NCBI GenBank assembly: GCA_027021705.1
Contig: JALUTT010000117.1
Location: forward strand, 39,099-103,098
From: Anaerolineae bacterium
GTDB lineage: Bacteria; Chloroflexota; Anaerolineae; S140-20
DNA length: 64,000 nucleotides
Reading direction: 5' to 3'
The position numbers and the translations under genes are program-made. Of this stretch, positions 1 through 64,000 are shown in pieces. Below the pieces are notes generated by a model. The model did not search any database and had not been told where the DNA came from. It saw only the letters and a list, made by a program, of their open reading frames with translations. The first letter of the stretch is position 1. Every line of letters begins with the position of its first letter.

Positions 1-45
1 ATCTTCGTCACCGTGGTCGCCGGCGAGCAGGGGACAGGAGGCTGA
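1..45 (+). CDS. 3' end of a gene running in from the left edge, probably an ABC transporter ATP-binding subunit
   Basis: Frame 1 reads IFVTVVAGEQGTGG*, resembling the 'L..IF...V' tail of ABC-2 ATPases; ends 1 nt before a permease start. Confidence 0.5.
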   Translation: MFVTVVAGEQGTGG

Positions 46-46
46 G

Positions 47-1243
47 ATGGGGAAGCTCTGGCAAGTCGCCCGCTACGAGTACCAACGCCACGTCCGGCGC
101 CGGGGGTTCCTCTTCACCACCTTTGGGATGCCGCTGCTCATCATCGCCATCGGGGTCATCAGCACGCTGGTGGCCGAGCGGGGAAGCAACAAGCCCCTGG
201 GATATGTGGATCGGGCTGGTGTTCTGAGAGCCCCTCTCCTCCCGCCCCAAGAGGACGAGGATGCCGTCCCCCTCATCGCCTTCGACGACGAAGCCGCCGC
301 CCGAAGCGCCCTGGAGGCCGGCCAGATCCAGGGGTACTACCTGCTGCCGGAAGACTACCTGAAGGAGGGACGCGGAACGCTCTACTACTGGAACGATCCC
401 CCCGATGAGGATACGCAGGACTACTTTGAGAGGGTATTGCGCCTCAACCTAATGCGAGGCCTCCCCCCCGACGTGGCGCAGCGCCTGGCCGAGGGACCGG
501 AGATGATCATCCGCTCCCCCGACGGGCAGCGGGAGGCCAGCAAGGAAGGCTTCCTCAACCTGATGATGCCTTACTTCGTCGGCATCCTCTTCATGATCGC
601 CATCCAGATGTCGGCCGGCTACTTGCTCCAGGCCGTCGTCGAGGAGAAAGAGAACCGGACCATGGAACTGATCCTCACCTCGATCACCCCTCGCCAGTTC
701 ATCGGCGGCAAGGTGATCGGGCTGGTCGGGGTGGGGCTGACCCAGATCGCCCTCTGGTCCCTAGGGGGCATCATCGCCGTGCGCATCGCCCGCGAGCGCT
801 GGGCGTTGGTGGCGGCCATCACCTTCCCCTGGGATTTCGCCCTGGTCGCCCTGGTCCTCTTCCTGCCGGCCTACGTGATGCTGGCCGGTCTGATGACGGG
901 CATCGGGGCCGCCGTCACCGAACTGCGGGAGGCTCAGCAGATGGCCGGCCTCTTCAACCTGCTCTTGGCCGCTCCCTATTTCGTCGTCCCCGTTCTCTTC
1001 CAGCATCCTAACGGCCTACTGGCCCTGGCCCTCACCCTCTTTCCGCTCACGGCCCCGGTGACGATGAGCATCCGCTGGTCGTTGACCCTCGTGCCCCTTT
1101 GGCAGGTGGGGGTCAGTGCCCTGCTGCTCCTCCTTTCCGCCTGGCTTTCCGTGATCGCGGCCGCCCGTCTCTTCCGGGCCGGCATGCTCCGCTACGGTCG
1201 GCGCCTTTCCCTGCGGGGTATGTGGCAGGCCCTACGCAGCTAA
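47..1243 (+). CDS. ABC-2 type transporter permease (NatB/YhaP-like)
   Basis: N-terminal TM helix, extracellular loop, VVEEKENRTMELILTS motif, multiple C-terminal TM helices; SD GGAGG upstream. Confidence 0.9.
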   Translation: MGKLWQVARYEYQRHVRRRGFLFTTFGMPLLIIAIGVISTLVAERGSNKPLGYVDRAGVLRAPLLPPQEDEDAVPLIAFDDEAAARSALEAGQIQGYYLLPEDYLKEGRGTLYYWNDPPDEDTQDYFERVLRLNLMRGLPPDVAQRLAEGPEMIIRSPDGQREASKEGFLNLMMPYFVGILFMIAIQMSAGYLLQAVVEEKENRTMELILTSITPRQFIGGKVIGLVGVGLTQIALWSLGGIIAVRIARERWALVAAITFPWDFALVALVLFLPAYVMLAGLMTGIGAAVTELREAQQMAGLFNLLLAAPYFVVPVLFQHPNGLLALALTLFPLTAPVTMSIRWSLTLVPLWQVGVSALLLLLSAWLSVIAAARLFRAGMLRYGRRLSLRGMWQALRS

Positions 1244-1246
1244 CCC

Positions 1247-1283
1247 TTGCAATTTGCAATTTGCAATTTGCAATTTACAATTT
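1247..1283. repeat. Heptamer tandem repeat (TTGCAAT)n
   Basis: ttgcaat ttgcaat ttgcaat ttgcaat ttacaat between the two permease genes. Confidence 0.9.
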
Positions 1284-1299
1284 ATACCCGGAGGCCCCT

Positions 1300-2523
1300 A
1301 TGCCCAAGACCCTCCGAATCGCCCAGCACGAACTGCTCATCCTTCTGGCAAGGCGTTCCTTCATCCTCCTCACCGTGGGCGTCCCGCTGGTCGCCGCAGC
1401 TCTGCTCTTCGGTGTCCGCCTCCTGACCGGCGGTGAGAAGAACACGGTGGGAGGAGTGTTCCCCTCACCTCTGCCCGAGCAGCCCATCGGGTTCGTGGAT
1501 CAGGCCGGGATCATTCAGACGGTGCCCTCGACCCTGCCCCCCGCCTTCCTCCAGCCCTTGGAGACCCAGGAGGAAGCGGCAGCGGCCTTAGAGAGGGGCG
1601 AGATCAGCGGCTACTACCTCATCCCCCCCGATTTCCTGGAAAGTGGCCGCCTCGTCTTCGTCAACCCCGAGTTCAATCCCTTCTCCGGCGAGGTGGTGAG
1701 CTGGGCGATGGAATACCTGATCGCCGCCAACCTGGTGGGGGATGAGAAGCTGGCCGCCCGCATCCAGCGTCCCCTGATCGCCGAGCAGGTCTCTCTGGCC
1801 CCCCAGGGTGGACGGGATACCAGCAGTCCTCTCGCCTTCATCGTGCCCTATGCCACCGTCTTCCTGTTCTTCTTCACCCTGACGATGAGCTCGAGCTACC
1901 TGTTGCAGAGCGTCTCCCGAGAGAAGGAAAGCCGCATCATCGAGGTCCTGCTCTCCTCGGTCACCCCCCGGCAGATGCTGATGGGCAAGGTGATGGGGCT
2001 GGGGGTGGCGGGCCTTCTCCAGACGGCCCTCTGGCTGGCGAGCGGCCTGTGGCTGCTGCGGACCAGCAGCCAGCTCTTTCGGATGCTCGGCCTCTTTCAC
2101 CTGCCCTCGGGCTTTGTGGTCTGGGGGCTGCTCTACTTCGCCCTGGGATACGCCCTCTATGCCAGCCTGATGGCCGGCGTGGGCGCTCTGGCCCCTCGCC
2201 TGCGAGAGGCCTCCCAACTCACCTTCTTCGTCCTGCTGCCGCTGATGATCCCTCTCTGGCTGATGGCGGCGCTGATCGAGCGCCCCCACAGCACCCTCTC
2301 CGTGGTCCTCAGCCTCATCCCCTTCACCGCGCCGGTCGCGATGATGACCCGGCTGGCGGCGGGAGGGGTTCCCTGGTGGCAGCCAGCGTTGGGGCTCCTG
2401 TTGCTGGCCGTGACCACCCCTTTTGTCATCGCCCTGGCGGCCCGCCTCTTCCGGGCCCAGACCCTCCTCTCCGGCGCGGCCATCACCCCCCGACGGGTGT
2501 GGGAAGCCCTGCGCGGCGAGTAG
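1300..2523 (+). CDS. ABC-2 type transporter permease, second paralog
   Basis: Start MPKTLRIA after GGAGG; SVSREKESRIIEVLLSS motif; multiple TM helices. Confidence 0.9.
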   Translation: MPKTLRIAQHELLILLARRSFILLTVGVPLVAAALLFGVRLLTGGEKNTVGGVFPSPLPEQPIGFVDQAGIIQTVPSTLPPAFLQPLETQEEAAAALERGEISGYYLIPPDFLESGRLVFVNPEFNPFSGEVVSWAMEYLIAANLVGDEKLAARIQRPLIAEQVSLAPQGGRDTSSPLAFIVPYATVFLFFFTLTMSSSYLLQSVSREKESRIIEVLLSSVTPRQMLMGKVMGLGVAGLLQTALWLASGLWLLRTSSQLFRMLGLFHLPSGFVVWGLLYFALGYALYASLMAGVGALAPRLREASQLTFFVLLPLMIPLWLMAALIERPHSTLSVVLSLIPFTAPVAMMTRLAAGGVPWWQPALGLLLLAVTTPFVIALAARLFRAQTLLSGAAITPRRVWEALRGE

Positions 2524-2540
2524 GATTTTCCTAAACCCCC

Positions 2541-2589
2541 TTGACTTTTTTCCTCAATTGTGTTATCCTGCAATTGCGAATCAGTTGCA
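2541..2589 (+). promoter_or_regulatory. Sigma70-type promoter with an overlapping candidate Fur-family operator
   Basis: TTGACT-N17-TATCCT, then the imperfect palindrome TGCAATTG-N5-CAGTTGCA (2569-2589) upstream of a Fur-family gene. Confidence 0.6.
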
Positions 2590-2624
2590 TTAAGGGCCAG
2601 GGAGAGCAAGGCAGGAGTGATCGG

Positions 2625-3104
2625 ATGTCGCCTTCAGAAGAGCGCGTTGCCCGTGCCGAGGCCCTGCTCCGCGAGCAAGGCAAGCGCATCACCCCTCAGC
2701 GGCGCTTGCTTTTGCGCATCATCGAGGAGAGCCACGAACACCTCGATGCGGAGCAGATCTACCTGCGGGCCAAGCGGGAGAACCCTCGCCTGAGCCTATC
2801 CACGGTCTACCGGACCCTGGCGGTGTTGAAGGAAGCTGGCCTGGTGGAACAGCGCTACTTCGCGCGGGACCATCAGCGGGAGTACTTCGAGTCCCCCAGA
2901 ATGCCGGAGCACTACCACTTCACCTGCATCGGGTGCGGTCGCGTCATTGAGTTCGAGACGCCACGAATGCAGCAGTTGAAGCTGGAGCTCCAGGAGAACC
3001 AAGCGGTGCAGGTCACCCACGCCTGCGTCTGCCTGGAGGGGTATTGCGCCGACTGTCTCGCCCAGGGACGTAAAGGCAAGCGTATCCAACTGACACAACA
3101 GTAG
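2625..3104 (+). CDS. Fur-family transcriptional regulator
   Basis: RITPQRR, HLDAEQIY, SLSTVYRTL, HYHFTCxxC and C-terminal CxxC motifs. Confidence 0.92.
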   Translation: MSPSEERVARAEALLREQGKRITPQRRLLLRIIEESHEHLDAEQIYLRAKRENPRLSLSTVYRTLAVLKEAGLVEQRYFARDHQREYFESPRMPEHYHFTCIGCGRVIEFETPRMQQLKLELQENQAVQVTHACVCLEGYCADCLAQGRKGKRIQLTQQ

Positions 3105-3178
3105 CCGCCCTCCCGCCGGGCACGCGGTGCCCTGGGGGAAACCTGCGGGAGGGTCCCTGAGAACAAGGAGGAAATCGC

Positions 3179-4006
3179 GTGGTAGCATCTCTGTTGATCA
3201 CGTTGCGGGAAGGGCTGGAGGCCGCCCTGATCATCGGCATCGTGCTGGGCGTATTGCGCAAGCTGGGCCACGCCGACCGCAGCCGGTGGGTCTGGGGCGG
3301 CGTGGTGAGCGCCCTGGTCGTCAGCATCGCCGTCGGATTGGCCCTGAATAGGCTGGGAGTCGCCTTTGAAGGACGAAGCGAGGCGGCCTTCGAGGGGGTC
3401 ACGATGCTGCTGGCCGCCGGCGTGCTAACCTGGATGATCTTCTGGATGCAGCGGCAGGGCCGGCGCGTCCAGATGGATCTGGAACGGGATGTACGCCGGG
3501 CCGCCACCGTCGGCAGCGTCTGGGCCCTTTTCAGCCTCGCCTTCGTGGCCGTGGTGCGGGAGGGGATCGAGACGGCCCTCTTCCTCACGGCGGCCGCCTT
3601 TAGCGCCACCCCCCTCCAGACCCTGATCGGCGGCCTTCTGGGACTGGCACTGGCCGCCACGCTGGGCTGGCTGATCTTCGCCATGGGGAAGCGGCTGGAC
3701 ATCCGGGCCTTCTTCCGCGTGACGGGTGTGCTCCTGATCCTCTTCGCCGCCGGGTTGGTGGCCTACGGTGTGCACGAACTCCAGGAAGCGGCGATCCTGC
3801 CTACCTTCGTCGAGCACGTCTGGGACACCAACGCCATCCTTGACGAGAAGAGCCCCCTGGGAACCTTCCTCAAGGCGCTCTTCGGCTACAACGGCAACCC
3901 CTCGCTGCTGGAAGTGCTCGCCTACAGCGTCTACTTTATCGTCGTCGCCATCGTCAGCCTCCGTCAGGGACGGGTGACAAGCGCCGTCGCCAACGTGAAC
4001 CCCTAG
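3179..4006 (+). CDS. FTR1/EfeU family iron permease
   Basis: Two RExxE motifs (LREGLE, VREGIE) and about 7 TM helices. Confidence 0.92.
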   Translation: MVASLLITLREGLEAALIIGIVLGVLRKLGHADRSRWVWGGVVSALVVSIAVGLALNRLGVAFEGRSEAAFEGVTMLLAAGVLTWMIFWMQRQGRRVQMDLERDVRRAATVGSVWALFSLAFVAVVREGIETALFLTAAAFSATPLQTLIGGLLGLALAATLGWLIFAMGKRLDIRAFFRVTGVLLILFAAGLVAYGVHELQEAAILPTFVEHVWDTNAILDEKSPLGTFLKALFGYNGNPSLLEVLAYSVYFIVVAIVSLRQGRVTSAVANVNP

Positions 4007-4117
4007 CCCCAGTCTAGGAGTGCCTCGCTCCTCGATGCTTCCACGGCGCTTCGGGCCGATCCACCATCTGTCCGGTCTATTGGACCACGGACCGGCAAGG
4101 GAGGGAAGAAAGCTGAT

Positions 4118-5197
4118 ATGACCCCCAGAAAACGTCCCTCTCGCCTGATCTTCCTGGCCCCGGGGATGCTGGCGCTGCTGGCCGCCCTGTGGGCCGGACT
4201 GGTGCGTCTGGGGTGGCCGTGGCCCCCCCTGCGTCCCACCCTGCCCCTCGCCCACGGTCCCCTGATGGTCGCCGGCTTCCTGGGCACGCTCATCAGCCTG
4301 GAGCGGGCCGTTGCCCTGGGGCAGCGCTGGACCTACGCGGCCCCTCTCCTCTCCGGGCTGGGAGCGCTGGTGCTGCTCTTTGGGCCGCCGGGAACGCCGG
4401 GGCCCCTGCTGATGGTCCTGGGCAGCGGTGGGCTGGTGATCATCTCCGCCTTCATCGTGTATCGCCAGCCAGCCCTCTTCACGGCCACGATGGGGCTAGG
4501 AGCAGTGGCCTGGCTGGTGGGCAACGGGCTGTGGCTGCTCGGCTTTCCCCTCGCCAGGGCCACACCGTGGTGGGGAGGCTTCCTGGTCCTGACCATCGTG
4601 GGGGAGCGGCTGGAGTTGAGCCGGTTGCTGCGGCCTTCCCGGGCCGCGCACACCGCCTTCCTCCTCGCCACAGGGCTCTTCCTGGCCGGGCTGGTGAGCT
4701 CGGTTCCGCTCCCCGGGGTGGGCATCCGCCTGGCTGGCGTGGGCATGGTCCTCCTGACACTGTGGCTGCTGCGCTACGACATCGCCCGGCGCACCGTGCG
4801 CCAGACCGGACTGCCCCGCTTCATCGCCATCTGCCTGCTCTCCGGCTACGTCTGGCTGGGGGTCAGCGGCCTCCTGGCCATCGCCTTTGGCGACGTCCCG
4901 GCCGGCCCCCGTTACGACGCGATGCTGCACGCCCTCTTCTTGGGCTTCGTCTTCGCCATGATCTTCGGCCACGCTCCCATCATCTTCCCGGCGGTCCTGG
5001 GGCTGCCCATCACCTTCCGCCCCACCTTCTACGTCCACCTGGGCCTGCTGCACCTCTCGCTGCTCCTGCGGGTGGCGGGGGATCTGATGGGCTGGCTGCC
5101 GGGACGCCAGTGGGGAGGGCTGCTGAACGCCGTTGCGGTGCTGCTCTTCCTGGCCCAGACAGCCAGGTCCCTGGCAAAACAGGGGAGGGTGCGGTGA
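4118..5197 (+). CDS. Conserved polytopic membrane protein (NnrS-like, His-containing)
   Basis: HGPLMVAGFLGTLISLERAVA and HALFLGFVFAMIFGHAP motifs; about 12 hydrophobic segments. Confidence 0.7.
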   Translation: MTPRKRPSRLIFLAPGMLALLAALWAGLVRLGWPWPPLRPTLPLAHGPLMVAGFLGTLISLERAVALGQRWTYAAPLLSGLGALVLLFGPPGTPGPLLMVLGSGGLVIISAFIVYRQPALFTATMGLGAVAWLVGNGLWLLGFPLARATPWWGGFLVLTIVGERLELSRLLRPSRAAHTAFLLATGLFLAGLVSSVPLPGVGIRLAGVGMVLLTLWLLRYDIARRTVRQTGLPRFIAICLLSGYVWLGVSGLLAIAFGDVPAGPRYDAMLHALFLGFVFAMIFGHAPIIFPAVLGLPITFRPTFYVHLGLLHLSLLLRVAGDLMGWLPGRQWGGLLNAVAVLLFLAQTARSLAKQGRVR

Positions 5198-5330
5198 TTA
5201 CCCACAAGTGAGCGAGAGAGGGGTCCGTAGCAGGCCGTCCACGAATTTCTCACAAATGCACGAATGAGGCGGTCCTCAACTCGTGTATTCGTGCCCCACT
5301 CGTGGATGGCTAGTCTCCCCATCTTCACCG
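5192..5330 (+). repeat. Dispersed repeat family A (MITE-like), copy 1
   Basis: Starts CGGTGATTACCCACAAG; near-identical to 14998-15119 (reverse) and 60511-60664. Confidence 0.85.
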
Positions 5331-5355
5331 GATGGGAGTGATTGTTCCGGGTGAC

Positions 5356-5383
5356 TTGACAAATTGGGGAAGCGGTGTATAAT
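5356..5383 (+). promoter_or_regulatory. Consensus sigma70 promoter for the ilv/leu operon leader
   Basis: TTGACA-N16-TATAAT. Confidence 0.75.
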
Positions 5384-5401
5384 TCTTCGCCAACCAGTAG
5401 C

Positions 5402-5513
5402 TGTTCACTCTCCCGCAGGTTAGGCGCGTTTCCGACGCGAAACCGTGCTTCCAATAGCCTATTGGGGCTGAAAGCGCCCTCGACCGGTGACCCGCGGGAG
5501 GGTAGACTGAATA
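5402..5513 (+). repeat. Dispersed palindromic repeat family B, copy 1
   Basis: CTCCCGCAGGT...ACC(C/T)GCGGGAG outer stem; near-identical to 9458, 23226 and 34989. Confidence 0.88.
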
Positions 5514-5534
5514 CAAATTGGGGAGATGCACCGA

Positions 5535-5612
5535 ATGACGATGGCAACCCCTTCCACCCTGTTGATTAGCCTGCCCAGCCTGCTCCTTACCCTCATTGGG
5601 AAGGAGCCATGA
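5535..5612 (+). CDS. Putative Leu/Ile-rich leader peptide 1 (MTMATPSTLLISLPSLLLTLIGKEP)
   Basis: 25-aa uORF after GGAG; 7 Leu and 2 Ile; followed by mutually exclusive hairpins. Confidence 0.6.
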   Translation: MTMATPSTLLISLPSLLLTLIGKEP

Positions 5613-5699
5613 CCCGTTGGGCAGGAAGGGTTTGCCTTCTCACACCTTATCGCAAACCAGGGCCGCCCAACGGGGCGGCCCATATCGTTTCCAGACCCA

Positions 5700-5785
5700 T
5701 TGACTCGCTGACTCGCCGACTCGTTGACTCGCCGGCTCGCTGACTCGCCGGCTCGCTGACTCGTTGACTCGCTGACTCGTTGACT
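5700..5785. repeat. Octamer tandem repeat (TGACTCGC)n
   Basis: About 10 units of tgactcgc/cggctcgc/tgactcgt. Confidence 0.9.
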
Positions 5786-5799
5786 TCTCCCATCGAACC

Positions 5800-5940
5800 A
5801 TGTCGTCCTGGAATCGCCCACCTCAACCCATAACCCGTTCCACCCAGCAGGCGCTGGCCCTGCTCATCCTGGTCCTTATCGGGCTCCTGATTCTTCAGGA
5901 GCTATCAGCGGTTGGGTCGGCGCCGGCCAGGCCGGGGTGA
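5800..5940 (+). CDS. Putative Leu/Ile/Val-rich leader peptide 2
   Basis: 46-aa uORF containing LALLILVLIGLLILQEL directly upstream of a terminator; no clear SD. Confidence 0.65.
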   Translation: MSSWNRPPQPITRSTQQALALLILVLIGLLILQELSAVGSAPARPG

Positions 5941-5966
5941 GGGGAGACGACCAACTCCAGGTAGAC

Positions 5967-5990
5967 GCCGCCCAACCGGGCGGCTTTTTT
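5967..5990 (+). terminator. Attenuator terminator upstream of ilvB
   Basis: GCCGCCC-aacc-GGGCGGC-TTTTTT; its 5' arm can pair alternatively with CGGTTGGGTCGGCG (5909-5922). Confidence 0.85.
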
Positions 5991-6046
5991 GTTACCCTGT
6001 GCTGGGTGTTGTGCCAGGTATGAGTCCCGTGCCCAAGGAGGAAGAC

Positions 6047-7750
6047 ATGAGACGAACAGGCGCACAGATAGTCTGGGAAATGCTCAAGTACGAAGGCGTG
6101 GACGTGGTCTTCGGCCATCCTGGAGGGGCCATCCTCTCTACCTACCAGGCCCGCCAGGAGTACGGCATCCGCCACATCCTCGTCCGTCACGAACAGGCGG
6201 CCGCCCACGCCGCCGACGGCTACGCCCGCGCTTCGGGCCGCGTCGGCGTGGCGATGGCGACCTCTGGCCCCGGTGCGACCAACCTGGTCACCGGCATCGC
6301 CACGGCGATGATGGACTCGGTGCCCATCGTCTGCATCACCGGCCAGGTCCCCACCTCCCTCATCGGCTCCGACGCCTTCCAGGAGACGGACATCACCGGG
6401 ATCACGCTGCCTATCACCAAACACAACTACCTGGTGACCGACGTGGCCGACCTGGCCTACGCCATCCACGAAGCCTTCTACATCGCCCGCAGCGGCCGGC
6501 CCGGCCCCGTCCTCATTGACCTGCCCAAGGACGTGCAGACGGCGGAGACCGACTTCGTGCCGCCGGAGGGGGAGGTCCGGCTGCCCGGCTACCGGCCCGT
6601 CGGGCCGGGCGACCCGGAGGCGGTGCGGCGAGCGGCCGAACTGATCAACGCGGCCCAGCGCCCCGTCATCCTGGCCGGCCACGGCATCCTGATGTCCGGG
6701 GCGATGGAGGCGCTGCGGGCCTTCGCCGAGAAGACGGACACCCCTGTCGCTCTCACCCTCCTGGGCAAAGGGGCTTTCCCCGAATCCCATCCCCTCTCCC
6801 TGGGGATGATGGGGATGCACGGCGAGGCTTACGTGAACATGGCCATCCAGGAGGCCGACCTGCTCCTGGCCTTCGGGATGCGCTTCGACGACCGGGTGAC
6901 GGGCAAACTGGAGGCCTACGCCCCCAAATCCCGCAAGGTTCACGTGGACATTGACGCCGCCGAACTGAACAAGAACGTGCCGGTGGATGTGGCCATCCTG
7001 GGCGACGTGCGGCAGGTGTTGGAGCAACTTCTCCCCCTGGTCGAGCCGGCCTCCCATCAGGCCTGGCGGGAGGAGATCGAGGGTTGGCGGGCCGACACCC
7101 GCGCCCGGGACATCCTGAACCGGCCCGAGAACGGGCGGCTCCTGGCCCCCCACGTCATCCGCGCCATCTGGGAGGCGACCGAGGGGAAGGCCATCGTTGT
7201 CACCGATGTCGGTCAGCACCAGATGTGGACGGCTCAGTACTACGCCCTCGACTGGGCCTACCCCTTCATCACCTCCGGCGGGTTGGGGACGATGGGCTTC
7301 GGGCTGCCGGCCGCCATCGGCGCTCAGATCGCCCGCCCCGACCACGAGGTCTGGGCCATCCTGGGTGACGGCGGCTTCCAGATGACGCTCCAGGAGCTGG
7401 CGACCGTCTTCCAGGAGAAGCTCCCCATCCGCATCGCCCTCATCAACAACAGCTACCTGGGGATGGTCCGCCAGTGGCAGGAGCTCTTCTTCGACCGGCG
7501 CTACGAGTCCACCCACCTGCTCAACCCCGACTTCGTCCGGCTGGCCGAGGCCTACGGCATCCGCGCCTGGCGAGCGACCTGCCGCGACGAGGCTCAGCAG
7601 ATCATCGCCGAGGCCCGCCGTCACGAGGGGCCGGTCCTCCTGGAGTTCCAGGTGGCCGAGGAGGGCGAGGAGGGGACCGTCTACCCGATGGTGCCGGCCG
7701 GTGCCGCCCTTCACGAGATGCTTCGACGGCCTGTGGTGCAGAGCTCGTAG
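6047..7750 (+). CDS. ilvB: Acetolactate synthase large subunit
   Basis: RHEQAAAHAADGYAR, TSGPGATN, GDGGFQM (TPP motif), GMVRQWQ; SD AAGGAGG. Confidence 0.96.
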   Translation: MRRTGAQIVWEMLKYEGVDVVFGHPGGAILSTYQARQEYGIRHILVRHEQAAAHAADGYARASGRVGVAMATSGPGATNLVTGIATAMMDSVPIVCITGQVPTSLIGSDAFQETDITGITLPITKHNYLVTDVADLAYAIHEAFYIARSGRPGPVLIDLPKDVQTAETDFVPPEGEVRLPGYRPVGPGDPEAVRRAAELINAAQRPVILAGHGILMSGAMEALRAFAEKTDTPVALTLLGKGAFPESHPLSLGMMGMHGEAYVNMAIQEADLLLAFGMRFDDRVTGKLEAYAPKSRKVHVDIDAAELNKNVPVDVAILGDVRQVLEQLLPLVEPASHQAWREEIEGWRADTRARDILNRPENGRLLAPHVIRAIWEATEGKAIVVTDVGQHQMWTAQYYALDWAYPFITSGGLGTMGFGLPAAIGAQIARPDHEVWAILGDGGFQMTLQELATVFQEKLPIRIALINNSYLGMVRQWQELFFDRRYESTHLLNPDFVRLAEAYGIRAWRATCRDEAQQIIAEARRHEGPVLLEFQVAEEGEEGTVYPMVPAGAALHEMLRRPVVQSS

Positions 7751-7850
7751 AAGCCCCCTCCGTCCCCTCACGCTCCGGCGTGGGAACGGGAAGGGTCCCC
7801 GAAGAACAGATTGGAAGTGTTGGAAGAACGGACTGGTGGAGGAAAGCACG

Positions 7851-8330
7851 ATGGAACGCACACTGATCGCCCTCGTCGAAGACAAGCCCGGCGTGTTGAA
7901 CCGGGTCGCCAGCCTCTTCCGGCGGCGAGCCTTCAACATCGAGAGCCTCACCGTCGGCCACACCGAACAGCCCGGCATCTCTCGAATGACCATCGTCGTG
8001 GACAGCAACCGCACCGATGCCCAGAAGGTGGCCCAGAACCTCTACAAGCTGGTCAACGTCATCCACGTCGAAGACGTCACCGAGCGACCGGCGGTGATGC
8101 GCGACTTAGCCCTCATCAAGGTCCGGGCCAACGGCCAGACCCGCGCCGAGGTGCTCCAGATCGTCGAGACCTTCCGGGCGCGGGTGGTGGACGTCGCCCT
8201 GGACACGCTGATGATCGAGGTGACGGGCACCGAGGAGAAAGTCAATGGCCTGGTGGAGGTGCTCCGCCCCTTCGGCATCGTCGAAATGGTGCGCACGGGA
8301 CGGGTGGCGATGCTTCGCGGCACCGCCTAG
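7851..8330 (+). CDS. ilvN: Acetolactate synthase small (regulatory) subunit
   Basis: VEDKPGVLNRVASLFRRRAFNIESL ACT domain; follows ilvB. Confidence 0.95.
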   Translation: MERTLIALVEDKPGVLNRVASLFRRRAFNIESLTVGHTEQPGISRMTIVVDSNRTDAQKVAQNLYKLVNVIHVEDVTERPAVMRDLALIKVRANGQTRAEVLQIVETFRARVVDVALDTLMIEVTGTEEKVNGLVEVLRPFGIVEMVRTGRVAMLRGTA

Positions 8331-8336
8331 CCCCCG

Positions 8337-8421
8337 CCCCTTGTCCCTTGCACCTTGTCCCTTGTGACTTGCGACCTGTCCCTTGCGACTTGCACCTTGC
8401 ACCTTGCACCCTACACCTTGC
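8337..8421. repeat. Heptamer tandem repeat (CCTTGCA/CCTTGTC)n
   Basis: Degenerate 7-mers between ilvN and ilvC; reverse complement of the CAAGGGG/CAAGTTG-type tracts. Confidence 0.85.
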
Positions 8422-8435
8422 CACCGAGGAGAACG

Positions 8436-9434
<999 letters not shown>

Positions 9435-9457
9435 CCATTTGCAATTCGCAATGTACC

Positions 9458-9567
9458 GTTCACCCTCCCGCAGGTTAGGCGCGTTTCCGACGCGAAACCG
9501 TGCTTCAAATAGTCCACCGGGGCTGAAAGCGCCCTCGACCGGTGACCTGCGGGAGGGTAGGCTGAAT
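9458..9567 (+). repeat. Repeat family B, copy 2
   Basis: Near-identical to 5402-5513. Confidence 0.88.
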
Positions 9568-9585
9568 TTGAGGGAGGTGATCCCC

Positions 9586-11223
9586 ATGGACCCACACATT
9601 AGGCCCAACTACGTCCGCATCTTCGACACGACGCTTCGTGACGGGGAACAGTCCCCGGGCGCCACCCTGACCAGCACCGAGAAGCTGGAGATCGCCCGGC
9701 AACTGGCCCGGCTGGGGGTGGACGTCATCGAGGCCGGCTTCCCCGCCGCCTCGCCCGACGACCTGCGCTCGGTCCAGCGGATCGCCCAGATCGTCGGCAA
9801 TCCCCACCACGGCGGGGAACGGGTGCCCATCATCTGCGGACTGGCCCGGGCAACGAAGGCCGACATTGACGCAGCCTGGGAGGCGGTCAAACCGGCCCTC
9901 CGCCCCCGCATCCATACCTTCATCGCCACCTCCGACATCCATATGAAGCACAAGCTGCGGATGAGCCGGGCCGAGGTGGTGGCCCGCACCCGGGAGATGG
10001 TCGCCTACGCCAAGGGCTACTGCGACGACGTGGAGTTCTCGCCGGAGGACGCCGGCCGCTCCGACCCCGAGTTCCTCTACGAGGTGCTGGCCGCCGCCAT
10101 CGAAGCCGGGGCGACGACCCTCAACATCCCCGACACCGTGGGGTACACCACCCCCCAGGAGTTCGGCGACCTGATCCGGGGGATCATCGCCCACACGCCG
10201 GGGATCGAGCAGGTGATCGTCTCCGTCCACTGCCACAACGACCTGGGGATGGCAACGGCCAATACGCTGGCCGGCCTCCAGGCCGGAGCCCGCCAGGCCG
10301 AGGTCACCATCAACGGCATCGGCGAGCGGGCCGGCAACACCGCCCTGGAAGAGGTGGTTATGGCGCTGCACACCCGCCGGGCCTACTACGGCCTCGTCAC
10401 CGGCATTGACACCACCCAGATCGCCCGCACCAGCCGGATGGTCAGCCACTACACCGGCTTGCCCGTCCAGCCCAACAAGGCGATCGTGGGGGCCAACGCC
10501 TTCGCCCACGAGGCCGGCATCCACCAGGACGGGATGCTCAAGCACCACGCCACCTACGAGATCATGCGCCCGGAGATGGTGGGGCTCAGCCACTCCCAAC
10601 TGGTGCTGGGCAAGCACTCGGGCCGCCACGCCTTCCGCGTCCGGCTGGCCGAGATGGGGTACGAGCTGACGTCCGAGGAACTGGAGGTCGCCTTCCGGCG
10701 TTTCAAGGAACTGGCCGACAAGAAGAAGCGGGTCACCGACGCCGACCTGGAGGCCCTCCTGACCGACCTCTTTCAGCAGCCGGAGAGCGGCTACCAGTTG
10801 GTGGACCTGCAGGTAGTGGCCGGCCGGCCGGGGATGCCCACGGCCACCGTCAAGCTGCGCGGCCCCGACGGTCAGGAGCGGATCGAGGTCGCCATCGGCA
10901 CCGGGCCGGTGGACGCCACCTACCGGGCCATTGACGCCATCGTCCGGGTGCCCAACACCCTGCTGGAGTACAACGTCCACGCCATCACCGAGGGGATTGA
11001 CGCCCAGGGCGAGGTCAGTGTCCGGCTCCTCTCCGAGGGCAACGGCAACCGGGTTGTGGGCGGCTACGGAGCCGACACCGACATCATCGTCGCCAGCGCC
11101 AAAGCCTACCTCAACGCCCTCAACCGGCTGCTGGCCGAGGCGAGGGCTAAGAGGAGACCATCGGTCGTCGAGACAGGGGAAGCGAGGGCCGAGGCCCGAG
11201 AGCCCGTCCTCATAGCCCCATAG
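9586..11223 (+). CDS. leuA: 2-isopropylmalate synthase
   Basis: [38 protein letters not shown]-terminal regulatory domain. Confidence 0.96.
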
Positions 11224-11225
11224 CA

Positions 11226-11284
11226 TCACGCTTTACGTCTTCACGCCTTACGTCTTCACGCCTTACGTCTTCACGCTTCACGTT
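11226..11284. repeat. Heptamer tandem repeat (TTCACGC/TTACGTC)n
   Basis: Alternating 7-mers after the leuA stop. Confidence 0.85.
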
Positions 11285-11315
11285 CCGCACCTTCGATGAG
11301 GACAAGGAGGACAAG

Positions 11316-11525
11316 ATGAACACGCAGAGTCGTACCCAATGGTTCACCCAGGAGATGGCTGTCTGGTTCGCTGAGGCCGAGGAAGAGGAAGTCGAACAGG
11401 TGGAGAGGTCGCCGGAGAAGTTCACCGAGCCCCGGGGCTGGGCCTTGAAGTGGGATGGTGCCGGCCTCTCCGGCGTTCAGGACCGGCAAGGAGGAGCCTC
11501 CTCCCCGTCCGTCGAAGCCCGCTGA
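11316..11525 (+). CDS. Small acidic hypothetical protein (69 aa)
   Basis: Strong SD (AAGGAGG) at good spacing; fills the leuA-leuC gap; Trp-rich and acidic. Confidence 0.6.
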   Translation: MNTQSRTQWFTQEMAVWFAEAEEEEVEQVERSPEKFTEPRGWALKWDGAGLSGVQDRQGGASSPSVEAR

Positions 11526-11541
11526 CAGGGGGCGAGACCTG

Positions 11542-12849
11542 ATGGGACAGACGCTGGTCGAGAAGATCATCGCTGCCCACCTGGTAGACGACGGGAACGG
11601 GCGGGGAGCGCCCGCCCCGGTGCGGCCGGGCGACCTGGTGGAGGTATCGGTGGACGTGGTGATGGCCAACGACATCACCGCGCCCCTGGCCATCCGCGCC
11701 TTCGAGGCGCTGACCGGCTCGACGCCGGAGAACGGCGGGCGCGTCTTCGACCCGGACCGGGTGCTCCTGGTGCCCAGCCACTTCGTCCCGGCCAAGGACA
11801 TCAAGAGCGCCGAACAGGTCAAGACGCTCCGCCGCTTCGCCCAGGCCCAGGCGCTGACCCACCGCTTCACGCCCGGCCGCGCCGGCATCGAACACGTCAT
11901 CCTGCCCGACATGGGGCTGGTGCTCCCCGGTGACCTGGTCATCGGCGGCGACTCCCACACCTGCACCTACGGGGCCGTCGGTGCCCTCGCCACCGGCATG
12001 GGCTCCACCGACATCGGTGTGGCGATGGCCACGGGCCGAACCTGGCTGCGGGTGCCGGAGACGATCCGCTTCGTCTACGAGGGGACGCTACGCCCCTGGG
12101 TCGGTGGCAAGGACCTGATCCTCTACACCATCGGCCAGATCGGGGTGGGCGGAGCCCGCTACAAGGCGATGGAGTTCACCGGTCCGGCCATCGCCCAACT
12201 AGACATGGCCAATCGCTTCACGATGGTCAACATGGTCATCGAGGCCGGTGGGAAGTGCGGCTTCATCCCGGTGGACAAGACCACGCTGGCCTACGTCGAG
12301 GCGCGGGCCACCCGCCCCTACACCGTCTACCAGGCCGACGAGGACGCCCACTACGCCGCCGTCTACCGCTGGGACGTGAGCGATCTGGAGCCTCAGGTCG
12401 CCCTCCCCTACTCGCCGGGGAACGTCCTCCCCATCAGCCAGGTGGGGACGGTGAAGCCGGACCAGGTCTTCATCGGCTCCTGCACCAACGGTCGGCTGGA
12501 GGACCTGGCCCAGGTGATGGCGGTGTTGGAGCGGGCAGGCCGGGCGTTCCACCCTGACCTCCAGGTCGTTGTCATCCCCGGCAGCCAGGCCATCTACCTG
12601 GAGGCGCTGCGCCGGGGCTGGATCGAACGGCTGGCCGAGGCGGGGGCGACCATCACGGCCGGCACCTGCGGCCCCTGTCTCGGAGGCTACTTCGGCATCC
12701 TGGGGGCCGGTCAGGTGGGCGTCAGCACCAGCAACCGGAACTTCCGGGGGCGGATGGGGCACCGCGAGGCTCAGGTCTACCTGGTCAATCCCGCCGTCGC
12801 CGCTGCCACGGCCATCCTGGGCCGGCTGGCCCATCCCGACGAGGTGTGA
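11542..12849 (+). CDS. leuC: 3-isopropylmalate dehydratase large subunit (LeuC/HacA type)
   Basis: GGDSHTCTYGA, FIGSCTNGR, CGPCLGG, STSNRNFRGRMG. Confidence 0.95.
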   Translation: MGQTLVEKIIAAHLVDDGNGRGAPAPVRPGDLVEVSVDVVMANDITAPLAIRAFEALTGSTPENGGRVFDPDRVLLVPSHFVPAKDIKSAEQVKTLRRFAQAQALTHRFTPGRAGIEHVILPDMGLVLPGDLVIGGDSHTCTYGAVGALATGMGSTDIGVAMATGRTWLRVPETIRFVYEGTLRPWVGGKDLILYTIGQIGVGGARYKAMEFTGPAIAQLDMANRFTMVNMVIEAGGKCGFIPVDKTTLAYVEARATRPYTVYQADEDAHYAAVYRWDVSDLEPQVALPYSPGNVLPISQVGTVKPDQVFIGSCTNGRLEDLAQVMAVLERAGRAFHPDLQVVVIPGSQAIYLEALRRGWIERLAEAGATITAGTCGPCLGGYFGILGAGQVGVSTSNRNFRGRMGHREAQVYLVNPAVAAATAILGRLAHPDEV

Positions 12850-12893
12850 GGGAGCTCTGGCGGCGCAGCGATGGAGCAACAACAGGAGGTAGG

Positions 12894-13415
12894 ATGGCAC
12901 GATCACCCAGTCGCCCACTGGAGGGGCGGGTCTGGAGGTATGGCGACAACGTGGACACCGACGTCATCATCCCGGCCCGCTACCTCAACGTCTCGGACCC
13001 GGCCCAACTGGCCGTCCACTGTCTGGAGGACCTGGACCCGGCCTTCGCTCGGCAGGTGCAGCCGGGGGACATCGTCGTGGCCGGGGAGAACTTCGGGGCC
13101 GGCTCCAGCCGGGAGCACGCGCCGCTGGCCCTCAAAGCGGCCGGCGTCGGCTGCATCATCGCCCGCAGCTTCGCCCGCATCTTCTACCGCAACGCCATCA
13201 ACATCGGGCTGCCCATCCTGGAGTGCCCCCAGGCCGTGGAGGAGACCGAGACGGGCGACGTGCTGACGGTGGACCTGGAGGCCGGCACCATCACCAACCA
13301 CCGAACGGGGCGCACCTACCAGGCCCCGCCCTTCCCCCCCTTTGTGATGGAGATCATCCGGGCCGGCGGCCTCGTGCCCTACACGCGCCGGCGGATGCAG
13401 GAGGGTGCCAGATGA
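12894..13415 (+). CDS. leuD: 3-isopropylmalate dehydratase small subunit
   Basis: GDNVDTDVIIPARYL, NFGAGSSREHA, SFARIFYRN. Confidence 0.95.
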   Translation: MARSPSRPLEGRVWRYGDNVDTDVIIPARYLNVSDPAQLAVHCLEDLDPAFARQVQPGDIVVAGENFGAGSSREHAPLALKAAGVGCIIARSFARIFYRNAINIGLPILECPQAVEETETGDVLTVDLEAGTITNHRTGRTYQAPPFPPFVMEIIRAGGLVPYTRRRMQEGAR

Positions 13416-14983
13416 CCCCACCGCAGATCCTGCTCTACGACACCACCCTGCGCGACGGGACCCAGGGCGAAGGCATCTCCCTCTCCGTCGAAGACAAGCT
13501 CAAGATCACCCGCCTGTTGGACGAGCTGGGGGTGCACTACGTCGAGGGCGGATGGCCGGGCTCCAACCCCAAGGATGCCGACTACTTTCGGCGGGTGCGA
13601 GGGCTCCCTCTGGAGCGCACCCGTGTCGCCGCTTTCGGCAGCACCTGCCGGGTGGGCAGTCGGCCCGAGGAGGACGCCAACCTCCGGGCGCTGCTGGAGG
13701 CCGAGACCCCCGTCGTCACCGTTGTGGGCAAGAGCTGGACCCTCCACGTCCACGACGTCCTGCGCACCACCCTGGAGGAGAACCGGCGCATCATCCGGGA
13801 GAGCCTGGCCTACCTCAAGAGTCACGGGCGGGAGATCGTCTACGACGCCGAGCACTTCTTCGACGGCTACAAGGCCGATGCCCACTACGCCCTGTCCACG
13901 CTCCAGGCCGCCGTCGAGGGAGGCGCGGACACCCTCGTCCTGGCCGACACCAACGGGGGCTCGATGCCTTGGGAGGTCGAGGCCATCGTCCGGGAGGTGC
14001 GGGCCGCCTTCCCCCACGTTCCCCTGGGCATCCACACCCACAACGATGGGGAGATGGCAGTGGCCAACAGCCTGGCCGCCATCCGGGCGGGGGCCGTCCA
14101 CGTTCAGGGGACCATCAACGGCTACGGCGAGCGATGCGGCAACGCCAACCTCTGTGTCGTCATCCCCAACCTGGAGTTGAAGATGGGGCTGACCGCCCTG
14201 CCGCCCGGCCACCTGGCCCACCTGACCCGCATCGCCCGCACCGTGGCGGCCATCGCCAACCAGCCCCTGCACCACCAGATGGCCTACGTGGGGCGGAGCG
14301 CCTTCGCCCACAAGGGGGGCATCCACGTGGCTGCCATGCGCCGCAACCCTCGGAGCTACCAGCACGTTGACCCGGCGCTGGTGGGCAACCGTTCGCGGGT
14401 CCTCGTCTCCGAACTGTCGGGCCGGGGGAACCTGCTGAGCAAGGCCGAAGAACTGGGCATCTCTCCCCAGGAGATCGGCGACCTGCGGGAGGTGCTCCAG
14501 ACGATCAAAGAGCTGGAGCACCGGGGCTTCACCTTCGAAGGGGCCGAGGCCTCCGTGGAGATGCTGCTGCGCCGTGCCCGCCCGGACTACCGTCCTCCCT
14601 TCGAGATGCTCGACTTCATGGTCGTCGTCGAGCACCGGGAGCGCCGGGGGACCTTCGCCGAGGCGACCATCAAAGTTCGCGTAGAGGGTGAGATCATCCA
14701 CACGGCGGCCGAGGGCAACGGCCCCGTCAATGCCCTGGACGCGGCCCTGCGCAAGGCGCTGACGCCGGTCTATCCCCACCTGGCCGAGTTCCACCTGGCC
14801 GACTACAAGGTGCGCATCCTGGACGGCGAACGGGGGACGGCGGCCACCACCCGGGTGCTCATTGACATGCAGAACGCCGTCCGGCGCTGGAGCACCGTCG
14901 GGGCCTCCACCAACATCATCGAGGCCAGTTGGATCGCCCTGGCCGACGCCGTCGAGTACGGCCTGACGGTCGCCAGCCCGTAG
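13412..14983 (+). CDS. cimA: Citramalate synthase
   Basis: YDTTLRDGTQGEG, EGGWPGSNPKD, YDAEHFFDG, FAHKGGIH typical of the bacterial CimA clade. Confidence 0.9.
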   Translation: MTPPQILLYDTTLRDGTQGEGISLSVEDKLKITRLLDELGVHYVEGGWPGSNPKDADYFRRVRGLPLERTRVAAFGSTCRVGSRPEEDANLRALLEAETPVVTVVGKSWTLHVHDVLRTTLEENRRIIRESLAYLKSHGREIVYDAEHFFDGYKADAHYALSTLQAAVEGGADTLVLADTNGGSMPWEVEAIVREVRAAFPHVPLGIHTHNDGEMAVANSLAAIRAGAVHVQGTINGYGERCGNANLCVVIPNLELKMGLTALPPGHLAHLTRIARTVAAIANQPLHHQMAYVGRSAFAHKGGIHVAAMRRNPRSYQHVDPALVGNRSRVLVSELSGRGNLLSKAEELGISPQEIGDLREVLQTIKELEHRGFTFEGAEASVEMLLRRARPDYRPPFEMLDFMVVVEHRERRGTFAEATIKVRVEGEIIHTAAEGNGPVNALDAALRKALTPVYPHLAEFHLADYKVRILDGERGTAATTRVLIDMQNAVRRWSTVGASTNIIEASWIALADAVEYGLTVASP

Positions 14984-14997
14984 AGCGCCGGGCGGGG

Positions 14998-15119
14998 GGA
15001 GCCGTCCACGAATGGGGCACGAATACACGAATTAAGGACCACCTCATTCGTGCATTTGTGAGAAATTCGTGGACGGCCTGCTACGGACCACTCTCTCGCT
15101 CACTTGTGGGTAATCACCG
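14998..15119 (-). repeat. Repeat family A, copy 2 (reverse orientation)
   Basis: Ends ...CTTGTGGGTAATCACCG; reverse complement of copy 1. Confidence 0.85.
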
Positions 15120-15208
15120 GGAGGATTGGGTTGTCTTTCCAGGCGGGATGCGTACAATTACGAGGAAAGCAACCATTGCCGGGTAGGATACAGCCTAGGG
15201 AGGGAGAA

Positions 15209-15517
15209 ATGCTCGCCAAAACCCATCCAGCCGTGGAAGCTCTGACTACCATTGCCGAGAGGATGGTTTTAGTCGGCCTGTACCCATCCCCCGAAGAAGC
15301 CGTAAAGGGCCTAGCCCTTGCCCAGATCGAGAGGGAGATCGAGGAGCTTCAACAGCAGATTTCTTCTCTGGAGGAGAAATACGGGATGAGCTTTGAGGAG
15401 TTCACAGCGTCCCTACGCCACCGTGCTACGATGCAAGAGGAAATGGACTGGGAGGAGTGGGACGATGCTCGCAAGAAGCTAGAAATTCGCCAGGAGATCC
15501 TTGAACACATTACATAG
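15209..15517 (+). CDS. Small hypothetical protein, antitoxin-like
   Basis: [22 protein letters not shown]...DWEEW motif typical of small TA-associated proteins; lower GC than its neighbours. Confidence 0.65.
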
Positions 15518-15518
15518 G

Positions 15519-16592
15519 ATGATGATTGCTCAGATCGTGACGCTACCAGGCGATGGGATCGGCCCGGAGGTGGTCGCCGAGGGGGTGAAGGTACTCCGGG
15601 CCGTGGCCGACCGGTTCGGCCACCGTTTTACCTTCGAGGAAGCGCTGATCGGAGGCTGTGCCATCGAGGCCACGGGGACGGCGCTGCCGGAGGAGACGCT
15701 GGCGGCGTGCCGCCGGGCCGACGCCATCCTCCTAGGAGCCGTCGGTGGCCCTCGCTGGTCCGACCCCACCGCGCCGGTCCGCCCAGAGCAGGGGCTGCTG
15801 GGGCTGCGCCGCGAACTGGGCCTCTACGCCAACCTGCGCCCGGTCCGCCTCTACCCGGACCTGCGGGAGGTCTCCCCCCTCCGCCCAGAGCGGTTGGATG
15901 GGGTGGACCTGGTGGTGGTGCGGGAGCTGACCGGCGGCATCTACTTCGGCCCCCGGCAGGAGGCGACGGAGGAGCGGCCGACGGCCTACGACACGATGGT
16001 CTACACCGCTGAGGAGGTGGAGCGGATCGCCCACGTGGCCTTCCGCCTGGCCCGGCAGCGGCGGGGCCGGGTGACGCTGGTGGACAAGGCCAACGTGCTG
16101 GCCACCTCGCGCCTCTGGCGGCGGGTGGTGGCCTCGGTGGCCGCCTCCTACCCGGAGGTGTCGTGGGAGCCGATGCTGGTGGATGCGGCGGCGATGCACC
16201 TGCTCCGTCGGCCGGCCGACTTCGACGTCATCCTGACCGCCAATATGTTCGGCGACATCCTGACCGACGAGGCCTCGATGCTGGCCGGCTCGATGGGGAT
16301 GCTCCCCTCGGCCTCGTTGGGGGAGGGCCGGCGCGGCGTCTACGAGCCGATCCACGGCAGCGCCCCCGACATCGTGGGACAGGGCATCGCCAACCCCCTG
16401 GCGACCATCCTGAGCGCGGCCATGCTGCTGCGTCACTCGTTGGGGCTGGAGCGGGAGGCTCAGGCCGTCGAAGCCGCCGTCGAGCGGGTCCTGGCCCAGG
16501 GATACCGCACCGCCGACATCGCCGAACCAGGGGCTCAGACCGTGGGGACAGCCCAGATGGGCGACCTGGTCGTCGAGGCGCTGGCGGGCTGA
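15519..16592 (+). CDS. leuB: 3-isopropylmalate dehydrogenase
   Basis: [43 protein letters not shown]. Confidence 0.96.
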
Positions 16593-16635
16593 ACCCGGCC
16601 TCGGCATCGAAAAGCGAGAGAAGCAACCAGGTAAA

Positions 16636-16666
16636 GTTGCTCGGTCCCTGCCTGGGGCCGAGCAAC
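16636..16666 (+). terminator. Hairpin after leuB (possible terminator or stabiliser)
   Basis: GTTGCTCGG...CCGAGCAAC stem; no good U-tract. Confidence 0.4.
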
Positions 16667-16742
16667 CGGCTCTTCAGAGCGCAACGATAAGGCAATCACG
16701 GTGTTTACTCACCATAGGAGAATAGCCAAGGAGGGAGATTCT

Positions 16743-17075
16743 ATGATTGTTCGATTGGTCTCACTGCGGTTTCACCCCGATCGTGTGGAAGAGTTCAAGC
16801 AACTCTACCAGAAAATCCACCGACAGATCCGTTCTTCACCAGGGTGCCTCCACCTCCAGCTGGTCGTGGACAACGAGGGTGAAGGGGAGTGCTTCACCAT
16901 CAGCTACTGGCGCTCTCAGGAGGACCTGGACCGCTACCGAAACAGCCCCTTCTTCCGCAGTGTATGGCCTCGGGTGAAGGCGATGCTGCGGGAGAAACCG
17001 TGGGCGAAGAGCTTCAAAGTGCTGGTGGACGATCCATTCCGCCCGGTGAGCTTCGGGGACGCACCGTCCTCGTAG
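16743..17075 (+). CDS. Antibiotic biosynthesis monooxygenase (ABM) family protein
   Basis: IRSSPGCLHLQL, FTISYWRSQEDLDRYRNS pattern; SD AAGGAGG. Confidence 0.8.
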   Translation: MIVRLVSLRFHPDRVEEFKQLYQKIHRQIRSSPGCLHLQLVVDNEGEGECFTISYWRSQEDLDRYRNSPFFRSVWPRVKAMLREKPWAKSFKVLVDDPFRPVSFGDAPSS

Positions 17076-17431
17076 GTTCCTTGGAGGTTTCCGGTCTGAG
17101 TTCAGCCGCCGCATCTATGGGTATCTGTGTTCAGGAGGGTTACAAGAATCCCGTGGGTCCCCGGTTCCCGCTACCAAACGAGGGCAGGGGATGCGATGTC
17201 GGGGGGACCGGGACCCTAGTCTAGGGGAAAGGAGGTGATGCCGACCAAGGCGATCACGGGGATTGTTCGGGGTTGCCCTGCGTGTGAGGCTCTGGACTGC
17301 CTCAGGCGAGGCCCCCTGCGTCCCGGAGGGTCTATCCAGAGCGTCCGGGTGCGGAGTCTCTACGGAGAGGGAGCTCCGGACCACAGGAGTGGTCGTACCG
17401 TCCGCAAGCTAAGAGAAGGAGGGAGTTCCTC

Positions 17432-19051
17432 ATGGCCGAAGAGCGCAGGGGATACGTCCCCAAGGATATGCTGGTCGAGGGTAAGGAGGTCCCCGTTGGG
17501 ACCTCGCTATCGGCGCTGAAGCCGATGAAAGTGGCCAAGCTCCCACCGCTGACGGTGGGCATCGCAGCGATGCTGGGGCCGGCTTTCATCTGGGCCTCCA
17601 TCTCCCAAGGCAGCGGCGAGTTGATCTGGTGGCCCTACATCGCGGCCAAGTACGGCACCGCCTTTCTGGGCATCCTCATCCCCGCTTTGTTGATCCAGTA
17701 CTGGGTCAACCAGGAGATCATCCGCTACACCGCGCTCACGGGCGAAGGGCCGTGGTCGGCCCTGGGCCGCATTGGCCGCTGGTTTACCGTCCCCTTCTGG
17801 ATTCTCGCCTTCTTCACCTTCCTCTGGTTTGGCGGCTACGCCAGCGCCGGCGGCACCGCCATGCGGGACCTTCTGGGCTGGCCCGCCGATCCGGCTCTCG
17901 GCTCCCGCTTCTGGGGGTTGACCATCATGGTCATCATGTTCGTTGGCCTCGTCGTCAGCCGGGTGGTCTACAAGTTGGTTGAGTGGCTGATGAAAGTGAT
18001 CATGGTGGTCAGCATCATCGGTGCGATTATGGCGGTGCTGCGACCGGATGTGCTGAGCACAGCAGGCACCTACCTGGCAGCGCTCCTCAACCCCTTCAAG
18101 GGCATCGCCAACATGCTGAACCCCACCAACGTGCAGGGCTGGGATCCCGCAGACACCGACAAGATCGTCACCGGCATCGCCTACGCCGGGATGGGCGGCT
18201 ACCTGAACCTCCTCTACGCCTACTGGATGCGGGACAAGGGCGTGGGTATGTCCAAGTGGATTGGCCGCGTCACCAGCCCCATCACCGGTGAGCCCGAGGC
18301 GATCCCCAGCGAGGGCTACGTCTTCGAGGACACCGAGGAGAACCGCCGCAACTGGAAGGATTGGCTGCGCTACCTCCGCTGGGACAACGGCCTGGCTGTG
18401 GCCGCCAACGGGTTTACCTGCCTGCTGATGACCTGGCTGGGTCTGGCCATCCTGCATCCCCAGGGCGTCGCCCCCGCCGGCTGGAAGATCGCCGTGGAAC
18501 AGGCCCGCTTCCTCGAGGTCGCCTGGGGGACCTTTGGGCGCATCGCCTTCCTCATCATCGGCTTCGCTTTCCTGGGCGACACCTGGGTCGGCCTGGCCGA
18601 CGGCCTGGCTCGGGAGTACGCGGAGTTCTTCTGGACCAACTTCTCCTGGGCCAAGATCCGCGACTACCGCTGGTGGTACTACTTCTGGCTCACCTTCCTG
18701 GCCATCGTCACCACCGTCACCATGTTCATCGCCCGCCCCGACCCCCTGATCCTCATCGCCGGCGTCGTCAACATCTTCGCCTTCGCCATCTTCATCCCCG
18801 CCTACATGTACATCAACTACACGATGCTGCCCAAGGTCCTGCCGGAGTGGGTGCGCCCCTCGAAGGCGACGATGGTCTGGCTCTTCATCATCTGGCTGAT
18901 CTACCTGGGGACGGGCGTCTGGTACATCGCCCTCTCGCCCCAGCGGGTGCCCTACCTCCTCGTGATGCTGGTCGTGTGGATCGTTGTCGGCGGCTTCTTC
19001 TACATCAAGGACCGCCAGCAACCGCCTGTCCCCGTGGTCGAGACGGCCTGA
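17432..19051 (+). CDS. Nramp-like / APC-superfamily membrane transporter
   Basis: LGPAFIWASISQGSGELIWWP and RYTALTGE motifs; 12 or more TM segments. Confidence 0.8.
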   Translation: MAEERRGYVPKDMLVEGKEVPVGTSLSALKPMKVAKLPPLTVGIAAMLGPAFIWASISQGSGELIWWPYIAAKYGTAFLGILIPALLIQYWVNQEIIRYTALTGEGPWSALGRIGRWFTVPFWILAFFTFLWFGGYASAGGTAMRDLLGWPADPALGSRFWGLTIMVIMFVGLVVSRVVYKLVEWLMKVIMVVSIIGAIMAVLRPDVLSTAGTYLAALLNPFKGIANMLNPTNVQGWDPADTDKIVTGIAYAGMGGYLNLLYAYWMRDKGVGMSKWIGRVTSPITGEPEAIPSEGYVFEDTEENRRNWKDWLRYLRWDNGLAVAANGFTCLLMTWLGLAILHPQGVAPAGWKIAVEQARFLEVAWGTFGRIAFLIIGFAFLGDTWVGLADGLAREYAEFFWTNFSWAKIRDYRWWYYFWLTFLAIVTTVTMFIARPDPLILIAGVVNIFAFAIFIPAYMYINYTMLPKVLPEWVRPSKATMVWLFIIWLIYLGTGVWYIALSPQRVPYLLVMLVVWIVVGGFFYIKDRQQPPVPVVETA

Positions 19052-19077
19052 CCCCCAGCCGCCTCAGACCCCGATGC

Positions 19078-19120
19078 AAGCCCCGGGTCGGCGTATGCCC
19101 CGCCAGCCCGGGGCTTCCTT
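19078..19120 (+). terminator. Stem-loop between the transporter and panB
   Basis: AAGCCCCGGG...CCCGGGGCTT 10-bp stem. Confidence 0.5.
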
Positions 19121-19188
19121 AGTCCTGCCCATTTCTGCGCACTTCCACAATGGTCATATCTTAGGAACGGTCATTCCCGAGGGTCACC

Positions 19189-20031
19189 ATGGACGAACGC
19201 ACCAAGATCACGGTTCCTAGGCTCCAACAGATGAAGCAGGAAGGCCGACCCATCACCATGCTCACCGCCTACGACTACCCCACGGCGCTGCTGGTAGACC
19301 GGGCCGGCATTGACGTCATCCTGGTGGGTGACTCCCTAGGCATGGTCGTGCTGGGCTACGAGAGCACCTTGCCGGTGACGATGGACGAGATGATCCACCA
19401 CTGCAAGGCGGTCCGACGGGGAGCCCATTACGCCCTGCTGGTAGGAGATATGCCCTTCATGTCCTACCAGAGCGAGGTCTACGAAGCGGTGAAGAACGCG
19501 GGCCGCTTCCTCAAGGAGGCCGGCATGGACGCGGTCAAGCTGGAGGGGGGACGGGACTACGTGCCCGTCGTCGAGGCCATCGTCCGGGCCGGCATTCCCG
19601 TGATGGGCCACATCGGCCTCACCCCCCAGTTCATCGCCCGGCTGGGCGGGTTCAAGGTCCAAGGCCGGACAGCCCAGGCGGCCCGGGCGCTGCTGGAGGA
19701 CGCCAAGGCACTGGAGGCCGCCGGCTGCTTCGCCCTCGTCCTGGAGGCGATCCCCGACCGGGTGGCCGCCCGCATCACCGACGCGGTCCGCATCCCCACC
19801 ATTGGCATCGGGGCCGGCCCCCATTGCGACGGTCAGGTGCTGGTCACCCACGACCTCATCGGCCTCTTCGACCGCTTCGTCCCCCGCTTCGTCAAGCAGT
19901 ACACCAACATCGCCCGCCAGATCAGCGAAGCGCTGGCCCAGTACCGTCGGGAGGTGCTCGACGGCACCTTCCCCGGACCGGAGCACCGCTTCACCATCAA
20001 AGACGAGGAGTGGGAGGCCTTTGAAGGATGA
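19189..20031 (+). CDS. panB: 3-methyl-2-oxobutanoate hydroxymethyltransferase
   Basis: MLTAYD, ILVGDSLGM, VKLEGG, GHIGLTPQ, IGIGAG..CDGQVLV. Confidence 0.97.
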   Translation: MDERTKITVPRLQQMKQEGRPITMLTAYDYPTALLVDRAGIDVILVGDSLGMVVLGYESTLPVTMDEMIHHCKAVRRGAHYALLVGDMPFMSYQSEVYEAVKNAGRFLKEAGMDAVKLEGGRDYVPVVEAIVRAGIPVMGHIGLTPQFIARLGGFKVQGRTAQAARALLEDAKALEAAGCFALVLEAIPDRVAARITDAVRIPTIGIGAGPHCDGQVLVTHDLIGLFDRFVPRFVKQYTNIARQISEALAQYRREVLDGTFPGPEHRFTIKDEEWEAFEG

Positions 20032-20972
20032 GCGAGGAATCTTCCCTAAAGGTCGCCGTCGTCGGAGCGGGGGCGATGGGCTCCCTCTTCGGCGGTCGGC
20101 TCTCGAAGGTCGCCTCCGTCTGGCTGGTGGATCCGTGGGAGGAACACGTGACCACGATGCAACGGGAGGGGCTGCACTTGGTGACGCCCGAGGGCGACGA
20201 GGAGGTGATCCCCGTCCAGGCGACGACGGACCCAGGCCAGGTTCCCCCGTGCGACCTGGTCATCATCTTCGTCAAGGCCCACCAGACGGCCTGGGCGGCG
20301 GAACAGGCGGCCCGCCTGCTGGCCCCGGACGGGCTGGCGCTGACGCTCCAGAACGGGTTGGGCAACGCCGAGGTGATCGCCCACTTCGTGGGGGAGGCGC
20401 GGACCGTTCAGGGGGTGACGGCCCAGGGGGCGACGTTGCTGGGGCCGGGACGGGTGCGCCACGCCGGCCGGGGGCCGACCCACATCGCCAGCAGGCCGGA
20501 GGTGGCGGATCGGTTGGTCGTCGTCGCCGAGACCTTCAACCGGGCGGGCCTGGAGACCCACCTGGTCCGTGAGGGGCTGGAGAGCATGGTGTGGGGGAAG
20601 CTGGTCATCAACGTGGGCATTAACGCCCTGACCGCCCTGTTGCGGGTGCCCAACGGCGTCATCGCCCAGGTGCCGGAGGTCTGGGCGCTGGCCGAGGAGG
20701 CGGTCAATGAGGCCGTTGCCGTGGCCCAGGCGCTGGGCATCTCCCTGCCCTACGAGGACCCGCCGGCCCGGGTTCGGGCCGTTGCCCAGGCGACGGCGAC
20801 GAACCTCTCTTCGATGCTCCAGGACGTGCGGCGGGGCGCCCCCACCGAGATTGACGCCATCAACGGGGCCGTCGTCCGGGAGGGAAAGCGGCTGGGCGTT
20901 CCCACCCCCTTCAACGCCTGTCTCGTCCGCCTGATCAAAGCCGTCGAGGTTACTGCTTCCGAGGCTCTGTGA
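20028..20972 (+). CDS. panE: 2-dehydropantoate 2-reductase
   Basis: GAGAMG, LQNGLG, WGKLVIN, SSMLQDV..G.PTEIDAING. Confidence 0.94.
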   Translation: MSEESSLKVAVVGAGAMGSLFGGRLSKVASVWLVDPWEEHVTTMQREGLHLVTPEGDEEVIPVQATTDPGQVPPCDLVIIFVKAHQTAWAAEQAARLLAPDGLALTLQNGLGNAEVIAHFVGEARTVQGVTAQGATLLGPGRVRHAGRGPTHIASRPEVADRLVVVAETFNRAGLETHLVREGLESMVWGKLVINVGINALTALLRVPNGVIAQVPEVWALAEEAVNEAVAVAQALGISLPYEDPPARVRAVAQATATNLSSMLQDVRRGAPTEIDAINGAVVREGKRLGVPTPFNACLVRLIKAVEVTASEAL

Positions 20973-21024
20973 TCTCCTCTGTCGAAAAGTTCGAGAGGAC
21001 TGTATTATCCAGCAGGACGATCAC
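20950..21024 (-). pseudogene. Truncated PIN-domain (DUF3368-like) toxin, N-terminal remnant
   Basis: GTG-start MIVLLDNTVLSNFS... resembles the first strand of PIN toxins; stops after 24 aa; lies directly downstream of a UPF0175-like gene. Confidence 0.65.
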
Positions 21025-21039
21025 GGGGTTGCCTCTTGT

Positions 21040-21369
21040 TCACTCTTGTTCGGAAGAGAACCATGCCCGGATCGCTTCGACTTCAGCCCTAGCCTCTGCC
21101 AGATCGGCAGGACCGATGCGCAAGGGAATGCCCAAGGCCAGGAAGCGCTCACGCAACACCATCTCATGCACGCCTAGCAACTCAGCGGCCTTGCCCAGAT
21201 TGATCTGGCGTTCCAGATATGCGCCGACGACTAGGGCCCAACGTAGCTCAGGATCCTCGCTCAAGAGACGATTCAGAGCCGCGCTAACCAGCTCGGGACG
21301 ATGTCGAGCCAATCGGGTGAGCTGTTCAAGCGCCCAGGTTTGAGGATGGGAGAGGGTTTCAACGACCAT
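21040..21369 (-). CDS. UPF0175-family antitoxin-like protein
   Basis: AYLERQINLGKAAELLGV...F..LGIP HTH pattern; lower GC. Confidence 0.8.
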   Translation of the reverse strand: MVVETLSHPQTWALEQLTRLARHRPELVSAALNRLLSEDPELRWALVVGAYLERQINLGKAAELLGVHEMVLRERFLALGIPLRIGPADLAEARAEVEAIRAWFSSEQE

Positions 21370-21461
21370 AGCTTCACCTGATCCACACACAAGGTCCGGG
21401 GTTCTGCGATACCGACTCCCGGAATTGTAGCATAGCCCCCCTATTACAGCAAGGAGGAAAA

Positions 21462-23126
21462 ATGCGTAGTGATTTGGTCAAACGTGGTTTCGAACGAGCT
21501 CCCCATCGGAGCCTCTTCTACGCTACCGGCCTGACGCCCGAGGAGCTGGACCGCCCCCTCATCGGGGTAGCCAACTCCCGCAACGAGATCGTGCCCGGCC
21601 ACACCCACTTGGACCGGGTGACGGAGGCGGTCAAGGCCGGCATTCGGATGGCCGGCGGCACCCCCTTGGAGTTCGGCGTCATCGCCGTGGACGACGGCAT
21701 CGCGATGGGCCATCCGGGAATGCGCTACCCCTTGCCCAGCCGGGAGCTGATCGCCGATTCCGTCGAGGTGATGGCCGCCGCCCACGCCCTGGACGGGCTC
21801 GTCCTCATCCCCAACTGTGACAAGATCGTGCCGGGGATGCTGATGGCCGCCGCCCGGCTCAACCTCCCCGCCCTCATCGTCAGCGGCGGGCCGATGCTGG
21901 CCGGCCGCTATCAGGGGCGAGACGTGGACGTGAGCACCGTCTTCGAGGCGGTGGGCGAGTTCAAGGCAGGCCGCCTGAGCGAGGATGAACTCCGGGAACT
22001 GGAGCTCTCGGCCTGCCCGGGCTGCGGCTCCTGCGCCGGCCTCTTCACCGCCAACTCGATGAACTGCCTCACCGAAGCGCTGGGGATGGCCCTGCCCGGC
22101 AACGGGACCATCCTGGCCGTCACCGCTGCCCGCCTGCGCCTGGCCAAACGGGCCGGCATGCAGATCGTCCACCTGGTCCGGGAGGGCATCCGGCCCCGCG
22201 ACATCCTGACCGAAGCGGCCTTCGAGAACGCCATCGCCGTGGATATGGCCATCGGCGGGTCCACCAACACGGTGCTCCATCTGCCCGCCATCGCCCACGA
22301 AGCGGGCATCCCGCTCCCGCTGGAACGCTTCGACGAGATCAGCCGCCGAACCCCCTACCTGGTCAAGCTCAGCCCGTCCGGCCCCCATCACCTGCAGGAC
22401 CTGGATGAGGCAGGGGGGGTGCCGGCGGTGATGGCCGAACTCCTGCGCCACGGTCGGTTGCACGGCGACGCGCTGACGGTGACGGGCAAGACCTTGGCCG
22501 AGAGCGTTGGAAGCGCCCGCATCCGCCGACCCGACGTCATCCGCCGGGCCGACGATCCCCACCGCCCCGACGGCGGGATCGCCATCCTGCGGGGCAACCT
22601 GGCCCCCGACGGCGCGGTGGTCAAGGCGGCGGCCGTGCTCCCGGAGATGGCCCGTCACCGAGGGCCGGCCCGCGTCTTCGACGACGAAGAGGCCGCTATG
22701 GCCGCCATCCTGAGTGGGCGCATCCAGGCCGGCGACGTCGTCGTCATCCGCTACGAAGGGCCGAGGGGTGGGCCGGGCATGCGGGAGATGCTGATGCCCA
22801 CCTCGGCGCTGGCCGGGATGGGGCTGGACGACAAGGTGGCGCTCCTGACCGACGGGCGCTTCTCCGGGGCCACCCGGGGCGCGGCCATCGGCCACATCTC
22901 GCCGGAGGCGGCGGCCGGCGGCCCCATCGCCCTGGTCCAGGACGGGGACGAGATCGAGATTGACATCCCCAACAAGCGGCTGACCCTCCTGATCTCCGAG
23001 GAAGAGATGGCTCGGCGCCGGGGGGCTTGGCAGCCACCGGCCCCCCGGGTCACCGGCGGCTACCTGGCCCGCTACGCGGCGATGGTCAGTTCCGCCAGCC
23101 AGGGGGCCATCCTCACCATCCCGTAG
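21462..23126 (+). CDS. ilvD: Dihydroxy-acid dehydratase
   Basis: [44 protein letters not shown]. Confidence 0.97.
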
Positions 23127-23155
23127 CGGACGCCAACCGCCGATCGTCGAACGGG

Positions 23156-23187
23156 TAGCGAAGGGCATCCCCCTTCGCTATCTGTTT
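23156..23187 (+). terminator. Probable intrinsic terminator after ilvD
   Basis: TAGCGAAGGG-N5-CCCTTCGCTA followed by TCTGTTT. Confidence 0.6.
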
Positions 23188-23225
23188 ATGGCCCCTCGTT
23201 CGGGCTGAGGAAGGGCGGTCGTAAC

Positions 23226-23334
23226 TGTTCACCCTCCCGCAGGTTAGGCGCGTTTCCGACGCGAAACCGTGCTTCCAATAGCCCATCGGGGCTGAAAGCG
23301 CCCTCGACCGGTGACCTGCGGGAGGGGAGGCTGT
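23226..23334 (+). repeat. Repeat family B, copy 3
   Basis: Near-identical to 5402-5513; followed by a (GACTGTG/GACTACG)n heptamer tract at 23337-23376. Confidence 0.88.
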
Positions 23335-23385
23335 ACAGACTGCGGACCGTGGACTACGGACTGTGGACTACGGACTTTTTGATGC

Positions 23386-23415
23386 TTGACAGGGCGAGTT
23401 AGGGGGGAGTATAAT
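23386..23415 (+). promoter_or_regulatory. Sigma70-type promoter
   Basis: TTGACA-N18-TATAAT upstream of the GDPD gene. Confidence 0.6.
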
Positions 23416-23477
23416 GAGCACACGAACCTCCGGGGGCGGTAGGGCAGCACCGGAGCCATTTACCTGGGGAGGCAGGT

Positions 23478-24263
23478 ATGCCTGGAACACGACCCTTCGA
23501 GATCGTTGCCCACCGGGGCGTGCCTACCGAGGCTCCCGAGAACACCATCCCTTCGTTCGAGCAGGCCATCGAGAGGGGAGCCGATGCTGTCGAGATGGAT
23601 GTCCGGCTGACACGCGATCGGGTGCCGGTCGTCTACCACTACTTCTACCTTGACGAGGTCACCACCGCTTCGGGCCCGATCTTCGACTACACCCTCGCCC
23701 AGCTCCGAGATGTCAAGCTCCTGGGCCACGATGGTCACCCCCTCCGCGATAGCCGCATCCCAACCTTGAGGGAGGTCCTGGAGGCCATCGGCGGTCGGAT
23801 AGGGCTAGAGATTGAGGTCAAAGGGCCAGAACCGGAGTCGGCTGGGGCGATAGGCACCGTTCTCCAGGACTTTCGTCCCTTGTGGGAGACGATGGAGGTC
23901 ACCTCCTACGAGCCGGCGCTCCTCCTCGCCTTACAGCGACACTGCCCCGGCCTGACCATGGACCTGCTGCTTCCCCGGGCGGAGGAGTGGATGGGGCCAG
24001 ACGTGATCACCTACCTGGCCATCCATCGCGGCCGGCTGGCCCGGGCCAGGGCGGTGCACCTGCACTCCCCGCTCCTCTCCAGGGAGGTTGTCTCGGAGAT
24101 CCGAGCGTGGGGAATCGAGGTACATGCCTTCGATGTCAACGATGAACGATCGCTGCGCCGTGCCGTGGAGCTGGAGGTCCCCAGAATCTGCACCGATGCA
24201 CTCCAGCAGGCCCTCGACTTTTGCCGGCGGATGAGGGATGACAAACCCTGTCCGACTCTATAG
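23478..24263 (+). CDS. Glycerophosphodiester phosphodiesterase family protein
   Basis: VAHRG..PENT, VEMDVRLTRD, IPTLREVL, EIEVK. Confidence 0.9.
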   Translation: MPGTRPFEIVAHRGVPTEAPENTIPSFEQAIERGADAVEMDVRLTRDRVPVVYHYFYLDEVTTASGPIFDYTLAQLRDVKLLGHDGHPLRDSRIPTLREVLEAIGGRIGLEIEVKGPEPESAGAIGTVLQDFRPLWETMEVTSYEPALLLALQRHCPGLTMDLLLPRAEEWMGPDVITYLAIHRGRLARARAVHLHSPLLSREVVSEIRAWGIEVHAFDVNDERSLRRAVELEVPRICTDALQQALDFCRRMRDDKPCPTL

Positions 24264-24282
24264 CACTGCCAGGGAGGCCAAG

Positions 24283-25056
24283 ATGACCGAGACCATCGTG
24301 ATGATTCACGGGATGTGGGGGAGGCCGTGGTGCTGGGGGAACTACCGGGCCTTCTTCGAGGCGCAGGGCTTTCGCTGCATCACGCCCACGCTGCGCCTCC
24401 ACGACGTGGACCCGACCGAGCCCCCCGACCCTCGGTTGGGGACGACCAGCTTGTTGGACTACGCCGGCGACCTGGAGGAGGAGATCCGTCGGCTTGACAC
24501 GACGCCCATCCTGATGGGCCATTCGATGGGCGGGCTCCTCACCCAAATCCTGGGAAGCCGGGGATTGGGGAAAGCCCTCGTCCTGCTGACCCCGGCCTCC
24601 CCGCGCGGCGTCATCGCCATCCGCCCCTCGGTAGTCAGGAGCTTCTGGAGCGTCCTCACCAAGTGGGGCTTCTGGCGCAAGCCGATGCGCCTGACCTTCA
24701 ACGAAGCGGTCTACGCGATGCTGCACCTCCTGAGCCCGGAGAAGCAGGAGGAGACTTACCGCAAGTTCGTCTACGAATCGGGGCGGGCGATGGCCGAGAT
24801 CGGTTTCTGGTTCTTCGACCCCCACCGGGCCTCCGAAGTGGACGCCTCCCGGATCACCTGCCCGGTCCTGGTGGTCGCCGGGGCCCAGGACCGGATCACG
24901 CCGGCCTCCGTCGTCCGCCGGGTGGCCGCCAAGTACCAGGCAGTCGCCACCTACCGGGAATTCCCCGATCACGCCCACTGGGTCCTGGAGGAGCCGGGCT
25001 GGGAAGAGGTCGCCGGCTACGTCCTGGACTGGCTGAACCGGGTGCTCGCCCAGTAG
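24283..25056 (+). CDS. Alpha/beta fold hydrolase
   Basis: IHGMW, GHSMGG nucleophile elbow, D (AQDRIT) and H (HAHW) triad candidates. Confidence 0.9.
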   Translation: MTETIVMIHGMWGRPWCWGNYRAFFEAQGFRCITPTLRLHDVDPTEPPDPRLGTTSLLDYAGDLEEEIRRLDTTPILMGHSMGGLLTQILGSRGLGKALVLLTPASPRGVIAIRPSVVRSFWSVLTKWGFWRKPMRLTFNEAVYAMLHLLSPEKQEETYRKFVYESGRAMAEIGFWFFDPHRASEVDASRITCPVLVVAGAQDRITPASVVRRVAAKYQAVATYREFPDHAHWVLEEPGWEEVAGYVLDWLNRVLAQ

Positions 25057-25120
25057 CCGCCGCTCACCAACAGCCTGCGGTCTGGCCGCCGGGTTGTCTG
25101 CCGCTCCAGCTACCTGACCG

Positions 25121-25220
25121 CGTCACCCTCCCGCAGGTCACGCGGCGCCCGGGAATAGCAATGGATCATCGGAGGCTGCCTGCGACATGCTTCAGGCCAT
25201 CGGGGGGCCTGCGAGAGGGT
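25121..25220 (+). repeat. Degenerate family B-related palindrome
   Basis: ACCCTCCCGCAGG...CCTGCGAGAGGGT termini with a different interior; similar elements at 3108-3154 and 56906-56978. Confidence 0.65.
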
Positions 25221-25249
25221 CATTTGCCGCCCAGAACAGGAGGGAATCC

Positions 25250-26614
25250 GTGGAGACGAGCGTGACCTCACCGCCGATGGGGAGGGATTGGGCTGCCGAC
25301 CGCTTCCGGCGTGAACCCAACCCCTTGGCGACGGCAGAGTTTCGGACCTTGGTCAACGCCTGCATCCACTGCGGGCTCTGCCTGCCGGCCTGCCCTACCT
25401 ACGACATCTTCGGCACCGAGATGGACGCCCCTCGGGGGCGGATCGCCCTGATGCGGGCCGCCGCCGAAGGGCGCATCCCGCTCGATTCCCCTTTCATCCG
25501 CCACATCGAGCTTTGCCTGGCCTGCCGGGCCTGCGAGACGGCCTGCCCCTCGGGGGTCCGATACGGCAAGCTGGTGGAGCGGGCCCGCGTTGCCATCGAG
25601 CAGCGCCGGCGTCCCGGCTGGGCCGAACGGCTCCTCCGCCGCCTGGCCCTATGGGAGCTGCTGCCCCATCGGGGCCGGCTTCGCCTGCTGGCCCGCCTGC
25701 TCTGGCTCTACCAGGCCAGCGGCCTGCAACGGCTGGTCCGGGCGTTGGACCTCCTCCCGGAGCGGCTGAAGGTGATGGAAGGGCTCCTCCCCCCGCTCCC
25801 CGCCCGCCATCCGGCCTACGACCGGCCTGCGCCGGCTCTGGGGGAGAGGCGAGGTCGGGTCGCCCTCTTCCTCGGCTGCGTGCAGGACGCCTTCCTCTCG
25901 CCCGTCAACGAGGCGACGGTACGGGTGCTCCAGCGCAACGGGTACGAGGTCCACTTCCCACCGGGGCAGACCTGCTGTGGGGCTGCCCATCTGCACGTGG
26001 GCGAGGAGGCGATGGCCCGGGAGCTGGCCCGGCGGAACGTGGACGCTTTCCTGGCGGGCGAGTACGAGGCCGTCATCAACAACGCCGGAGGCTGTGGGGC
26101 GATGCTCAAGGAGTACGGGGAGTTGCTGGCCGATGATCCCGCCTACGCCGAGAAGGCCCGCCGCTTCTCGGCCCAGGTCCAGGACATCCACGAGTTCCTG
26201 GCCGCTCACCTCCACGAGCCACCCCGGGGCGAGGTGGCCGTCCGGGTGACCTACGTGGACTCCTGCCACCTGCGCCACGCCCAGAAGGTGGTGCAGCAGC
26301 CCCGCGACCTGCTGCGGCAGATCCCCGGCCTGGAGCTGGTGGAGTTGCAGGCTCCCGACCGCTGCTGCGGCAGCGCGGGCGTCTACAACCTGGTTCATCC
26401 CGAGGAGGCTCACCAGGTGCTGGAGGCCAAGGTGGCCGACGTGCGCCGGACGGGGGCCCAGGTGGTGGCGACCTCCAACGCCGGCTGCCAGTTGCAGATG
26501 GGGTACGGCGTACAGCGGTTCGGCCTGCTGGCCCAGGTCGTGCACGTGGTGGAGTTGCTGGACCGGGCCTACCGCAGCCCGAAAGCCGGGTCGCCTTCAA
26601 AGGAACAACCGTAA
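25250..26614 (+). CDS. glcF: Glycolate oxidase iron-sulfur subunit (GlcF-like)
   Basis: CIHCGLCLPACP, CLACRACETACP, two CCG domains. Confidence 0.85.
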   Translation: METSVTSPPMGRDWAADRFRREPNPLATAEFRTLVNACIHCGLCLPACPTYDIFGTEMDAPRGRIALMRAAAEGRIPLDSPFIRHIELCLACRACETACPSGVRYGKLVERARVAIEQRRRPGWAERLLRRLALWELLPHRGRLRLLARLLWLYQASGLQRLVRALDLLPERLKVMEGLLPPLPARHPAYDRPAPALGERRGRVALFLGCVQDAFLSPVNEATVRVLQRNGYEVHFPPGQTCCGAAHLHVGEEAMARELARRNVDAFLAGEYEAVINNAGGCGAMLKEYGELLADDPAYAEKARRFSAQVQDIHEFLAAHLHEPPRGEVAVRVTYVDSCHLRHAQKVVQQPRDLLRQIPGLELVELQAPDRCCGSAGVYNLVHPEEAHQVLEAKVADVRRTGAQVVATSNAGCQLQMGYGVQRFGLLAQVVHVVELLDRAYRSPKAGSPSKEQP

Positions 26615-26829
26615 GCCGGAGAAGTGGCTCCATCCAAGCTGAGCATCGGGCTGCCGTTGGGTTGGAGACTCGCGCTGCGGGGCGGCGAATCGGTGCTGCC
26701 GGCCAAGATCGTGGTCGGCATCCTGGTCCTTGTTGTAGACCTCTATCTGCTCTCCGAAGTCCTGGGTCTCGGCTGGTTCACCCCGGCTCGGCCGGGAGAA
26801 GGGGACAGGTAGGGAAAGGAAACGGTGAG

Positions 26830-27051
26830 ATGAGTTCCCAGGAAACCCTTAAGCAAGAGTTGCTCAGGGAGATTGAGAAACTACCAGAATACCGGTTGCA
26901 AACTGTGCTTTCTTTCGTGCATTTCCTCCTGGCCCAACAGAAGTCTGAGGGCGAACCGGATTCCCACCAGGACCCCATTCTGGAATTCATCGGGGGGGTC
27001 TCTCACGGCACGCTGGCTCAGGATATAGATGAGGAGTTGTATGGGAGATGA
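26830..27051 (+). CDS. Antitoxin (DUF2281-like)
   Basis: LLREIEKLPE...VLSFVHFL; DPILEFIG...DIDEELYG; ATGA overlap with the PIN gene. Confidence 0.75.
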   Translation: MSSQETLKQELLREIEKLPEYRLQTVLSFVHFLLAQQKSEGEPDSHQDPILEFIGGVSHGTLAQDIDEELYGR

Positions 27052-27470
27052 AGCTCTTCATTGACACTTGGGGATGGCTGACCCTGCGCGACAGGGGTGA
27101 GGCACGACACCAGGAGGTTGCGGATTTCTACCATCGCTTCCGTCGCCAGAGGGGGCAGGTGTATACCTCCGATTACGTGTTAGATGAGACGTTTACCCTC
27201 TTGTTCCGCCGCTTGCCCTTCCCCCAAGCTTGGGAGTCCCTGAAGATGATCACCTCCTCTGTTTCAAGAGGATACCTTCATCTTGAATGGATCACACCTG
27301 AGCGCTTTGCCCAAGCACAGGCTTTGCGGCTGCGATTCCAGGACAAACCACGGATCTCCTTCACCGATCTCACCTCGATGGCTGTCATGCAGGACAGAGG
27401 AATCACATTGATTCTGACGGGAGATGCGCACTTCACCCATGTGGGAATGGGTTTTCAAATCGTCCCCTGA
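27048..27470 (+). CDS. vapC: PIN-domain (VapC) toxin
   Basis: LFIDTWGW, TSDYVLDET, SFTDLTS, TGDAHF acidic PIN motifs. Confidence 0.88.
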   Translation: MKLFIDTWGWLTLRDRGEARHQEVADFYHRFRRQRGQVYTSDYVLDETFTLLFRRLPFPQAWESLKMITSSVSRGYLHLEWITPERFAQAQALRLRFQDKPRISFTDLTSMAVMQDRGITLILTGDAHFTHVGMGFQIVP

Positions 27471-27487
27471 AGCACGCCGGAGGGAGG

Positions 27488-28477
27488 ATGCCTGCGATCC
27501 GCGCGGAGGGACTTCGCAAGACCTTTGTCACCCGGCGCAAGGCGGCCGGCCTGCGCGGCAGCCTCCGCGCCCTCTTCCACCCCGACCGGCAGACGGTCGA
27601 GGCGGTGCGGGGCATCTCCTTCGAGATGGAGGAGGGGGAGCTCCTGGGCTTCATCGGCCCCAACGGCGCCGGCAAGTCCACAACCATCAAGATGCTCACC
27701 GGCATCCTCTACCCCACCGCCGGTCAGGCCACCGTGCTCGGCTTCGTCCCTTGGGAGCAGCGCCAACAGCTCGCCTACCGGATCGGCACCGTCTTCGGCC
27801 AGCGGCCCCAGCTCTGGTACCACCTGCCTGCCATTGACACCTTTTACCTCTTCGGCAAGATCTACGAGCTGGACGACCGGACCATCCGCCGGCGCATCGC
27901 CTTTCTGGCCGAGGCCTTCGAGATCGAGCACCTGCTGGAGACGCCGGTGCGCAAGCTCTCCCTGGGCCAGCGCATGCGCTGCGAGATCGCCGCGTCCCTC
28001 CTCCACCACCCGCGTCTGCTCCTGCTCGACGAGCCCTCCATCGGCCTGGACGTGGTAGCCAAGCAGCGCATCCGCGACACCATCCGCCGGATGAACGAAC
28101 TGGAAGGCGTCGGTGTCCTGCTCACCTCCCACGACGCCAGCGACATCGAGGCCCTCTGCCGTCGGGTCATCATCATCAACCACGGCCAGATCGTCTACCA
28201 GGACAAAGTCTCGGCGCTCAAGCGGCGCTACCTGACCTCCAAGCTGGTCGAGGTGCGCTACGCCCACCAGGTGCCCCGCGACTTCCAGATCGAAGGCACC
28301 CAGGTCCTCAAGATCGGGCGCTACGGCGTCAAGCTCCGCTTCGACACCCGCCAGACGCCGGTGGAGGCCGTCATCGCTCGGCTGGCCGAGGCCGGCAACC
28401 TGGTGGACGTCACCATCTCCGACCCCTCGCTGGAGGAGGTCATCCGCACCATCTACCAGGAGCAGGCCGAGCCGTAG
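27488..28477 (+). CDS. ABC transporter ATP-binding protein
   Basis: GPNGAGKST, LSLGQRMR, LLLDEP. Confidence 0.94.
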   Translation: MPAIRAEGLRKTFVTRRKAAGLRGSLRALFHPDRQTVEAVRGISFEMEEGELLGFIGPNGAGKSTTIKMLTGILYPTAGQATVLGFVPWEQRQQLAYRIGTVFGQRPQLWYHLPAIDTFYLFGKIYELDDRTIRRRIAFLAEAFEIEHLLETPVRKLSLGQRMRCEIAASLLHHPRLLLLDEPSIGLDVVAKQRIRDTIRRMNELEGVGVLLTSHDASDIEALCRRVIIINHGQIVYQDKVSALKRRYLTSKLVEVRYAHQVPRDFQIEGTQVLKIGRYGVKLRFDTRQTPVEAVIARLAEAGNLVDVTISDPSLEEVIRTIYQEQAEP

Positions 28478-28502
28478 CGCAGACCTCGCCCCGGGGAGAC
28501 CG

Positions 28503-29300
28503 ATGTCACGTCGAGGGCTCAAGTACTGGGCCATCTTCAAGACCCAACTGATCAACGGCTTCGCCTATCCCGGCGATCTCCTCGCCCGCAGCCTTTCCAT
28601 CATCATCTTCCTGTGGGTCTTCCTCTTCCTCTGGCGGACGACCTACCGGGCGGTGGGGCAGGAGCGGATCGCCGGCCTCTCGCTGCGGGACACCCTCTGG
28701 TACCTGATGCTGGCCGAGACCATCGTCCTCAGCAAGCCGCGCCTCTCCAGCACCATCGCCGAGGCGGTGCGGGACGGCTCCATCGCCTACCTGCTCAACA
28801 AGCCCTACAACTTCCTGCTCTACCAGCTCAGCGTCGGGCTGGGGGACAGCATCCTGCGCCTGGCCTTCAACGCCCTGGCCGGCGGCCTCTTGGTCGGGCT
28901 GACCGTCGGCCCGCCGCCACCCCTCTGGGGTTGGCCCCTCACCCTGGTGACCGTCATCGCCGCTTGGCTGATAGACTTCTGCATCGCCGCCACCATCGGC
29001 CTGACCGCCTTCGTCACCGAGGACGTGGCCGCCTTCGAGTGGATCTACCAGAAGGTGACCTTCATCCTGGGCGGCCTGCTGATCCCCCTGGACTTCTTCC
29101 CCGCCTGGCTGCAGGCCGTCGCCCAGGCCCTGCCCTTCGCCTACACCGTCTACGGCCCCGCCCGCCTCTTCGTCGAGCCGGATGGAGGCCGCTTTGTGAC
29201 CCTCCTGCTGACCCAGGGGGCCTGGCTGGCCGCCCTGGGCATGCTGCTGGCGCTCCTCTACCGCAAGGGCGTCACCTGGCTGACCATCAACGGGGGATGA
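28503..29300 (+). CDS. ABC-2 family permease (DUF990-like)
   Basis: VRDGSIAYLLNKP, GGLLIPLDFFP; terminal INGG. Confidence 0.85.
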   Translation: MSRRGLKYWAIFKTQLINGFAYPGDLLARSLSIIIFLWVFLFLWRTTYRAVGQERIAGLSLRDTLWYLMLAETIVLSKPRLSSTIAEAVRDGSIAYLLNKPYNFLLYQLSVGLGDSILRLAFNALAGGLLVGLTVGPPPPLWGWPLTLVTVIAAWLIDFCIAATIGLTAFVTEDVAAFEWIYQKVTFILGGLLIPLDFFPAWLQAVAQALPFAYTVYGPARLFVEPDGGRFVTLLLTQGAWLAALGMLLALLYRKGVTWLTINGG

Positions 29301-30088
29301 CGATGCGACGGGAGTTGACGTTCCTGCTGGCCCTCTGGAAGGCCAACCTCCTCTCGGCTATGGAATACCGGGCCGCCTTCATCTCCCAGGTGATCGGGAT
29401 GATGCTGAACAACGCCGTCTACTTCGCCTTCTGGGTCATCTTCTTCGACCGCTTCCAGGAGGTGCGGGGCTGGGGGCTTGACGAGATGCTCCTCCTCTTC
29501 GCCGTCGTCGCCGTTAGCTTCGGCCTGGGCGTCTATCTCTTCGGCAACGTGATGCGGATCGCCGAGGCCATCGCCAACGGCCGGCTGGACTACTACCTCT
29601 CCCTGCCCCGCCCGGTCCTGCTCCACCTGCTGGCCAGCCGCAGCATCGCCAGCGGCTTCGGCGACTTTCTCTACGGCCTCATCTGCTTCGCCGTGGCCGG
29701 TCGGTGGACCCCCGACGCCGTCGCCCGCTTCGTCGTGGGCTCGCTTCTCTCGATGATCGTCTTCCTGTCCTTCCTGATCCTGGTGCAGAGCTTGGCCTTC
29801 TGGATGGGGAGCGCGACGCTGGTGAGCGCCCAGGCCGCCAACGCCCTCCTCACCTTCTCCCTCTACCCCATCACCCTCTTCGACGGGACGGCCAAGTTCC
29901 TGCTCTTCACCATCCTGCCGGCCGCCTTCATCGGGGCGGTGCCGGCCGAGTTCGTGCGGACCTTCTCCTGGTCCACGCTGGCCCACCTGCTGCTGGCGGC
30001 GTCCTTGCTCCTCACCCTGGCCGTGGCCCTCTTCCAGCGAGGGCTGCGCCGCTACGAGAGCGGCAGCGCCATCCAGGTCCAGGTGTGA
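29297..30088 (+). CDS. ABC-2 family permease (DUF990-like)
   Basis: MEYRAAF, GRLDYYLSLP, YPITLF, GLRRYESG. Confidence 0.85.
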   Translation: MTMRRELTFLLALWKANLLSAMEYRAAFISQVIGMMLNNAVYFAFWVIFFDRFQEVRGWGLDEMLLLFAVVAVSFGLGVYLFGNVMRIAEAIANGRLDYYLSLPRPVLLHLLASRSIASGFGDFLYGLICFAVAGRWTPDAVARFVVGSLLSMIVFLSFLILVQSLAFWMGSATLVSAQAANALLTFSLYPITLFDGTAKFLLFTILPAAFIGAVPAEFVRTFSWSTLAHLLLAASLLLTLAVALFQRGLRRYESGSAIQVQV

Positions 30089-30179
30089 CTCTACCCTACC
30101 CGCCTGCCCCTCGGGGGCACGGCAGAGGCGGAGGTCCCACCGAACCCCTGCGGAGGAACACGCGCACGAAGGAGGTACG

Positions 30180-32768
30180 ATGCTCAAGGAGACCGATCTG
30201 ATCCCTCTGCGGCAGATCTTCCCCCCCACCCGGCTGATCACCCATCCGGTCGAACTGCTGACCTACGAGGTGGACGCCGGCCTGGACCGGGGGATGCCCG
30301 AGGCCGTCGTCCTGCCGGAGACGACGGAGGAGGTGGTCCGGCTGGTCTACTGGGCCAGGGAGCACCGGGTTCCCCTCGTCGCCCGGGGGGCCGGCACCGG
30401 CCTCAGCGGCGGGGCCGTCGCCCACCGGGGCGGCGTCATCGTCAACTTCGCCCGGATGGATCGCCTGCTCACCTTCGACGAGGCGGGCCGGACGGTCGTC
30501 GTCCAGCCGGGGATGGTCAACCTGACCCTGGACGGGATGGCCCGCGCCCGAGGCCTCTACTTCCCCCCCGATCCGGCCAGCCAGCGCTCGGCCACCATCG
30601 GCGGCAACATCGCCGAGAACGCCGGCGGCCCCCACTGCTTCAAGTACGGCGTGACCACCAACTACGTCCTGGGGCTGGAGGTGGTCCTGGCCGACGGCCA
30701 GGTGGTGCGGATGGGAGGGGCTGCCTACGACTACCCTGAGTACGACTTCGTCGGGCTGCTCACCGGTTCCGAGGGCACCCTGGGGATCATCACCGAGGCC
30801 ACGCTGCGGCTCATCGGCCTCCCCCCCGCCGTCAAGACGATGATGGCTACCTTCGCCTCGGTCGAGCAGGCCGGGGAGGCCGTCTCCGCCGTCATCGCCC
30901 GGGGGTTGGTGCCGGCCACGATGGAGATGATGGACCAGAAGATCATCGGCATCGTCGAGGAGTACACCCACGCCGGGCTGCCCGTCGAGGCCGGTGCCCT
31001 GCTCATCATCGAGGTGGACGGCTACCCGGAGAGCCTGGATCAGCAGGCCGAGGAGATCGCCGAGGTCGTGCGGGCCCACGGATGCCAGGAGCTGCGCATC
31101 GCCCGGACGGAGGCGGAGCGCCAGCAGATCTGGTACGGGCGGAAGAGCGCCGCCGGGGCCATCTCCCGCCTCAGCCCTGCCTACTACTTGGTGGACGGTA
31201 CCGTCCCCCGCTCCCGCCTGGCCGAGGCCCTGGCCCGCACCAACGAGATCGGGGAGCGGTACGGGCTGCGCATCGGCTACCTCTTCCACGCCGGCGACGG
31301 CAACCTGCACCCCCTCGTCCTCTTCGACCCCGCCGACCCCGAGGAGACGGAGCGGGTCCACCGGGCAGGGCGGGAGATGATGGAGTTGGTCGTTGCCCTC
31401 AACGGCTCTATCACCGGCGAGCACGGCGTCGGCCTGGAGAAGCGGGACTTTATGCCCCTAATGTACGGGGCAGCGGAACTCCAGGCGATGCAGGAGATCA
31501 AGGCCCTCTTCGACCCGGAAGGGCTGCTCAACCCCGGCAAGGTCTTCCCCGCCTCCTTCGCGCCCCCACCCCCTCCGACGGCCCCGGCCCCTGCCGAGCC
31601 GCCCCCCTCCCCCTTCGCCCCGGCCACCCCCCAGGAGGCCGCCGACTTCCTGCGAGCCTGCCAGGCCGCCGGACGCCGGGTCTGGATCGCCGGGCGGGCC
31701 GACGGTCCCCCCGCCCATCCGGCCTTCCGCCCGGCCCCCAAGGATGCGCTCCTGGTCACCTCGGCGATGCAGGGCATCGTCGAGGCTGCACCGGCCGACC
31801 TCTACGTCACCGTCCGGGCCGGGACGCCGCTGGCCGCGTTGCAGGAGGAACTGGCCTCCCAAGGGGTCTGGGTTCCCCTCCTCTCCCCCTGGCCCGAGGC
31901 CACCGTCGGCGGCCTCGTCTCGGCCAACCTCAACGCGCCCCTGCGGATGCGCTACGGCGGGGTGCGGGACCTGGTCCTGGCCCTCCAGGTAGTCCTGCCC
32001 GACGGACGCCCCCTCCGCTTCGGCCGGCCGGTGGTCAAGAACGTGGCCGGCTACGACATGGCGAAGCTCTTCGTCGGGGCCTGGGGCACCCTGGGGCTGA
32101 TCACCGAGGTCACGCTGCGGCTGGTCCCCCGCCCCCGCGTCCGACGCAGCCTCCTGGTGGCCGTGGACGACCTGGCCCAAGGGGTGGCCTGGGGGAGCGC
32201 CCTCCTCCGGCGGGCCATCGTGGCCTCGGCGATCCTCCTGGAGCAGGATGGGGAGGACGGGGCGACGCCGGGGGCGATGCGCCTCATCTACACCGCCGAG
32301 GGCCACCCCCAGGACGTGGAGGCTGAGCTACGGGGGGCGCGGGCGCTGTTGGAGCAGGCGGGGGCTCCGGAGGTTGTCGAGGAGGAGATGGGGGGGAGCG
32401 ACCGCTGGTCGGCGCTCCTGGCCCGCCCTGACGGGTTCACGGTGCGGATCGGGCTGCCGCCCCGGGATCTGCCCGGTTACGTGCCGGCCCAACTCGATCT
32501 TCTGGCCGGCCTGCCCCTCATCGCCGACTTCGCCAGCGGTCAGCTTCACCTGCACCTGCCCAACAACCGGGAGAGCGGGGAGCGGCTGGAGGCGCTGCGC
32601 CGGGCAGCCCTGGCCCTGGGAGGGTACGCCGTCGTCACGGCAGCCCCACCCGCCCCGGAGGTGGCGGTGGACTGGTGGGGCTACCGCCCGGAGGTGGGAC
32701 CGCTGATGCAGGCCCTCAAGCATCGGTGGGACCCAGCCCGCATTGTAAACGCAAATGTGGTCGGATAA
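30180..32768 (+). CDS. FAD-linked oxidase, GlcD-GlcE fusion
   Basis: N-half ARGAGTGLSGG, PDPASQ, HAGDGNLH, EHGVG (GlcD-like); Pro-rich linker; C-half ATVGG, VVKNVAGYD (GlcE-like). Confidence 0.85.
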   Translation: MLKETDLIPLRQIFPPTRLITHPVELLTYEVDAGLDRGMPEAVVLPETTEEVVRLVYWAREHRVPLVARGAGTGLSGGAVAHRGGVIVNFARMDRLLTFDEAGRTVVVQPGMVNLTLDGMARARGLYFPPDPASQRSATIGGNIAENAGGPHCFKYGVTTNYVLGLEVVLADGQVVRMGGAAYDYPEYDFVGLLTGSEGTLGIITEATLRLIGLPPAVKTMMATFASVEQAGEAVSAVIARGLVPATMEMMDQKIIGIVEEYTHAGLPVEAGALLIIEVDGYPESLDQQAEEIAEVVRAHGCQELRIARTEAERQQIWYGRKSAAGAISRLSPAYYLVDGTVPRSRLAEALARTNEIGERYGLRIGYLFHAGDGNLHPLVLFDPADPEETERVHRAGREMMELVVALNGSITGEHGVGLEKRDFMPLMYGAAELQAMQEIKALFDPEGLLNPGKVFPASFAPPPPPTAPAPAEPPPSPFAPATPQEAADFLRACQAAGRRVWIAGRADGPPAHPAFRPAPKDALLVTSAMQGIVEAAPADLYVTVRAGTPLAALQEELASQGVWVPLLSPWPEATVGGLVSANLNAPLRMRYGGVRDLVLALQVVLPDGRPLRFGRPVVKNVAGYDMAKLFVGAWGTLGLITEVTLRLVPRPRVRRSLLVAVDDLAQGVAWGSALLRRAIVASAILLEQDGEDGATPGAMRLIYTAEGHPQDVEAELRGARALLEQAGAPEVVEEEMGGSDRWSALLARPDGFTVRIGLPPRDLPGYVPAQLDLLAGLPLIADFASGQLHLHLPNNRESGERLEALRRAALALGGYAVVTAAPPAPEVAVDWWGYRPEVGPLMQALKHRWDPARIVNANVVG

Positions 32769-32849
32769 TCTTCCCCGCTTGCCCCGACCTGCCCGCTGGG
32801 GTAGAATTAGGGATGGGAACCGCCCACCTTACGCCAGCGCCCTTCGACG

Positions 32850-34052
32850 ATGGCCTCGTGCAACTACCCACGCCGAGAGACCCTTCTGCTCCTCCTGGTC
32901 GCCTACCTCACCTGGGGAGGTGTGGCCCTCCTGGGGCTGAGCCTCCTGCGCCAGGTCGGTGGACCGTGGAAGCTTGCCGCTGGCCTGATGTTGCTCTTCG
33001 GTCTGCTGATGGCCCTGGTGCCCAGGCTCCAGAGCGATAGCTGGCGGCTCCACCTCTACCTGGCCCTGCAAGCCACCTTGGTCACCGCCTTGATCCCCCT
33101 CCACGCTGCTCCCCTCTCCACCTTCGCCATCCTCAACTTCGTCCTCAGCGCCCAGGCGATGCTGATGCTCCCTCTGGGGCGAGGACTGTCCTGGATCGGA
33201 CTGCTGACGCTGCTGACGGGAGGGGCCTTCGTCTACCGACTGGGCTGGCCCGGGGGGCTGCTGACGTTGCTCCCCTACGCCGGAGGATACCTCTTCTTCG
33301 GCACCTTCGCCCACGTCCTGGCCCGGGCGGAAGCCGCCCGTCGGAGGAGTCAGGCTTTGCTGGCCGAACTCCAGGAAGCTCACCGCCAGCTCCAGGCCTA
33401 CGCCACCCAGGTGGAAGCGCTGGCCGTGGCCCAGGAGCGCAACCGGCTGGCCCGCGAGATGCACGACACCCTGGGCCACCGCCTCACCGTGGCCGCCGTG
33501 CAACTGGAGGGAGCCCAGCGGCTGATCCCCACCGACCCGGAGCGGGCGAGCCGGATGGTCGAGACGGTGCGCCGGCAGGTGCGCGAGGCGCTGGCTGAAC
33601 TGCGGCAGACGGTGGCGGCTCTCCAGGCACCACTGGAAGCCGACCTGGCGCTGGACCGGGCGCTGACCCGGCTGGCGACCGGCTTCGAGGAGGCCACCGG
33701 CATCGCCGTCCACCTGACGCTGCCCAACGAGATGCCGGCCCTGCCCGCCGCCCACCGGCTGGCCCTCTACCGGGCCGCCCAGGAGGCGCTGACCAACGTG
33801 CAACGCCACGCCCAGGCCAGCAACGTCTGGTTGCAACTGGCCCGGCGGGACGGGGAGATCGAGCTGCTGGTCGGTGACGACGGCATCGGCTTCCCGGCCA
33901 ACGCCGAGGAGAACGGTTTCGGGCTACGCGGGTTGCGTGAGCGAGCCGTCCAACTGGGCGGGGCGCTGCGGCTGGAATCCAGGCCGGGCGGGGGAGCGCA
34001 ACTGCGCCTTCACCTGCCCCTCGCGTTCTCGGAGGAGAGCGAACCGCCGTGA
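32850..34052 (+). CDS. Sensor histidine kinase (HisKA_3 type)
   Basis: ERNRLAREMHDTLGH, QEALTNVQRHA, DDGIGF, GFGLRGLRER; N-terminal TM helices. Confidence 0.93.
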   Translation: MASCNYPRRETLLLLLVAYLTWGGVALLGLSLLRQVGGPWKLAAGLMLLFGLLMALVPRLQSDSWRLHLYLALQATLVTALIPLHAAPLSTFAILNFVLSAQAMLMLPLGRGLSWIGLLTLLTGGAFVYRLGWPGGLLTLLPYAGGYLFFGTFAHVLARAEAARRRSQALLAELQEAHRQLQAYATQVEALAVAQERNRLAREMHDTLGHRLTVAAVQLEGAQRLIPTDPERASRMVETVRRQVREALAELRQTVAALQAPLEADLALDRALTRLATGFEEATGIAVHLTLPNEMPALPAAHRLALYRAAQEALTNVQRHAQASNVWLQLARRDGEIELLVGDDGIGFPANAEENGFGLRGLRERAVQLGGALRLESRPGGGAQLRLHLPLAFSEESEPP

Positions 34053-34717
34053 GAGAAGCACGACCGACCCCTATTCGGGTCCTCCTGGTGGACGACCAGC
34101 GGCTGATGCGCGAGGGGCTGCGCATCCTGCTGGAACTGGAGCCGGACCTGGAGGTGGTGGGCGAGGCCGGCGACGGCCAGGCCGCCCTGGATGCCTACGC
34201 CGCCCTCCGGCCCGACGTGGTGTTGATGGACGTGCGGATGCCTGGGATGGACGGCGTCGAGGCCACCCGGCGGCTGCGGGAGCGCTGGCCCGAGGCCCGG
34301 GTGATTATCCTGACCACCTTCGACGACGACGAGTACGTCTTCGAGGGGCTGCGGGCCGGAGCGCTGGGCTACCTGCTCAAGGACGTCTCCGGTCAGGAGC
34401 TGGCCGAGGCGGTGCGCACGGTGGCCGCCGGCGGGGCGCTCATCGAGCCCTCGGTAGCCCGCAAGGTGTTGGCCGAGTTCGCCCGGCTGGCCCCGCCGGC
34501 CCGACCCATCGAGGCCGGGCTGCCCACCCCCCTCTCGGAGCGGGAGCGGGAGGTGCTGCGGCTCCTGGCCCTGGGCCTGACCAACCGGGAGATCGCCGCC
34601 CGCCTCTACCTGGCCGAGGGGACGGTGAAGAATTACGTCACCAGCATCTTGCAGAAACTGGGCGTCCGGGACCGCACCCAGGCCGCCCTCCGAGCCCGCG
34701 AGATAGGGCTGCTCTGA
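34049..34717 (+). CDS. NarL/LuxR-family response regulator
   Basis: LLVDD, DVVLMDVRMP, LSEREREVL..GLTNREIA HTH. Confidence 0.95.
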   Translation: MREARPTPIRVLLVDDQRLMREGLRILLELEPDLEVVGEAGDGQAALDAYAALRPDVVLMDVRMPGMDGVEATRRLRERWPEARVIILTTFDDDEYVFEGLRAGALGYLLKDVSGQELAEAVRTVAAGGALIEPSVARKVLAEFARLAPPARPIEAGLPTPLSEREREVLRLLALGLTNREIAARLYLAEGTVKNYVTSILQKLGVRDRTQAALRAREIGLL

Positions 34718-34775
34718 ACGGGCGGCATCCCCCTCGGGCTCACCCAACGTTGACTCGCGCCAACCGACCTCTTGG

Positions 34776-34980
34776 GTGGACGCAGACCGGCGGGCCGGCG
34801 GTGACCCTGAGCAGCCGGACGGTCGTCTCTCCGACCTTTACCGCGCCGGCCAACCCGACGGTGCTGACCTTCACCCTGATCGTCACCGACAGCCTAGGGC
34901 TGGCCGCCACCGCGCCGGACGACGTGGTGATCACGGTGGAAAGCTACCGCATCTACTTGCCGCTGGTCCTGAAGGAATAG
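34776..34980 (+). pseudogene. C-terminal remnant of a secreted PKD-domain protein ending in a YLPLV motif
   Basis: WTQTGGPAVTLS...PTFTAP...LTFTLIVTDS.GL...YRIYLPLVLKE*; no plausible start or signal peptide. Confidence 0.7.
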
Positions 34981-34988
34981 GAGCACCG

Positions 34989-35100
34989 TGTTCACCCTCC
35001 CGCAGGTTAGGCACGTTTCCGACGCGAAACCGTGCTTCAAAGAGCCCATCGGGGCTGAAAGCGCCCTCGACCGGTGACCTGCGGGAGGGTAGGCTGAATA
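34989..35100 (+). repeat. Repeat family B, copy 4
   Basis: Near-identical to 5402-5513. Confidence 0.88.
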
Positions 35101-35115
35101 GATACAGGAGCGCCT

Positions 35116-35754
35116 ATGTTTATCAAAACGCTGGCTGTGGGACCGCTGGAGACCAACTGCTACCTCATCGGCTGTGAGGAGACGGGGGAGGGGGCGGTCA
35201 TTGACCCGGGCGGGGACGCGCCGGTGATCCTGGCCGCCGTCGAGGAGGCCGGCCTGACCATCCGCTACGTGCTGAACACCCACGCCCACTTCGACCATAT
35301 CGGGGCCAACGCCGACGTGGTGGCCGCCACCGGCGCGCCGTTGGGGCTCCATCCTCGAGACCTCCCCCTGCTGCGGGCGCGGGGCGGGGCGGACCTGTGG
35401 GGCTTCCCCCTCAAGCCCAGCCCCTTGCCCGACCTGGAGCTGGCCGACGGTCAGGTGCTGGAGGTGGGGCAGTTGCGCCTCCACGTCCTCTTCACGCCCG
35501 GCCACTCGCCGGGCCACGTCTCGTTCTACGAGCCCACGGCGGGGGTGATCTTCGACGGGGACGTCCTCTTCTGGCGGGGGATCGGGCGGACGGACCTGTA
35601 CGGGGGGGATTACCGGACGCTGATGGAGAGCATCCACCGCCGGCTGCTGACGCTGCCCGACGAGACCGTCGTCTACCCCGGCCACGGGCCGGCGACCACC
35701 ATCGGCGAGGAACGGCGGGGCAATCCCTTTCTGGTCGCTTTTGGGGGGCGTTAG
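35116..35754 (+). CDS. MBL-fold metallo-hydrolase (glyoxalase II-like)
   Basis: THAHFDHIG, TPGHSPG, GDVLF, YPGHG. Confidence 0.93.
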   Translation: MFIKTLAVGPLETNCYLIGCEETGEGAVIDPGGDAPVILAAVEEAGLTIRYVLNTHAHFDHIGANADVVAATGAPLGLHPRDLPLLRARGGADLWGFPLKPSPLPDLELADGQVLEVGQLRLHVLFTPGHSPGHVSFYEPTAGVIFDGDVLFWRGIGRTDLYGGDYRTLMESIHRRLLTLPDETVVYPGHGPATTIGEERRGNPFLVAFGGR

Positions 35755-35811
35755 AGCCGGCGACCTAGTGGCCCAGCGGCCCGGCAGACCGCCGGGGGGA
35801 GGCACCGGGGA

Positions 35812-36030
35812 TCAAGGGGCAAGGGGCAAGTTGCAAGTTGCAAGTTGCAAGGGGCAAGTTGCAAGAGGCAAGGGCTGAGGGCTGAGGACCGAGGACTACC
35901 CGACCACCTGACCACCTGACCACCCGACCAAGCGACCAAGCGGCCCGGAGACCACGGACCGAGGACTGAGGACTCTAGCGTGCAAGAATCAGACCAGCAG
36001 ACCACTGGACCACTGGACCATTAGACCACT
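35812..36030. repeat. Compound short tandem repeat block (CAAGGGG/CAAGTTG, CTGAGGA, GACCACCT/GACCACTG)
   Basis: Successive 7-mer and 8-mer tracts abutting the last CRISPR repeat. Confidence 0.9.
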
Positions 36031-36031
36031 G

Positions 36032-39000
36032 CGGTTCACCCCCACGTGTGTGGGGAAACGCTATGCCTCTGCAGCCTGTGCGGAGTTGGGCTCGGTTCAC
36101 CCCCACGTGTAGGGAAACGAGGTGCGACGCACTTTGGAAGTGCGTCGCACCTGGTTCACCCCCACGTGTGTGGGAAAACGGCAGACCTCGAGGACGCTGG
36201 GAAACACCCACAACGGTTCACCCCCACGTGTGTGGGGAAACGGAAGAGGTCATCATCAACGGCCCCGACAACATCGGTTCACCCCCACGTGTGTGGGGAA
36301 ACGTACCGCATCCACGAAGGCACTAGAGCTGCTATACGGTTCACCCCCACGTGTGTGGGGAAACGGCAGACCTCGAGGACGCTGGGAAACACCCACAACG
36401 GTTCACCCCCACGTGTGTGGGGAAACGTTGCCCAGGATTCCCTTGGCCGAGCTTGTCGCCGGTTCACCCCCACGTGTGTGGGGAAACGCCGAATGGGATC
36501 ATCGCCGTTGCGCCATTCGGCGGTTCACCCCCACGTGTGTGGGAGACGCTCGCCGTTTTACGCTTCACGCTTCACGCTTGCGGTTCACCCCCACGTGTGT
36601 GGGGAAACGTGCTCGCGCAGTTGAGCCAATTTGCGACGTACGGTTCACCCCCACGTGTGTGGGGAAACGGCCTGATGCCCCCCGCCCAGATCGTGGATCC
36701 CATCCGGTTCACCCCCACGTGCGTGGGGAAACGGGGCACGTAAAGGACCCTGTTGCCAAGCGTGCCGGTTCACCCCCACGTGCGTGGGGAAACGGGACAG
36801 GGAGGCGGCCGAGGCGGCGGGCTGTTCGGTTCACCCCCACGTGCGTGGGGAAACGGGGACCACCCGCGTACCGCCGGCCTGATAGGGCGGTTCACCCCCA
36901 CGTGTGTGGGGAAACGCCATCTGGCCGGCCGCCTGTGACGGACCGGCGCGGTTCACCCCCACGTGTGTGGGGAAACGCCCCCGGCCCCCACTAGTGCGGC
37001 CTTTCTCAGCGGTTCACCCCCACGTGTGTGGGGAAACGTCCCAGGCCCGCGTGGGCACGGAGAGGGCCCGCGGTTCACCCCCACGTGTGTGGGGAAACGG
37101 AGCCCAATCGGGAATCGGCATATTCCGAATCGGTTCACCCCCACGTGTGTGGGGAAACGGCATCAGGATCCCGGATGAGGGCGAGAGCTGCCGGTTCACC
37201 CCCACGTGTGTGGGGAAACGGCTCTGATGCGCCATATCATTTGCTCCTCCCTCCGGTTCACCCCCACGTGTGTGGGGAAACGGTCAGCAATACACTGCCT
37301 CGCCAATGCAAGTGCGGTTCACCCCCACGTGTGTGGGGAAACGGAATGTCTCAAGATCCACAGGGATCTCAACCCAGGTTCACCCCCACGTGTGTGGGGA
37401 AACGGACCTGGAGACCGGCGAGGAGACGACGGCTCACGGTTCACCCCCACGTGTGTGGGGAAACGTCAACTTCCTCCCCACCGATGCGACCCACAGCGCG
37501 GTTCACCCCCACGTGTGTGGGGAAACGGGCAGGAAGTCGGCGGGCCGGAACGGCCGTGGCGGTTCACCCCCACGTGTGTGGGGAAACGTGGGTGTGTATG
37601 GTGGGCCGGTGCGGGCATCCCGGTTCACCCCCACGTGTGTGGGGAAACGGAGGAGGGAAACGATGCGAATCAACTGGGGAGCGGTTCACCCCCACGTGTG
37701 TGGGGAAACGCCCATCCGACCTCTTTTTCCTCGATTGCGAGGCGGTTCACCCCCACGTGTGTGGGGAAACGTCCAACGCCTTGGCGCTCATCCTGGGGTT
37801 CTACGGTTCACCCCCACGTGTGTGGGGAAACGGTTGCACCCGAGGAGGCCCTGGAACGCCTTGCGGTTCACCCCCACGTGTGTGGGGAAACGGTGCAGGT
37901 GCGCTGCATATCGGTCCTGATACCCCGGTTCACCCCCACGTGTGTGGGGAAACGTTCTGCCGTTGTCCCCGTACCTGCGGCGTGATACGGTTCACCCCCA
38001 CGTGTGTGGGGAAACGTTGCTCACTCTCCACGTAGCGTCCACCGGTGACGGTTCACCCCCACGTGTGTGGGGAAACGCCACGGGGCACCATCACCGGCCT
38101 ACGGGTTTTCGGTTCACCCCCACGTGTGTGGGGAAACGGTGGGGGCTGTAGCACCCCCTCGGGGAGGGGCGCGGTTCACCCCCACGTGTGTGGGGAAACG
38201 CCCCCATAAATCGGCTCAGGCGCTCCCGCTGCTGGTTCACCCCCACGTGTGTGGGGAAACGCTTGGTAGCGGCGGCCTCCGACCCATTTCCAGACGGTTC
38301 ACCCCCACGTGTGTGGGGAAACGCTGGCCGGATGCCACGAACCGCCACTCGATGTTCGGTTCACCCCCACGTGTGTGGGGAAACGGGCCTGGACCTCGGT
38401 TTGGTGGGCTGGACCCTCGGTTCACCCCCACGTGTGTGGGGAAACGGGCGAGGGCGATGATGAGGCCCTGGATGATTTCGGTTCACCCCCACGTGTGTGG
38501 GGAAACGGGGCTCGTTAGTAATCGTTAACGCCATTTTTACGGTTCACCCCCACGTGTGTGGGGAAACGTTTCTCCGCTGGAGCCGTGACACCGATGCCTA
38601 CCGGTTCACCCCCACGTGTGTGGGGAAACGGAGACCTAGCGACCTCAGAACTGTACACCCCCCCGGTTCACCCCCACGTGTGTGGGGAAACGCTCAGGTC
38701 CGCCGGGGGCGGGGCTGGAGGATGCGGTTCACCCCCACGTGTGTGGGGAAACGGGTGCTACCCTATGTCTACCGGGCTGAGGTCTTCGGTTCACCCCCAC
38801 GTGTGTGGGGAAACGGGAGGTGTGTGATGAAAGAATATCTCGATCTGCGGTTCACCCCCACGTGTGTGGGGAAACGTCATTCCGGGTGTCCATATCGGGC
38901 TAGGGTTTCGGTTCACCCCCACGTGTGTGGGGAAACGCTGAGCAACATCCCCTCTGCGTGGACGGATTCGCGGTTCACCCCCACGTGTGTGGGGAAACGT

Positions 39001-40903
39001 CATACCGTCTCTGGTCTTACAGCAGGACAGGTCGGTTCACCCCCACGTGTGTGGGGAAACGGTATACGGCACGCCGACGGGGAAGACAAACCCCGGTTCA
39101 CCCCCACGTGTGTGGGGAAACGCAAGGTGCCGTCTACCAAACCGGAGCGCAGCGCGGTTCACCCCCACGTGTGTGGGGAAACGGCCTGCGCACGCGGATC
39201 GAGCTCTTCCGTAGCAGGTTCACCCCCACGTGTGTGGGGAAACGTCCCGTGGCGTATAGGCGTATCCCGCGATATACCGGGTTCACCCCCACGTGTGTGG
39301 GGAAACGTTCGCAAGCCGGAGGCTGGAGGGTTAAAGGCGCGGTTCACCCCCACGTGTGTGGGGAAACGGCATCTCCTCAGCATTGGAAACCAGACCCATC
39401 GGTTCACCCCCACGTGTGTGGGGAAACGTCTGGGTCTGTGCAAATGAAAATCCTTGTCATCGGTTCACCCCCACGTGTGTGGGGAAACGTCTTGATTTCT
39501 CGGGTGGCCATCGTTTCCCTCCTGGTTCACCCCCACGTGTGTGGGGAAACGCGTAGTCCTCGCTGCTCGTAGACGGAGCGTTGCGGTTCACCCCCACGTG
39601 TGTGGGGAAACGGGCATTCAGCCGCGATTGCTCCTGAAATGCCTCGGTTCACCCCCACGTGTGTGGGGAAACGGTTGAGCACCAGGTTCAGAAGATCATA
39701 CTTTCCGGTTCACCCCCACGTGTGTGGGGAAACGTTATCACTGATGCCGGAGTAACCATCTTGCCGTCTGGTTCACCCCCACGTGTGTGGGGAAACGGGC
39801 GGTAAAACAGATGGTCGGCATAACTGTCTCCGGTTCACCCCCACGTGTGTGGGGAAACGTCGTCGTTCCATCCTGGGCGTGGTGATGAGCGCGGTTCACC
39901 CCCACGTGTGTGGGGAAACGGTCGAGAGCACGCATCACGGCCTTGTAGGCCCCGGTTCACCCCCACGTGTGTGGGGAAACGGTGGATTTGTCCGAGGAGG
40001 AAGAAAGGCTTATCGGTTCACCCCCACGTGTGTGGGGAAACGGCGGTTCGACGATGTGAGGCGCACCGAGATTCGGTTCACCCCCACGTGTGTGGGGAAA
40101 CGGATCCACCCGCCAGAAGATGCCGTCTCCTTCCGGTTCACCCCCACGTGTGTGGGGAAACGTGAGGAGATTCATAGGCTCGACGGCACGTATGCGGTTC
40201 ACCCCCACGTGTGTGGGGAAACGTCACACTCCACTCGACGGCAATATACCGCAACTGCGGTTCACCCCCACGTGTGTGGGGAAACGTGGCCTCTGTCGGC
40301 GAACCCGTCAAGGCGCTTAGGTTCACCCCCACGTGTGTGGGGAAACGTGTGTCCAGCGCATTGCGGACTCTTAGGGAGTCCGGTTCACCCCCACGTGTGT
40401 GGGGAAACGGGGAAATCGCGCCACGCGAGGCCAGCAGTACACGGTTCACCCCCACGTGTGTGGGGAAACGGGACACAATGGCTCGCCCTCAGATTCTTTG
40501 GTTCGGTTCACCCCCACGTGTGTGGGGAAACGTGGCCATTGCTATCCTTCAGCTTCGCAATCTGCGGTTCACCCCCACGTGTGTGGGGAAACGGAGTGCC
40601 TTCCTCCGGGCGCTCGGCTACCAGCGGTTCACCCCCACGTGTGTGGGGAAACGGAAAACGATCTGGCCGCTGCTGGTCATGCTGTCGGTTCACCCCCACG
40701 TGTGTGGGGAAACGGGGAGACACGACGCAGCTCAGCGATCTCTACTACTCGGTTCACCCCCACGTGTGTGGGGAAACGGAAAACGATCTGGCCGCTGCTG
40801 GTCATGCTGTCGGTTCACCCCCACGTGTGTGGGGAAACGGGGAGACACGACGCAGCTCAGCGATCTCTACTACTCGGTTCACCCCCACGTGTGTGGGGAA
40901 ACG
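36032..40903 (-). CRISPR. Type I-E CRISPR array, 80 repeats and 79 spacers by manual count
   Basis: 29-nt repeat CGTTTCCCCACACACGTGGGGGTGAACCG on the minus strand (I-E-like hairpin and 8-nt handle); spacers about 31-35 nt; degenerate repeats at the 36.0-36.6 kb trailer end; variable terminal base as expected for the PAM-derived nucleotide in I-E. Confidence 0.98.
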
Positions 40904-40955
40904 GCTTGATACTCCTCCTGCATGATGGGAATTCTAGACAATTTTCTGTGCTCCA
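40904..40955 (-). promoter_or_regulatory. CRISPR leader (very short)
   Basis: AT-richer 52-bp gap between the cas2 stop and the first repeat. Confidence 0.6.
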
Positions 40956-41240
40956 TCAGTCGGTTTTTGAGCTCACACGGATCAGTTGTAGTCCATCGAA
41001 GTCCACTACCGTCCGCTGAGATGCTCCGGCGACCCGCATCTGCAGACGTTGCTCGTTGTTCGTGTTCCACGCCTGGAAGACGCTGCCGGTTCCTCTCGCC
41101 TTACAACACTTCTCCCACAACCGATCCCGCACCATCGCGTTGACGTGACCAACGAAGACGCCAGGATGCGGCTCGACCAGCCAGCGCGTTAGCTCACCCC
41201 GCAGCGAAGTCGGCACCCGTTCCAGGATCATCACGACCAT
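40956..41240 (-). CDS. cas2: Type I-E Cas2
   Basis: MVVMILERVPTSLRGELTRWLVE..PGVFVG, NNEQ, VDFDGLQL. Confidence 0.95.
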   Translation of the reverse strand: MVVMILERVPTSLRGELTRWLVEPHPGVFVGHVNAMVRDRLWEKCCKARGTGSVFQAWNTNNEQRLQMRVAGASQRTVVDFDGLQLIRVSSKTD

Positions 41241-42159
41241 CTCCCCCTCCTTCAACCTGCAGGCCGGACGGTGGAGACCAAAGGGGCTCCGGCCGCGCAG
41301 GATCGCTATCCGCCTCCCGCCCAGCCATCAAGACTTCCTCCGGCACATCCAATAGGTGCTCGATGTCCGGCAGGATGCGTTGTATCAACCGGTGCTCTTT
41401 GAAAGCATGCCTGCAGGCACGACGGACACGTGGTCCTAGCTCCTCCGTAGATTCGGCCACAATCCGAAAAGCCAGCGGAATGGTCACCTCCACCTTGTAC
41501 AGATCGGCGATGTCGTACACAAACGAGAGTTGCTTGCCCGTGTGGATGAAGCCGATGGCCGGCGAGTAGCCGCCCGAGACAATGGCCGCGTGACACAGCC
41601 CGTTGAGCAACGCATGGGCCATCGAAAGGGCTCGGTTCACCGGGTCGCCGCTGTTCCAGTTCCGCCGGTCGTACCGCCGCCCATGCCAGGGCACCCCGTA
41701 GGTCCGACTGGCCTCGGCATAGGCTTCGCGCACGCGCACCCCCTCGAGCCCCCGGATCTGCTCCAGGCTCAAGCCCGGGGCCAGCGACTCCTGGAAGCGA
41801 TACCGGTACATCCGCAGCACGACCTCTTTTCGCGTGCGCGGATCGCTGGCCAGCCGGGCCTGATGGAGCAGGTGGTACGCCCGCCGGGTTTCACCACCCC
41901 CTTGGGCATAGCACCGGGTACCCTCCTCGCCGCACCAGACGATCAGGCAGCCGTTGTTGGCCAACGCTCTGACGGCCGCATGGGTGATGGTGGTGCCCGG
42001 CCCGAGCATCAACACCCCCAGTGCAGCCGCCGGGATCATCGTGCGCCCGCTCGCATCCACGAACTCGACCGCTTTGTACCGCTGCTCGATGCGGCCATGC
42101 TCCAGGTAGAGGAAGGAAAGCCCATCCCGAAACTTGGGCAGTTCATGCAGATCGCGCAT
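41194..42159 (-). CDS. cas1: Type I-E Cas1
   Basis: LMLGPGTTITHAA, QIRGLEG.RVR, GFIHTG, SFVYDIADLYK. Confidence 0.97.
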   Translation of the reverse strand: MRDLHELPKFRDGLSFLYLEHGRIEQRYKAVEFVDASGRTMIPAAALGVLMLGPGTTITHAAVRALANNGCLIVWCGEEGTRCYAQGGGETRRAYHLLHQARLASDPRTRKEVVLRMYRYRFQESLAPGLSLEQIRGLEGVRVREAYAEASRTYGVPWHGRRYDRRNWNSGDPVNRALSMAHALLNGLCHAAIVSGGYSPAIGFIHTGKQLSFVYDIADLYKVEVTIPLAFRIVAESTEELGPRVRRACRHAFKEHRLIQRILPDIEHLLDVPEEVLMAGREADSDPARPEPLWSPPSGLQVEGGGDGRDDPGTGADFAAG

Positions 42160-42265
42160 CTTGCACCTCCTGAGACCCATAGATGCGGTTGTTAAGGTGC
42201 AAACCCGGGCTTGCACGTTACGGGGAACGGGGCGCCAGACCGCTCCCAGCACTCACCTCGCTCGA

Positions 42266-42907
42266 TCAGACCCTCGGACGGGCCAGGGAAAGCAGCCCGA
42301 AGCCCAGCGCCTTCCCGCTGCCGATGCCTCGGCGCACGGCCTCCCACAGCCGATCCGGATCGGTCACTTCCAAGAACCCATCGAACTGCACGGAGAGCAT
42401 CCGCAGCCGGTGGGTGGCCCCATCTCGATGGATTGTCCCCTCGACCAGCCGCTGCCCTCCGATCCGGGCCGCCAGGACCCGGAAACCAGCCTGCTCCGCC
42501 TTGCGCAGGAGCCACTCCCGTTGTTCTTCCTCCCTGTAGAGGCCCAGCCGCTTGCCGTTCCGCTTGACGGTCGGGTTAGCCCGCAGCCGGAAGACCAGCA
42601 CCTGACCGGGAGCCAGCCGCAGGTCGAAGGACTTGACCGCCGGGTTGGGCTCATCCACCGGCAAGAGGTAGCCTCGCGCTCCCGGCTCCGCCAGCCACGA
42701 CCAGTTGGGAAAGGTGTGCGACTGGACCAGGAGGACGAAGGCGTTCAGCCGGGGATGGTCCTCCAGCCGGAAGAGCACCCGCTCCTCCCCCGGCTCCAAG
42801 CGGTCGGGAAAGGCCCGCATCAGGCTGCGGTGCATCTGGTACAGGTCGGCTACCTCCCGCTGCACGCGGCGGTTGCGAGGGTTCAGGATCAGTCGGGAGA
42901 GATACAT
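42266..42907 (-). CDS. cas6e: Cas6e (Cse3/CasE)
   Basis: MYLSRL, YQMHR, FRLRANP, GIGSGKALGFGLLS Gly-rich loop. Confidence 0.96.
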   Translation of the reverse strand: MYLSRLILNPRNRRVQREVADLYQMHRSLMRAFPDRLEPGEERVLFRLEDHPRLNAFVLLVQSHTFPNWSWLAEPGARGYLLPVDEPNPAVKSFDLRLAPGQVLVFRLRANPTVKRNGKRLGLYREEEQREWLLRKAEQAGFRVLAARIGGQRLVEGTIHRDGATHRLRMLSVQFDGFLEVTDPDRLWEAVRRGIGSGKALGFGLLSLARPRV

Positions 42908-43587
42908 ATCCCTTCCTCCTCTTCTCTCAAAGGGGGAGCCGGGATGAACAGGGTCCGAACGTAACGGGGGGCAAACCGCCGATCATCGGGATCGAAGGAG
43001 AGGGGCTGATCCGGTCGCACCTCCGGCCCGTCCGGGTCCTCGATCACCAGCCGCACTTGCTGGGGACGCTTCTCCGGGTCACAGCCCAGCCAGGGGTAGG
43101 TGCGGAAGGCCGACATCAAGTCCTCGCCGGGCCGCAGGCCGTCCTTCAGCCAGACCGGCTCGCCGGGCACGAAGGCCCTGCGCCCCAGGTAGAGGGGCCA
43201 GACCGGGTTCCGCAGGGCAGCGTGGAGCCGGGCCAGCAGGTCCAGGTCCTCCCCCTCCAGCCCCACCAGGAAGCGGGCATCGGCCAGGTAGTAACGGGTG
43301 GAGACCACCAGGCGATCCTTGTCCACCCGCCCATCGGCCTTCAGGATGCCCCCTTTGCCGGCTGTGTGGAAGTCCCGCGCGATCACCCCTTCCTGGTCCA
43401 CCCGTACTCCCATCCGCAGCCCCGCCAGCTCGGCGATCGGCTCGTCCCGGCGACGCCCCTGGGCGGCGCAGAGCAACCCCACCACGCCGCTCTTGGAGGG
43501 CTCCAAGCCGGTATCCCGCTCGGTGAAGCGGCTCTGCACCCCCCACGACTGCATCGGGCCGACCAGGCGCAGGAGCAGGACGTTCAT
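42889..43587 (-). CDS. cas5e: Cas5e (CasD)
   Basis: LRLVGPMQSWG, PSKSGVVGLLCAA.G, RYYLADA, LYLGRR. Confidence 0.96.
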   Translation of the reverse strand: MNVLLLRLVGPMQSWGVQSRFTERDTGLEPSKSGVVGLLCAAQGRRRDEPIAELAGLRMGVRVDQEGVIARDFHTAGKGGILKADGRVDKDRLVVSTRYYLADARFLVGLEGEDLDLLARLHAALRNPVWPLYLGRRAFVPGEPVWLKDGLRPGEDLMSAFRTYPWLGCDPEKRPQQVRLVIEDPDGPEVRPDQPLSFDPDDRRFAPRYVRTLFIPAPPLREEEEGICISPD

Positions 43588-44708
43588 GCCACCGCCTCCT
43601 CCGCCGGCAACGCCTCCACCACGGCCCGCACCCATGCCTCCAGGTCCGCCACCTGGGCCTCCTTCAGGTGATCCAGCGGCAGATCGGGGTCTAGCGCCAG
43701 GGCAGCGGTGCGGATCAGGGTGTCGGTGCCGTAGACGCGACAGAGCTGCCCCCAGTAGGCATCCAGTGCCGCCACCGAGGGGGTCACCAGCCCGGAATCC
43801 CGACTTGGCCGGACCGGGCGCTCGAAGGCGTTGACCAGCGACCAGCCCATCCCATCCCGGCGGACGACGGCGAGCAGGAAACTGGGCGGGTTGTGGGCGG
43901 CGAAGGCGTTCTGCTTGCCGGAGGGGACGGCAGCGACAGCAGCTCGGAGGAACGCCTCAACGGTACGTTGGGCCAACGCCTTGTCATCGTTGAGGTTTTT
44001 CACCAACTGATCCCAATCCACGCGGGCATACCGGTAGAAGCAGGCGCTGTTGAAGCCGGTGAACCCCATCATCCCCGCCCCGGTCTCCTCCTCTCGGGAG
44101 AGGTCGTCCACAGCGGTGAAGAAGTCCATCTCCATCGCGACCCGATGGGTGGAAATGGCGTGGGCCACTTGGCAGGCGGCCTCCAGGTTGAGCTCCGGCT
44201 TCTCGGCCAGCATGCGGCCAAAGAGGGCGATGTCGGGCGCACCGGTGTGGCCTTTGTGGGCTTTGATGAGGTCTTTGACCAGCTTCTTCATCACCCTCTC
44301 GTCCGAGAGGCGATCCCAGTTGTCGAGCAGAGCCTGCACGATGTCGGCGATCTCGCCCCGGCTGAGATAGAACAGGACCTTGGTGCGTTGGCCGTCTTTG
44401 TCCAAACCGCCGGCATACTGCGGGACGAATTCCTGCAGAATGGCGGTAGCCTCCTCCTCAGGCTTCCCGGCCTCGACCAGGTGACCCCTCAGGAGGCGGA
44501 CGAGCCAGCGGGTGCGGGTACCCACGGCCACCCTGGTGGTCTCGGTGAAGACAGGCGAGGTGCGGATGGCCCGCTTGATGCACTGGGAGGAGATGCGGGC
44601 CCGGCGGACACCGCCGAACTCGCAGTCCTTGGGGTTGTTGGTGTCGTCCCGGTTCAGGTTGGCCGGGGCGAAGTTCTGGATCATATGCACTTCGATGTAC
44701 ATCTTCAT
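43584..44708 (-). CDS. cas7e: Cas7e (Cse4/CasC)
   Basis: NLNRDD..NPK, RARISSQCIKRAIR, IALFGRM, DFFTAVDD, PSGKQN. Confidence 0.96.
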   Translation of the reverse strand: MKMYIEVHMIQNFAPANLNRDDTNNPKDCEFGGVRRARISSQCIKRAIRTSPVFTETTRVAVGTRTRWLVRLLRGHLVEAGKPEEEATAILQEFVPQYAGGLDKDGQRTKVLFYLSRGEIADIVQALLDNWDRLSDERVMKKLVKDLIKAHKGHTGAPDIALFGRMLAEKPELNLEAACQVAHAISTHRVAMEMDFFTAVDDLSREEETGAGMMGFTGFNSACFYRYARVDWDQLVKNLNDDKALAQRTVEAFLRAAVAAVPSGKQNAFAAHNPPSFLLAVVRRDGMGWSLVNAFERPVRPSRDSGLVTPSVAALDAYWGQLCRVYGTDTLIRTAALALDPDLPLDHLKEAQVADLEAWVRAVVEALPAEEAVA

Positions 44709-45211
44709 CCCTCCTTTGTCCTCTGGTTCTGGGTGGAGCGGCCCCAGAAGGCGCTCGCCCACTGCCGCTGTACATATCGGTCTGGGTGCCCCCAGGCCAG
44801 CACGTCTTGTAACAGTTGATGCCAGTTGATCGGCACCTCCTTCGATCTGAGGAAACCGACCGCCTGCCGCAGGTAGACGTCCAAGTCGTCTGGGTGAGCG
44901 GCCAGGAGGACGGTGAACCGCCGCTCGATGGCGGTGTTTTCCCCCTGGGGATCCCGGGCCTGGGCAAAGTGATGGCCCATATTGCCGACGCCCCCGGGGG
45001 CAGGGTGGTAGGCGAAGAGGGAGGCAATGAGGTAGTAGGCCCTTTCCTTCCAGGGGGTGTCGTCTGAAAGCCACGGGACCACGTAGGGGTACATCTCGGC
45101 GACGGTGCCGGGCGGCCGGCCCAGCCCGCGCCGGAGGGCGGCCAGCGCGGCTCGGTCCTCGCGCTCACGCAAGCCCTCCAGGTAGGCGACGAACGATTGC
45201 TCTTTTGTCAT
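44705..45211 (-). CDS. casB: Cse2 (CasB/Cas11)
   Basis: AALAALRRGLG, IERRFTVLL, INWHQLLQD, QWASAFW; position in the operon. Confidence 0.93.
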   Translation of the reverse strand: MTKEQSFVAYLEGLREREDRAALAALRRGLGRPPGTVAEMYPYVVPWLSDDTPWKERAYYLIASLFAYHPAPGGVGNMGHHFAQARDPQGENTAIERRFTVLLAAHPDDLDVYLRQAVGFLRSKEVPINWHQLLQDVLAWGHPDRYVQRQWASAFWGRSTQNQRTKEG

Positions 45212-45234
45212 CAGAACCTCCTTCGCTCCTCGCA

Positions 45235-46755
45235 TCACGACTCGGGCAACACCTTGAGGAGGCCGGCGGCCAGTTTCCCACGGGCGCGGACCACCGCCTT
45301 GAGGGCGCGGGGATCGTGGCTCAGGCCGTCGGCCACTCGCTCGAAGGCCCTCCAAGCCGTCTGCCGCAGCACCTGGCGCCACACCTCCAGCGCTCCCTCC
45401 TCCTCCTTCGGCAAGGACTCCACCAGCGTGCGGAAAGGGAGCTCCAGCCGGGACCAGTAGAACCGGTCTACGGCCCACTGGTTCATCAGCCTATCCAGCT
45501 CCTTCCGATCCGGTTGGCGGCCCTCTTGCGCATCGGCCTCGGGCGAGAGGAGGAGAGTCGCCAACGTGCGCACCGCCCCCCAGAGCTGACGGGAGGCCCC
45601 TTCGGCCATCTCCAGCGCCTCGCTCAACCCCTCCACCAACGCCGGCTCCCGCAGGTAGCGCAGCGGCAGAGGCATCCGCTCGCTGCGGTAGAAGTGGACC
45701 TTGGCCTGGCCGGGCACGCTAGACATTCCCATCGCCAAATAACGGCGAGTCTGCGAAGGGTCCAAGTAACCCTCTTCAATTAGCGTAGCCAGCCAGTAGA
45801 AAGCGAGTGGCGGACGATACCCCTCACTCCGCAACTGAAAGAGGGCCGCGCTGTCCCGCCACAAGGCTCGCTCCGCAGTAAACAAGAGCGGCAGCGGCCC
45901 GCGTTTCTTGTCTTGGAAGTAGTGTTTCATCGGATCAAGAACGCCAGGGGCCAAACGTAAGGCTGGAGCCATCGTTGCCTTTCGCACGATAATATCACCG
46001 CCGGTTCCTTCGGGTAGCAGTAAGATGCGCCGGTTCTGCCAGGTGAGATAGTCCAGATACCCGTATGGTTTGGCGCGATCAGGCGTAAAGGGATCTTCCA
46101 TCTCCCACGCCGGACGATCCTTAGACGGATCATCCCCTATCATGTCCCTAGGGGGGCGTATCAGGTTGAGAGCTAGGGTTTCGAACAATGTCCTACCTTG
46201 TACTAGGAAAATGACGCCACGCGCCCAGGGAGCATCGGTGAATTGCATCGTTGGGCCTTTCGTCCCGCACAGCCCAAACGCCTGCACAGTGACAAGCACC
46301 CGTGCGGCCTGCGCCGGGCTAAGAGCGATACCTTCTACCTCAGTATGGTGGTCGAACAGAGTAGGATTGTTGCCGGAGGCGACCTCGTGGATCAAGCGGT
46401 TGAGCGGTTTGGGCTTCACCCGCTCGTCGGGAGCCTGGTAGAAGGGCCTCTCCGGATGGAAGAGGTCGAACCGATCGCGCCAGCGGTTCAGGTAGTCGTC
46501 CAACCGGGCCGGGTCCCAGCGGCCCGCCTCCCAGAGACGGCCCCACTCACCGAGGGAATCCGGTCCGAAGACGCGGTGCAGCACGGCCAGGAGCAGCCGG
46601 TGGAGCGCTGCCGTCACCAGGGGGGATTCCCCGTGGATCTCGCGCAGTTCGTGGGCCTGGGCCAGGGCGTCCCGCAGCCCCAACTCCACCAGCGTTCCAT
46701 CGGCTCTCAGACAGGGGATCCAGGGGGAACGTAGCAAGTCGAAGGACGGGTTCAT
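45235..46755 (-). CDS. casA: Cse1 (CasA/Cas8e)
   Basis: FDLLRSPWIP, RFDLFHPERPFYQ, LFDH, GRTLFETLALN, YLTWQNRRILL, ALWRD. Confidence 0.94.
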   Translation of the reverse strand: MNPSFDLLRSPWIPCLRADGTLVELGLRDALAQAHELREIHGESPLVTAALHRLLLAVLHRVFGPDSLGEWGRLWEAGRWDPARLDDYLNRWRDRFDLFHPERPFYQAPDERVKPKPLNRLIHEVASGNNPTLFDHHTEVEGIALSPAQAARVLVTVQAFGLCGTKGPTMQFTDAPWARGVIFLVQGRTLFETLALNLIRPPRDMIGDDPSKDRPAWEMEDPFTPDRAKPYGYLDYLTWQNRRILLLPEGTGGDIIVRKATMAPALRLAPGVLDPMKHYFQDKKRGPLPLLFTAERALWRDSAALFQLRSEGYRPPLAFYWLATLIEEGYLDPSQTRRYLAMGMSSVPGQAKVHFYRSERMPLPLRYLREPALVEGLSEALEMAEGASRQLWGAVRTLATLLLSPEADAQEGRQPDRKELDRLMNQWAVDRFYWSRLELPFRTLVESLPKEEEGALEVWRQVLRQTAWRAFERVADGLSHDPRALKAVVRARGKLAAGLLKVLPES

Positions 46756-49700
46756 TCCACCTCCTTTTCGATCGTCAAGCCCAGTTCTCGGCTCAGCCGG
46801 AGCGCGTAGCGGGTGTCGGGGAGCGAGCAGAGGCCGTCTTCGAAGATGAGCACCCGATGGTGGCGTAGCAGAGGGTGGTCGCGCCATCCAGAGGGACCCG
46901 GCTGTTTCAGGAGATGCTGCACAACCCCTTGATGGGTGATCCTAAGTGTATACTGCCCCACCAGCCGTGTCAACCCCCGATCGGGCTCCTGATCCAGGTC
47001 CACCGCCGGTCCACTCCCGTCCGGCTCTAGGGTCAGTCCGACGGCCGTGCGGTGCAGGCAGACGACGGGCAGGCCGGGAGGGCCGGAGCGGGTGAGGGCC
47101 TGGAAAGCCCGATGGACCTCGGGGTTCTCCTCCTCCAGCAGCGCGGTGGTGCTGGCAAGAAGCCCCTCATCGTCGGGGGGAGGGATGAGGCGTTTTTGGG
47201 CCTCGTAGACCCCCTCTTGGTAGTGTTTCTCCATCCGCTGCCGAGCCTCCTCCAGTGCGTCCGCGATCCTATCCGGCAGGTCTGAGGGCAGACCGTCTTC
47301 GTCGCCATAGACGGCCTCGATCAGCGGCTCGGTGTCCTGGGGAAGGACCAACCCCTTCCGCCTCTGAAGGGCCAGGAAGGTGCGCAGCAGGACGTAGGGT
47401 TCGTACACGTAGGCATCCGGCCCGAAGTGGGGAACACCGTCCTGGACGTCAGGGCGGGCGATCAGGAGGCGGGGCGCGGTGAGGGGAGCAGGTCGCCCCT
47501 CCCGGGGGTGGCGATGCAGCCGTCCGGCCCGCTGGAGCAAGAGGTCGGCGGGGGCCAGGTCGGTGATCATCAGGTCGAAGTCCAGGTCCAGGCTCTGCTC
47601 GATCACCTGGGTGGCGACGACGATGGCCTTGGCAGGCCGCTTCCCATCTTTGCCGAAGCGGTCGAGGACTTTCCGCTCGATCTCGTCCCGCCAGGCGGAG
47701 GGGTAACGGGCGTGGAAGAGGATCAAGTCCTCCTCCGGCACGATGCGGGCCTCCTTGATCGCCCGATAGACCTCTTGAGCCCGCCGGACCGTATTGCAAA
47801 GGACGGCGGCACACCCTCCTTCGCGCAGCTCCTCGGCCAGGCGACGGGCAAGGGCCTCGGGCTCCCGCTCGACCCACTCCAGCGCGATGGTGCGACCATC
47901 CGTCGCCTCCAACGGCACGACGCCGATCTCTCCCTCCATCGCCCAGGTGATGGCCGGGTAGGAGACTTCGGGCACCTCGGAGACACCGGCATAGGCCCGG
48001 AGCAGTTCGCGCCGGGCGCGGGCAGGGAGCGTGGCCGAGAGGATGACGACGGAAGCGCCGACGGCCCGCAGCCAGGTCAGCAGCCGCCGGAACAGGGTGG
48101 ACATATAGGTGTCGTAGGCGTGGACTTCGTCGAAGACGACGGTCTTGTGGCTGAGGCCGAAGAGGCGGACGAAGAAGTGGCGGGTTTGGAGCACGCTCAG
48201 CAGGGCCTGGTCCACCGTGCCGACGCCAAAGGGGGCCAGCAGGGTACGCTTGCGGGGGAGGAACCAGGTCAGCGCGGCTACTTTGCCCTCGTCGCCCTCC
48301 TCCAGCTCGTCGGTGGTCTCCAGGAGCAGCGTCTCCACCTCCTCCGACCAGCGGGCCTGGCTGTGGACCAGGTGGAGGTTGACCAGGCGGTCTGGATAGC
48401 GTCGGACCAGCACCTCCTTCACGCGGCGGAAGATCTGGTTGCTGGTGGCCATCGTGGGCATGGCGACGTAGAGGCCCCGCTGCTGGAGGACCCGCGCCCA
48501 GTGATCGGCCAGGTAGAGGGCAGCTTCCGTCTTGCCGCTGCCTGTTGGGGCCTCGATGATGACCAGGGCGGGGCGGTTCAGCCGTTTCGCCAGCTCCACG
48601 ACCGCCTGCTGCATTGGACGGGGCTTCAGTTGGAAGAGTCGGTCGAACGAGGCAGGCTCTGCGGGCGGCTGCCACCCAAGCCATCCCAGCGCCTTCAGCG
48701 CCTCTCGGGCCTGCTCTTCCGCCTGCTCCGTGTAGCGGTCGAGGTCAACCGGCGGGTCCACGTAGGGGAAGAACCGCTCCATCGAGCCGATCCAGTCGGC
48801 GACGGTGGTGAGGCCGGAGAGGAGGGTCAGCACAGCCTGCTCCTTCTTCGGAGAGGTCTCCAACCCCTTCACAGCGGGCGGCTTGAGCTGTTGGGTCATC
48901 GCACGCACCAGATCGCGCCGGACCTCATCCCATCCCTCTCCCCCCACCTGTTTCGAGAGGAGGCGCTGCAACGCGAGGGACGAAGGCCAGGCCCCGTGGT
49001 GGCCGCCCACGCTTCGGGCGAGCCGCCGGGCCGGACGGCGGGGCAGACCGATCTCGGCTTCCAGGAGGTCTCCCAGGACGTGCGCGGAGATCGTTCCGTG
49101 GGGAGGGTGTTTGGCCGTGAACTGGCGAGGGAAGGGGAGACCGTCACGCTCCAGCGGCTTGACGGCGGGGGAATACAGCCGCTGGAAGGCGGGGCTGGCC
49201 TTGCCGATGTCATGCAGGCCGGCCAGGAGGGCGAGGAACCGCCCGGCCTCTCCGACACCCAGGCCCATTGAGGTGGCGATCTGGTCACGAAGACCGGCGG
49301 TGAGGGCCTCATCCCACAGCGCCAAGGCCACCACGGCCACATCGAGCATGTGGCAGATGAGGGGATGGGTGCGGGCCTTGCCCTTGTCGGCCTTGGCCCA
49401 CAACCGCTGGTAGGTCGGTATGGGCTGGATGCCGTAGAGGTCCGCCATTCTCTGGACCTCGTTCATCAGCGCATCCCGCAGCTCCTCCGGCGCTATGACC
49501 TCCACGTCCGCCCCCCAGCCTCGGATCCAGGGGAGCATCTCCTGCGGCTCGGCCACCCGGGCCCGCCAGAGCAAGCTCCCGTCCGGCTGCTCCTTCACCT
49601 GCTCGGACCGATGCCAGCGGGTCTCACGCACCCGATGGGCCACTCGCGGGTGGAAGCGGAGGACGACTTCCACAGGCTCCCTCTCGGTGTACCAGATGCC

Positions 49701-50402
49701 CCAGGCGTCGGCCAGATGTTGGCGGGGGTCGAAGTCGGGGGCGATCTCGTAGGACTCGTCCAGCTTCTCAATGCGCCGAATGCGCTCGATCTTGAACGTG
49801 CGCAGCGCTCCCGGTGGCTCCCGCCAGCCGATGACGTGAGTCGTCCGCCCCACCGGGTAGGGTTCGATGAAGTAGGGAGCGAAGACGTACTCGTAGACCT
49901 GCTTCGTCTCCTCGTGCCAGTGCCATATCCGCACCTTCCGCCGCTCGGACCAGGCGCGGGTCAGCGTTTCCAGCACCTGCATGTACACCGGATCGTCACG
50001 GCGGGCTGCTTCGTCCATCACATCGGCGGAGCGCTTCAGGTGCTCGCTGATCAGAGGGGCCAGCTTTTCCAGGGCGATCCCCAGCTTGCGCAGGGCCGAG
50101 GCGGCGTGGGGATTATGCCGGTCGGTGCGGGTCGCCATCATCCGGGCTGCCAGGTGAAGGGCCATCGCCTCGTGGAGGGTGAAACGGACCTGGGTCAGGT
50201 AGTGATCCCGATCTATGGCCAGCCGTCCATCATCGGTCTCGTAGACGGCGAAGCGATCGAGGTCGGGCAGGTAGCGGTGGATGGTCGAACGGTGTACCTC
50301 CAGGCGTCGGGCGATCTCCGCCTGGGTAAGCCCCTCCGGATGGGCCAGCAGGAGCGCTTCGATCTGCAACAGCCGTTCGGCCTTTCCGACAGCTCTCGCC
50401 AT
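46752..50402 (-). CDS. cas3: HTH-WYL-WCX regulator fused to Cas3 (HD nuclease plus SF2 helicase), 1216 aa
   Basis: About aa 1-325: HTH (LTQAEIARRLEVHRSTIHRYL), WYL (PYFIEPY, LRTFKIERI), WCX (WIRGWGADVEVIAPEELR). Then LWAK, HMLD, HDIGK, HHG, ADWIGS (HD) and APTGSGKTE, DEVH, SAT, QRAGRLHRH (helicase) in one continuous ORF. Confidence 0.93.
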   Translation of the reverse strand: MARAVGKAERLLQIEALLLAHPEGLTQAEIARRLEVHRSTIHRYLPDLDRFAVYETDDGRLAIDRDHYLTQVRFTLHEAMALHLAARMMATRTDRHNPHAASALRKLGIALEKLAPLISEHLKRSADVMDEAARRDDPVYMQVLETLTRAWSERRKVRIWHWHEETKQVYEYVFAPYFIEPYPVGRTTHVIGWREPPGALRTFKIERIRRIEKLDESYEIAPDFDPRQHLADAWGIWYTEREPVEVVLRFHPRVAHRVRETRWHRSEQVKEQPDGSLLWRARVAEPQEMLPWIRGWGADVEVIAPEELRDALMNEVQRMADLYGIQPIPTYQRLWAKADKGKARTHPLICHMLDVAVVALALWDEALTAGLRDQIATSMGLGVGEAGRFLALLAGLHDIGKASPAFQRLYSPAVKPLERDGLPFPRQFTAKHPPHGTISAHVLGDLLEAEIGLPRRPARRLARSVGGHHGAWPSSLALQRLLSKQVGGEGWDEVRRDLVRAMTQQLKPPAVKGLETSPKKEQAVLTLLSGLTTVADWIGSMERFFPYVDPPVDLDRYTEQAEEQAREALKALGWLGWQPPAEPASFDRLFQLKPRPMQQAVVELAKRLNRPALVIIEAPTGSGKTEAALYLADHWARVLQQRGLYVAMPTMATSNQIFRRVKEVLVRRYPDRLVNLHLVHSQARWSEEVETLLLETTDELEEGDEGKVAALTWFLPRKRTLLAPFGVGTVDQALLSVLQTRHFFVRLFGLSHKTVVFDEVHAYDTYMSTLFRRLLTWLRAVGASVVILSATLPARARRELLRAYAGVSEVPEVSYPAITWAMEGEIGVVPLEATDGRTIALEWVEREPEALARRLAEELREGGCAAVLCNTVRRAQEVYRAIKEARIVPEEDLILFHARYPSAWRDEIERKVLDRFGKDGKRPAKAIVVATQVIEQSLDLDFDLMITDLAPADLLLQRAGRLHRHPREGRPAPLTAPRLLIARPDVQDGVPHFGPDAYVYEPYVLLRTFLALQRRKGLVLPQDTEPLIEAVYGDEDGLPSDLPDRIADALEEARQRMEKHYQEGVYEAQKRLIPPPDDEGLLASTTALLEEENPEVHRAFQALTRSGPPGLPVVCLHRTAVGLTLEPDGSGPAVDLDQEPDRGLTRLVGQYTLRITHQGVVQHLLKQPGPSGWRDHPLLRHHRVLIFEDGLCSLPDTRYALRLSRELGLTIEKEVE

Positions 50403-50501
50403 AAGCTCACTCTCCTTTCTGAGGACTGCGCATCCTTGTTGCCAGGCACCCCCATTATACCATCAGTACCCACGGAATTCCGCAACAGGTGAGCAGGAAT
50501 T

Positions 50502-50714
50502 TCACTTCTTGCGCCTGCGAAACAGGCTCAGGAACCCTCTCTCGTCCTCCATCAGCAGCGTGCCCCGCTCCTCCAACGCCGGCAGGTCCCGTTGCACCGT
50601 CGAGCGGGGAACCCCGAGCAACCGTGCCAGATGGCTGGGACGGATACCGTCGGGGTATTCGGGGATCAGCTCCTCGTAGCGGTCCAGGCGTGCGCTGTTC
50701 GGTTTGCGCCCCAT
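50502..50714 (-). CDS. Small winged-HTH protein, paralogous to the HTH of the WYL-Cas3
   Basis: PDGIRPSHLARLLGVPRSTVQRDLPALE...EDERGFL vs PEGLTQAEIARRLEVHRSTIHRYLPDLD...ETDDGRL; SD GGAGGTGG. Confidence 0.8.
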   Translation of the reverse strand: MGRKPNSARLDRYEELIPEYPDGIRPSHLARLLGVPRSTVQRDLPALEERGTLLMEDERGFLSLFRRRKK

Positions 50715-50758
50715 TGTCCACCTCCATCGGTCGGATTTGCCTCCATCCTACCGATGGG

Positions 50759-50779
50759 GTGTTGCACCTACCGCAACAC
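50759..50779. promoter_or_regulatory. Candidate operator palindrome
   Basis: GTGTTGC-N7-GCAACAC about 45 bp upstream of the small HTH start. Confidence 0.45.
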
Positions 50780-50806
50780 GTGCCAACGCCCGGCGCACCG
50801 AGGGGG

Positions 50807-50983
50807 GCAAGGGGCAGGGGGCAAGTTGCAAGGGGCAAGGGGCAAGGGGCAAGGGGCAAGTTGCAAGTTGCAAGGGGCAAGGGGCAAGGGGCAAGTTGCA
50901 AGGGGCAAGTTGCAAGAGCTGAGGACTGAGGACCGAGGACCAAACGACCACCTGACCACCCGACCACCCGACCACCCGACCAC
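50807..50983. repeat. Compound short tandem repeat block, same unit order and orientation as 35812-35940
   Basis: (CAAGGGG/CAAGTTG)n, then CTGAGGA/CCGAGGA, then (GACCACCY)n. Confidence 0.9.
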
Positions 50984-51098
50984 AAGAACCTTCCCCCACC
51001 GGCGAAAATGGTGTAAAATCAAGGCAGCAGTCGGCACGCCCGACGGCGCTCTCTCCCTACCGCGAAGGCGCGGGAAACGCCGCGAGGAGCACCGTGCA

Positions 51099-54000
51099 AT
51101 GGACCCCACCGACTTTTTGGGGAACCTGGCCGCAGAGGTGGCGGCGGACCTGGTGGGGCGGATGCTCTCCGCCCTGGGCACCGCCCTGCGCGGCACCCCC
51201 CAGGAGCAGGCCCTGCGCGAGGCCTACGCCCAGGCCATCGCCGCTTTCCCGGCCTGCTTGGAAATGCCGGAGGAGCCGGGGATCCGCCAGGTCTGGCAGA
51301 CATACCTGAAGCCCTTCTTCGACGATCCCCGGGTGCAGAAGGCCCTGACCGAGCTGGTGCTTTACGAGGGCCGGCCCGAGGCAGTGGACTTGGCCCCCTT
51401 CCGGGCTGCCTGGGCCGAGCACTACGGCCCCGGCGCAGAGGCCACCCTGCCTTGGCGGGAAGGGGAGAGCCTGGAGACGGCGATCCGCGCCTTCGCCCGC
51501 GCCTTCGAGCGGGAGGCCGAATCCCGGCCCGATCTGCACACCTTCCTCATCGCCGCCCGGCTCAAGCGGGTCGTGGACCGGCTGGAGCGGGGGGTGCCGG
51601 TCGAGGGGATGGAGGCCCTGCTGGCTGCCGTGGGGCGGCTGGCCGACCGGCACGACCAACTCCTGGCCCTCTTCACCCACCTGGCCCGGATGGGCTACGG
51701 CGTGCGGGTGGGAGGCGACGTCACGAACAGCGTCCTCATCACCGGAGACAACAACCAGGTGGTCGTAGCCGACCGGGGACTGCTCGCCGGCCTTTTCCAG
51801 GCCCTGCCCGACCGGGAGCGGATGCTCACCGAGTACCGCGCCCACCTCCGCCGCACCCACGCCCTCCTCGACCTCCGAGGTCTGACCCTTCCGCAGATCC
51901 ACGGGAAGCCCCTGGACCCCACCCTGGTGCGCATCCCCCTGGACCGTGTCTACATCAAGCTGCGGGCACTGCCCCGCCAAGAGCAGCCCGAGGCCCCGCC
52001 CCCGCCCGACGACGCCGAGGCGATCGCCCGCTACCTGCGAGCGCGGCAGAGGCCGGTGGAACGCCCCTTCGGCGAGGAGGCCGTTCCACCGGAGCAGGCG
52101 GTGCAGGAACATCCCACCCTGGTCATCCTCGGCGATCCCGGCGCGGGGAAGTCCACCTTCCTCCGCCACTTGACCTGGGTCGAGGCGGCCGGGGGGAGAG
52201 CCCTGCCGCTGCTGGTCCCCCTCGGCCGGGTTGACGTGGCGATGGCAGGGGTCCATTCCCTGGTGGATGCCGCCTTGGACGTCCTGACCGCCCACAAGGC
52301 CGGGGGGGAGCGGGACCGGTTGCGAAGGGTGCTGGAGGAGGAGATCAACGCCAAGCGGGTCCTGTGGCTGCTGGACGGCCTGGATGAGGTGCGACAGCAC
52401 CGCAGCGAGGTGGTGGAGGGCATCGCCGGACTGATGGCCGACGGACATCGGGTGGTGGTGACCTCCCGCCCGGTGGGGTATGAGATGATCCCCGGCTGCG
52501 ACACCCTGTACCACGTGCTACCGCTCCTCCCGGAGGACGCCCGGTCCTTTGTAGACCGCTGGTTCATCGCCCTGGCCGAGGCCCAGGGGGTGCCGGAGAG
52601 GGAACGGGAGCGATGGGCCCAGGAGCGGGCCGGGTGGCTGAGGGAGCAAGTCGAAAGCCGCCCCGGCCTGCGGGAAGTGGCTCAGAACCCGCTGATGCTC
52701 ACCTTCCTGGCCGTGCTGGCGGGAGATGAACCGAGGGAGGAATTCCCACGCCATCGGAAGGACCTCTACGCTCGGTACGTGGACCGGCTCGTCACCACCT
52801 GGGAGATCCGACGGCGAGGAGGGGAGGGGGTGTCGCTGCTGGAGGGGATCGCGGACCCCCACGAGGCGCGGGAGGTGGCGTTGTGGGGGTTCGAGCGGGT
52901 GGCGCTTCACCTGCACCGGGCCTACAGCGGACGGCCCGGGGAGGCCATCCGCGACAGGGTGAGGGCCTATCTGGCGGGACAACTGGCGCAGGCGACGGGG
53001 GCAAGCCGCTTCCGGGCCAACGGGTGGGCCAAGGCGATCCTGGATTTCTGGGAGCGGGCGGGATTGCTGGACCGGTATCCGATCCGGGGGCAAGAGTGGC
53101 TGGCCTTCCGACACCTGACCTTCCAGGAATACGGTGCCGCCCGCGCCCTGGCCGAGGCCCACGGGGGCGACCCCGACGGTCTGTGGGCCGAACTGGAGCC
53201 ACACCTCCTAGAGGACGAGTGGGCCCAGGTCATCCCCCTGGCGCTGGCCCAGTTACAGGACGCCACGCCCCTTCTGGAGCGGCTGCTGGAGGCCGACGGC
53301 GAGGACGAGGCCCGCCGCCGGCCCCTCTTCCTGGCGGCGGCGGCGATGGCGGAGGGGGCCGTGGCGGAGGATGGAGTGCGATGGCGGGTGGTGGACGGCC
53401 TGGAGCACCTGGCGCGAACGCGGGATTGGTGGGAATGGAGAAGGGCGAGTGCCTCTGATGCGCTGGCCGCGCTGGGTCGGATGGAAGGGGACCCCTACGC
53501 TGCCCGGCGGCTCCTCGCCCTGGCCCTCGACGAAAGCGTGGATGCCCGGGTGCGGGTGAACGCCGCCAGGGAGCTCGGCCGGCTGGGCCGGGCCGACGAA
53601 GCTGCCCCCATCCTCCTCGCCCTGGCCCACGACGAAAGCGTGGATGCCCGGGTGCGGGTGAACGCCGCCTGGGCGCTGGGCCGGCTGGGCCGGGCCGACG
53701 ACCTTCTGGCCCTGGCCCGCGATGAGGACGTGGATACCTGGGTGCGGAAAGAAGCCGCCAAGGCGCTGGGCCAACTGGGCCGGGCCGACGACCTTCTGGC
53801 CCTGGCCCGCGACGGAAGCGTGGATGTCTGGGTGCGGGAAGAAGCCGCCGAGGCGCTGGGCCGGCTGGGCCGGGCCGACGACCTTCTGGCCCTGGCCCGC
53901 GACGGAAGCGTGAATACTCGGGTGCGGGTGAACGCCGCCGAGGCGCTGGGCCAACTGGGCCGGGCCGACGACGCTGCCCCCATCCTCCTCGCCCTGGCTC

Positions 54001-56903
54001 GCGACGAGAGCGTGGATGCCTGGAGGCGGGTGAACGCCGCCGAGGCGCTGGGCCGGCTGGGCCGGGCCGACGAAGCCGCCCCCATCCTCCTCGCCCTGGC
54101 CCGCGACGAAAGCGTAGATGCCCGGGTGCGGGTGAACGCCGCCTGGGCGCTGGGCCGGCTGGGCCGGACCGACGAGGCCGCCCCCATCCTCCTCGCTCTG
54201 GCCCGCGACGAAAGCGTAGATGCCCGGGTGCGGGTGAACGCCGCCTGGGCGCTGGGCCGGCTGGGCCGGGCCGACGAAGCCGCTCCCATCCTCCTCGCCT
54301 TGGCCCGCGACGAAAGCGTGGATGCCTGGAGGCGGGTGAACGCCGCCGAGGCGCTGGGCCGGCTGGGCCGGGCCGACGAAGCTGCCCCCATCCTCCTCGC
54401 CCTGGCCCGCGACGGAAGCGTGGATGCCGAGGTGCGGGTGGACGCCGCCGAGGCGCTGGGCCGGCTGGGCCGGGCCGATGAGGCTGCCCAAGCCTGGCTC
54501 GCCCTGGCCCGCGACGGAAGCGTGGATGCCGAGGTGCGGGTGAACGCCGCCGAGGCACTGAGCCGGCTGGGCTGGGCCGACAACTTTCTGGCCCTGACCC
54601 GCGACGGAAGCGTGGATGCCTGGAGGCGGGTGAACGCTGCCAGGGAGCTCGGCAGGCTGGGCCAGGCCGATGCAGCTGCCCCCATCCTCCTCGCCCTGGC
54701 CCGCGACGAAAGCGTGGATGTCTGGGTGCGGGTGAACGCCGCCTGGGCGCTGGGGGAACTGGGTCAGGTCAATGAAGCTGCCCAAGCCTGGCTTGCCTTG
54801 GCCCGCGACGAAAGCGTGGATGCCTGGAGGCGGGTGAATGCCGCCGAGGCGCTAGGTGAACTGGGCCCGGCCGACGAAGCCACCCCCATCCTCCTCGCCC
54901 TGGCCCGCGACGAAAGCGTAGATGCCCGGGTGCGGGTGAACGCCGCCTGGGCGCTGGGCCGGCTGGGCCGGGCCGACGAAGCCGCTCCCATCCTCCTCGC
55001 CCTGGCCCGCGACGGAAGCGTGGATGCCGAGGTGCGGGTGGACGCCGCCGAGGCGCTGGGCCGGCTGGGCCGGGCCGACGACCTTCTGGCCCTGGCCCGC
55101 GATGAGGACGTGGATACCTGGGTGCGGAAAGAAGCCGCCAAGGCACTGGGCGAACTGGGCCGGGCCGATGAAGCTGCCCAAGCCTGGCTCGCCCTGGCCC
55201 GCGACGGAAGCGTGGATGCCGAGGTGCGGGTGAACGCCGCCGAGGCACTGAGCCGGCTGGGCCGGGCCGATGAAGCTGCCCCCATCCTCCTCGCCCTGGC
55301 CCGCGACGGAAGCGTGGATGCCGAGGTGCGGGTGGACGCCGCCAAGGCGCTGGGCCGGCTGGGCCGGGCCGATGAAGCTGCCCAAGCCTGGCCCGCCCTG
55401 GCCCGCGACGGAAGCGTGGATGCCGAGGTGCGGGTGAACGCTGCCAGGGAGCTCGGCAGGCTGGGCCGGGCCGATGCAGCTGCCCCCATCCTCCTCGCCC
55501 TGGCCCGCGACGAAAGCGTGGATGTCTGGGTGCGGGTGAACGCCGCCTGGGCGCTGGGGGAACTGGGTCAGGTCAATGAAGCTGCCCAAGCCTGGCTTGC
55601 CTTGGCCCGCGACGAAAGCGTGGATGTCTGGGTGCGGGTGAACGCCGCCTGGGCGCTGGGGGAACTGGGTCAGGTCAATGAAGCTGCCCAAGCCTGGCTT
55701 GCCTTGGCCCGCGACGAAAGCGTGGATGCCTGGAGGCGGGTGAATGCCGCCGAGGCGCTGGGCTGGCTGGGCCGGGCCGACGAAGCCGCCCCCATCCTCC
55801 TCGCCCTGGCCCGCGACGAAAGCGTGGATGCCTGGAGGCGGGTGAATGCCGCCGAGGCGCTGGGCTGGCTGGGCCGGGCCGACGAAGCCGCCCCCCTCCT
55901 CCTCGCCCTGGCCCGCGACGAAAGCGTAGATGCCCGGGTGCGGGTGAACGCCGCCGAGGCGCTAGGTGAACTGGGCCCGGCCGACGAAGCCGCCCCCCTC
56001 CTCCTCGCCCTGGCCCGCGACGAAAGCGTGGATGCCGAGGTGCGGGTGAACGCTGCCAGGGAGCTCGGCAGGCTGGGCCGGGCCGACGAAGCCGCCCCCC
56101 TCCTCCTCGCCCTGGCCCGCGACGAAAGCGTAGATGCCCGGGTGCGGGTGAACGCCGCCTGGGCGCTGGGCCGGCTGGGCCGGGCCGACGAAGCCGCCCC
56201 CCTCCTCCTCGCCCTGGCCCGCGACGAAAGCGTGGATGTCTGGGTGCGGGTGAATGCCGCCGAGGCGCTGGGGGAACTGGGCCGGGCCGACGACCTTCTG
56301 GCCCTCGCCCGCGATGAGAACGTGGATACCTGGATGCGGGAAGAAGCCGCCAAGGCACTGGGCGAACTGGGCCGGGCCGACGAAGCCGCCCCCCTCCTCC
56401 TCGCCCTGGCCCGCGATGAGAACGTGGATACCTGGGTGCGGGAAGAAGCCGCCAAGGCGCTGGGGGAACTAGGCCGGGCCGACGAAGCCGCCCCCCTCCT
56501 CCTCGCCCTGGCCCGCGACGAAAGCGTGGATGTCTGGGTGCGGGTGAGCGCCGCCGAAGCGCTAGGCCGGCTGGGCCGGGCCGACGAAGCTGTCCCCATT
56601 CTCCTCGCCCTGGCCCGCGACGGAAGCGTGGATGCCCGGGTGCGGGTGAGCGCTGCCTGGGCGCTGGGCCGGCTGGGCCGGGCCGACGAAGCCGCCCCCA
56701 TCCTCCTCGCCCTGGCCCACGACGGAAGCGTGGATGCCGAGGTGCGGGCGAGTGCGGTCGAGGCGCTGGGAGAACTGGGCCGAGCCGCTGCCAGGCCAGA
56801 GGTGACAGGGGTGGTGACAGGACTGCGGGCGCTGGCCGAGGATGCCACCACGCCCTTGTTGGTGCGCCGGGCGGCGCGGCGAGCCTTGCAGCGATGGACG
56901 TAG
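51099..56903 (+). CDS. NACHT (STAND) NTPase with C-terminal HEAT-like repeats, bacterial NLR-like, about 1934 aa
   Basis: Start MDPTDF after AGGAG; VYIKL, ILGDPGAGKST (Walker A), LLDGLDE (Walker B), VTSR, NPLML, FRHLTFQEY; 33 repeats at the C-terminus. Confidence 0.9.
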   Translation: MDPTDFLGNLAAEVAADLVGRMLSALGTALRGTPQEQALREAYAQAIAAFPACLEMPEEPGIRQVWQTYLKPFFDDPRVQKALTELVLYEGRPEAVDLAPFRAAWAEHYGPGAEATLPWREGESLETAIRAFARAFEREAESRPDLHTFLIAARLKRVVDRLERGVPVEGMEALLAAVGRLADRHDQLLALFTHLARMGYGVRVGGDVTNSVLITGDNNQVVVADRGLLAGLFQALPDRERMLTEYRAHLRRTHALLDLRGLTLPQIHGKPLDPTLVRIPLDRVYIKLRALPRQEQPEAPPPPDDAEAIARYLRARQRPVERPFGEEAVPPEQAVQEHPTLVILGDPGAGKSTFLRHLTWVEAAGGRALPLLVPLGRVDVAMAGVHSLVDAALDVLTAHKAGGERDRLRRVLEEEINAKRVLWLLDGLDEVRQHRSEVVEGIAGLMADGHRVVVTSRPVGYEMIPGCDTLYHVLPLLPEDARSFVDRWFIALAEAQGVPERERERWAQERAGWLREQVESRPGLREVAQNPLMLTFLAVLAGDEPREEFPRHRKDLYARYVDRLVTTWEIRRRGGEGVSLLEGIADPHEAREVALWGFERVALHLHRAYSGRPGEAIRDRVRAYLAGQLAQATGASRFRANGWAKAILDFWERAGLLDRYPIRGQEWLAFRHLTFQEYGAARALAEAHGGDPDGLWAELEPHLLEDEWAQVIPLALAQLQDATPLLERLLEADGEDEARRRPLFLAAAAMAEGAVAEDGVRWRVVDGLEHLARTRDWWEWRRASASDALAALGRMEGDPYAARRLLALALDESVDARVRVNAARELGRLGRADEAAPILLALAHDESVDARVRVNAAWALGRLGRADDLLALARDEDVDTWVRKEAAKALGQLGRADDLLALARDGSVDVWVREEAAEALGRLGRADDLLALARDGSVNTRVRVNAAEALGQLGRADDAAPILLALARDESVDAWRRVNAAEALGRLGRADEAAPILLALARDESVDARVRVNAAWALGRLGRTDEAAPILLALARDESVDARVRVNAAWALGRLGRADEAAPILLALARDESVDAWRRVNAAEALGRLGRADEAAPILLALARDGSVDAEVRVDAAEALGRLGRADEAAQAWLALARDGSVDAEVRVNAAEALSRLGWADNFLALTRDGSVDAWRRVNAARELGRLGQADAAAPILLALARDESVDVWVRVNAAWALGELGQVNEAAQAWLALARDESVDAWRRVNAAEALGELGPADEATPILLALARDESVDARVRVNAAWALGRLGRADEAAPILLALARDGSVDAEVRVDAAEALGRLGRADDLLALARDEDVDTWVRKEAAKALGELGRADEAAQAWLALARDGSVDAEVRVNAAEALSRLGRADEAAPILLALARDGSVDAEVRVDAAKALGRLGRADEAAQAWPALARDGSVDAEVRVNAARELGRLGRADAAAPILLALARDESVDVWVRVNAAWALGELGQVNEAAQAWLALARDESVDVWVRVNAAWALGELGQVNEAAQAWLALARDESVDAWRRVNAAEALGWLGRADEAAPILLALARDESVDAWRRVNAAEALGWLGRADEAAPLLLALARDESVDARVRVNAAEALGELGPADEAAPLLLALARDESVDAEVRVNAARELGRLGRADEAAPLLLALARDESVDARVRVNAAWALGRLGRADEAAPLLLALARDESVDVWVRVNAAEALGELGRADDLLALARDENVDTWMREEAAKALGELGRADEAAPLLLALARDENVDTWVREEAAKALGELGRADEAAPLLLALARDESVDVWVRVSAAEALGRLGRADEAVPILLALARDGSVDARVRVSAAWALGRLGRADEAAPILLALAHDGSVDAEVRASAVEALGELGRAAARPEVTGVVTGLRALAEDATTPLLVRRAARRALQRWT
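53529..56783 (+). repeat. 33 tandem coding repeats of 102 or 90 bp (34 or 30 aa, HEAT-like)
   Basis: Consensus D(E/G)SVDAxVRVNAAxALGxLGRADEAAPILLALAR; very high DNA-level similarity between units. Confidence 0.95.
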
Positions 56904-56987
56904 CCCGTCACTCCCGCAGGTCGCGCGGTGCTCGGCGACGGCAACGGCTTATCGGAGTGAGGAGAACCTGCGGGAGGGGCCGGGTGC

Positions 56988-57250
56988 TCACCGCTCCACC
57001 TCAAACCCCGGCCCCGACGGGCGGTTCAGGTCCACGACGACCTCGCGCCCGCCCCAACCGTCCACCAGATCGTGGGCGCGGACGCGCACCCGGCTCACCC
57101 CTTCGGGGATGACGATGCCGCTCTGGCTGCGCGTAAAGGGCTGTTCGCCCACGTGGGGATGGAGCAGCAGCCGGGTGAAGGGGCTGTCCGGGTCCGGCTT
57201 GAGCACCGTGCCGTCGGGCAGCACCACATCCCATCCGTCGAGGAACCACC
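56988..57250 (-). pseudogene. N-terminally truncated conserved hypothetical protein (HPHVxEQPFTRS type)
   Basis: DGWDVV..DGTVL, TRLLLHPHVGEQPFTRS, VRAHDLVDGWGG; the upstream part lacks the expected start and signal peptide. Confidence 0.55.
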
Positions 57251-57285
57251 TGCACCGTCCGGGCGGGGGGTTGACCTTCGACGGC

Positions 57286-58215
57286 TCACGGGCCCAAGGC
57301 CACGTAGCCGCCACCAATCCACCGCTGACCCTCCTCACCCAGCACCCAGGCCACGAAGTCGCCCAGCCCTCCCGCCGGCGGCCGGCGCGCGACCAGGTAG
57401 AGGGGACGGGCCAGCGGATAGCGCCGTGCCGCGATGGCCGACGGCAGAGGCGGCACCCCCTCCACGTTCAGCACGTTCACCCCCGGCTGCAAGTAGGCCG
57501 TCGAGACGTACCCCACCGCCCCCGGCGTTTCCATCACATACTCGACGACCGCCTGGTTCCCCGCCATCACCACCGCGTTCAGCGTCACCCGCTGCTCCCC
57601 CATCACCAGGGTCTCGAAGAAGGCCCGGGTGCCTGATCCCTCCTCCCGGCTGACGATGACCACTTCTTGCGCCTTTCCCCCCGCCCCTGCCCAACTCGTC
57701 AGATGCCCTTGAAAGAGGTCCTGCACCTGCCCTCCGCTCAGCGTCGTCACCGGGTTGTCGGGGTGGGTGATGAGGGCCACGCCATCCCAGGCGAAAGGGG
57801 TGACCCAGAGAGAGGCCGTCTCCGTGAGACCGGAGGATGCCGGGGAGAGGAGGTCAGGAGAAGCAGAGAGGAAGGCCAGGTCCGCCCGCCCCGTCTCCAG
57901 CGCCTCCAGGGCAGTGGCGCTGTTGGCCACCGGCAGCAGGCGGGTGGTCACGAAGGGGCGGTTGGTCTGATAGACCGCCAGGAGCATCTCCGCCAGCGGC
58001 GTCGTCGTCGAATCGGCCGCGACGCGGAAGCGGACCGGCTCCGGGGTTACCACCGGACTCCGCGCGCAGGCGACCAGAAGGAGCCAGAGCGCGAGGATCA
58101 CCCCTTGCAATTTGCCATTTGCAACTCGCAATTTGCCATTTGCAATTCGCAATTTGCCATTTGCAATTCGCAATTTGCCCCCTGCCCCTTGCCCCTTGCA
58201 GCTTGCAGATCGCAC
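57286..58215 (-). CDS. PstS-like phosphate-binding lipoprotein
   Basis: Lipobox LLVAC, DGVALITHPDNPV, SREEGSGTR, YPLARPLY; GTG start after GGGAGG. Confidence 0.85.
   Translation of the reverse strand: MRSASCKGQGAGGKLRIANGKLRIANGKLRVANGKLQGVILALWLLLVACARSPVVTPEPVRFRVAADSTTTPLAEMLLAVYQTNRPFVTTRLLPVANSATALEALETGRADLAFLSASPDLLSPASSGLTETASLWVTPFAWDGVALITHPDNPVTTLSGGQVQDLFQGHLTSWAGAGGKAQEVVIVSREEGSGTRAFFETLVMGEQRVTLNAVVMAGNQAVVEYVMETPGAVGYVSTAYLQPGVNVLNVEGVPPLPSAIAARRYPLARPLYLVARRPPAGGLGDFVAWVLGEEGQRWIGGGYVALGP
58103..58208. repeat. Heptamer tract (TTGCAAT/TTGCCAT/TCGCAAT, CCTTGCC) within the 5' end of the PstS-like ORF
   Basis: Translates on the minus strand as GKLRIANGKLRIANGKLRVANGKL. Confidence 0.9.
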
Positions 58216-58219
58216 TTCT

Positions 58220-59035
58220 TCACCCTCCCCGCACCAGCGCGATTAGAAGGCTGAAGAGGCTGAAGGCCGTGCAGTAGAGGGCGAAGATGTAGAGGGGGCG
58301 TCGCTGGAGGAAAGCGAGCAGCCAGCGGATGGCCAAGTAGCCGGTGAGGGCGGCGACGGTGAACCCCAGCAGCAAGGTCGGGGCCTGAGAGACCAGCGAG
58401 CCCGCCCGGGCCAGGTCCAACAGCTTGACCAGGCCGGCCCCCAGGATGACGGGAATCGAGAGGAGGAAGCTGAAGCGGGCCGCCGCCTCCCGCTCGATCT
58501 CCCGCGCCAGCCCCGTGGCGATGGTCGCGCCGGAGCGGGAGATGCCGGGCAGGATGGCCGCCGCCTGGGCCAGACCGATGAGCAGCGCGTCCATCCCTCC
58601 GATAGCCGAGAGGGGGCGCCGGCGCCGTCCCACCCGCTCGCTGACCGTCAGGATGAGGGCCGTGATCAGGAGGAAGAGGGCTGCGGCAAGGGGCTGACCG
58701 AAGAGGCGCTCGAAGAAGTCTCCCAGGAGCAGACCGGCCAGTGCCGCCGGCAGGCTCCCCAGCAGGATCGCCCAGGCCAGCCGAGCCCGGGGGTGGGCCA
58801 GGGAGCGACGGCGCAGGCTGACCAGCCAGGCCCTCAGCAGTCCGTCCAGGTCCCGCCAGAAGACGGCGAAGATCGCCACCAGCGTCCCCCAGTGGACGGT
58901 GGTATCGAAGGCGAGGGGGGGAGGATCCCAGCCCAGGAGCCAAGGCACCAACACCAGGTGTCCGGAACTGGAGACGGGGATGAACTCGGTGGCTCCCTGG
59001 AGGAAGCCCAGGAGGACAGCCTGCAGGATGCTCAT
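58220..59035 (-). CDS. uppP: Undecaprenyl-diphosphate phosphatase
   Basis: QGATEFIPVSSSGHL, PGISRSGATI, AARFSFLLSIP. Confidence 0.96.
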   Translation of the reverse strand: MSILQAVLLGFLQGATEFIPVSSSGHLVLVPWLLGWDPPPLAFDTTVHWGTLVAIFAVFWRDLDGLLRAWLVSLRRRSLAHPRARLAWAILLGSLPAALAGLLLGDFFERLFGQPLAAALFLLITALILTVSERVGRRRRPLSAIGGMDALLIGLAQAAAILPGISRSGATIATGLAREIEREAAARFSFLLSIPVILGAGLVKLLDLARAGSLVSQAPTLLLGFTVAALTGYLAIRWLLAFLQRRPLYIFALYCTAFSLFSLLIALVRGG

Positions 59036-59042
59036 CGGACAG

Positions 59043-60292
<1,250 letters not shown>

Positions 60293-60510
60293 GATCAGCG
60301 GTCGGCCCTTGGCCATCGGCAGCCGCTGCCCTCACCCCTCGTCGCCTCATCCCTCGGTGCCTCCCCCTTGACCGGTGGTCAGCCCTCGGCCGTCAGCAGC
60401 CGCTGCCCTCGCCCCTCGTCGCCTCACCCCTCGGTGCCTCCCCCTTGGCCGGCCGACCGTCCCCCTTGATCGGTGATAACCCACAATCCATTATGTCAAG
60501 TCAGTGCGTG

Positions 60511-60664
60511 CGGTGATTACCCACAAGGGAGCGAGAGAGTGGTCCGTAGCAGGCCGTCTACGAATTTCTCATAAATGCACGAATGAGGCGGTCCTTAATT
60601 CGTGTATTCGTGCCCTCTTCGTGGACGGCTAGTCTCCCTATCTCCAAGATATGGGTAATCACCG
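60511..60664 (+). repeat. Repeat family A, copy 3, with both 13-bp terminal inverted repeats
   Basis: CGGTGATTACCCA ... TGGGTAATCACCG. Confidence 0.85.
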
Positions 60665-60754
60665 GCCCTTGACCTTCCCCATAATTGGCGTACAATAGAA
60701 CCATCCGACCACCAGACCACTCGACCACTCGACCACTCGACCAAGCGACCACCC

Positions 60755-62446
60755 ATGCGCTTCGCCCGAGCAACCCTTTCCCTCTCCGCCGCCGTCTTCG
60801 CCTTCCTCTTCTGGCTGGGGCAGATGTGCACCCTCTCACCGATGTCGCCCACAGCCGGCCCTCCTGTCGCGCCTGCTACCCCCTCGGAGACGCCCCCCGC
60901 CACCGGTCCTGTAGAGAGCAGCCCCCGCCCGACCGGGCCACGGCCCCATCGGGCGGCCGCGCCATCCGCCTACTACGTCGCGCCCAACGGGGATGACGCC
61001 AACCCCGGCAGTGAGGCCCAGCCCTGGCGGACCATCCAGCACGCCGCCGAGAGCGTCGGTCCCGGCGACACCGTCTACGTCCGGGAGGGCGTCTACCACG
61101 AGGCCGTGACCATCTTGGTCTCCGGGTCGGAGGCCGGTGGCTACATCACCTTCCGCAACTACCCCGGCGAGAGGCCGGTGCTGGACGGCACGGGCCTCTC
61201 GGACCCCGACGGCGTCAATGCCTTCTACATCGAGGACCAGAGCTACCTGATCATCCAGGGCTTCGAGATCCGCAACTACACGACCACGCTGCGGAACAGC
61301 GTGCCGATAGCCATCCAGGTCACCGGAGCCTCTCACCATATCCAGATTTTGGACAACGAGATCCACCGGATCGAGACCCACGCGCCCGTGGATGCCGACG
61401 GGCTGGGGGCCGACGCCCACGGGATCGCCGTCTACGGGAACCAGGCGACCCCCATCCGTCACCTGCTCATCCGGGGCAACCACCTGCATCACCTGGCCCT
61501 GGGCTCCAGCGAGGCGGTGGCGCTCAACGGCAACGTGGAGCAGTTCACCGTCACCCAGAACCTCATCCACGACACCGACAACATCGCCCTCGACTTCATC
61601 GGCTTCGAGGGGACCGCGCCCGACGCGGCTTACGACCAGGCCCGCTACGGCGTGGTGATCAGCAACACCATCTACAACGTGGACAGTGCCCCCAACCCGG
61701 CCTACGGGGGCGAGCGCAGCGCCGGGGGCATCTACGTGGATGGCGGGAGCCACATCCTCATCGAGCGGAACCGGGTCTTCTCGGCCAACATCGGCATCGA
61801 ACTGGCCAGCGAGCACGCGGGGCGGGCCACCCGCTTCATCACCGTGCGCAACAACCTGATCTACCACAACCAGATCGCCGGCATTGCCCTGGGCGGGTAC
61901 GACACCCTCCGGGGCTCCACCGAGGATTGCATCCTCGTCAACAACACCCTTTACCACAACGACACGCTGCAGGAGGGGAACGGCGAGCTCTGGCTCCAGT
62001 TCGACACGCGGGAGAACGTCATCAAGAACAATATCCTCTATGCCAACGACCAGGGACTCTTCATCAGCAACCCTTACACCCAGAACAGAGGCAACGTCGT
62101 GGACTACAACCTCTACTTCGCCCCGGCGGGGCGGGAGAAAGGCCAGTGGCAGTGGAAACAGGTGGCCTACACCGGCTTCGACACCTACCGCAGCGGGACG
62201 GGCAACGATGCTCACGGGCTCTTCGCCGACCCTCGGTTTGTGGACGAGGCCGCCCCCGACCTGCACCTGCGCGCCACTTCCCCCGCCATCAACGCGGGGG
62301 AGAACCTGACCGCTTCCGGTGACTGGGACGTGGATGGGGAGCCCCGCATCCAGGAGGGTGTTGTGGAGATGGGTGCCGATGAGGTAGGACGCCAGACCGC
62401 ACTGACTCCCTACACCTATCTGCCGCTCGTGGTGAAGCATCCCTGA
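60755..62446 (+). CDS. Secreted right-handed beta-helix (pectate lyase-like, DUF1565-type N-terminus) protein with C-terminal YLPLV motif
   Basis: Signal peptide, Pro-rich linker, YYVAPNGDDANPGS..PWRTIQHAA, Asn-rich beta-helix repeats, DMGADE-like tail, YTYLPLVVK. Confidence 0.85.
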   Translation: MRFARATLSLSAAVFAFLFWLGQMCTLSPMSPTAGPPVAPATPSETPPATGPVESSPRPTGPRPHRAAAPSAYYVAPNGDDANPGSEAQPWRTIQHAAESVGPGDTVYVREGVYHEAVTILVSGSEAGGYITFRNYPGERPVLDGTGLSDPDGVNAFYIEDQSYLIIQGFEIRNYTTTLRNSVPIAIQVTGASHHIQILDNEIHRIETHAPVDADGLGADAHGIAVYGNQATPIRHLLIRGNHLHHLALGSSEAVALNGNVEQFTVTQNLIHDTDNIALDFIGFEGTAPDAAYDQARYGVVISNTIYNVDSAPNPAYGGERSAGGIYVDGGSHILIERNRVFSANIGIELASEHAGRATRFITVRNNLIYHNQIAGIALGGYDTLRGSTEDCILVNNTLYHNDTLQEGNGELWLQFDTRENVIKNNILYANDQGLFISNPYTQNRGNVVDYNLYFAPAGREKGQWQWKQVAYTGFDTYRSGTGNDAHGLFADPRFVDEAAPDLHLRATSPAINAGENLTASGDWDVDGEPRIQEGVVEMGADEVGRQTALTPYTYLPLVVKHP

Positions 62447-62549
62447 GAGCACCTCCGTGATCCGGCGGGAGCGGGGAGGGCAGGGCGACGAGAGCCGGGT
62501 TATGCCCCCCCAAGGGGGCTCTCAGGGGAGTATTAAAGGTCAGTAACCC

Positions 62550-62578
62550 TTGATTTTGGGGGATGAATCGTGTACAAT
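62550..62578 (+). promoter_or_regulatory. Sigma70-type promoter upstream of spoVS
   Basis: TTGATT-N17-TACAAT. Confidence 0.5.
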
Positions 62579-62703
62579 AGCATGTAGCGGTAACCGATGG
62601 TGAAGCGACCATTGGGCGTGGGCGAGATGATTTCCCTGATCCCCAGCTCTGACAATGAGCGCCTGAGCGCAATCGGCTGGGCACCCCTGGAAGGAGGCGC
62701 AAG

Positions 62704-62964
62704 ATGGACATCATCAAAGTCTCGTCACGTAGTCGGTCAACGGCGGTAGCGGGGGCGATTGCCGGCGTGGTTCGAGAGCACGGCCGGGCCGAGGTCCAGG
62801 CGATAGGGGCCGGCGCGGTGAACCAGGCCATCAAAGCCACCGCGATTGCCCGCGGCTACCTGGCCCTGGACGGCATTGACGTCATCTGCATCCCTGCCTT
62901 CACCGAAGTGGACATTGATGGGCAAGAAAGGACGGCCGTGCGGCTGGTGGTCGAGCCGCGATGA
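62704..62964 (+). CDS. spoVS: Stage V sporulation protein S family
   Basis: IKVSSRS..AVAGAIAG, QAIGAGAVNQAIKA.AIARG. Confidence 0.93.
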   Translation: MDIIKVSSRSRSTAVAGAIAGVVREHGRAEVQAIGAGAVNQAIKATAIARGYLALDGIDVICIPAFTEVDIDGQERTAVRLVVEPR

Positions 62965-63797
62965 TCTGCTCGGTTGACCTTCACGTTCACAGCTCTGCCT
63001 CCGATGGCTCGTTAACCCCAACCGAGGTAGTCCACCTGGCCCTGCGCCAGGGGATGGAAGTGATCGCCCTCACCGATCACGACACGACCGACGGGATCGG
63101 TGAGGCCCAGCAGGCGGCGGCAGGCAGTCCTCTGAAGGTAATCCCCGGCCTCGAGATCAACACGGAAGGTCCCGACGGCGACATCCACGTCCTGGGATAC
63201 TACATCAACCCGAACCACGAGCCCCTGCAGGAACGGCTCCGAATCCTGCGGGAGGCTCGGTTGGTGCGGGCCAGAAAGATGATCGAGCGCCTGGCGGAGT
63301 TGGGCATGCCCCTGGAGTGGGAACGGGTCCTGGAGATCGCCGGTGAGGATCCGGCCATAGGGCGGCCCCACATCGCCCGGGCGTTGGCCGAGGCCGGCTA
63401 CGTGGCGACGGCACGGGAGGCTTTCGACCGGTACATCGGCAACGACGGCCCCGCTTACGTGCCTCGCCTGCGAATGCGCCCTGAGGAAGCCATCGCCGTG
63501 ATCCATCAGGCCGGCGGGGTGGCTGTGCTGGCCCATCCCGATCACCATCCCATCCTGAAACGACTGCCAGACTTGGTGGAGGCAGGGCTGGACGGTCTGG
63601 AGGTCTACTACCCCGAGCACACTCCCCAAGACGTGGCGCGTCTGGGAACGCTGGCCGCCCGCTACGGATTGCTGATGACAGGAGGAAGCGACTTCCACGG
63701 GCCGGGCCTGGGAAAAGATGCCCCGATGGGTTCGGTGACGCTGCCGGCCGGCCTCGTCTCCCGCCTGACTGCCCGCTGGCAGAGACAACGGGCGTAG
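62961..63797 (+). CDS. PHP-domain metallophosphoesterase
   Basis: DLHVHSSASDG, ALTDHD, GRPHIA, LAHP, TGGSDFHG. Confidence 0.93.
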   Translation: MICSVDLHVHSSASDGSLTPTEVVHLALRQGMEVIALTDHDTTDGIGEAQQAAAGSPLKVIPGLEINTEGPDGDIHVLGYYINPNHEPLQERLRILREARLVRARKMIERLAELGMPLEWERVLEIAGEDPAIGRPHIARALAEAGYVATAREAFDRYIGNDGPAYVPRLRMRPEEAIAVIHQAGGVAVLAHPDHHPILKRLPDLVEAGLDGLEVYYPEHTPQDVARLGTLAARYGLLMTGGSDFHGPGLGKDAPMGSVTLPAGLVSRLTARWQRQRA

Positions 63798-64000
63798 TTT
63801 GGCTCAATTCCCTATGTTGTGGAAGGACGCTGGGGAGGCCGGATGGGCTTCCCTCGGCGTCCTTCTGCATGCTCCGCGAGCGTATCGAGTTGGGGACCTA
63901 CAGGTCGCCGAAATGGGCTCTGGGCTTCGTAAAATGGTCGAAAAAGGGGGGGTGAGCTTGCCCATAATGAATTTGAGCCAACCCGCGAAATAGGGTACAA

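Follow-up and report, generated by a model that had tools for sequence, protein, structure and literature searches.

We analysed 64,000 nt of the genome of an Anaerolineae bacterium (GCA_027021705.1 JALUTT010000117.1:39099-103098; this whole stretch is the window), in which a single uninterrupted ORF, with an ATG start in the ORF listing and its translation, encodes a protein of 1216 aa that carries, from N to C terminus, a winged helix-turn-helix (wHTH), a WYL domain, a WCX domain, a linker of about 12 residues and a type I-E Cas3 (Table 1). Genes for Cse1, Cse2, Cas7, Cas5, Cas6e, Cas1e and Cas2e, all above their profile cut-offs, follow on the same strand. Together they form a complete I-E operon in which the fusion is the leading enzyme gene, as the first-pass annotation of the window had it. 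The CRISPR array lies beyond cas2, and because its variant repeats stand at the 36-kb end we place the leader next to cas2, an orientation drawn from the repeat's 3' handle and the variant-repeat position. Upstream of the fusion, the earlier annotation lacked the gene for the small wHTH and a control region with two putative promoters.

Table 1. Features of the locus along the minus strand, in window coordinates
Feature	Position	Strand	Basis
Perfect 19-bp palindrome TGTTGC-N7-GCAACA, candidate operator of P1	50760..50778		unique; conserved
Inverted repeat/hairpin, predicted to pair the small gene's Shine-Dalgarno region with the stretch of the spacer and the -10	50722..50759	-	folding of each locus
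Putative P1, -10-like hexamer TAGGAT, 9 nt past the palindrome, without -35	50745..50750	-	comparative
Small gene, 70-aa wHTH, paralogous to the fusion wHTH	50502..50714	-	Pfam HTH_IclR 1.7e-5
Candidate P2 half-site TGTTGCGGAATTCC	50474..50487	-	comparative
Candidate P2 extended -10 TGgTATAAT, 22 nt after TGTTGC, P1 register	50454..50462	-	comparative
GCAACA half-site downstream of the P2 -10	50437..50442	-	sequence
wHTH-WYL-WCX regulator fused to type I-E Cas3	46752..50402	-	ORF, Pfam/NCBIfam profiles; junction crossed indel-free by contigs of 3 further runs
wHTH, residues 7-63, recognition helix around R38-S39-T40...R43	50214..50384	-	Pfam HTH_IclR/HTH_11, AF2 model
Helical bundle linking wHTH to WYL (helices 76-92, 98-110, 116-132, 138-152), core of predicted dimer interface	49947..50177	-	AF2 model
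WYL domain, residues 142-212, with invariant K204 and R207 and nearly invariant R201	49767..49979	-	Pfam PF13280, alignments
WCX domain, residues 242-320	49443..49679	-	Pfam PF25583, 75.1 bits
Short linker, residues 321-334, WCX to Cas3 N-terminus (LWAK)	49401..49442	-	translation; 4q2c alignment begins at LWAK
Cas3 HD nuclease domain, residues 335-545	48768..49400	-	Cas3_HD, TIGR01596, 4q2c alignment
Cas3 SF2 helicase core (DEAD 596-796, Cas3-like_C_2 862-967) and Cas3_C (1105-1209)	46776..48617	-	Pfam/NCBIfam, 4q2c alignment
cse1/casA, start overlapping the cas3 stop (ATGA)	45235..46755	-	TIGR02547 4e-64
cse2, cas7, cas5, cas6e, cas1e, cas2e (individual starts approximate)	40956..45235	-	profile matches
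CRISPR array, 78 repeats	36033..40903	-	repeat search

All Pfam matches of the fusion protein exceed their curated cut-offs (HTH_IclR/HTH_11 at residues 9-48, WYL, WCX, Cas3_HD, DEAD, Cas3-like_C_2 and Cas3_C). In the regulator part, HTH_IclR scores 28.8 bits (cut-off 22), HTH_11 28.6 (25), WYL 32.8 (21.8) and WCX 75.1 (23.9), which bears out the earlier description of about 325 N-terminal residues as a complete HTH-WYL-WCX regulator; the short linker described as ending at LWAK also stands, at about residues 321-334. The HD domain matches the full length of PF18019 (model positions 1-207 of 207; 170.4 bits, cut-off 23.1; E 6.6e-50) and also TIGR01596 (86.9 bits, cut-off 43.45), while the helicase part matches TIGR01587 (235.4 bits, cut-off 102.45), PF22590 (134.5 bits) and PF18395 (44 bits, cut-off 27). 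The Walker A motif GSGKT and the DExH motif DEVH are present in the translation and align to the structure 4q2c, which the Cas3 part matches over residues 4-882 of its 886, HD and helicase blocks included (E 4.7e-198). The model NF007248 (PRK09694) gives 427.7 bits, below its cut-off of 569, in a gene context that is fully I-E. Judged by motifs and domains, the Cas3 part is catalytically intact, as had been proposed. The solved type I-E Cas3 structures, namely 4q2c/4q2d, which we take to be from Thermobaculum terrenum, and 4qqw and 6c66 (E 1e-103), presumably from Thermobifida fusca, share its HD, RecA-like and C-terminal domains but have no N-terminal regulator.

The fusion itself is genuine. 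Contigs of three other runs, from two studies distinct from the one behind the possible source run X1, span the junction at 49380-49460 without gaps (X2, 49000-49480; X3, 49034-49877; X4, 49000-49999) and differ from the window there by substitutions only (49403 A>G, synonymous at Leu334, and 49385 T>C, K340E), with no indel. A search for relatives with residues 1-560 matched 676 proteins of 668-2128 aa; among the matches listed, all 120 relatives carry both WCX and Cas3_HD, with query coverage of at least 97% in 116 and of 84-93% in the other four. Split relatives with overlapping or abutting frames do exist (e.g. loci L011, L072 and L083), so that a single indel could interconvert the two forms, yet the junction contigs, the fused listed relatives and the related loci in which the module is fused to an I-E Cas3 (25/110) or to another Cas3 type (20) lead us to reject, and to give practically no weight to, the idea that an assembly or frameshift error merged an adjacent WYL regulator gene with cas3.

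Fused and split forms occur side by side across the family. The module is fused in 45 of 107 related loci, and in 41 the WYL gene is separate and lies directly upstream of cas3, giving 86 with cas3 fused or directly downstream. This count, which the first-pass annotation had proposed, makes true fusion common in Chloroflexota and disposes of the possibility that all relatives are split. The module is found fused to, or just upstream of, three Cas3 architectures, and its tree has at least 20 switches between the two forms, which interchange freely in evolution and therefore probably work alike. The two other kinds of Cas3 are recognized in NCBIfam by generic Cas3 models alone, the best specific model, type I-G Cas3g, remaining below its cut-off. 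The ‘cas3B’ fusions measure 1075-1190 aa. That fusion is common shows also in protein length: of the nearest 150 clusters at 50% identity, 30 are at least 1000 aa long.

The architecture is not new; it was catalogued in 2014 and belongs to a large family. In Makarova et al. 2014 (PMC4012209), WYL fused to Cas3 in some type I systems is given one sentence and a list, and Supplementary File 6 of that paper (Makarova, Anantharaman, Grishin, Koonin & Aravind 2014) holds an ‘HTH+WYL+HD+SF-II helicase’ cluster of six proteins (904-1084 aa). As here, a WYL regulator stands before a Cas3 HD and an SF2 helicase, and the hosts include the Chloroflexi Anaerolinea thermophila UNI-1 and Roseiflexus sp. RS-1. 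By length the six proteins are like the ‘cas3B’ fusions, whereas ours has 1216 aa, an I-E-type Cas3 and an I-E operon; the paper, moreover, gives no operator, partner gene or experiment. Our literature search, with subscription journals outside its coverage, found no functional study of a WYL-Cas3 fusion and no paper joining WYL, Cas3 and Chloroflexi.

The AF2 model of the N-terminal module (pLDDT 91.2, pTM 0.81) has a helical bundle between wHTH and WYL. According to excerpts of PMC10853764, a three-helix bundle at this place is a mark of the activator class of WYL regulators, and a helix-beta-hairpin of the repressor class. With this model, Foldseek places DriD (8tp8, E 2.6e-18) and DriD-RNAP complexes at the top (TM 0.56-0.59) and PafBC second (1.5e-12); the repressors BrxR (8.5e-8) and CapW (2.7e-7) match far more weakly (8.5e-8 to 2.6e-6 overall, TM 0.29-0.34). 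The best matches of the module sequence among solved structures are 9pfq (titled a DriD-RNAP complex; 3.4e-15) and 8tp8 (4.1e-15). We therefore reject a BrxR/CapW repressor-class fold, and by its model the module is a wHTH-WYL-WCX regulator of the DriD/PafBC activator class. BrxR and CapW (PDB 7qfz, 7t8k, 7tb6, 9c5g) are likewise wHTH-WYL regulators of defence systems but, as described in the same excerpts, belong to the repressor class with its helix-beta-hairpin linker.

The module is also predicted to form a homodimer (ipSAE 0.74, runs 0.72-0.74, against 0.00 for the best control), although the prediction may reflect likeness to WYL dimers already solved. At least 95% of contacts are common to the runs, with a partner pLDDT no lower than 82; of proteins with solved structures, 20 of 30 pairs and 1 of 23 single chains reached the ipSAE mark. 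The predicted interface comprises residues 65-131, joined by the C-terminal residues 309-325 of the module. R38 of the recognition helix is kept in 43/44 fused and 37/41 split modules, and conservation in the WYL/WCX part of fused modules (R201 in 40/44, K204 and R207 in 44/44, W237 in 43/44) is the same as in split ones; the WYL motif is degenerate (T-H-V). The contact residues given in PMC10853764 were mapped by a phmmer alignment that covers only residues 184-321. Of the eight ssDNA-contact positions of DriD placed in this way, four are alike in character in this protein and throughout the family (R204 to R201, W206 to F203, R207 to K204 and Y240 to W237), whereas R189 (R186 here, Q in most relatives), Y192 (H here) and R288 (Q287) are not conserved.

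The perfect palindrome TGTTGC-N7-GCAACA of the control region occurs nowhere else in the window or in the rest of the 5.19-Mb genome. Of 68 related loci with the small gene, 66 have it ahead of that gene with at most one mismatch, compared with 14/34 loci without the small gene and 0/306 coding control windows, and it is kept in 20/22 evaluable fused I-E loci. EMSA on 50403-50800 had been proposed, and conservation now points to this palindrome, within that stretch, as the candidate operator. One-mismatch copies occur at four places elsewhere in the genome, fewer than with the reversed-pattern control (15 hits per strand), and thus give no sign of further targets. The pattern TAnnnT follows exactly 9 nt after the palindrome in 63/66 loci, T29, A30 and T34 of this putative promoter P1 being invariant or nearly so in alignment A2. 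A scan of 40800-51100 for canonical sigma-70 promoters returned none in the control region, and neither P1 nor the candidate P2 has a -35.

RNAalifold on the same alignment returned the palindrome alone, without covariation, as expected of a candidate protein site; the downstream hairpin was missed because indels misalign it, and each sequence was therefore folded singly. The fold then has z < -2 in 61/66 loci (median -5.4; with mononucleotide shuffles these z values are somewhat generous), and the pairing is kept while sequences vary. An Rfam search of 50300-51100 found no family at E up to 1. In 71/107 loci the small wHTH gene immediately precedes the WYL(-cas3) gene. The 130 nt ahead of the WYL gene contain TGTTGC[AG][GT] in 57/71 loci versus 2/284 controls. 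TGTTGC is 22 nt ahead of the P2 -10 in 53/69 loci and 21 nt in 9; after this -10, among 64 loci that have one, GCAAC appears in 16 and a direct TGTTGCRG in 18. A search for RNA runs covering 49000-50900 listed none, and P1, P2, any transcription starts and the direction of regulation are inferred.

DriD of Caulobacter crescentus (PDB 8tp8, 7tzv, 9pfq; PMC10853764, PMC13004042) is the closest known system. It shares with the module the wHTH, helical bundle, WYL and WCX, several conserved ssDNA-contact positions and the homodimer (here predicted), and it is the best structural and sequence match. Excerpts of PMC13004042 describe promoters that lack a -35 and have in its place a palindromic DriD site, always equally far from the -10, and comparative sequence suggests the same of the palindrome here. 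DriD differs in standing alone, as a protein of 327 aa that governs a DNA-damage regulon and has about 23% identity to the module, whereas ours is joined to a nuclease-helicase and appears to control its own locus only (one perfect genome site). PafBC (PDB 6sj9, 7p5x, 9fnd), the second-best structural match, belongs to the same WYL activator class that replaces -35 recognition, but combines two WYL proteins, as a heterodimer or in tandem fusion; its site is non-palindromic and its regulon large (excerpts of PMC10853764).

We consider the likeliest reading, to which we give a probability of about one in two, to be that an autoregulator, probably ssDNA-sensing and probably activating, is built into Cas3, a DriD/PafBC-class module and an intact I-E Cas3 forming one polypeptide. 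The N-terminal module would dimerise, and its wHTH would bind the P1 palindrome and the P2 TGTTGC half-site in the same register, as conservation suggests, the small wHTH being an alternative candidate binder. By likeness to DriD, a nucleic-acid ligand, most likely ssDNA, may bind the WYL/WCX pocket and turn DNA binding on; RNA polymerase would thereby be helped onto the -35-less promoters, so that the small wHTH gene, cas3 and the cas genes downstream of cas3 would be transcribed more. Because Cas3 makes ssDNA, the fusion would close a feed-forward loop, in which interference or DNA damage yields ssDNA and ssDNA yields more Cas3 and Cascade. Fusion would also set regulator and Cas3 at 1:1, place the sensor beside the ssDNA-producing enzyme and make Cas3 dimeric. 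The paralogous wHTH of 70 aa lacks both sensor and dimer domains; it probably occupies the same half-site and tunes the circuit.

The opposite sign of control is possible, if unlikely: the module on the palindrome over the -35 position would block RNA polymerase until ssDNA or another oligonucleotide released it, de-repressing the cas operon and freeing Cas3. The palindrome overlaps the promoter core, the second half-site at 50437-50442, downstream of the P2 -10, has a position typical of repression, BrxR and CapW are described as repressors (excerpts of PMC10853764), and a cyanobacterial CRISPR WYL regulator is cited as negative (available text of PMC11237760). Against this, the helical bundle is of the DriD/PafBC activator class (Foldseek E 1e-18 for DriD, 1e-7 for BrxR/CapW), and P1 and P2 resemble the promoters that DriD activates, with no -35 and with the operator at an exact distance from the -10. 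The activator-class fold and this geometry, with the palindrome at the -35 position 9 bp from the -10, make activation on ligand binding at least as likely as release, and the first-pass suggestion that Cas3 sits on its own promoter as a repressor until freed by ssDNA is not well supported. Against an activator it counts that a site over the -35 position can also repress, and that the defence-adjacent WYL regulators with experimental tests (BrxR, CapW and the cyanobacterial I-D regulator) are repressors in the accessible literature. The degenerate WYL motif and the mapping of DriD R189 and R288 likewise speak against the activating reading.

More doubtful, and offered tentatively, is a broader form of the activating autoregulator, in which operator, -35-less promoter, anti-Shine-Dalgarno hairpin, 70-aa wHTH, same-register second promoter and DriD-like WYL sensor together make up an undescribed portable control cassette for Chloroflexota type I CRISPR-Cas, set before or fused to at least three Cas3 architectures and serving self-amplifying interference. 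Here ssDNA from Cas3 or from infection would let the Cas3-borne sensor activate its own operon, the sensor-less small wHTH would compete for the same half-site and set a threshold, and the hairpin would restrict translation to transcripts started at the regulated promoter.

Less probable again is that WYL/WCX acts mainly on Cas3, through ssDNA binding or gating of loading, processivity or nuclease activity, with transcriptional control secondary or vestigial. The linker keeps the WYL/WCX pocket beside the HD domain, module residues 309-325 are at the predicted dimer interface, a WYL domain in PIF1 helicase is described in excerpts of bioRxiv 10.1101/163188 as an accessory ssDNA-binding module, and repeated fusion suggests physical cooperation. 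However, the recognition helix and operator are equally conserved in fused and split loci, a pattern at odds with vestigial DNA binding, and the regulator is a separate protein in half of the loci. An action on the enzyme can coexist with the autoregulator.

What is new here is the alternation of fused and upstream forms with three Cas3 architectures, the DriD-like class of the module, the conserved, unique palindrome with its -35-less -10, the paralogous wHTH gene and the candidate second promoter; with the architecture in print since 2014, the surprise for a specialist is modest. Beyond a few model organisms there is little understanding of how type I CRISPR-Cas is turned on in the course of an infection, and a Cas3 with its own nucleic-acid-sensing transcription factor would be a natural experiment in coupling effector activity to expression. 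With a sharply defined operator, and with fused and split forms alternating inside a single family, a few proteins and oligonucleotides would suffice for a direct test, and the family provides a second, defence-linked example for testing the DriD-type activation mechanism. By gene arrangement its split form can also be likened to the Serratia I-E* locus (PMC9981886), where a stand-alone WYL gene lies directly upstream of cas3 and the two encode separate polypeptides, and to the cyanobacterial I-D WYL regulator (cited in the available text of PMC11237760), a separate polypeptide encoded beside cas genes.

The module, an HTH-WYL-WCX regulator, and a type I-E Cas3 are encoded here by one unbroken ORF of 1216 aa with an ATG start, so that the fusion claimed in the first-pass annotation is confirmed by ORF listing, translation, and Pfam. 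Every Pfam domain scores over its curated cut-off, and the Cas3 core and HD models of NCBIfam concur; the score for the E. coli-centred NCBIfam equivalog for I-E Cas3 is under cut-off. Over its full length the Cas3 part can be aligned to 4q2c, a solved Cas3 (E 4.7e-198), and it matches 4qqw/6c66 at E about 1e-103, sharing HD and helicase blocks with these structures, and its HD and SF2 parts are intact, as had also been read from the sequence. The gene heads a I-E cas operon as described, with cse1, cse2, cas7, cas5, cas6e, cas1e, and cas2e following 3' on the same strand and the cas3 stop overlapping the cse1 start as ATGA. The fusion and its intact domains are real, and represent a well-preserved case, here on a I-E Cas3, of an architecture catalogued in 2014. 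Makarova et al. (PMC4012209) report WYL domains joined to Cas3 in certain type I systems, and their Supplementary File 6 groups six proteins (904-1084 aa) under “HTH+WYL+HD+SF-IIHelicase”, from three Meiothermus species, Treponema caldaria, Anaerolinea thermophila UNI-1, and Roseiflexus sp. RS-1. Our literature search found no functional study of a WYL-Cas3 fusion.

Positions of features in the window, or in the fusion where residues are given (counted from its N-terminus)
Feature	Position	Source or detail
Fusion ORF	46752..50402 (-)	ORF listing
Winged HTH	residues 9-48	Pfam
WYL	residues 142-212	Pfam
WCX	residues 242-320	Pfam
Cas3_HD	residues 335-545	Pfam, full model
DEAD	residues 596-796	Pfam
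Cas3-like_C_2	residues 862-967	Pfam
Cas3_C	residues 1105-1209	Pfam
wHTH	residues 7-63	AlphaFold2 model
Helical bundle	helices 76-92, 98-110, 116-132, 138-152	AlphaFold2 model
Small wHTH gene	50714..50502 (-)	70 aa; HTH_IclR 1.7e-5
Palindrome TGTTGC-N7-GCAACA, perfect (candidate promoter P1)	50760-50778	45 nt ahead of small gene start
Candidate promoter P2	between small gene and cas3	TGTTGCGGAATTCC, then TGgTATAAT
Predicted hairpin	50722-50759 (-)	from palindrome to small gene start
Tandem duplication in array	40625-40904	125 nt, 2.2 copies, 100% match
Double-length gaps in array	36061-36152; 36489-36581	92-93 nt, about twice normal
Giant ORF	50592-56903 (+)	divergent from CRISPR-cas control region
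HEAT-like repeats of giant ORF	53511-56770	about 32.7 copies of 102 nt (34 aa)
Flanking tandem repeats	50804-50983; 35813-36031	GGGGCAA heptamers and CGACCACC-type octamers

Hydrothermal-vent metagenome runs contain the cas3 region, and contigs of runs X2, X3, and X4 (from two studies, neither that of X1, the possible source run) bridge the junction at 49380-49460, the stretch singled out for an artefact check, with zero gaps and only substitutions, two of which fall within the junction (Leu334, synonymous, and K340E). Residues 1-560 match 676 proteins of 668-2128 aa in a collection of 5.8 billion; both WCX and Cas3_HD are present in 120 of the 120 matches listed, with query coverage of at least 97% in 116 and 84-93% in the other four, contradicting the possibility that all relatives are split. 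These fused relatives, together with the gap-free contigs of two other studies, rule out an assembly or frameshift origin of the fusion.

The first-pass annotation had passed over two aspects of the control region upstream of cas3, a small wHTH gene and a two-promoter layout. The small gene, whose recognition helix is similar to the module's, is found in 71 of 107 loci regardless of Cas3 type or fusion state, and in most of these it precedes the WYL(-cas3) gene by 72-170 nt. Ahead of it, at P1, lies a perfect palindrome that occurs once in the window and once in the whole 5.19-Mb genome. Allowing up to one mismatch, the palindrome precedes the small gene in 66/68 loci and, where the small gene is missing, the WYL gene in 14/34, against 0/306 coding control windows; it is kept in 20 of the 22 evaluable I-E-fused loci. 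In 63/66 loci the spacing between the palindrome and a TAnnnT box behind it is exactly 9 nt, and our promoter scan of the control region recognized no -35 at P1. At P2 the distance from TGTTGC to the -10 is 22 nt, identical to that at P1 (7+6+9); of 69 loci, 53 have this spacing and another 9 have 21 nt. The palindrome as candidate operator, its geometry, and its partner gene are, as judged by sequence, conserved in the family. According to PMC13004042, sites of DriD, a WYL activator, lie over a missing -35 position at a fixed distance to the -10, and from sequence alone the window's candidate promoters have this same geometry.

The stretch between the palindrome and the small gene is predicted to fold as a long hairpin, with the -10 region and the Shine-Dalgarno as pairing partners (z-score < -2 in 61/66 loci, median -5.4), pairing being kept though the sequences vary. 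If transcripts start past the P1 -10, the 5' arm would be absent from P1 transcripts; we conjecture that the hairpin hides the ribosome site in read-through transcripts. The cassette around the fusion appears to be undescribed in the literature searched, and gives the fusion's biology a testable form.

An AlphaFold2 model of the module, built from an alignment of 72 modules (pLDDT 91.2, pTM 0.81), also contains the WYL barrel and WCX. Foldseek ranks DriD 8tp8 at the top (E 2.6e-18, TM 0.56-0.59), along with DriD-RNA polymerase complexes, followed by the activator PafBC (1.5e-12), with the repressors BrxR and CapW far weaker (about 1e-7); a sequence search of solved structures concurs. The module is thus predicted to be DriD-like in fold class, with the helical bundle that, according to PMC10853764, sets WYL activators apart from the BrxR/CapW repressor class. 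It is also predicted to dimerize: ipSAE is 0.74 in the median run versus 0.00 for the best of three controls, with contact agreement of at least 95% and partner pLDDT of at least 82, a mark passed by 20/30 proteins solved as pairs and 1/23 solved as single chains, although similar dimers are already solved, making this pass a likeness short of proof. The predicted interface comprises residues 65-131 and 309-325, the latter just before the linker, and two Cas3 bodies would therefore exit near the dimer axis. Through the module's sequence alignment to solved structures, ssDNA contacts of DriD (from PMC10853764) map as R204 to R201, W206 to F203, R207 to K204, and Y240 to W237, these four being conserved family-wide; R189 maps to R186 (Q in most relatives), Y192 to H189, and R288 to Q287. 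Recognition-helix and pocket conservation are equal in fused and split modules.

We propose that the module would bind the palindrome with ssDNA as its ligand and that binding would switch transcription up, not down; by joining module and enzyme, the fusion would link Cas3 activity to cas expression in a feed-forward loop. A serious rival is the repressor version put forward in the first-pass annotation, in which the protein would sit at its own promoter until ssDNA releases it. BrxR and CapW are WYL repressors of defence systems, but the predicted bundle resembles the activator class. As an addition to the proposed activation, the module may also act directly on the Cas3 enzyme.

Relatives of residues 1-560 are encoded by 202 species in one-genome-per-species collections, the best 80 being nearly all Chloroflexota MAGs. 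At E <=1e-10, matches occur in 197 of 401 genomes sampled from the phylum (including three unpublished genomes, G038, G173, and G272), mostly to free-standing WYL regulators. For the module alone, 30 of the best 150 representatives of 50%-identity clusters have at least 1000 aa, and 25 of these carry Cas3_HD and 4 more Cas3-like_C_2 (E <=1e-12); Cas3_HD is also found in 6/9 mid-length representatives. We classified 110 loci, the window's own included, by phmmer against six-frame ORFs, with Cas3 types verified on examples by Pfam and NCBIfam; two loci (L004 and L094) are identical in sequence. The module is fused to a I-E-type Cas3 in 25 loci and, in 20, to an HD-first Cas3 of a second type (about 1075-1190 aa). 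It is split in others, where its gene directly precedes a Cas3 that has the helicase first and the HD at the C-terminus (29), a I-E Cas3 (10), or the second Cas3 type (2). Another 12 have no cas3 within reach, 9 are truncated by a contig end, and 3 are without a full WYL match. One fused locus (L105, record title uncultured Treponema sp.) is in a spirochaete-labelled bin; its agreement with the T. caldaria protein of the 2014 list extends the fusion beyond Chloroflexota and Deinococcota.

A tree was built for 105 modules by a quick search, with a midpoint root, SH-aLRT as its only support measure, and some long branches; on it the fused/split label requires at least 20 changes, and the I-E-fused loci 17, at least 12 of them forced by well-supported branches; nearest to the window's module (81%) is a separate gene beside another Cas3 type. 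Repeated fusion and fission may fit this tree equally as well as swapping of modules between operons.

Beyond the cas genes is a CRISPR array of 78 repeats, with variant repeats at its far end that place the leader next to cas2 and make the entire locus co-directional. A perfect tandem duplication at the leader-proximal end presents two spacer-repeat units again exactly, and at the old end each double-length gap probably reflects one repeat lost or degenerated. The neighbouring giant ORF combines a NACHT ATPase with an NNH2 NACHT-N-terminal helical domain, and NCBIfam matches it weakly to EruA and HyoA, which are antiphage NACHT proteins; it is a probable defence candidate of the NLR/STAND type. 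Translation likely begins well past 50592, since the DNA at 50804-50983 consists of tandem repeats. Identical short tandem repeats lie at either end of the CRISPR-cas locus; contig depth rises about 40-fold there and contigs break, indicating that these repeats are high-copy in the metagenome.

Follow-up and report, generated by a model that had tools for sequence, protein, structure and literature searches.

An NLR-like gene, whose very large product is related to the NLR immune sensors of animals and plants, occupies positions 51099–56903 of the window, which is the whole 64-kb stretch of DNA that was analyzed. A GAGGAG box can be read in the sequence 9 nt before its ATG at 51099. On one side, the gene faces a type I-E CRISPR-Cas neighborhood across a divergent intergenic region. 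On the other side, it meets a convergent gene of the PstS family. Beyond CRISPR-Cas, the window contains one PIN/DUF2281 pair and otherwise housekeeping genes. The features are as follows, with positions counted from the first letter of the window.

36050–40904: CRISPR array with a 61-bp period (context)
41194–50402, minus strand: type I-E cas genes, namely HTH-WYL-WCX-Cas3 (46752–50402), Cse1, Cas7e, Cas5e, Cas6e and Cas1e, from Pfam and PADLOC (context)
50502–50714, minus strand: gene for a 70-aa winged-helix (wHTH) protein, the first gene of the cas-side transcription unit
50715–51098: divergent intergenic region of 384 bp, mostly short tandem repeats
51099–56903, plus strand: NLR-like gene, open frame of 1934 aa with NNH2, an EAD10-like motif, NACHT and 33 HEAT repeats
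51099–51689, plus strand: N-terminal all-helical domain, aa 1–197, with the Pfam NNH2 match at aa 8–162 (51120–51584)
51693–51776, plus strand: EAD10-like β motif, aa 199–226, VRVGGDVTNSVLITGDNNQVVV, between NNH2 and NACHT
51804–53519, plus strand: conserved NACHT module, aa ~236–807, with Pfam NACHT at aa 340–490 (52116–52568)
52131–52157, plus strand: Walker A GDPGAGKST, aa 345–353, matching GxxxxGK[ST]
52368–52388, plus strand: Walker B LLDGLDE, aa 424–430, fitting the NACHT signature D[GAS]hDE
53520–56801, plus strand: 33 alphaRep-like HEAT repeats with hypervariable positions 9, 10, 14, 17 and 21
57286–58215, minus strand: PstS-family gene, convergent, followed by the housekeeping genes BacA and TGT (context)

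The preliminary description had given the protein a tripartite architecture, with a helical N-terminus, a NACHT domain with its motifs and 33 repeats. Pfam, motif reading and repeat counts bear this out, and HEAT_2 of Pfam scores 380 bits in the protein. The statement that the N-terminus lacks an enzymatic domain agrees with the helical NNH2 that Pfam assigns there. The monocistronic layout without an adjacent effector gene also stands, and no co-directional gene follows the NLR gene, the next one being convergent. A scan of 50350–57400 for promoters and terminators returned 0 sites of either kind, with no sigma-70-like site in the intergenic region, and none of the public sequencing runs holding the stretch is on record as RNA. 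We propose that the NLR gene is transcribed on its own.

In the NACHT module, Pfam NACHT (PF05729) scores 33.4 bits against a cut-off of 26.7. Besides the two Walker motifs, the module contains TSRP at aa 455 and a conserved NPLML at aa 530. Aligning 18 homologues revealed that residues G345, G348, G350, K351, D426, D429, S456 and R457 are invariant, and the profile of this alignment matches the NACHT of NLRC4 (E 5.1e-5, profile positions 339–600). The protein belongs to the NACHT clade of STAND NTPases.

The array contains exactly 33 repeat units in the assembly sequence, as first described: 26 units of 34 aa, 6 of 30 aa and 1 C-terminal cap. Tandem Repeats Finder places it at 53511–56770, with a period of 102 bp, 32.7 copies and 84% matches. 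The mean identity between repeats is 78% for protein and 84% for DNA. A single assembly underlies the repeat number and order. Exact internal repeats reach at most 158 bp, and contigs from four public runs cover the array only as pieces of 113–171 bp, by which the repeat order is neither confirmed nor refuted. Variation between the repeats is concentrated at positions 9, 10, 14, 17 and 21, where the changes are radical (W/R/E, E/W/K/R, R/E/Q/W). The dN/dS ratio is 1.82 at 10 variable positions and 0.25 at the other 24, with equal dS of ~0.24, a contrast that is partly circular because the sites were picked after inspection.

Searching the repeats against the PDB revealed alphaRep chains (E 3.8e-38), and the 22 distinct PDB sequences found at E≤1e-10 are mostly alphaRep. 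Positions that vary within the alphaRep chains align with repeat positions 9, 10, 13, 14, 17 and 21. According to the library paper (PMC3754942), positions 18, 19, 22, 23, 26 and 30 of the alphaRep library were randomized and had been chosen from natural variability, and our six repeat positions are these six library positions. The natural hypervariable sites of the array coincide with those that engineers randomize in alphaRep binders. We regard the hypervariable positions as the likely binding positions. The natural array belongs to the same HEAT-like repeat family as alphaRep (PDB 9sah, 6fsq, 4zv6 and others), with matching variable positions (Guellouz et al., 2013, PMC3754942). It differs in that its repeats measure 34 or 30 aa instead of the designed 31 aa, and in that 33 of them, instead of the few found in library proteins, are fused to a NACHT switch.

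We collected 58 homologues at E≤0.001. On the same NACHT-HEAT core, they carry NNH2, DUF4062, Trypsin_2, CHAT, EAD10, PF00656, PF04471 or PF00149 as N-terminal domains, and we take the last three to be a caspase, a nuclease and a phosphoesterase. Most of the 150 best representatives align from aa ~236 onward only. No orthologue of the NLR was found in 40 relatives, and NNH2 is rare, with 0 of 150 other genomes in the phylum matching it at E≤1e-4. At E≤0.01, PADLOC matches the NLR with four families only, namely HEAT-ARM_XIII, TPR and PDC-M16B on the repeats and a P-loop match, so that no defense-specific model recognizes it, and the Avs models of PADLOC give no match at the same threshold. HEAT-ARM_XIII, TPR and PDC-M16B were rejected as family assignments since they cover the repeats only, as do the NCBIfam matches to SDR, VexE and CpeY. 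Of the NCBIfam models, EruA reaches 51 bits (cut-off 1000) and HyoA 38 bits (cut-off 1200).

The preliminary description had also raised the question of whether homologues are associated with defense loci. All five related loci with long flanks that were scanned have at least one PADLOC match in their flanks, a raw count without a background control; examples are a type IIG RM/DrmMI-like gene and PDC-M05A/B pairs. No association with cas genes was found at the related loci. From family membership and neighborhood, we consider a defense role of the NLR plausible.

Avs proteins are STAND NTPases that combine an N-terminal effector slot with a C-terminal repeat sensor recognizing phage proteins. 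The NLR shares this layout with Avs/AVAST, but its NTPase is of the NACHT clade and it has no nuclease, protease or SIR2 effector. The NLR is also like the bNACHT proteins (Kibby et al., bioRxiv 10.1101/2022.07.19.500537). There, bNACHT proteins are sorted into 25 clades and protect against phage, with the Walker A lysine being required. The Walker B signature of NACHT is given as D[GAS]hDE, HEAT repeats are counted among the sensors of antigen-receptor type, and one of the domains named is NNH. Accordingly, the likeness comprises a NACHT with D[GAS]hDE, C-terminal superstructure-forming HEAT repeats, a variable N-terminal slot for an effector or adaptor, an NNH-named N-terminal domain and a single gene with its own promoter region. 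In the accessible portions of that preprint, none of the tested proteins carries NNH2, NNH1 being the only one of the two that is named. What sets our NLR apart, besides, is its array of 33 near-identical repeats together with the EAD10-like motif in its interior. By these domain comparisons, we assign it to the published antigen-receptor-type bNACHT class.

The N-terminal domain meets the gathering score of Pfam NNH2 (PF22734), with 31.8 bits for the whole protein and 36.7 bits for aa 1–340 against a cut-off of 27. AlphaFold models show helices from residue 3 to 197, with a mean pLDDT of 77.7 and 78.8. Within an alignment of seven sequences, the sole polar residue in the invariant columns of NNH2 is one Arg. 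NNH2 appears to be a non-enzymatic domain that sits at the effector position of the NACHT-HEAT relatives. A Foldseek comparison with the PDB, using the model of aa 1–340 or aa 1–200 alone, gave no match at E≤0.001. The search had been suggested for the N-terminus from the start; it yields no structural relative. The best VIA Z is 7.1 for the model of aa 1–340 and 4.8 for aa 1–200 alone. These VIA and Foldseek results are at noise level for helical proteins and therefore show neither a new fold nor a relation.

A sequence search of aa 1–810 against the PDB found nothing at E≤0.01, and Foldseek, VIA and hhalign together detected no NNH2 relative of known function, by structure or by sequence. 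In the ESM Atlas, the best score for aa 1–235 is 0.88, and one cluster of ~200-aa NNH2 proteins scores 0.86; both lie below the mark of 0.9 and serve as leads only. We also considered a kinship of NNH2 with the Bab-like small proteins of the same genome and rejected it (hhalign 0.3%). The profile of these small proteins gave nothing meaningful against the PDB, the best E being 0.004.

Between NNH2 and NACHT lies the EAD10-like motif of ~25 aa. The AlphaFold model predicts three strands (aa 201–204, 211–214, 220–223), which form a three-strand meander in the monomer with mean pLDDT of 71–89 over blocks of 10 residues. An HMM of the motif (E≤0.01) picks out 13 ORFs in this genome, and the motif occurs in related loci as well. 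In some ORFs the motif is internal, following NNH2-like, Trypsin_2 or other N-terminal domains; in NACHT, NB-ARC, CHAT and other STAND proteins of this genome it is N-terminal. Meanwhile, three stand-alone proteins of the genome carry it at the C-terminus, and we refer to them as C120 (helical, 152 aa), C181 (helical, 180 aa) and C175 (trypsin-like).

The motif family aligns with EAD10-type N-termini in hhalign with 96.7% (E 3.2e-10, 39 columns), over the beta half only. The EAD10-type alignment consists of four rows: two exceed the cut-off of EAD10, with 38.2 and 24.6 bits, a third stays under it with 21.2 bits, and the fourth is unscanned. Pfam EAD10 (PF19954) itself finds nothing in the NLR at E≤1 for aa 1–340 or at E≤0.05 for aa 168–267, and the motif copy of the NLR lacks the first, helical half of EAD10. 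A string search of the literature for the motif core (ITGDNN and similar) gave no relevant paper among the matches listed.

EADs have been proposed as homotypic coupling adaptors, as described in two papers (Kaur et al., 2020, PMC7159879; 2021, PMC8195603). A related case is BASS11, where an amyloid motif that both Bab and Agp contain drives abortive infection in E. coli according to bioRxiv 10.1101/2024.11.07.622273. By our inference, EAD10 and BASS11 are one and the same, since both are described at the N-terminus of TPR-GreA/B-C-PIN proteins. Our motif resembles EAD10-STAND and BASS11 Bab/Agp in several ways. A short beta motif rich in Gly, Asp and Asn, it ends small helical or peptidase proteins and begins STAND NTPases within a single genome, and adjacent pairs exist at the related loci L040, L041 and L042. 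Each of these loci has a NACHT-HEAT gene whose product begins with the motif and, 4 bp upstream of it, a gene for a 141-aa protein that ends in the motif; in the L041 NLR, EAD10 scores 24.6 bits (cut-off 24.1) on the first 79 aa. On the other hand, the motif of our NLR is internal, after a 197-aa domain and without an adjacent partner gene; Pfam EAD10 misses this copy with its missing helical half, and the likeness is at the level of sequence. The BASS arrangement, in which the C-terminus of an effector is paired with the N-terminus of an adjacent NLR, is found in L040–L042 but not at our gene.

These observations bear on the earlier suggestion that the NLR signals to an effector in trans. The suggestion gains a candidate basis, with the EAD10-like motif at aa 199–226 and the same motif ending three stand-alone proteins, while an adjacent partner is lacking. 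Under the EAD coupling principle (Kaur et al., 2020), further copies of the element are fused to effector-type proteins of the same genome, often encoded next door; here such copies exist in C120, C181 and C175, and none is adjacent to the NLR gene. No motif-bearing partner gene lies within the 64-kb window; the genes of the three proteins sit on other contigs, and that of C120 is not beside a STAND gene. The common motif makes C120, C181 and C175 concrete candidate effectors for signaling in trans. A complex prediction of NLR aa 1–260 with C120 gave no answer (score 0.00, without controls) and is evidence neither way. Compared with the preliminary description, sequence comparison adds the alphaRep-like nature of the repeats, the EAD10-like motif with its stand-alone carriers and the swapped N-terminal domains of the relatives. 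One polypeptide unites three published ideas, namely a NACHT switch, an antigen-receptor repeat array and an EAD10-like coupling motif. Our findings do not overturn current views.

With moderate confidence, we favor the reading that the NLR is a STAND NTPase from the NACHT clade, all in a single polypeptide, which is of antigen-receptor type, senses through its repeats, is transcribed on its own and has a role in defense, and that it adjoins CRISPR-Cas by clustering. What we observed are the domain identities, the shared motif, the way in which the repeats vary and that cas synteny is not conserved; the ligand, oligomerization, output and defense role are inferred as follows. The hypervariable face of the 33-repeat solenoid would bind a non-self protein, most likely from phage. 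Binding would lift autoinhibition, so that NACHT binds or exchanges NTP and oligomerizes, as the family suggests. The N-terminal modules would then cluster, with NNH2 taking the place that caspase, trypsin, CHAT, DUF4062, nuclease or phosphoesterase domains have in the relatives. At this step, the EAD10-like motif could recruit or template stand-alone proteins that are encoded at other places of the genome and have the same motif at their C-terminus. Finally, the infected cell would stop growing or die. The output step is a guess because NNH2 has no detectable relative of known function.

A bolder version of the trans signaling, which we think improbable, makes the NLR one node of a genome-wide templating network of the EAD10/BASS11 type. 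Here NNH2 would be a cap and not a killer, and the internal motif would be folded against it at rest. Ligand and NACHT ring would expose the motif, and the clustered motifs would nucleate the polymerization of unlinked effectors, either the Bab-like, membrane-targeting C120 and C181, the trypsin-like C175, or both kinds. At least a dozen different STAND sensors in the genome would share these effectors. If true, the network would be a bacterial analogue of many receptors converging on a single executioner like ASC or HET-S, in which an all-in-one receptor would still signal in trans. The NLR offers a concrete test case for signaling from all-in-one NLRs of bacteria to effectors that are not linked to them.

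Alternatively, NNH2 itself could be the effector, damaging membranes upon oligomerization like plant CC, fungal HeLo or bacterial Bell/Bab, in which case the motif would be a mere linker and there would be no partner in trans. NNH2 stands at the effector position and appears non-enzymatic, and the predicted meander of the motif in the monomer model fits this idea. Bell-like N-terminal helices are also reported among tested anti-phage NLRs (bioRxiv 10.1101/2024.11.07.622273). Against it, the hhalign comparison with the Bab-like small proteins finds no profile similarity, NNH2 is not detectably related to HeLo or Bell, and its first helix contains charged residues. Moreover, a passive linker would not explain why the motif is common to stand-alone proteins and gene pairs. 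We rate this alternative as unlikely. The NLR would let a function be assigned to NNH2.

It is also conceivable, and in our view quite doubtful, that the NLR acts not against phage but in self/non-self (kin) recognition or developmental programmed cell death, similar to the allorecognition of fungal HET-E/NWD-type proteins. The genome contains 18 NACHT-like matches, 10 of them above the Pfam cut-off, together with several NB-ARC and other STAND genes with EAD10, and such repertoires are described in the literature for multicellular bacteria. High repeat conservation with few hypervariable sites is a pattern noted for fungal and bacterial NLRs in the Dyrka et al. preprint, and HET-E/NWD proteins likewise combine NACHT with tandem repeats of ~80% internal identity and few diversifying positions. 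All-in-one and two-gene, motif-coupled architectures within one family, the latter as in NWD2/HET-S, are described as well (Dyrka et al.; Ibarlosa et al.). Unlike the fungal NLRs, ours has HEAT repeats instead of WD40, ANK or TPR, and its host is a bacterium. What speaks against such a role is that the bacterial NACHT proteins tested in bioRxiv 10.1101/2022.07.19.500537 act against phage, that the gene adjoins CRISPR-Cas, and that homologues adjoin RM-like and candidate defense genes.

The CRISPR-Cas neighborhood itself had suggested a co-regulation with adaptive immunity. In the preliminary description, the NLR gene was placed head-to-head with the HTH/WYL-cas3 operon across about 380 bp. The gap is indeed 384 bp, but the direct neighbor is the 70-aa wHTH gene that precedes the operon. 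Its product scores 24.9 bits with HTH_IclR of Pfam (cut-off 22). Functional coupling would mean that the wHTH protein, the HTH-WYL of Cas3 or both co-regulate the two sides through the 384-bp region, with the NLR serving as an innate arm or back-up of the type I-E system. In its favor, the NLR gene is head-to-head with the wHTH gene, whose product and the HTH at the N-terminus of the Cas3 fusion are paralogues that share 37% identity over 59 aa. Furthermore, 1 of the 18 NACHT-like matches lies beside the sole I-E locus, which by a rough estimate has a chance of ~1–3% under random placement.

The comparison with relatives supports neither the suggested co-regulation nor a conserved cas synteny. 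Among the 91 related loci that come from other genomes (32 of them >10 kb and 53 >5 kb), none has type I-E cas homologues. In the 70 ORFs that neighbor 12 related loci, PADLOC finds no cas family except for a single weak Cas3 row under a helicase. No copy of the wHTH gene lies beside any homologue of the NLR, and, as noted above, no orthologue was found in the 40 relatives. Defense genes are known to cluster without functional coupling. Taken with these counts, the functional coupling is very unlikely; the adjacency looks like defense-gene clustering without a mechanistic link, and adjacency to CRISPR-Cas alone should not be taken as functional coupling.

The intergenic region contains GGGGCAA in 15 copies at 50804–50909 and CGACCACC in 4.9 copies at 50945–50983, and the copy number of these repeats varies between public runs. 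On the contig, the 27-nt core of the CRISPR repeat occurs in 74 exact copies, and the adjacent array has 70-odd spacers. Contigs of run X2, from a second study and ~98% identical, span the junctions from the wHTH gene through the intergenic repeats to the start of the NLR gene. The arrangement, which could be counted in favor of coupling, therefore holds in a close strain, one too close to count as independent.

The NLR gene is an open frame with a GAGGAG box 9 nt 5' of its ATG. The following features were assigned to the gene and its product.

51099-56903, + strand: NLR gene, open frame, 1934 aa
aa 8-162: NNH2 ('NACHT N-terminal helical domain 2'), Pfam 31.8 bits for the full-length protein, 36.7 bits for aa 1-340 (cut-off 27)
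aa 340-490: NACHT, Pfam 33.4 bits (cut-off 26.7)
aa 345: Walker A GDPGAGKST, read from the NLR sequence
aa 424: Walker B LLDGLDE, read from the NLR sequence
aa 455: TSRP, read from the NLR sequence
aa 530: NPLML, read from the NLR sequence

HEAT-type repeat matches are very strong (HEAT_2, 380 bits in Pfam). The Walker B motif contains D[GAS]hDE, which a passage of Kibby et al. (bioRxiv 10.1101/2022.07.19.500537) gives as the diagnostic NACHT signature. In an alignment of 18 homologues, residues G345, G348, G350, K351, D426, D429, S456 and R457 are invariant, and the profile of this alignment matches NLRC4 in the PDB (E 5.1e-5). The G+C content of the gene is 72.9% (71.4% for its non-repeat part), compared with 66.0% for the genome, which may reflect an Ala/Arg/Gly-rich composition or a foreign origin.

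A regular-expression parse of the array gives exactly 33 repeat units, namely 26 of 34 aa, six of 30 aa and one capping unit at the C-terminus. Together with the Pfam domains and the readable NTPase motifs, this count bears out the preliminary description of a helical N-terminal domain, NACHT and 33 repeats. Tandem Repeats Finder reports a period of 102 bp, 32.7 copies and 84% matches on 53511-56770. The 26 long units share a mean identity of 78% in protein and 84% in DNA, and two pairs of them are identical in DNA. Contigs of the public sequencing run X1 match the unique flanks of the array at 100%, and public-run contigs span the array solely as pieces of 113-171 bp. Exact internal repeats reach 158 bp, and the number and order of the units are those of a single assembly.

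Within the repeat, 16 of 34 positions show no or almost no variation. Entropy is highest at positions 9, 10, 14, 17 and 21, and lower at 5, 11, 13, 24 and 31. Substitutions are radical at position 10 (W/R/E), position 17 (E/W/K/R) and position 21 (R/E/Q/W), and the spacing of 10, 14, 17 and 21 (i, i+4, i+7, i+11) places them on a single helix face. Pairwise Nei-Gojobori dN/dS is 1.82 at the ten variable positions versus 0.25 at the other 24, with dS about 0.24 in both; the ten sites were picked after seeing the variation, which makes the ratio above 1 circular in part; the informative result is the difference between the two site classes at equal dS. Sequence matches link the array to solved alphaRep artificial binders (E 3.8e-38), and in the printed alignments the alphaRep positions that vary within a chain fall on array positions 9, 10, 13, 14, 17 and 21. 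The alphaRep library, as described in part of its paper (PMC3754942), has six randomised positions (18, 19, 22, 23, 26 and 30) chosen from natural repeat variability, and these six correspond to the same array positions. The natural array therefore varies at the sites randomised in engineered binders of the same fold.

At the opposite end of the protein, aa 3-197 are all-helical in AlphaFold models (mean pLDDT 77.7 with 18 sequences and 78.8 with 7 sequences), and three short strands come next (aa 201-204, 211-214 and 220-223). Among solved structures, no relative of the helical domain rose above noise. In the 7-sequence alignment, one Arg is the only polar residue in the invariant columns, so an enzyme is unlikely on sequence grounds, in agreement with the earlier proposal that the N-terminus lacks an enzymatic effector domain.

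Among length-matched candidates, a search with aa 1-810 returned 58 proteins at E<=0.001, the top one 65% identical. An exhaustive search of cluster representatives returned 8802 proteins at E<=0.001, of which 159 pass E<=1e-30. In most of the best 150 representatives the alignment starts only at about aa 236, and the part before it is therefore a swappable module. The partners below were counted from precomputed Pfam lists of the homologues found with aa 1-810.

N-terminal partners of the NACHT-HEAT core
NNH2: 4 proteins
DUF4062: 6 proteins
Trypsin_2: 4 proteins
CHAT: 3 proteins
EAD10: 1 protein
Also PF00656, PF04471 and PF00149, which we take to be caspase, Mrr-type nuclease and metallophosphoesterase

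Such swapping before the core is the behaviour of the effector position that Kibby et al., in the passages cited, describe for bacterial NACHT proteins.

The strand region VRVGGDVTNSVLITGDNNQVVV between NNH2 and NACHT (aa 199-226) is not a private linker. An HMM of this motif, made from seven instances of the own genome with that of the NLR included, finds it in 13 ORFs there at E<=0.01.

ORFs of the own genome carrying the motif (by contig)
Motif internal: this NLR
Motif internal: C77, with an NNH2-like domain and another STAND NTPase
Motif internal: C36 and C178, with NACHT
Motif internal: C73, with Trypsin_2 and a STAND NTPase
Motif N-terminal: C162
Motif N-terminal: C88, with CHAT
Motif N-terminal: C144, with NB-ARC
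Motif N-terminal: C181, STAND protein
Motif N-terminal: C171, a 92-aa open frame
Motif C-terminal, stand-alone: C120 (L096:4075-4530, - strand), 152 aa, helical
Motif C-terminal, stand-alone: C181 (L099:11225-11764, - strand), 180 aa, helical, first helix hydrophobic
Motif near C-terminus, stand-alone: C175 (L102:2287-3102, - strand), Trypsin_2, motif, zinc ribbon

None of the three stand-alone proteins adjoins the NLR. At three homologous loci (L040, L041 and L042), a 141-aa helical protein with the motif at its end lies 4 bp 5' of a NACHT-HEAT gene that starts with the motif, as in these two units.

L041:1143-1565 and L041:1569-6137: 141-aa protein and 1520-1530-aa EAD10-NACHT-HEAT gene, metagenome contig
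L040:651-1073 and L040:1077-5678: 141-aa protein and 1520-1530-aa EAD10-NACHT-HEAT gene, metagenome contig

These receptors share about 32% identity with the NLR in an alignment beginning at the motif, and the NLR resembles a fusion of such a gene pair in which NNH2 replaces the small helical protein. Pfam assigns EAD10 to the N-termini of the L041 receptor (24.6 bits, cut-off 24.1) and the C181 STAND protein (38.2 bits); the tail of the small C181 protein scores 20.7 bits, under the cut-off, and the model has no match on this NLR. A profile alignment of the NLR motif family with EAD10-type N-termini reaches 96.7% (E 3.2e-10); its 39 columns cover the beta half only.

Effector-associated domains (EADs) are described in parts of Kaur et al. 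(PMC7159879) as small non-enzymatic adaptors, present both on a core NTPase and on effectors that the neighbouring gene often encodes; a homotypic interaction is proposed to link NTPase and effector. Three EADs, EAD10 among them, have mixed alpha+beta character. An excerpt of a further paper (Kaur et al., PMC8195603) places EAD10 at the N-terminus of TPR-GreA/B-C-PIN proteins. In the amyloid-signalling pair Bab/Agp, as presented in a section of Ibarlosa et al. (bioRxiv 10.1101/2024.11.07.622273), abortive infection requires the BASS11 motif, which is stated to occur also with NACHT, NB-ARC, CHAT and TIR. Comparing the descriptions only, we infer that EAD10 and BASS11 denote a single element. 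The 180-aa C181 protein has a Bab-like layout. Bell/NLR gene pairs, with all-in-one forms noted, appear in a portion of Dyrka et al. The adaptor principle has already been published, as has the architecture class that joins NACHT and HEAT repeats to an NNH-type N-terminus, and this NLR is a new, unusually repeat-rich member of that class. Its less ordinary feature is the EAD10-like motif retained within an all-in-one receptor; we found no such case in the cited portions of the literature, outside any dedicated search, and do not claim that it is unpublished.

The NLR thus combines a NACHT switch with intact motifs, an array variable at binder positions, an apparently non-enzymatic domain in the effector position and a coupling-type motif common to stand-alone proteins. 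We propose that the repeat array would bind a ligand, that NTP-dependent oligomerisation would occur and that the N-terminal modules would cluster. The output would halt the infected cell, either via NNH2 itself or via motif-bearing proteins recruited in trans, and we regard these two routes as about equally probable. As a whole, we lean towards the picture of a ligand-sensing NACHT switch that stops the infected cell.

Functional coupling between the NLR and the neighbouring type I-E CRISPR-Cas locus, a possibility raised by their head-to-head arrangement, appears very unlikely. The locus comprises the following features.

50502-50714, - strand: 70-aa winged-helix (wHTH) gene, HTH_IclR 24.9 bits (cut-off 22)
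46752-50402, - strand: HTH-WYL-WCX-Cas3 fusion, 1216 aa, with HTH, WYL and WCX N-terminal to Cas3
Beyond the Cas3 fusion: Cse1, Cas7e, Cas5e, Cas6e and Cas1e
About 36050-40904: CRISPR array, with 74 exact repeat-core copies on the contig

The wHTH gene, just upstream of the fusion, is a separate paralogue of the fusion's HTH. The adjacency itself stands, across a divergent spacer of 384 bp, and is present also in the close strain of run X2. However, it is not conserved in relatives: I-E cas homologues occur at 0 of 91 related loci of other genomes (32 of them >10 kb), PADLOC on 70 neighbour ORFs at 12 loci gave no cas family save one weak Cas3 row under a helicase, and no wHTH copy lies beside the NLR homologues. 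The spacer is mostly simple repeats, and a sigma-70 consensus scan of it returned no site. The downstream neighbour (PstS-like, followed by BacA and TGT) is convergent, and the NLR gene is therefore monocistronic.

No orthologue was found among 40 relatives, and in 150 other genomes of the phylum the NNH2 model had no match at E<=1e-4, which marks the gene as accessory and patchily distributed. Matches at E<=1e-10 occur in 18 of 41 genomes (own included) at identities <=37%, and outside the own genome none extends into the NNH2 part. In the own genome (5.19 Mb in 183 contigs, 94.9% complete) there are 18 NACHT-like matches, 10 of them above the cut-off. At L034:6975-9619, an NNH2-NACHT homologue is split into ORFs 6975-7946 and 7970-9619, perhaps a sign of a broken gene or of a sequencing error.

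Defence genes often sit together, and we read the location of this NLR in the same way. PADLOC matches near homologues, all without a background rate, include a type IIG RM/DrmMI-like gene (L035), a SAVED_CHAT-like gene (L030), a mad2 match (L033) and the candidate system PDC-M05 on two different contigs.

L034:10322-11339: PDC-M05 A and B, just 3' of a NACHT-HEAT homologue
L019:7225-7818: PDC-M05 A, just 3' of a NACHT-HEAT homologue

The window holds a two-system cluster rather than a large defence island. In its other 35 kb lie genes for leucine and pantothenate biosynthesis, ABC transporters and comparable functions, with one pair that is probably a toxin-antitoxin module.

26662-27467, + strand: DUF2281 and PIN-domain gene pair among housekeeping genes

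In the CRISPR array, a 125-bp unit of two repeats and two spacers is present 2.2 times at 100% identity (40625-40904); it is a duplicated spacer pair or else an artefact of assembly. A composite repeat module, [GGGGCAA/GTTGCAA]n followed by GCTGAGGAC-type units and [GACCACCY]n, flanks the CRISPR-cas locus with both copies in one orientation, the first abutting the far array end (35813-35938) and the second inside the wHTH/NLR spacer (50804-50983). The genome holds eight such modules on seven contigs, and repeat copy number varies among public runs, with X2 skipping 35 bp.
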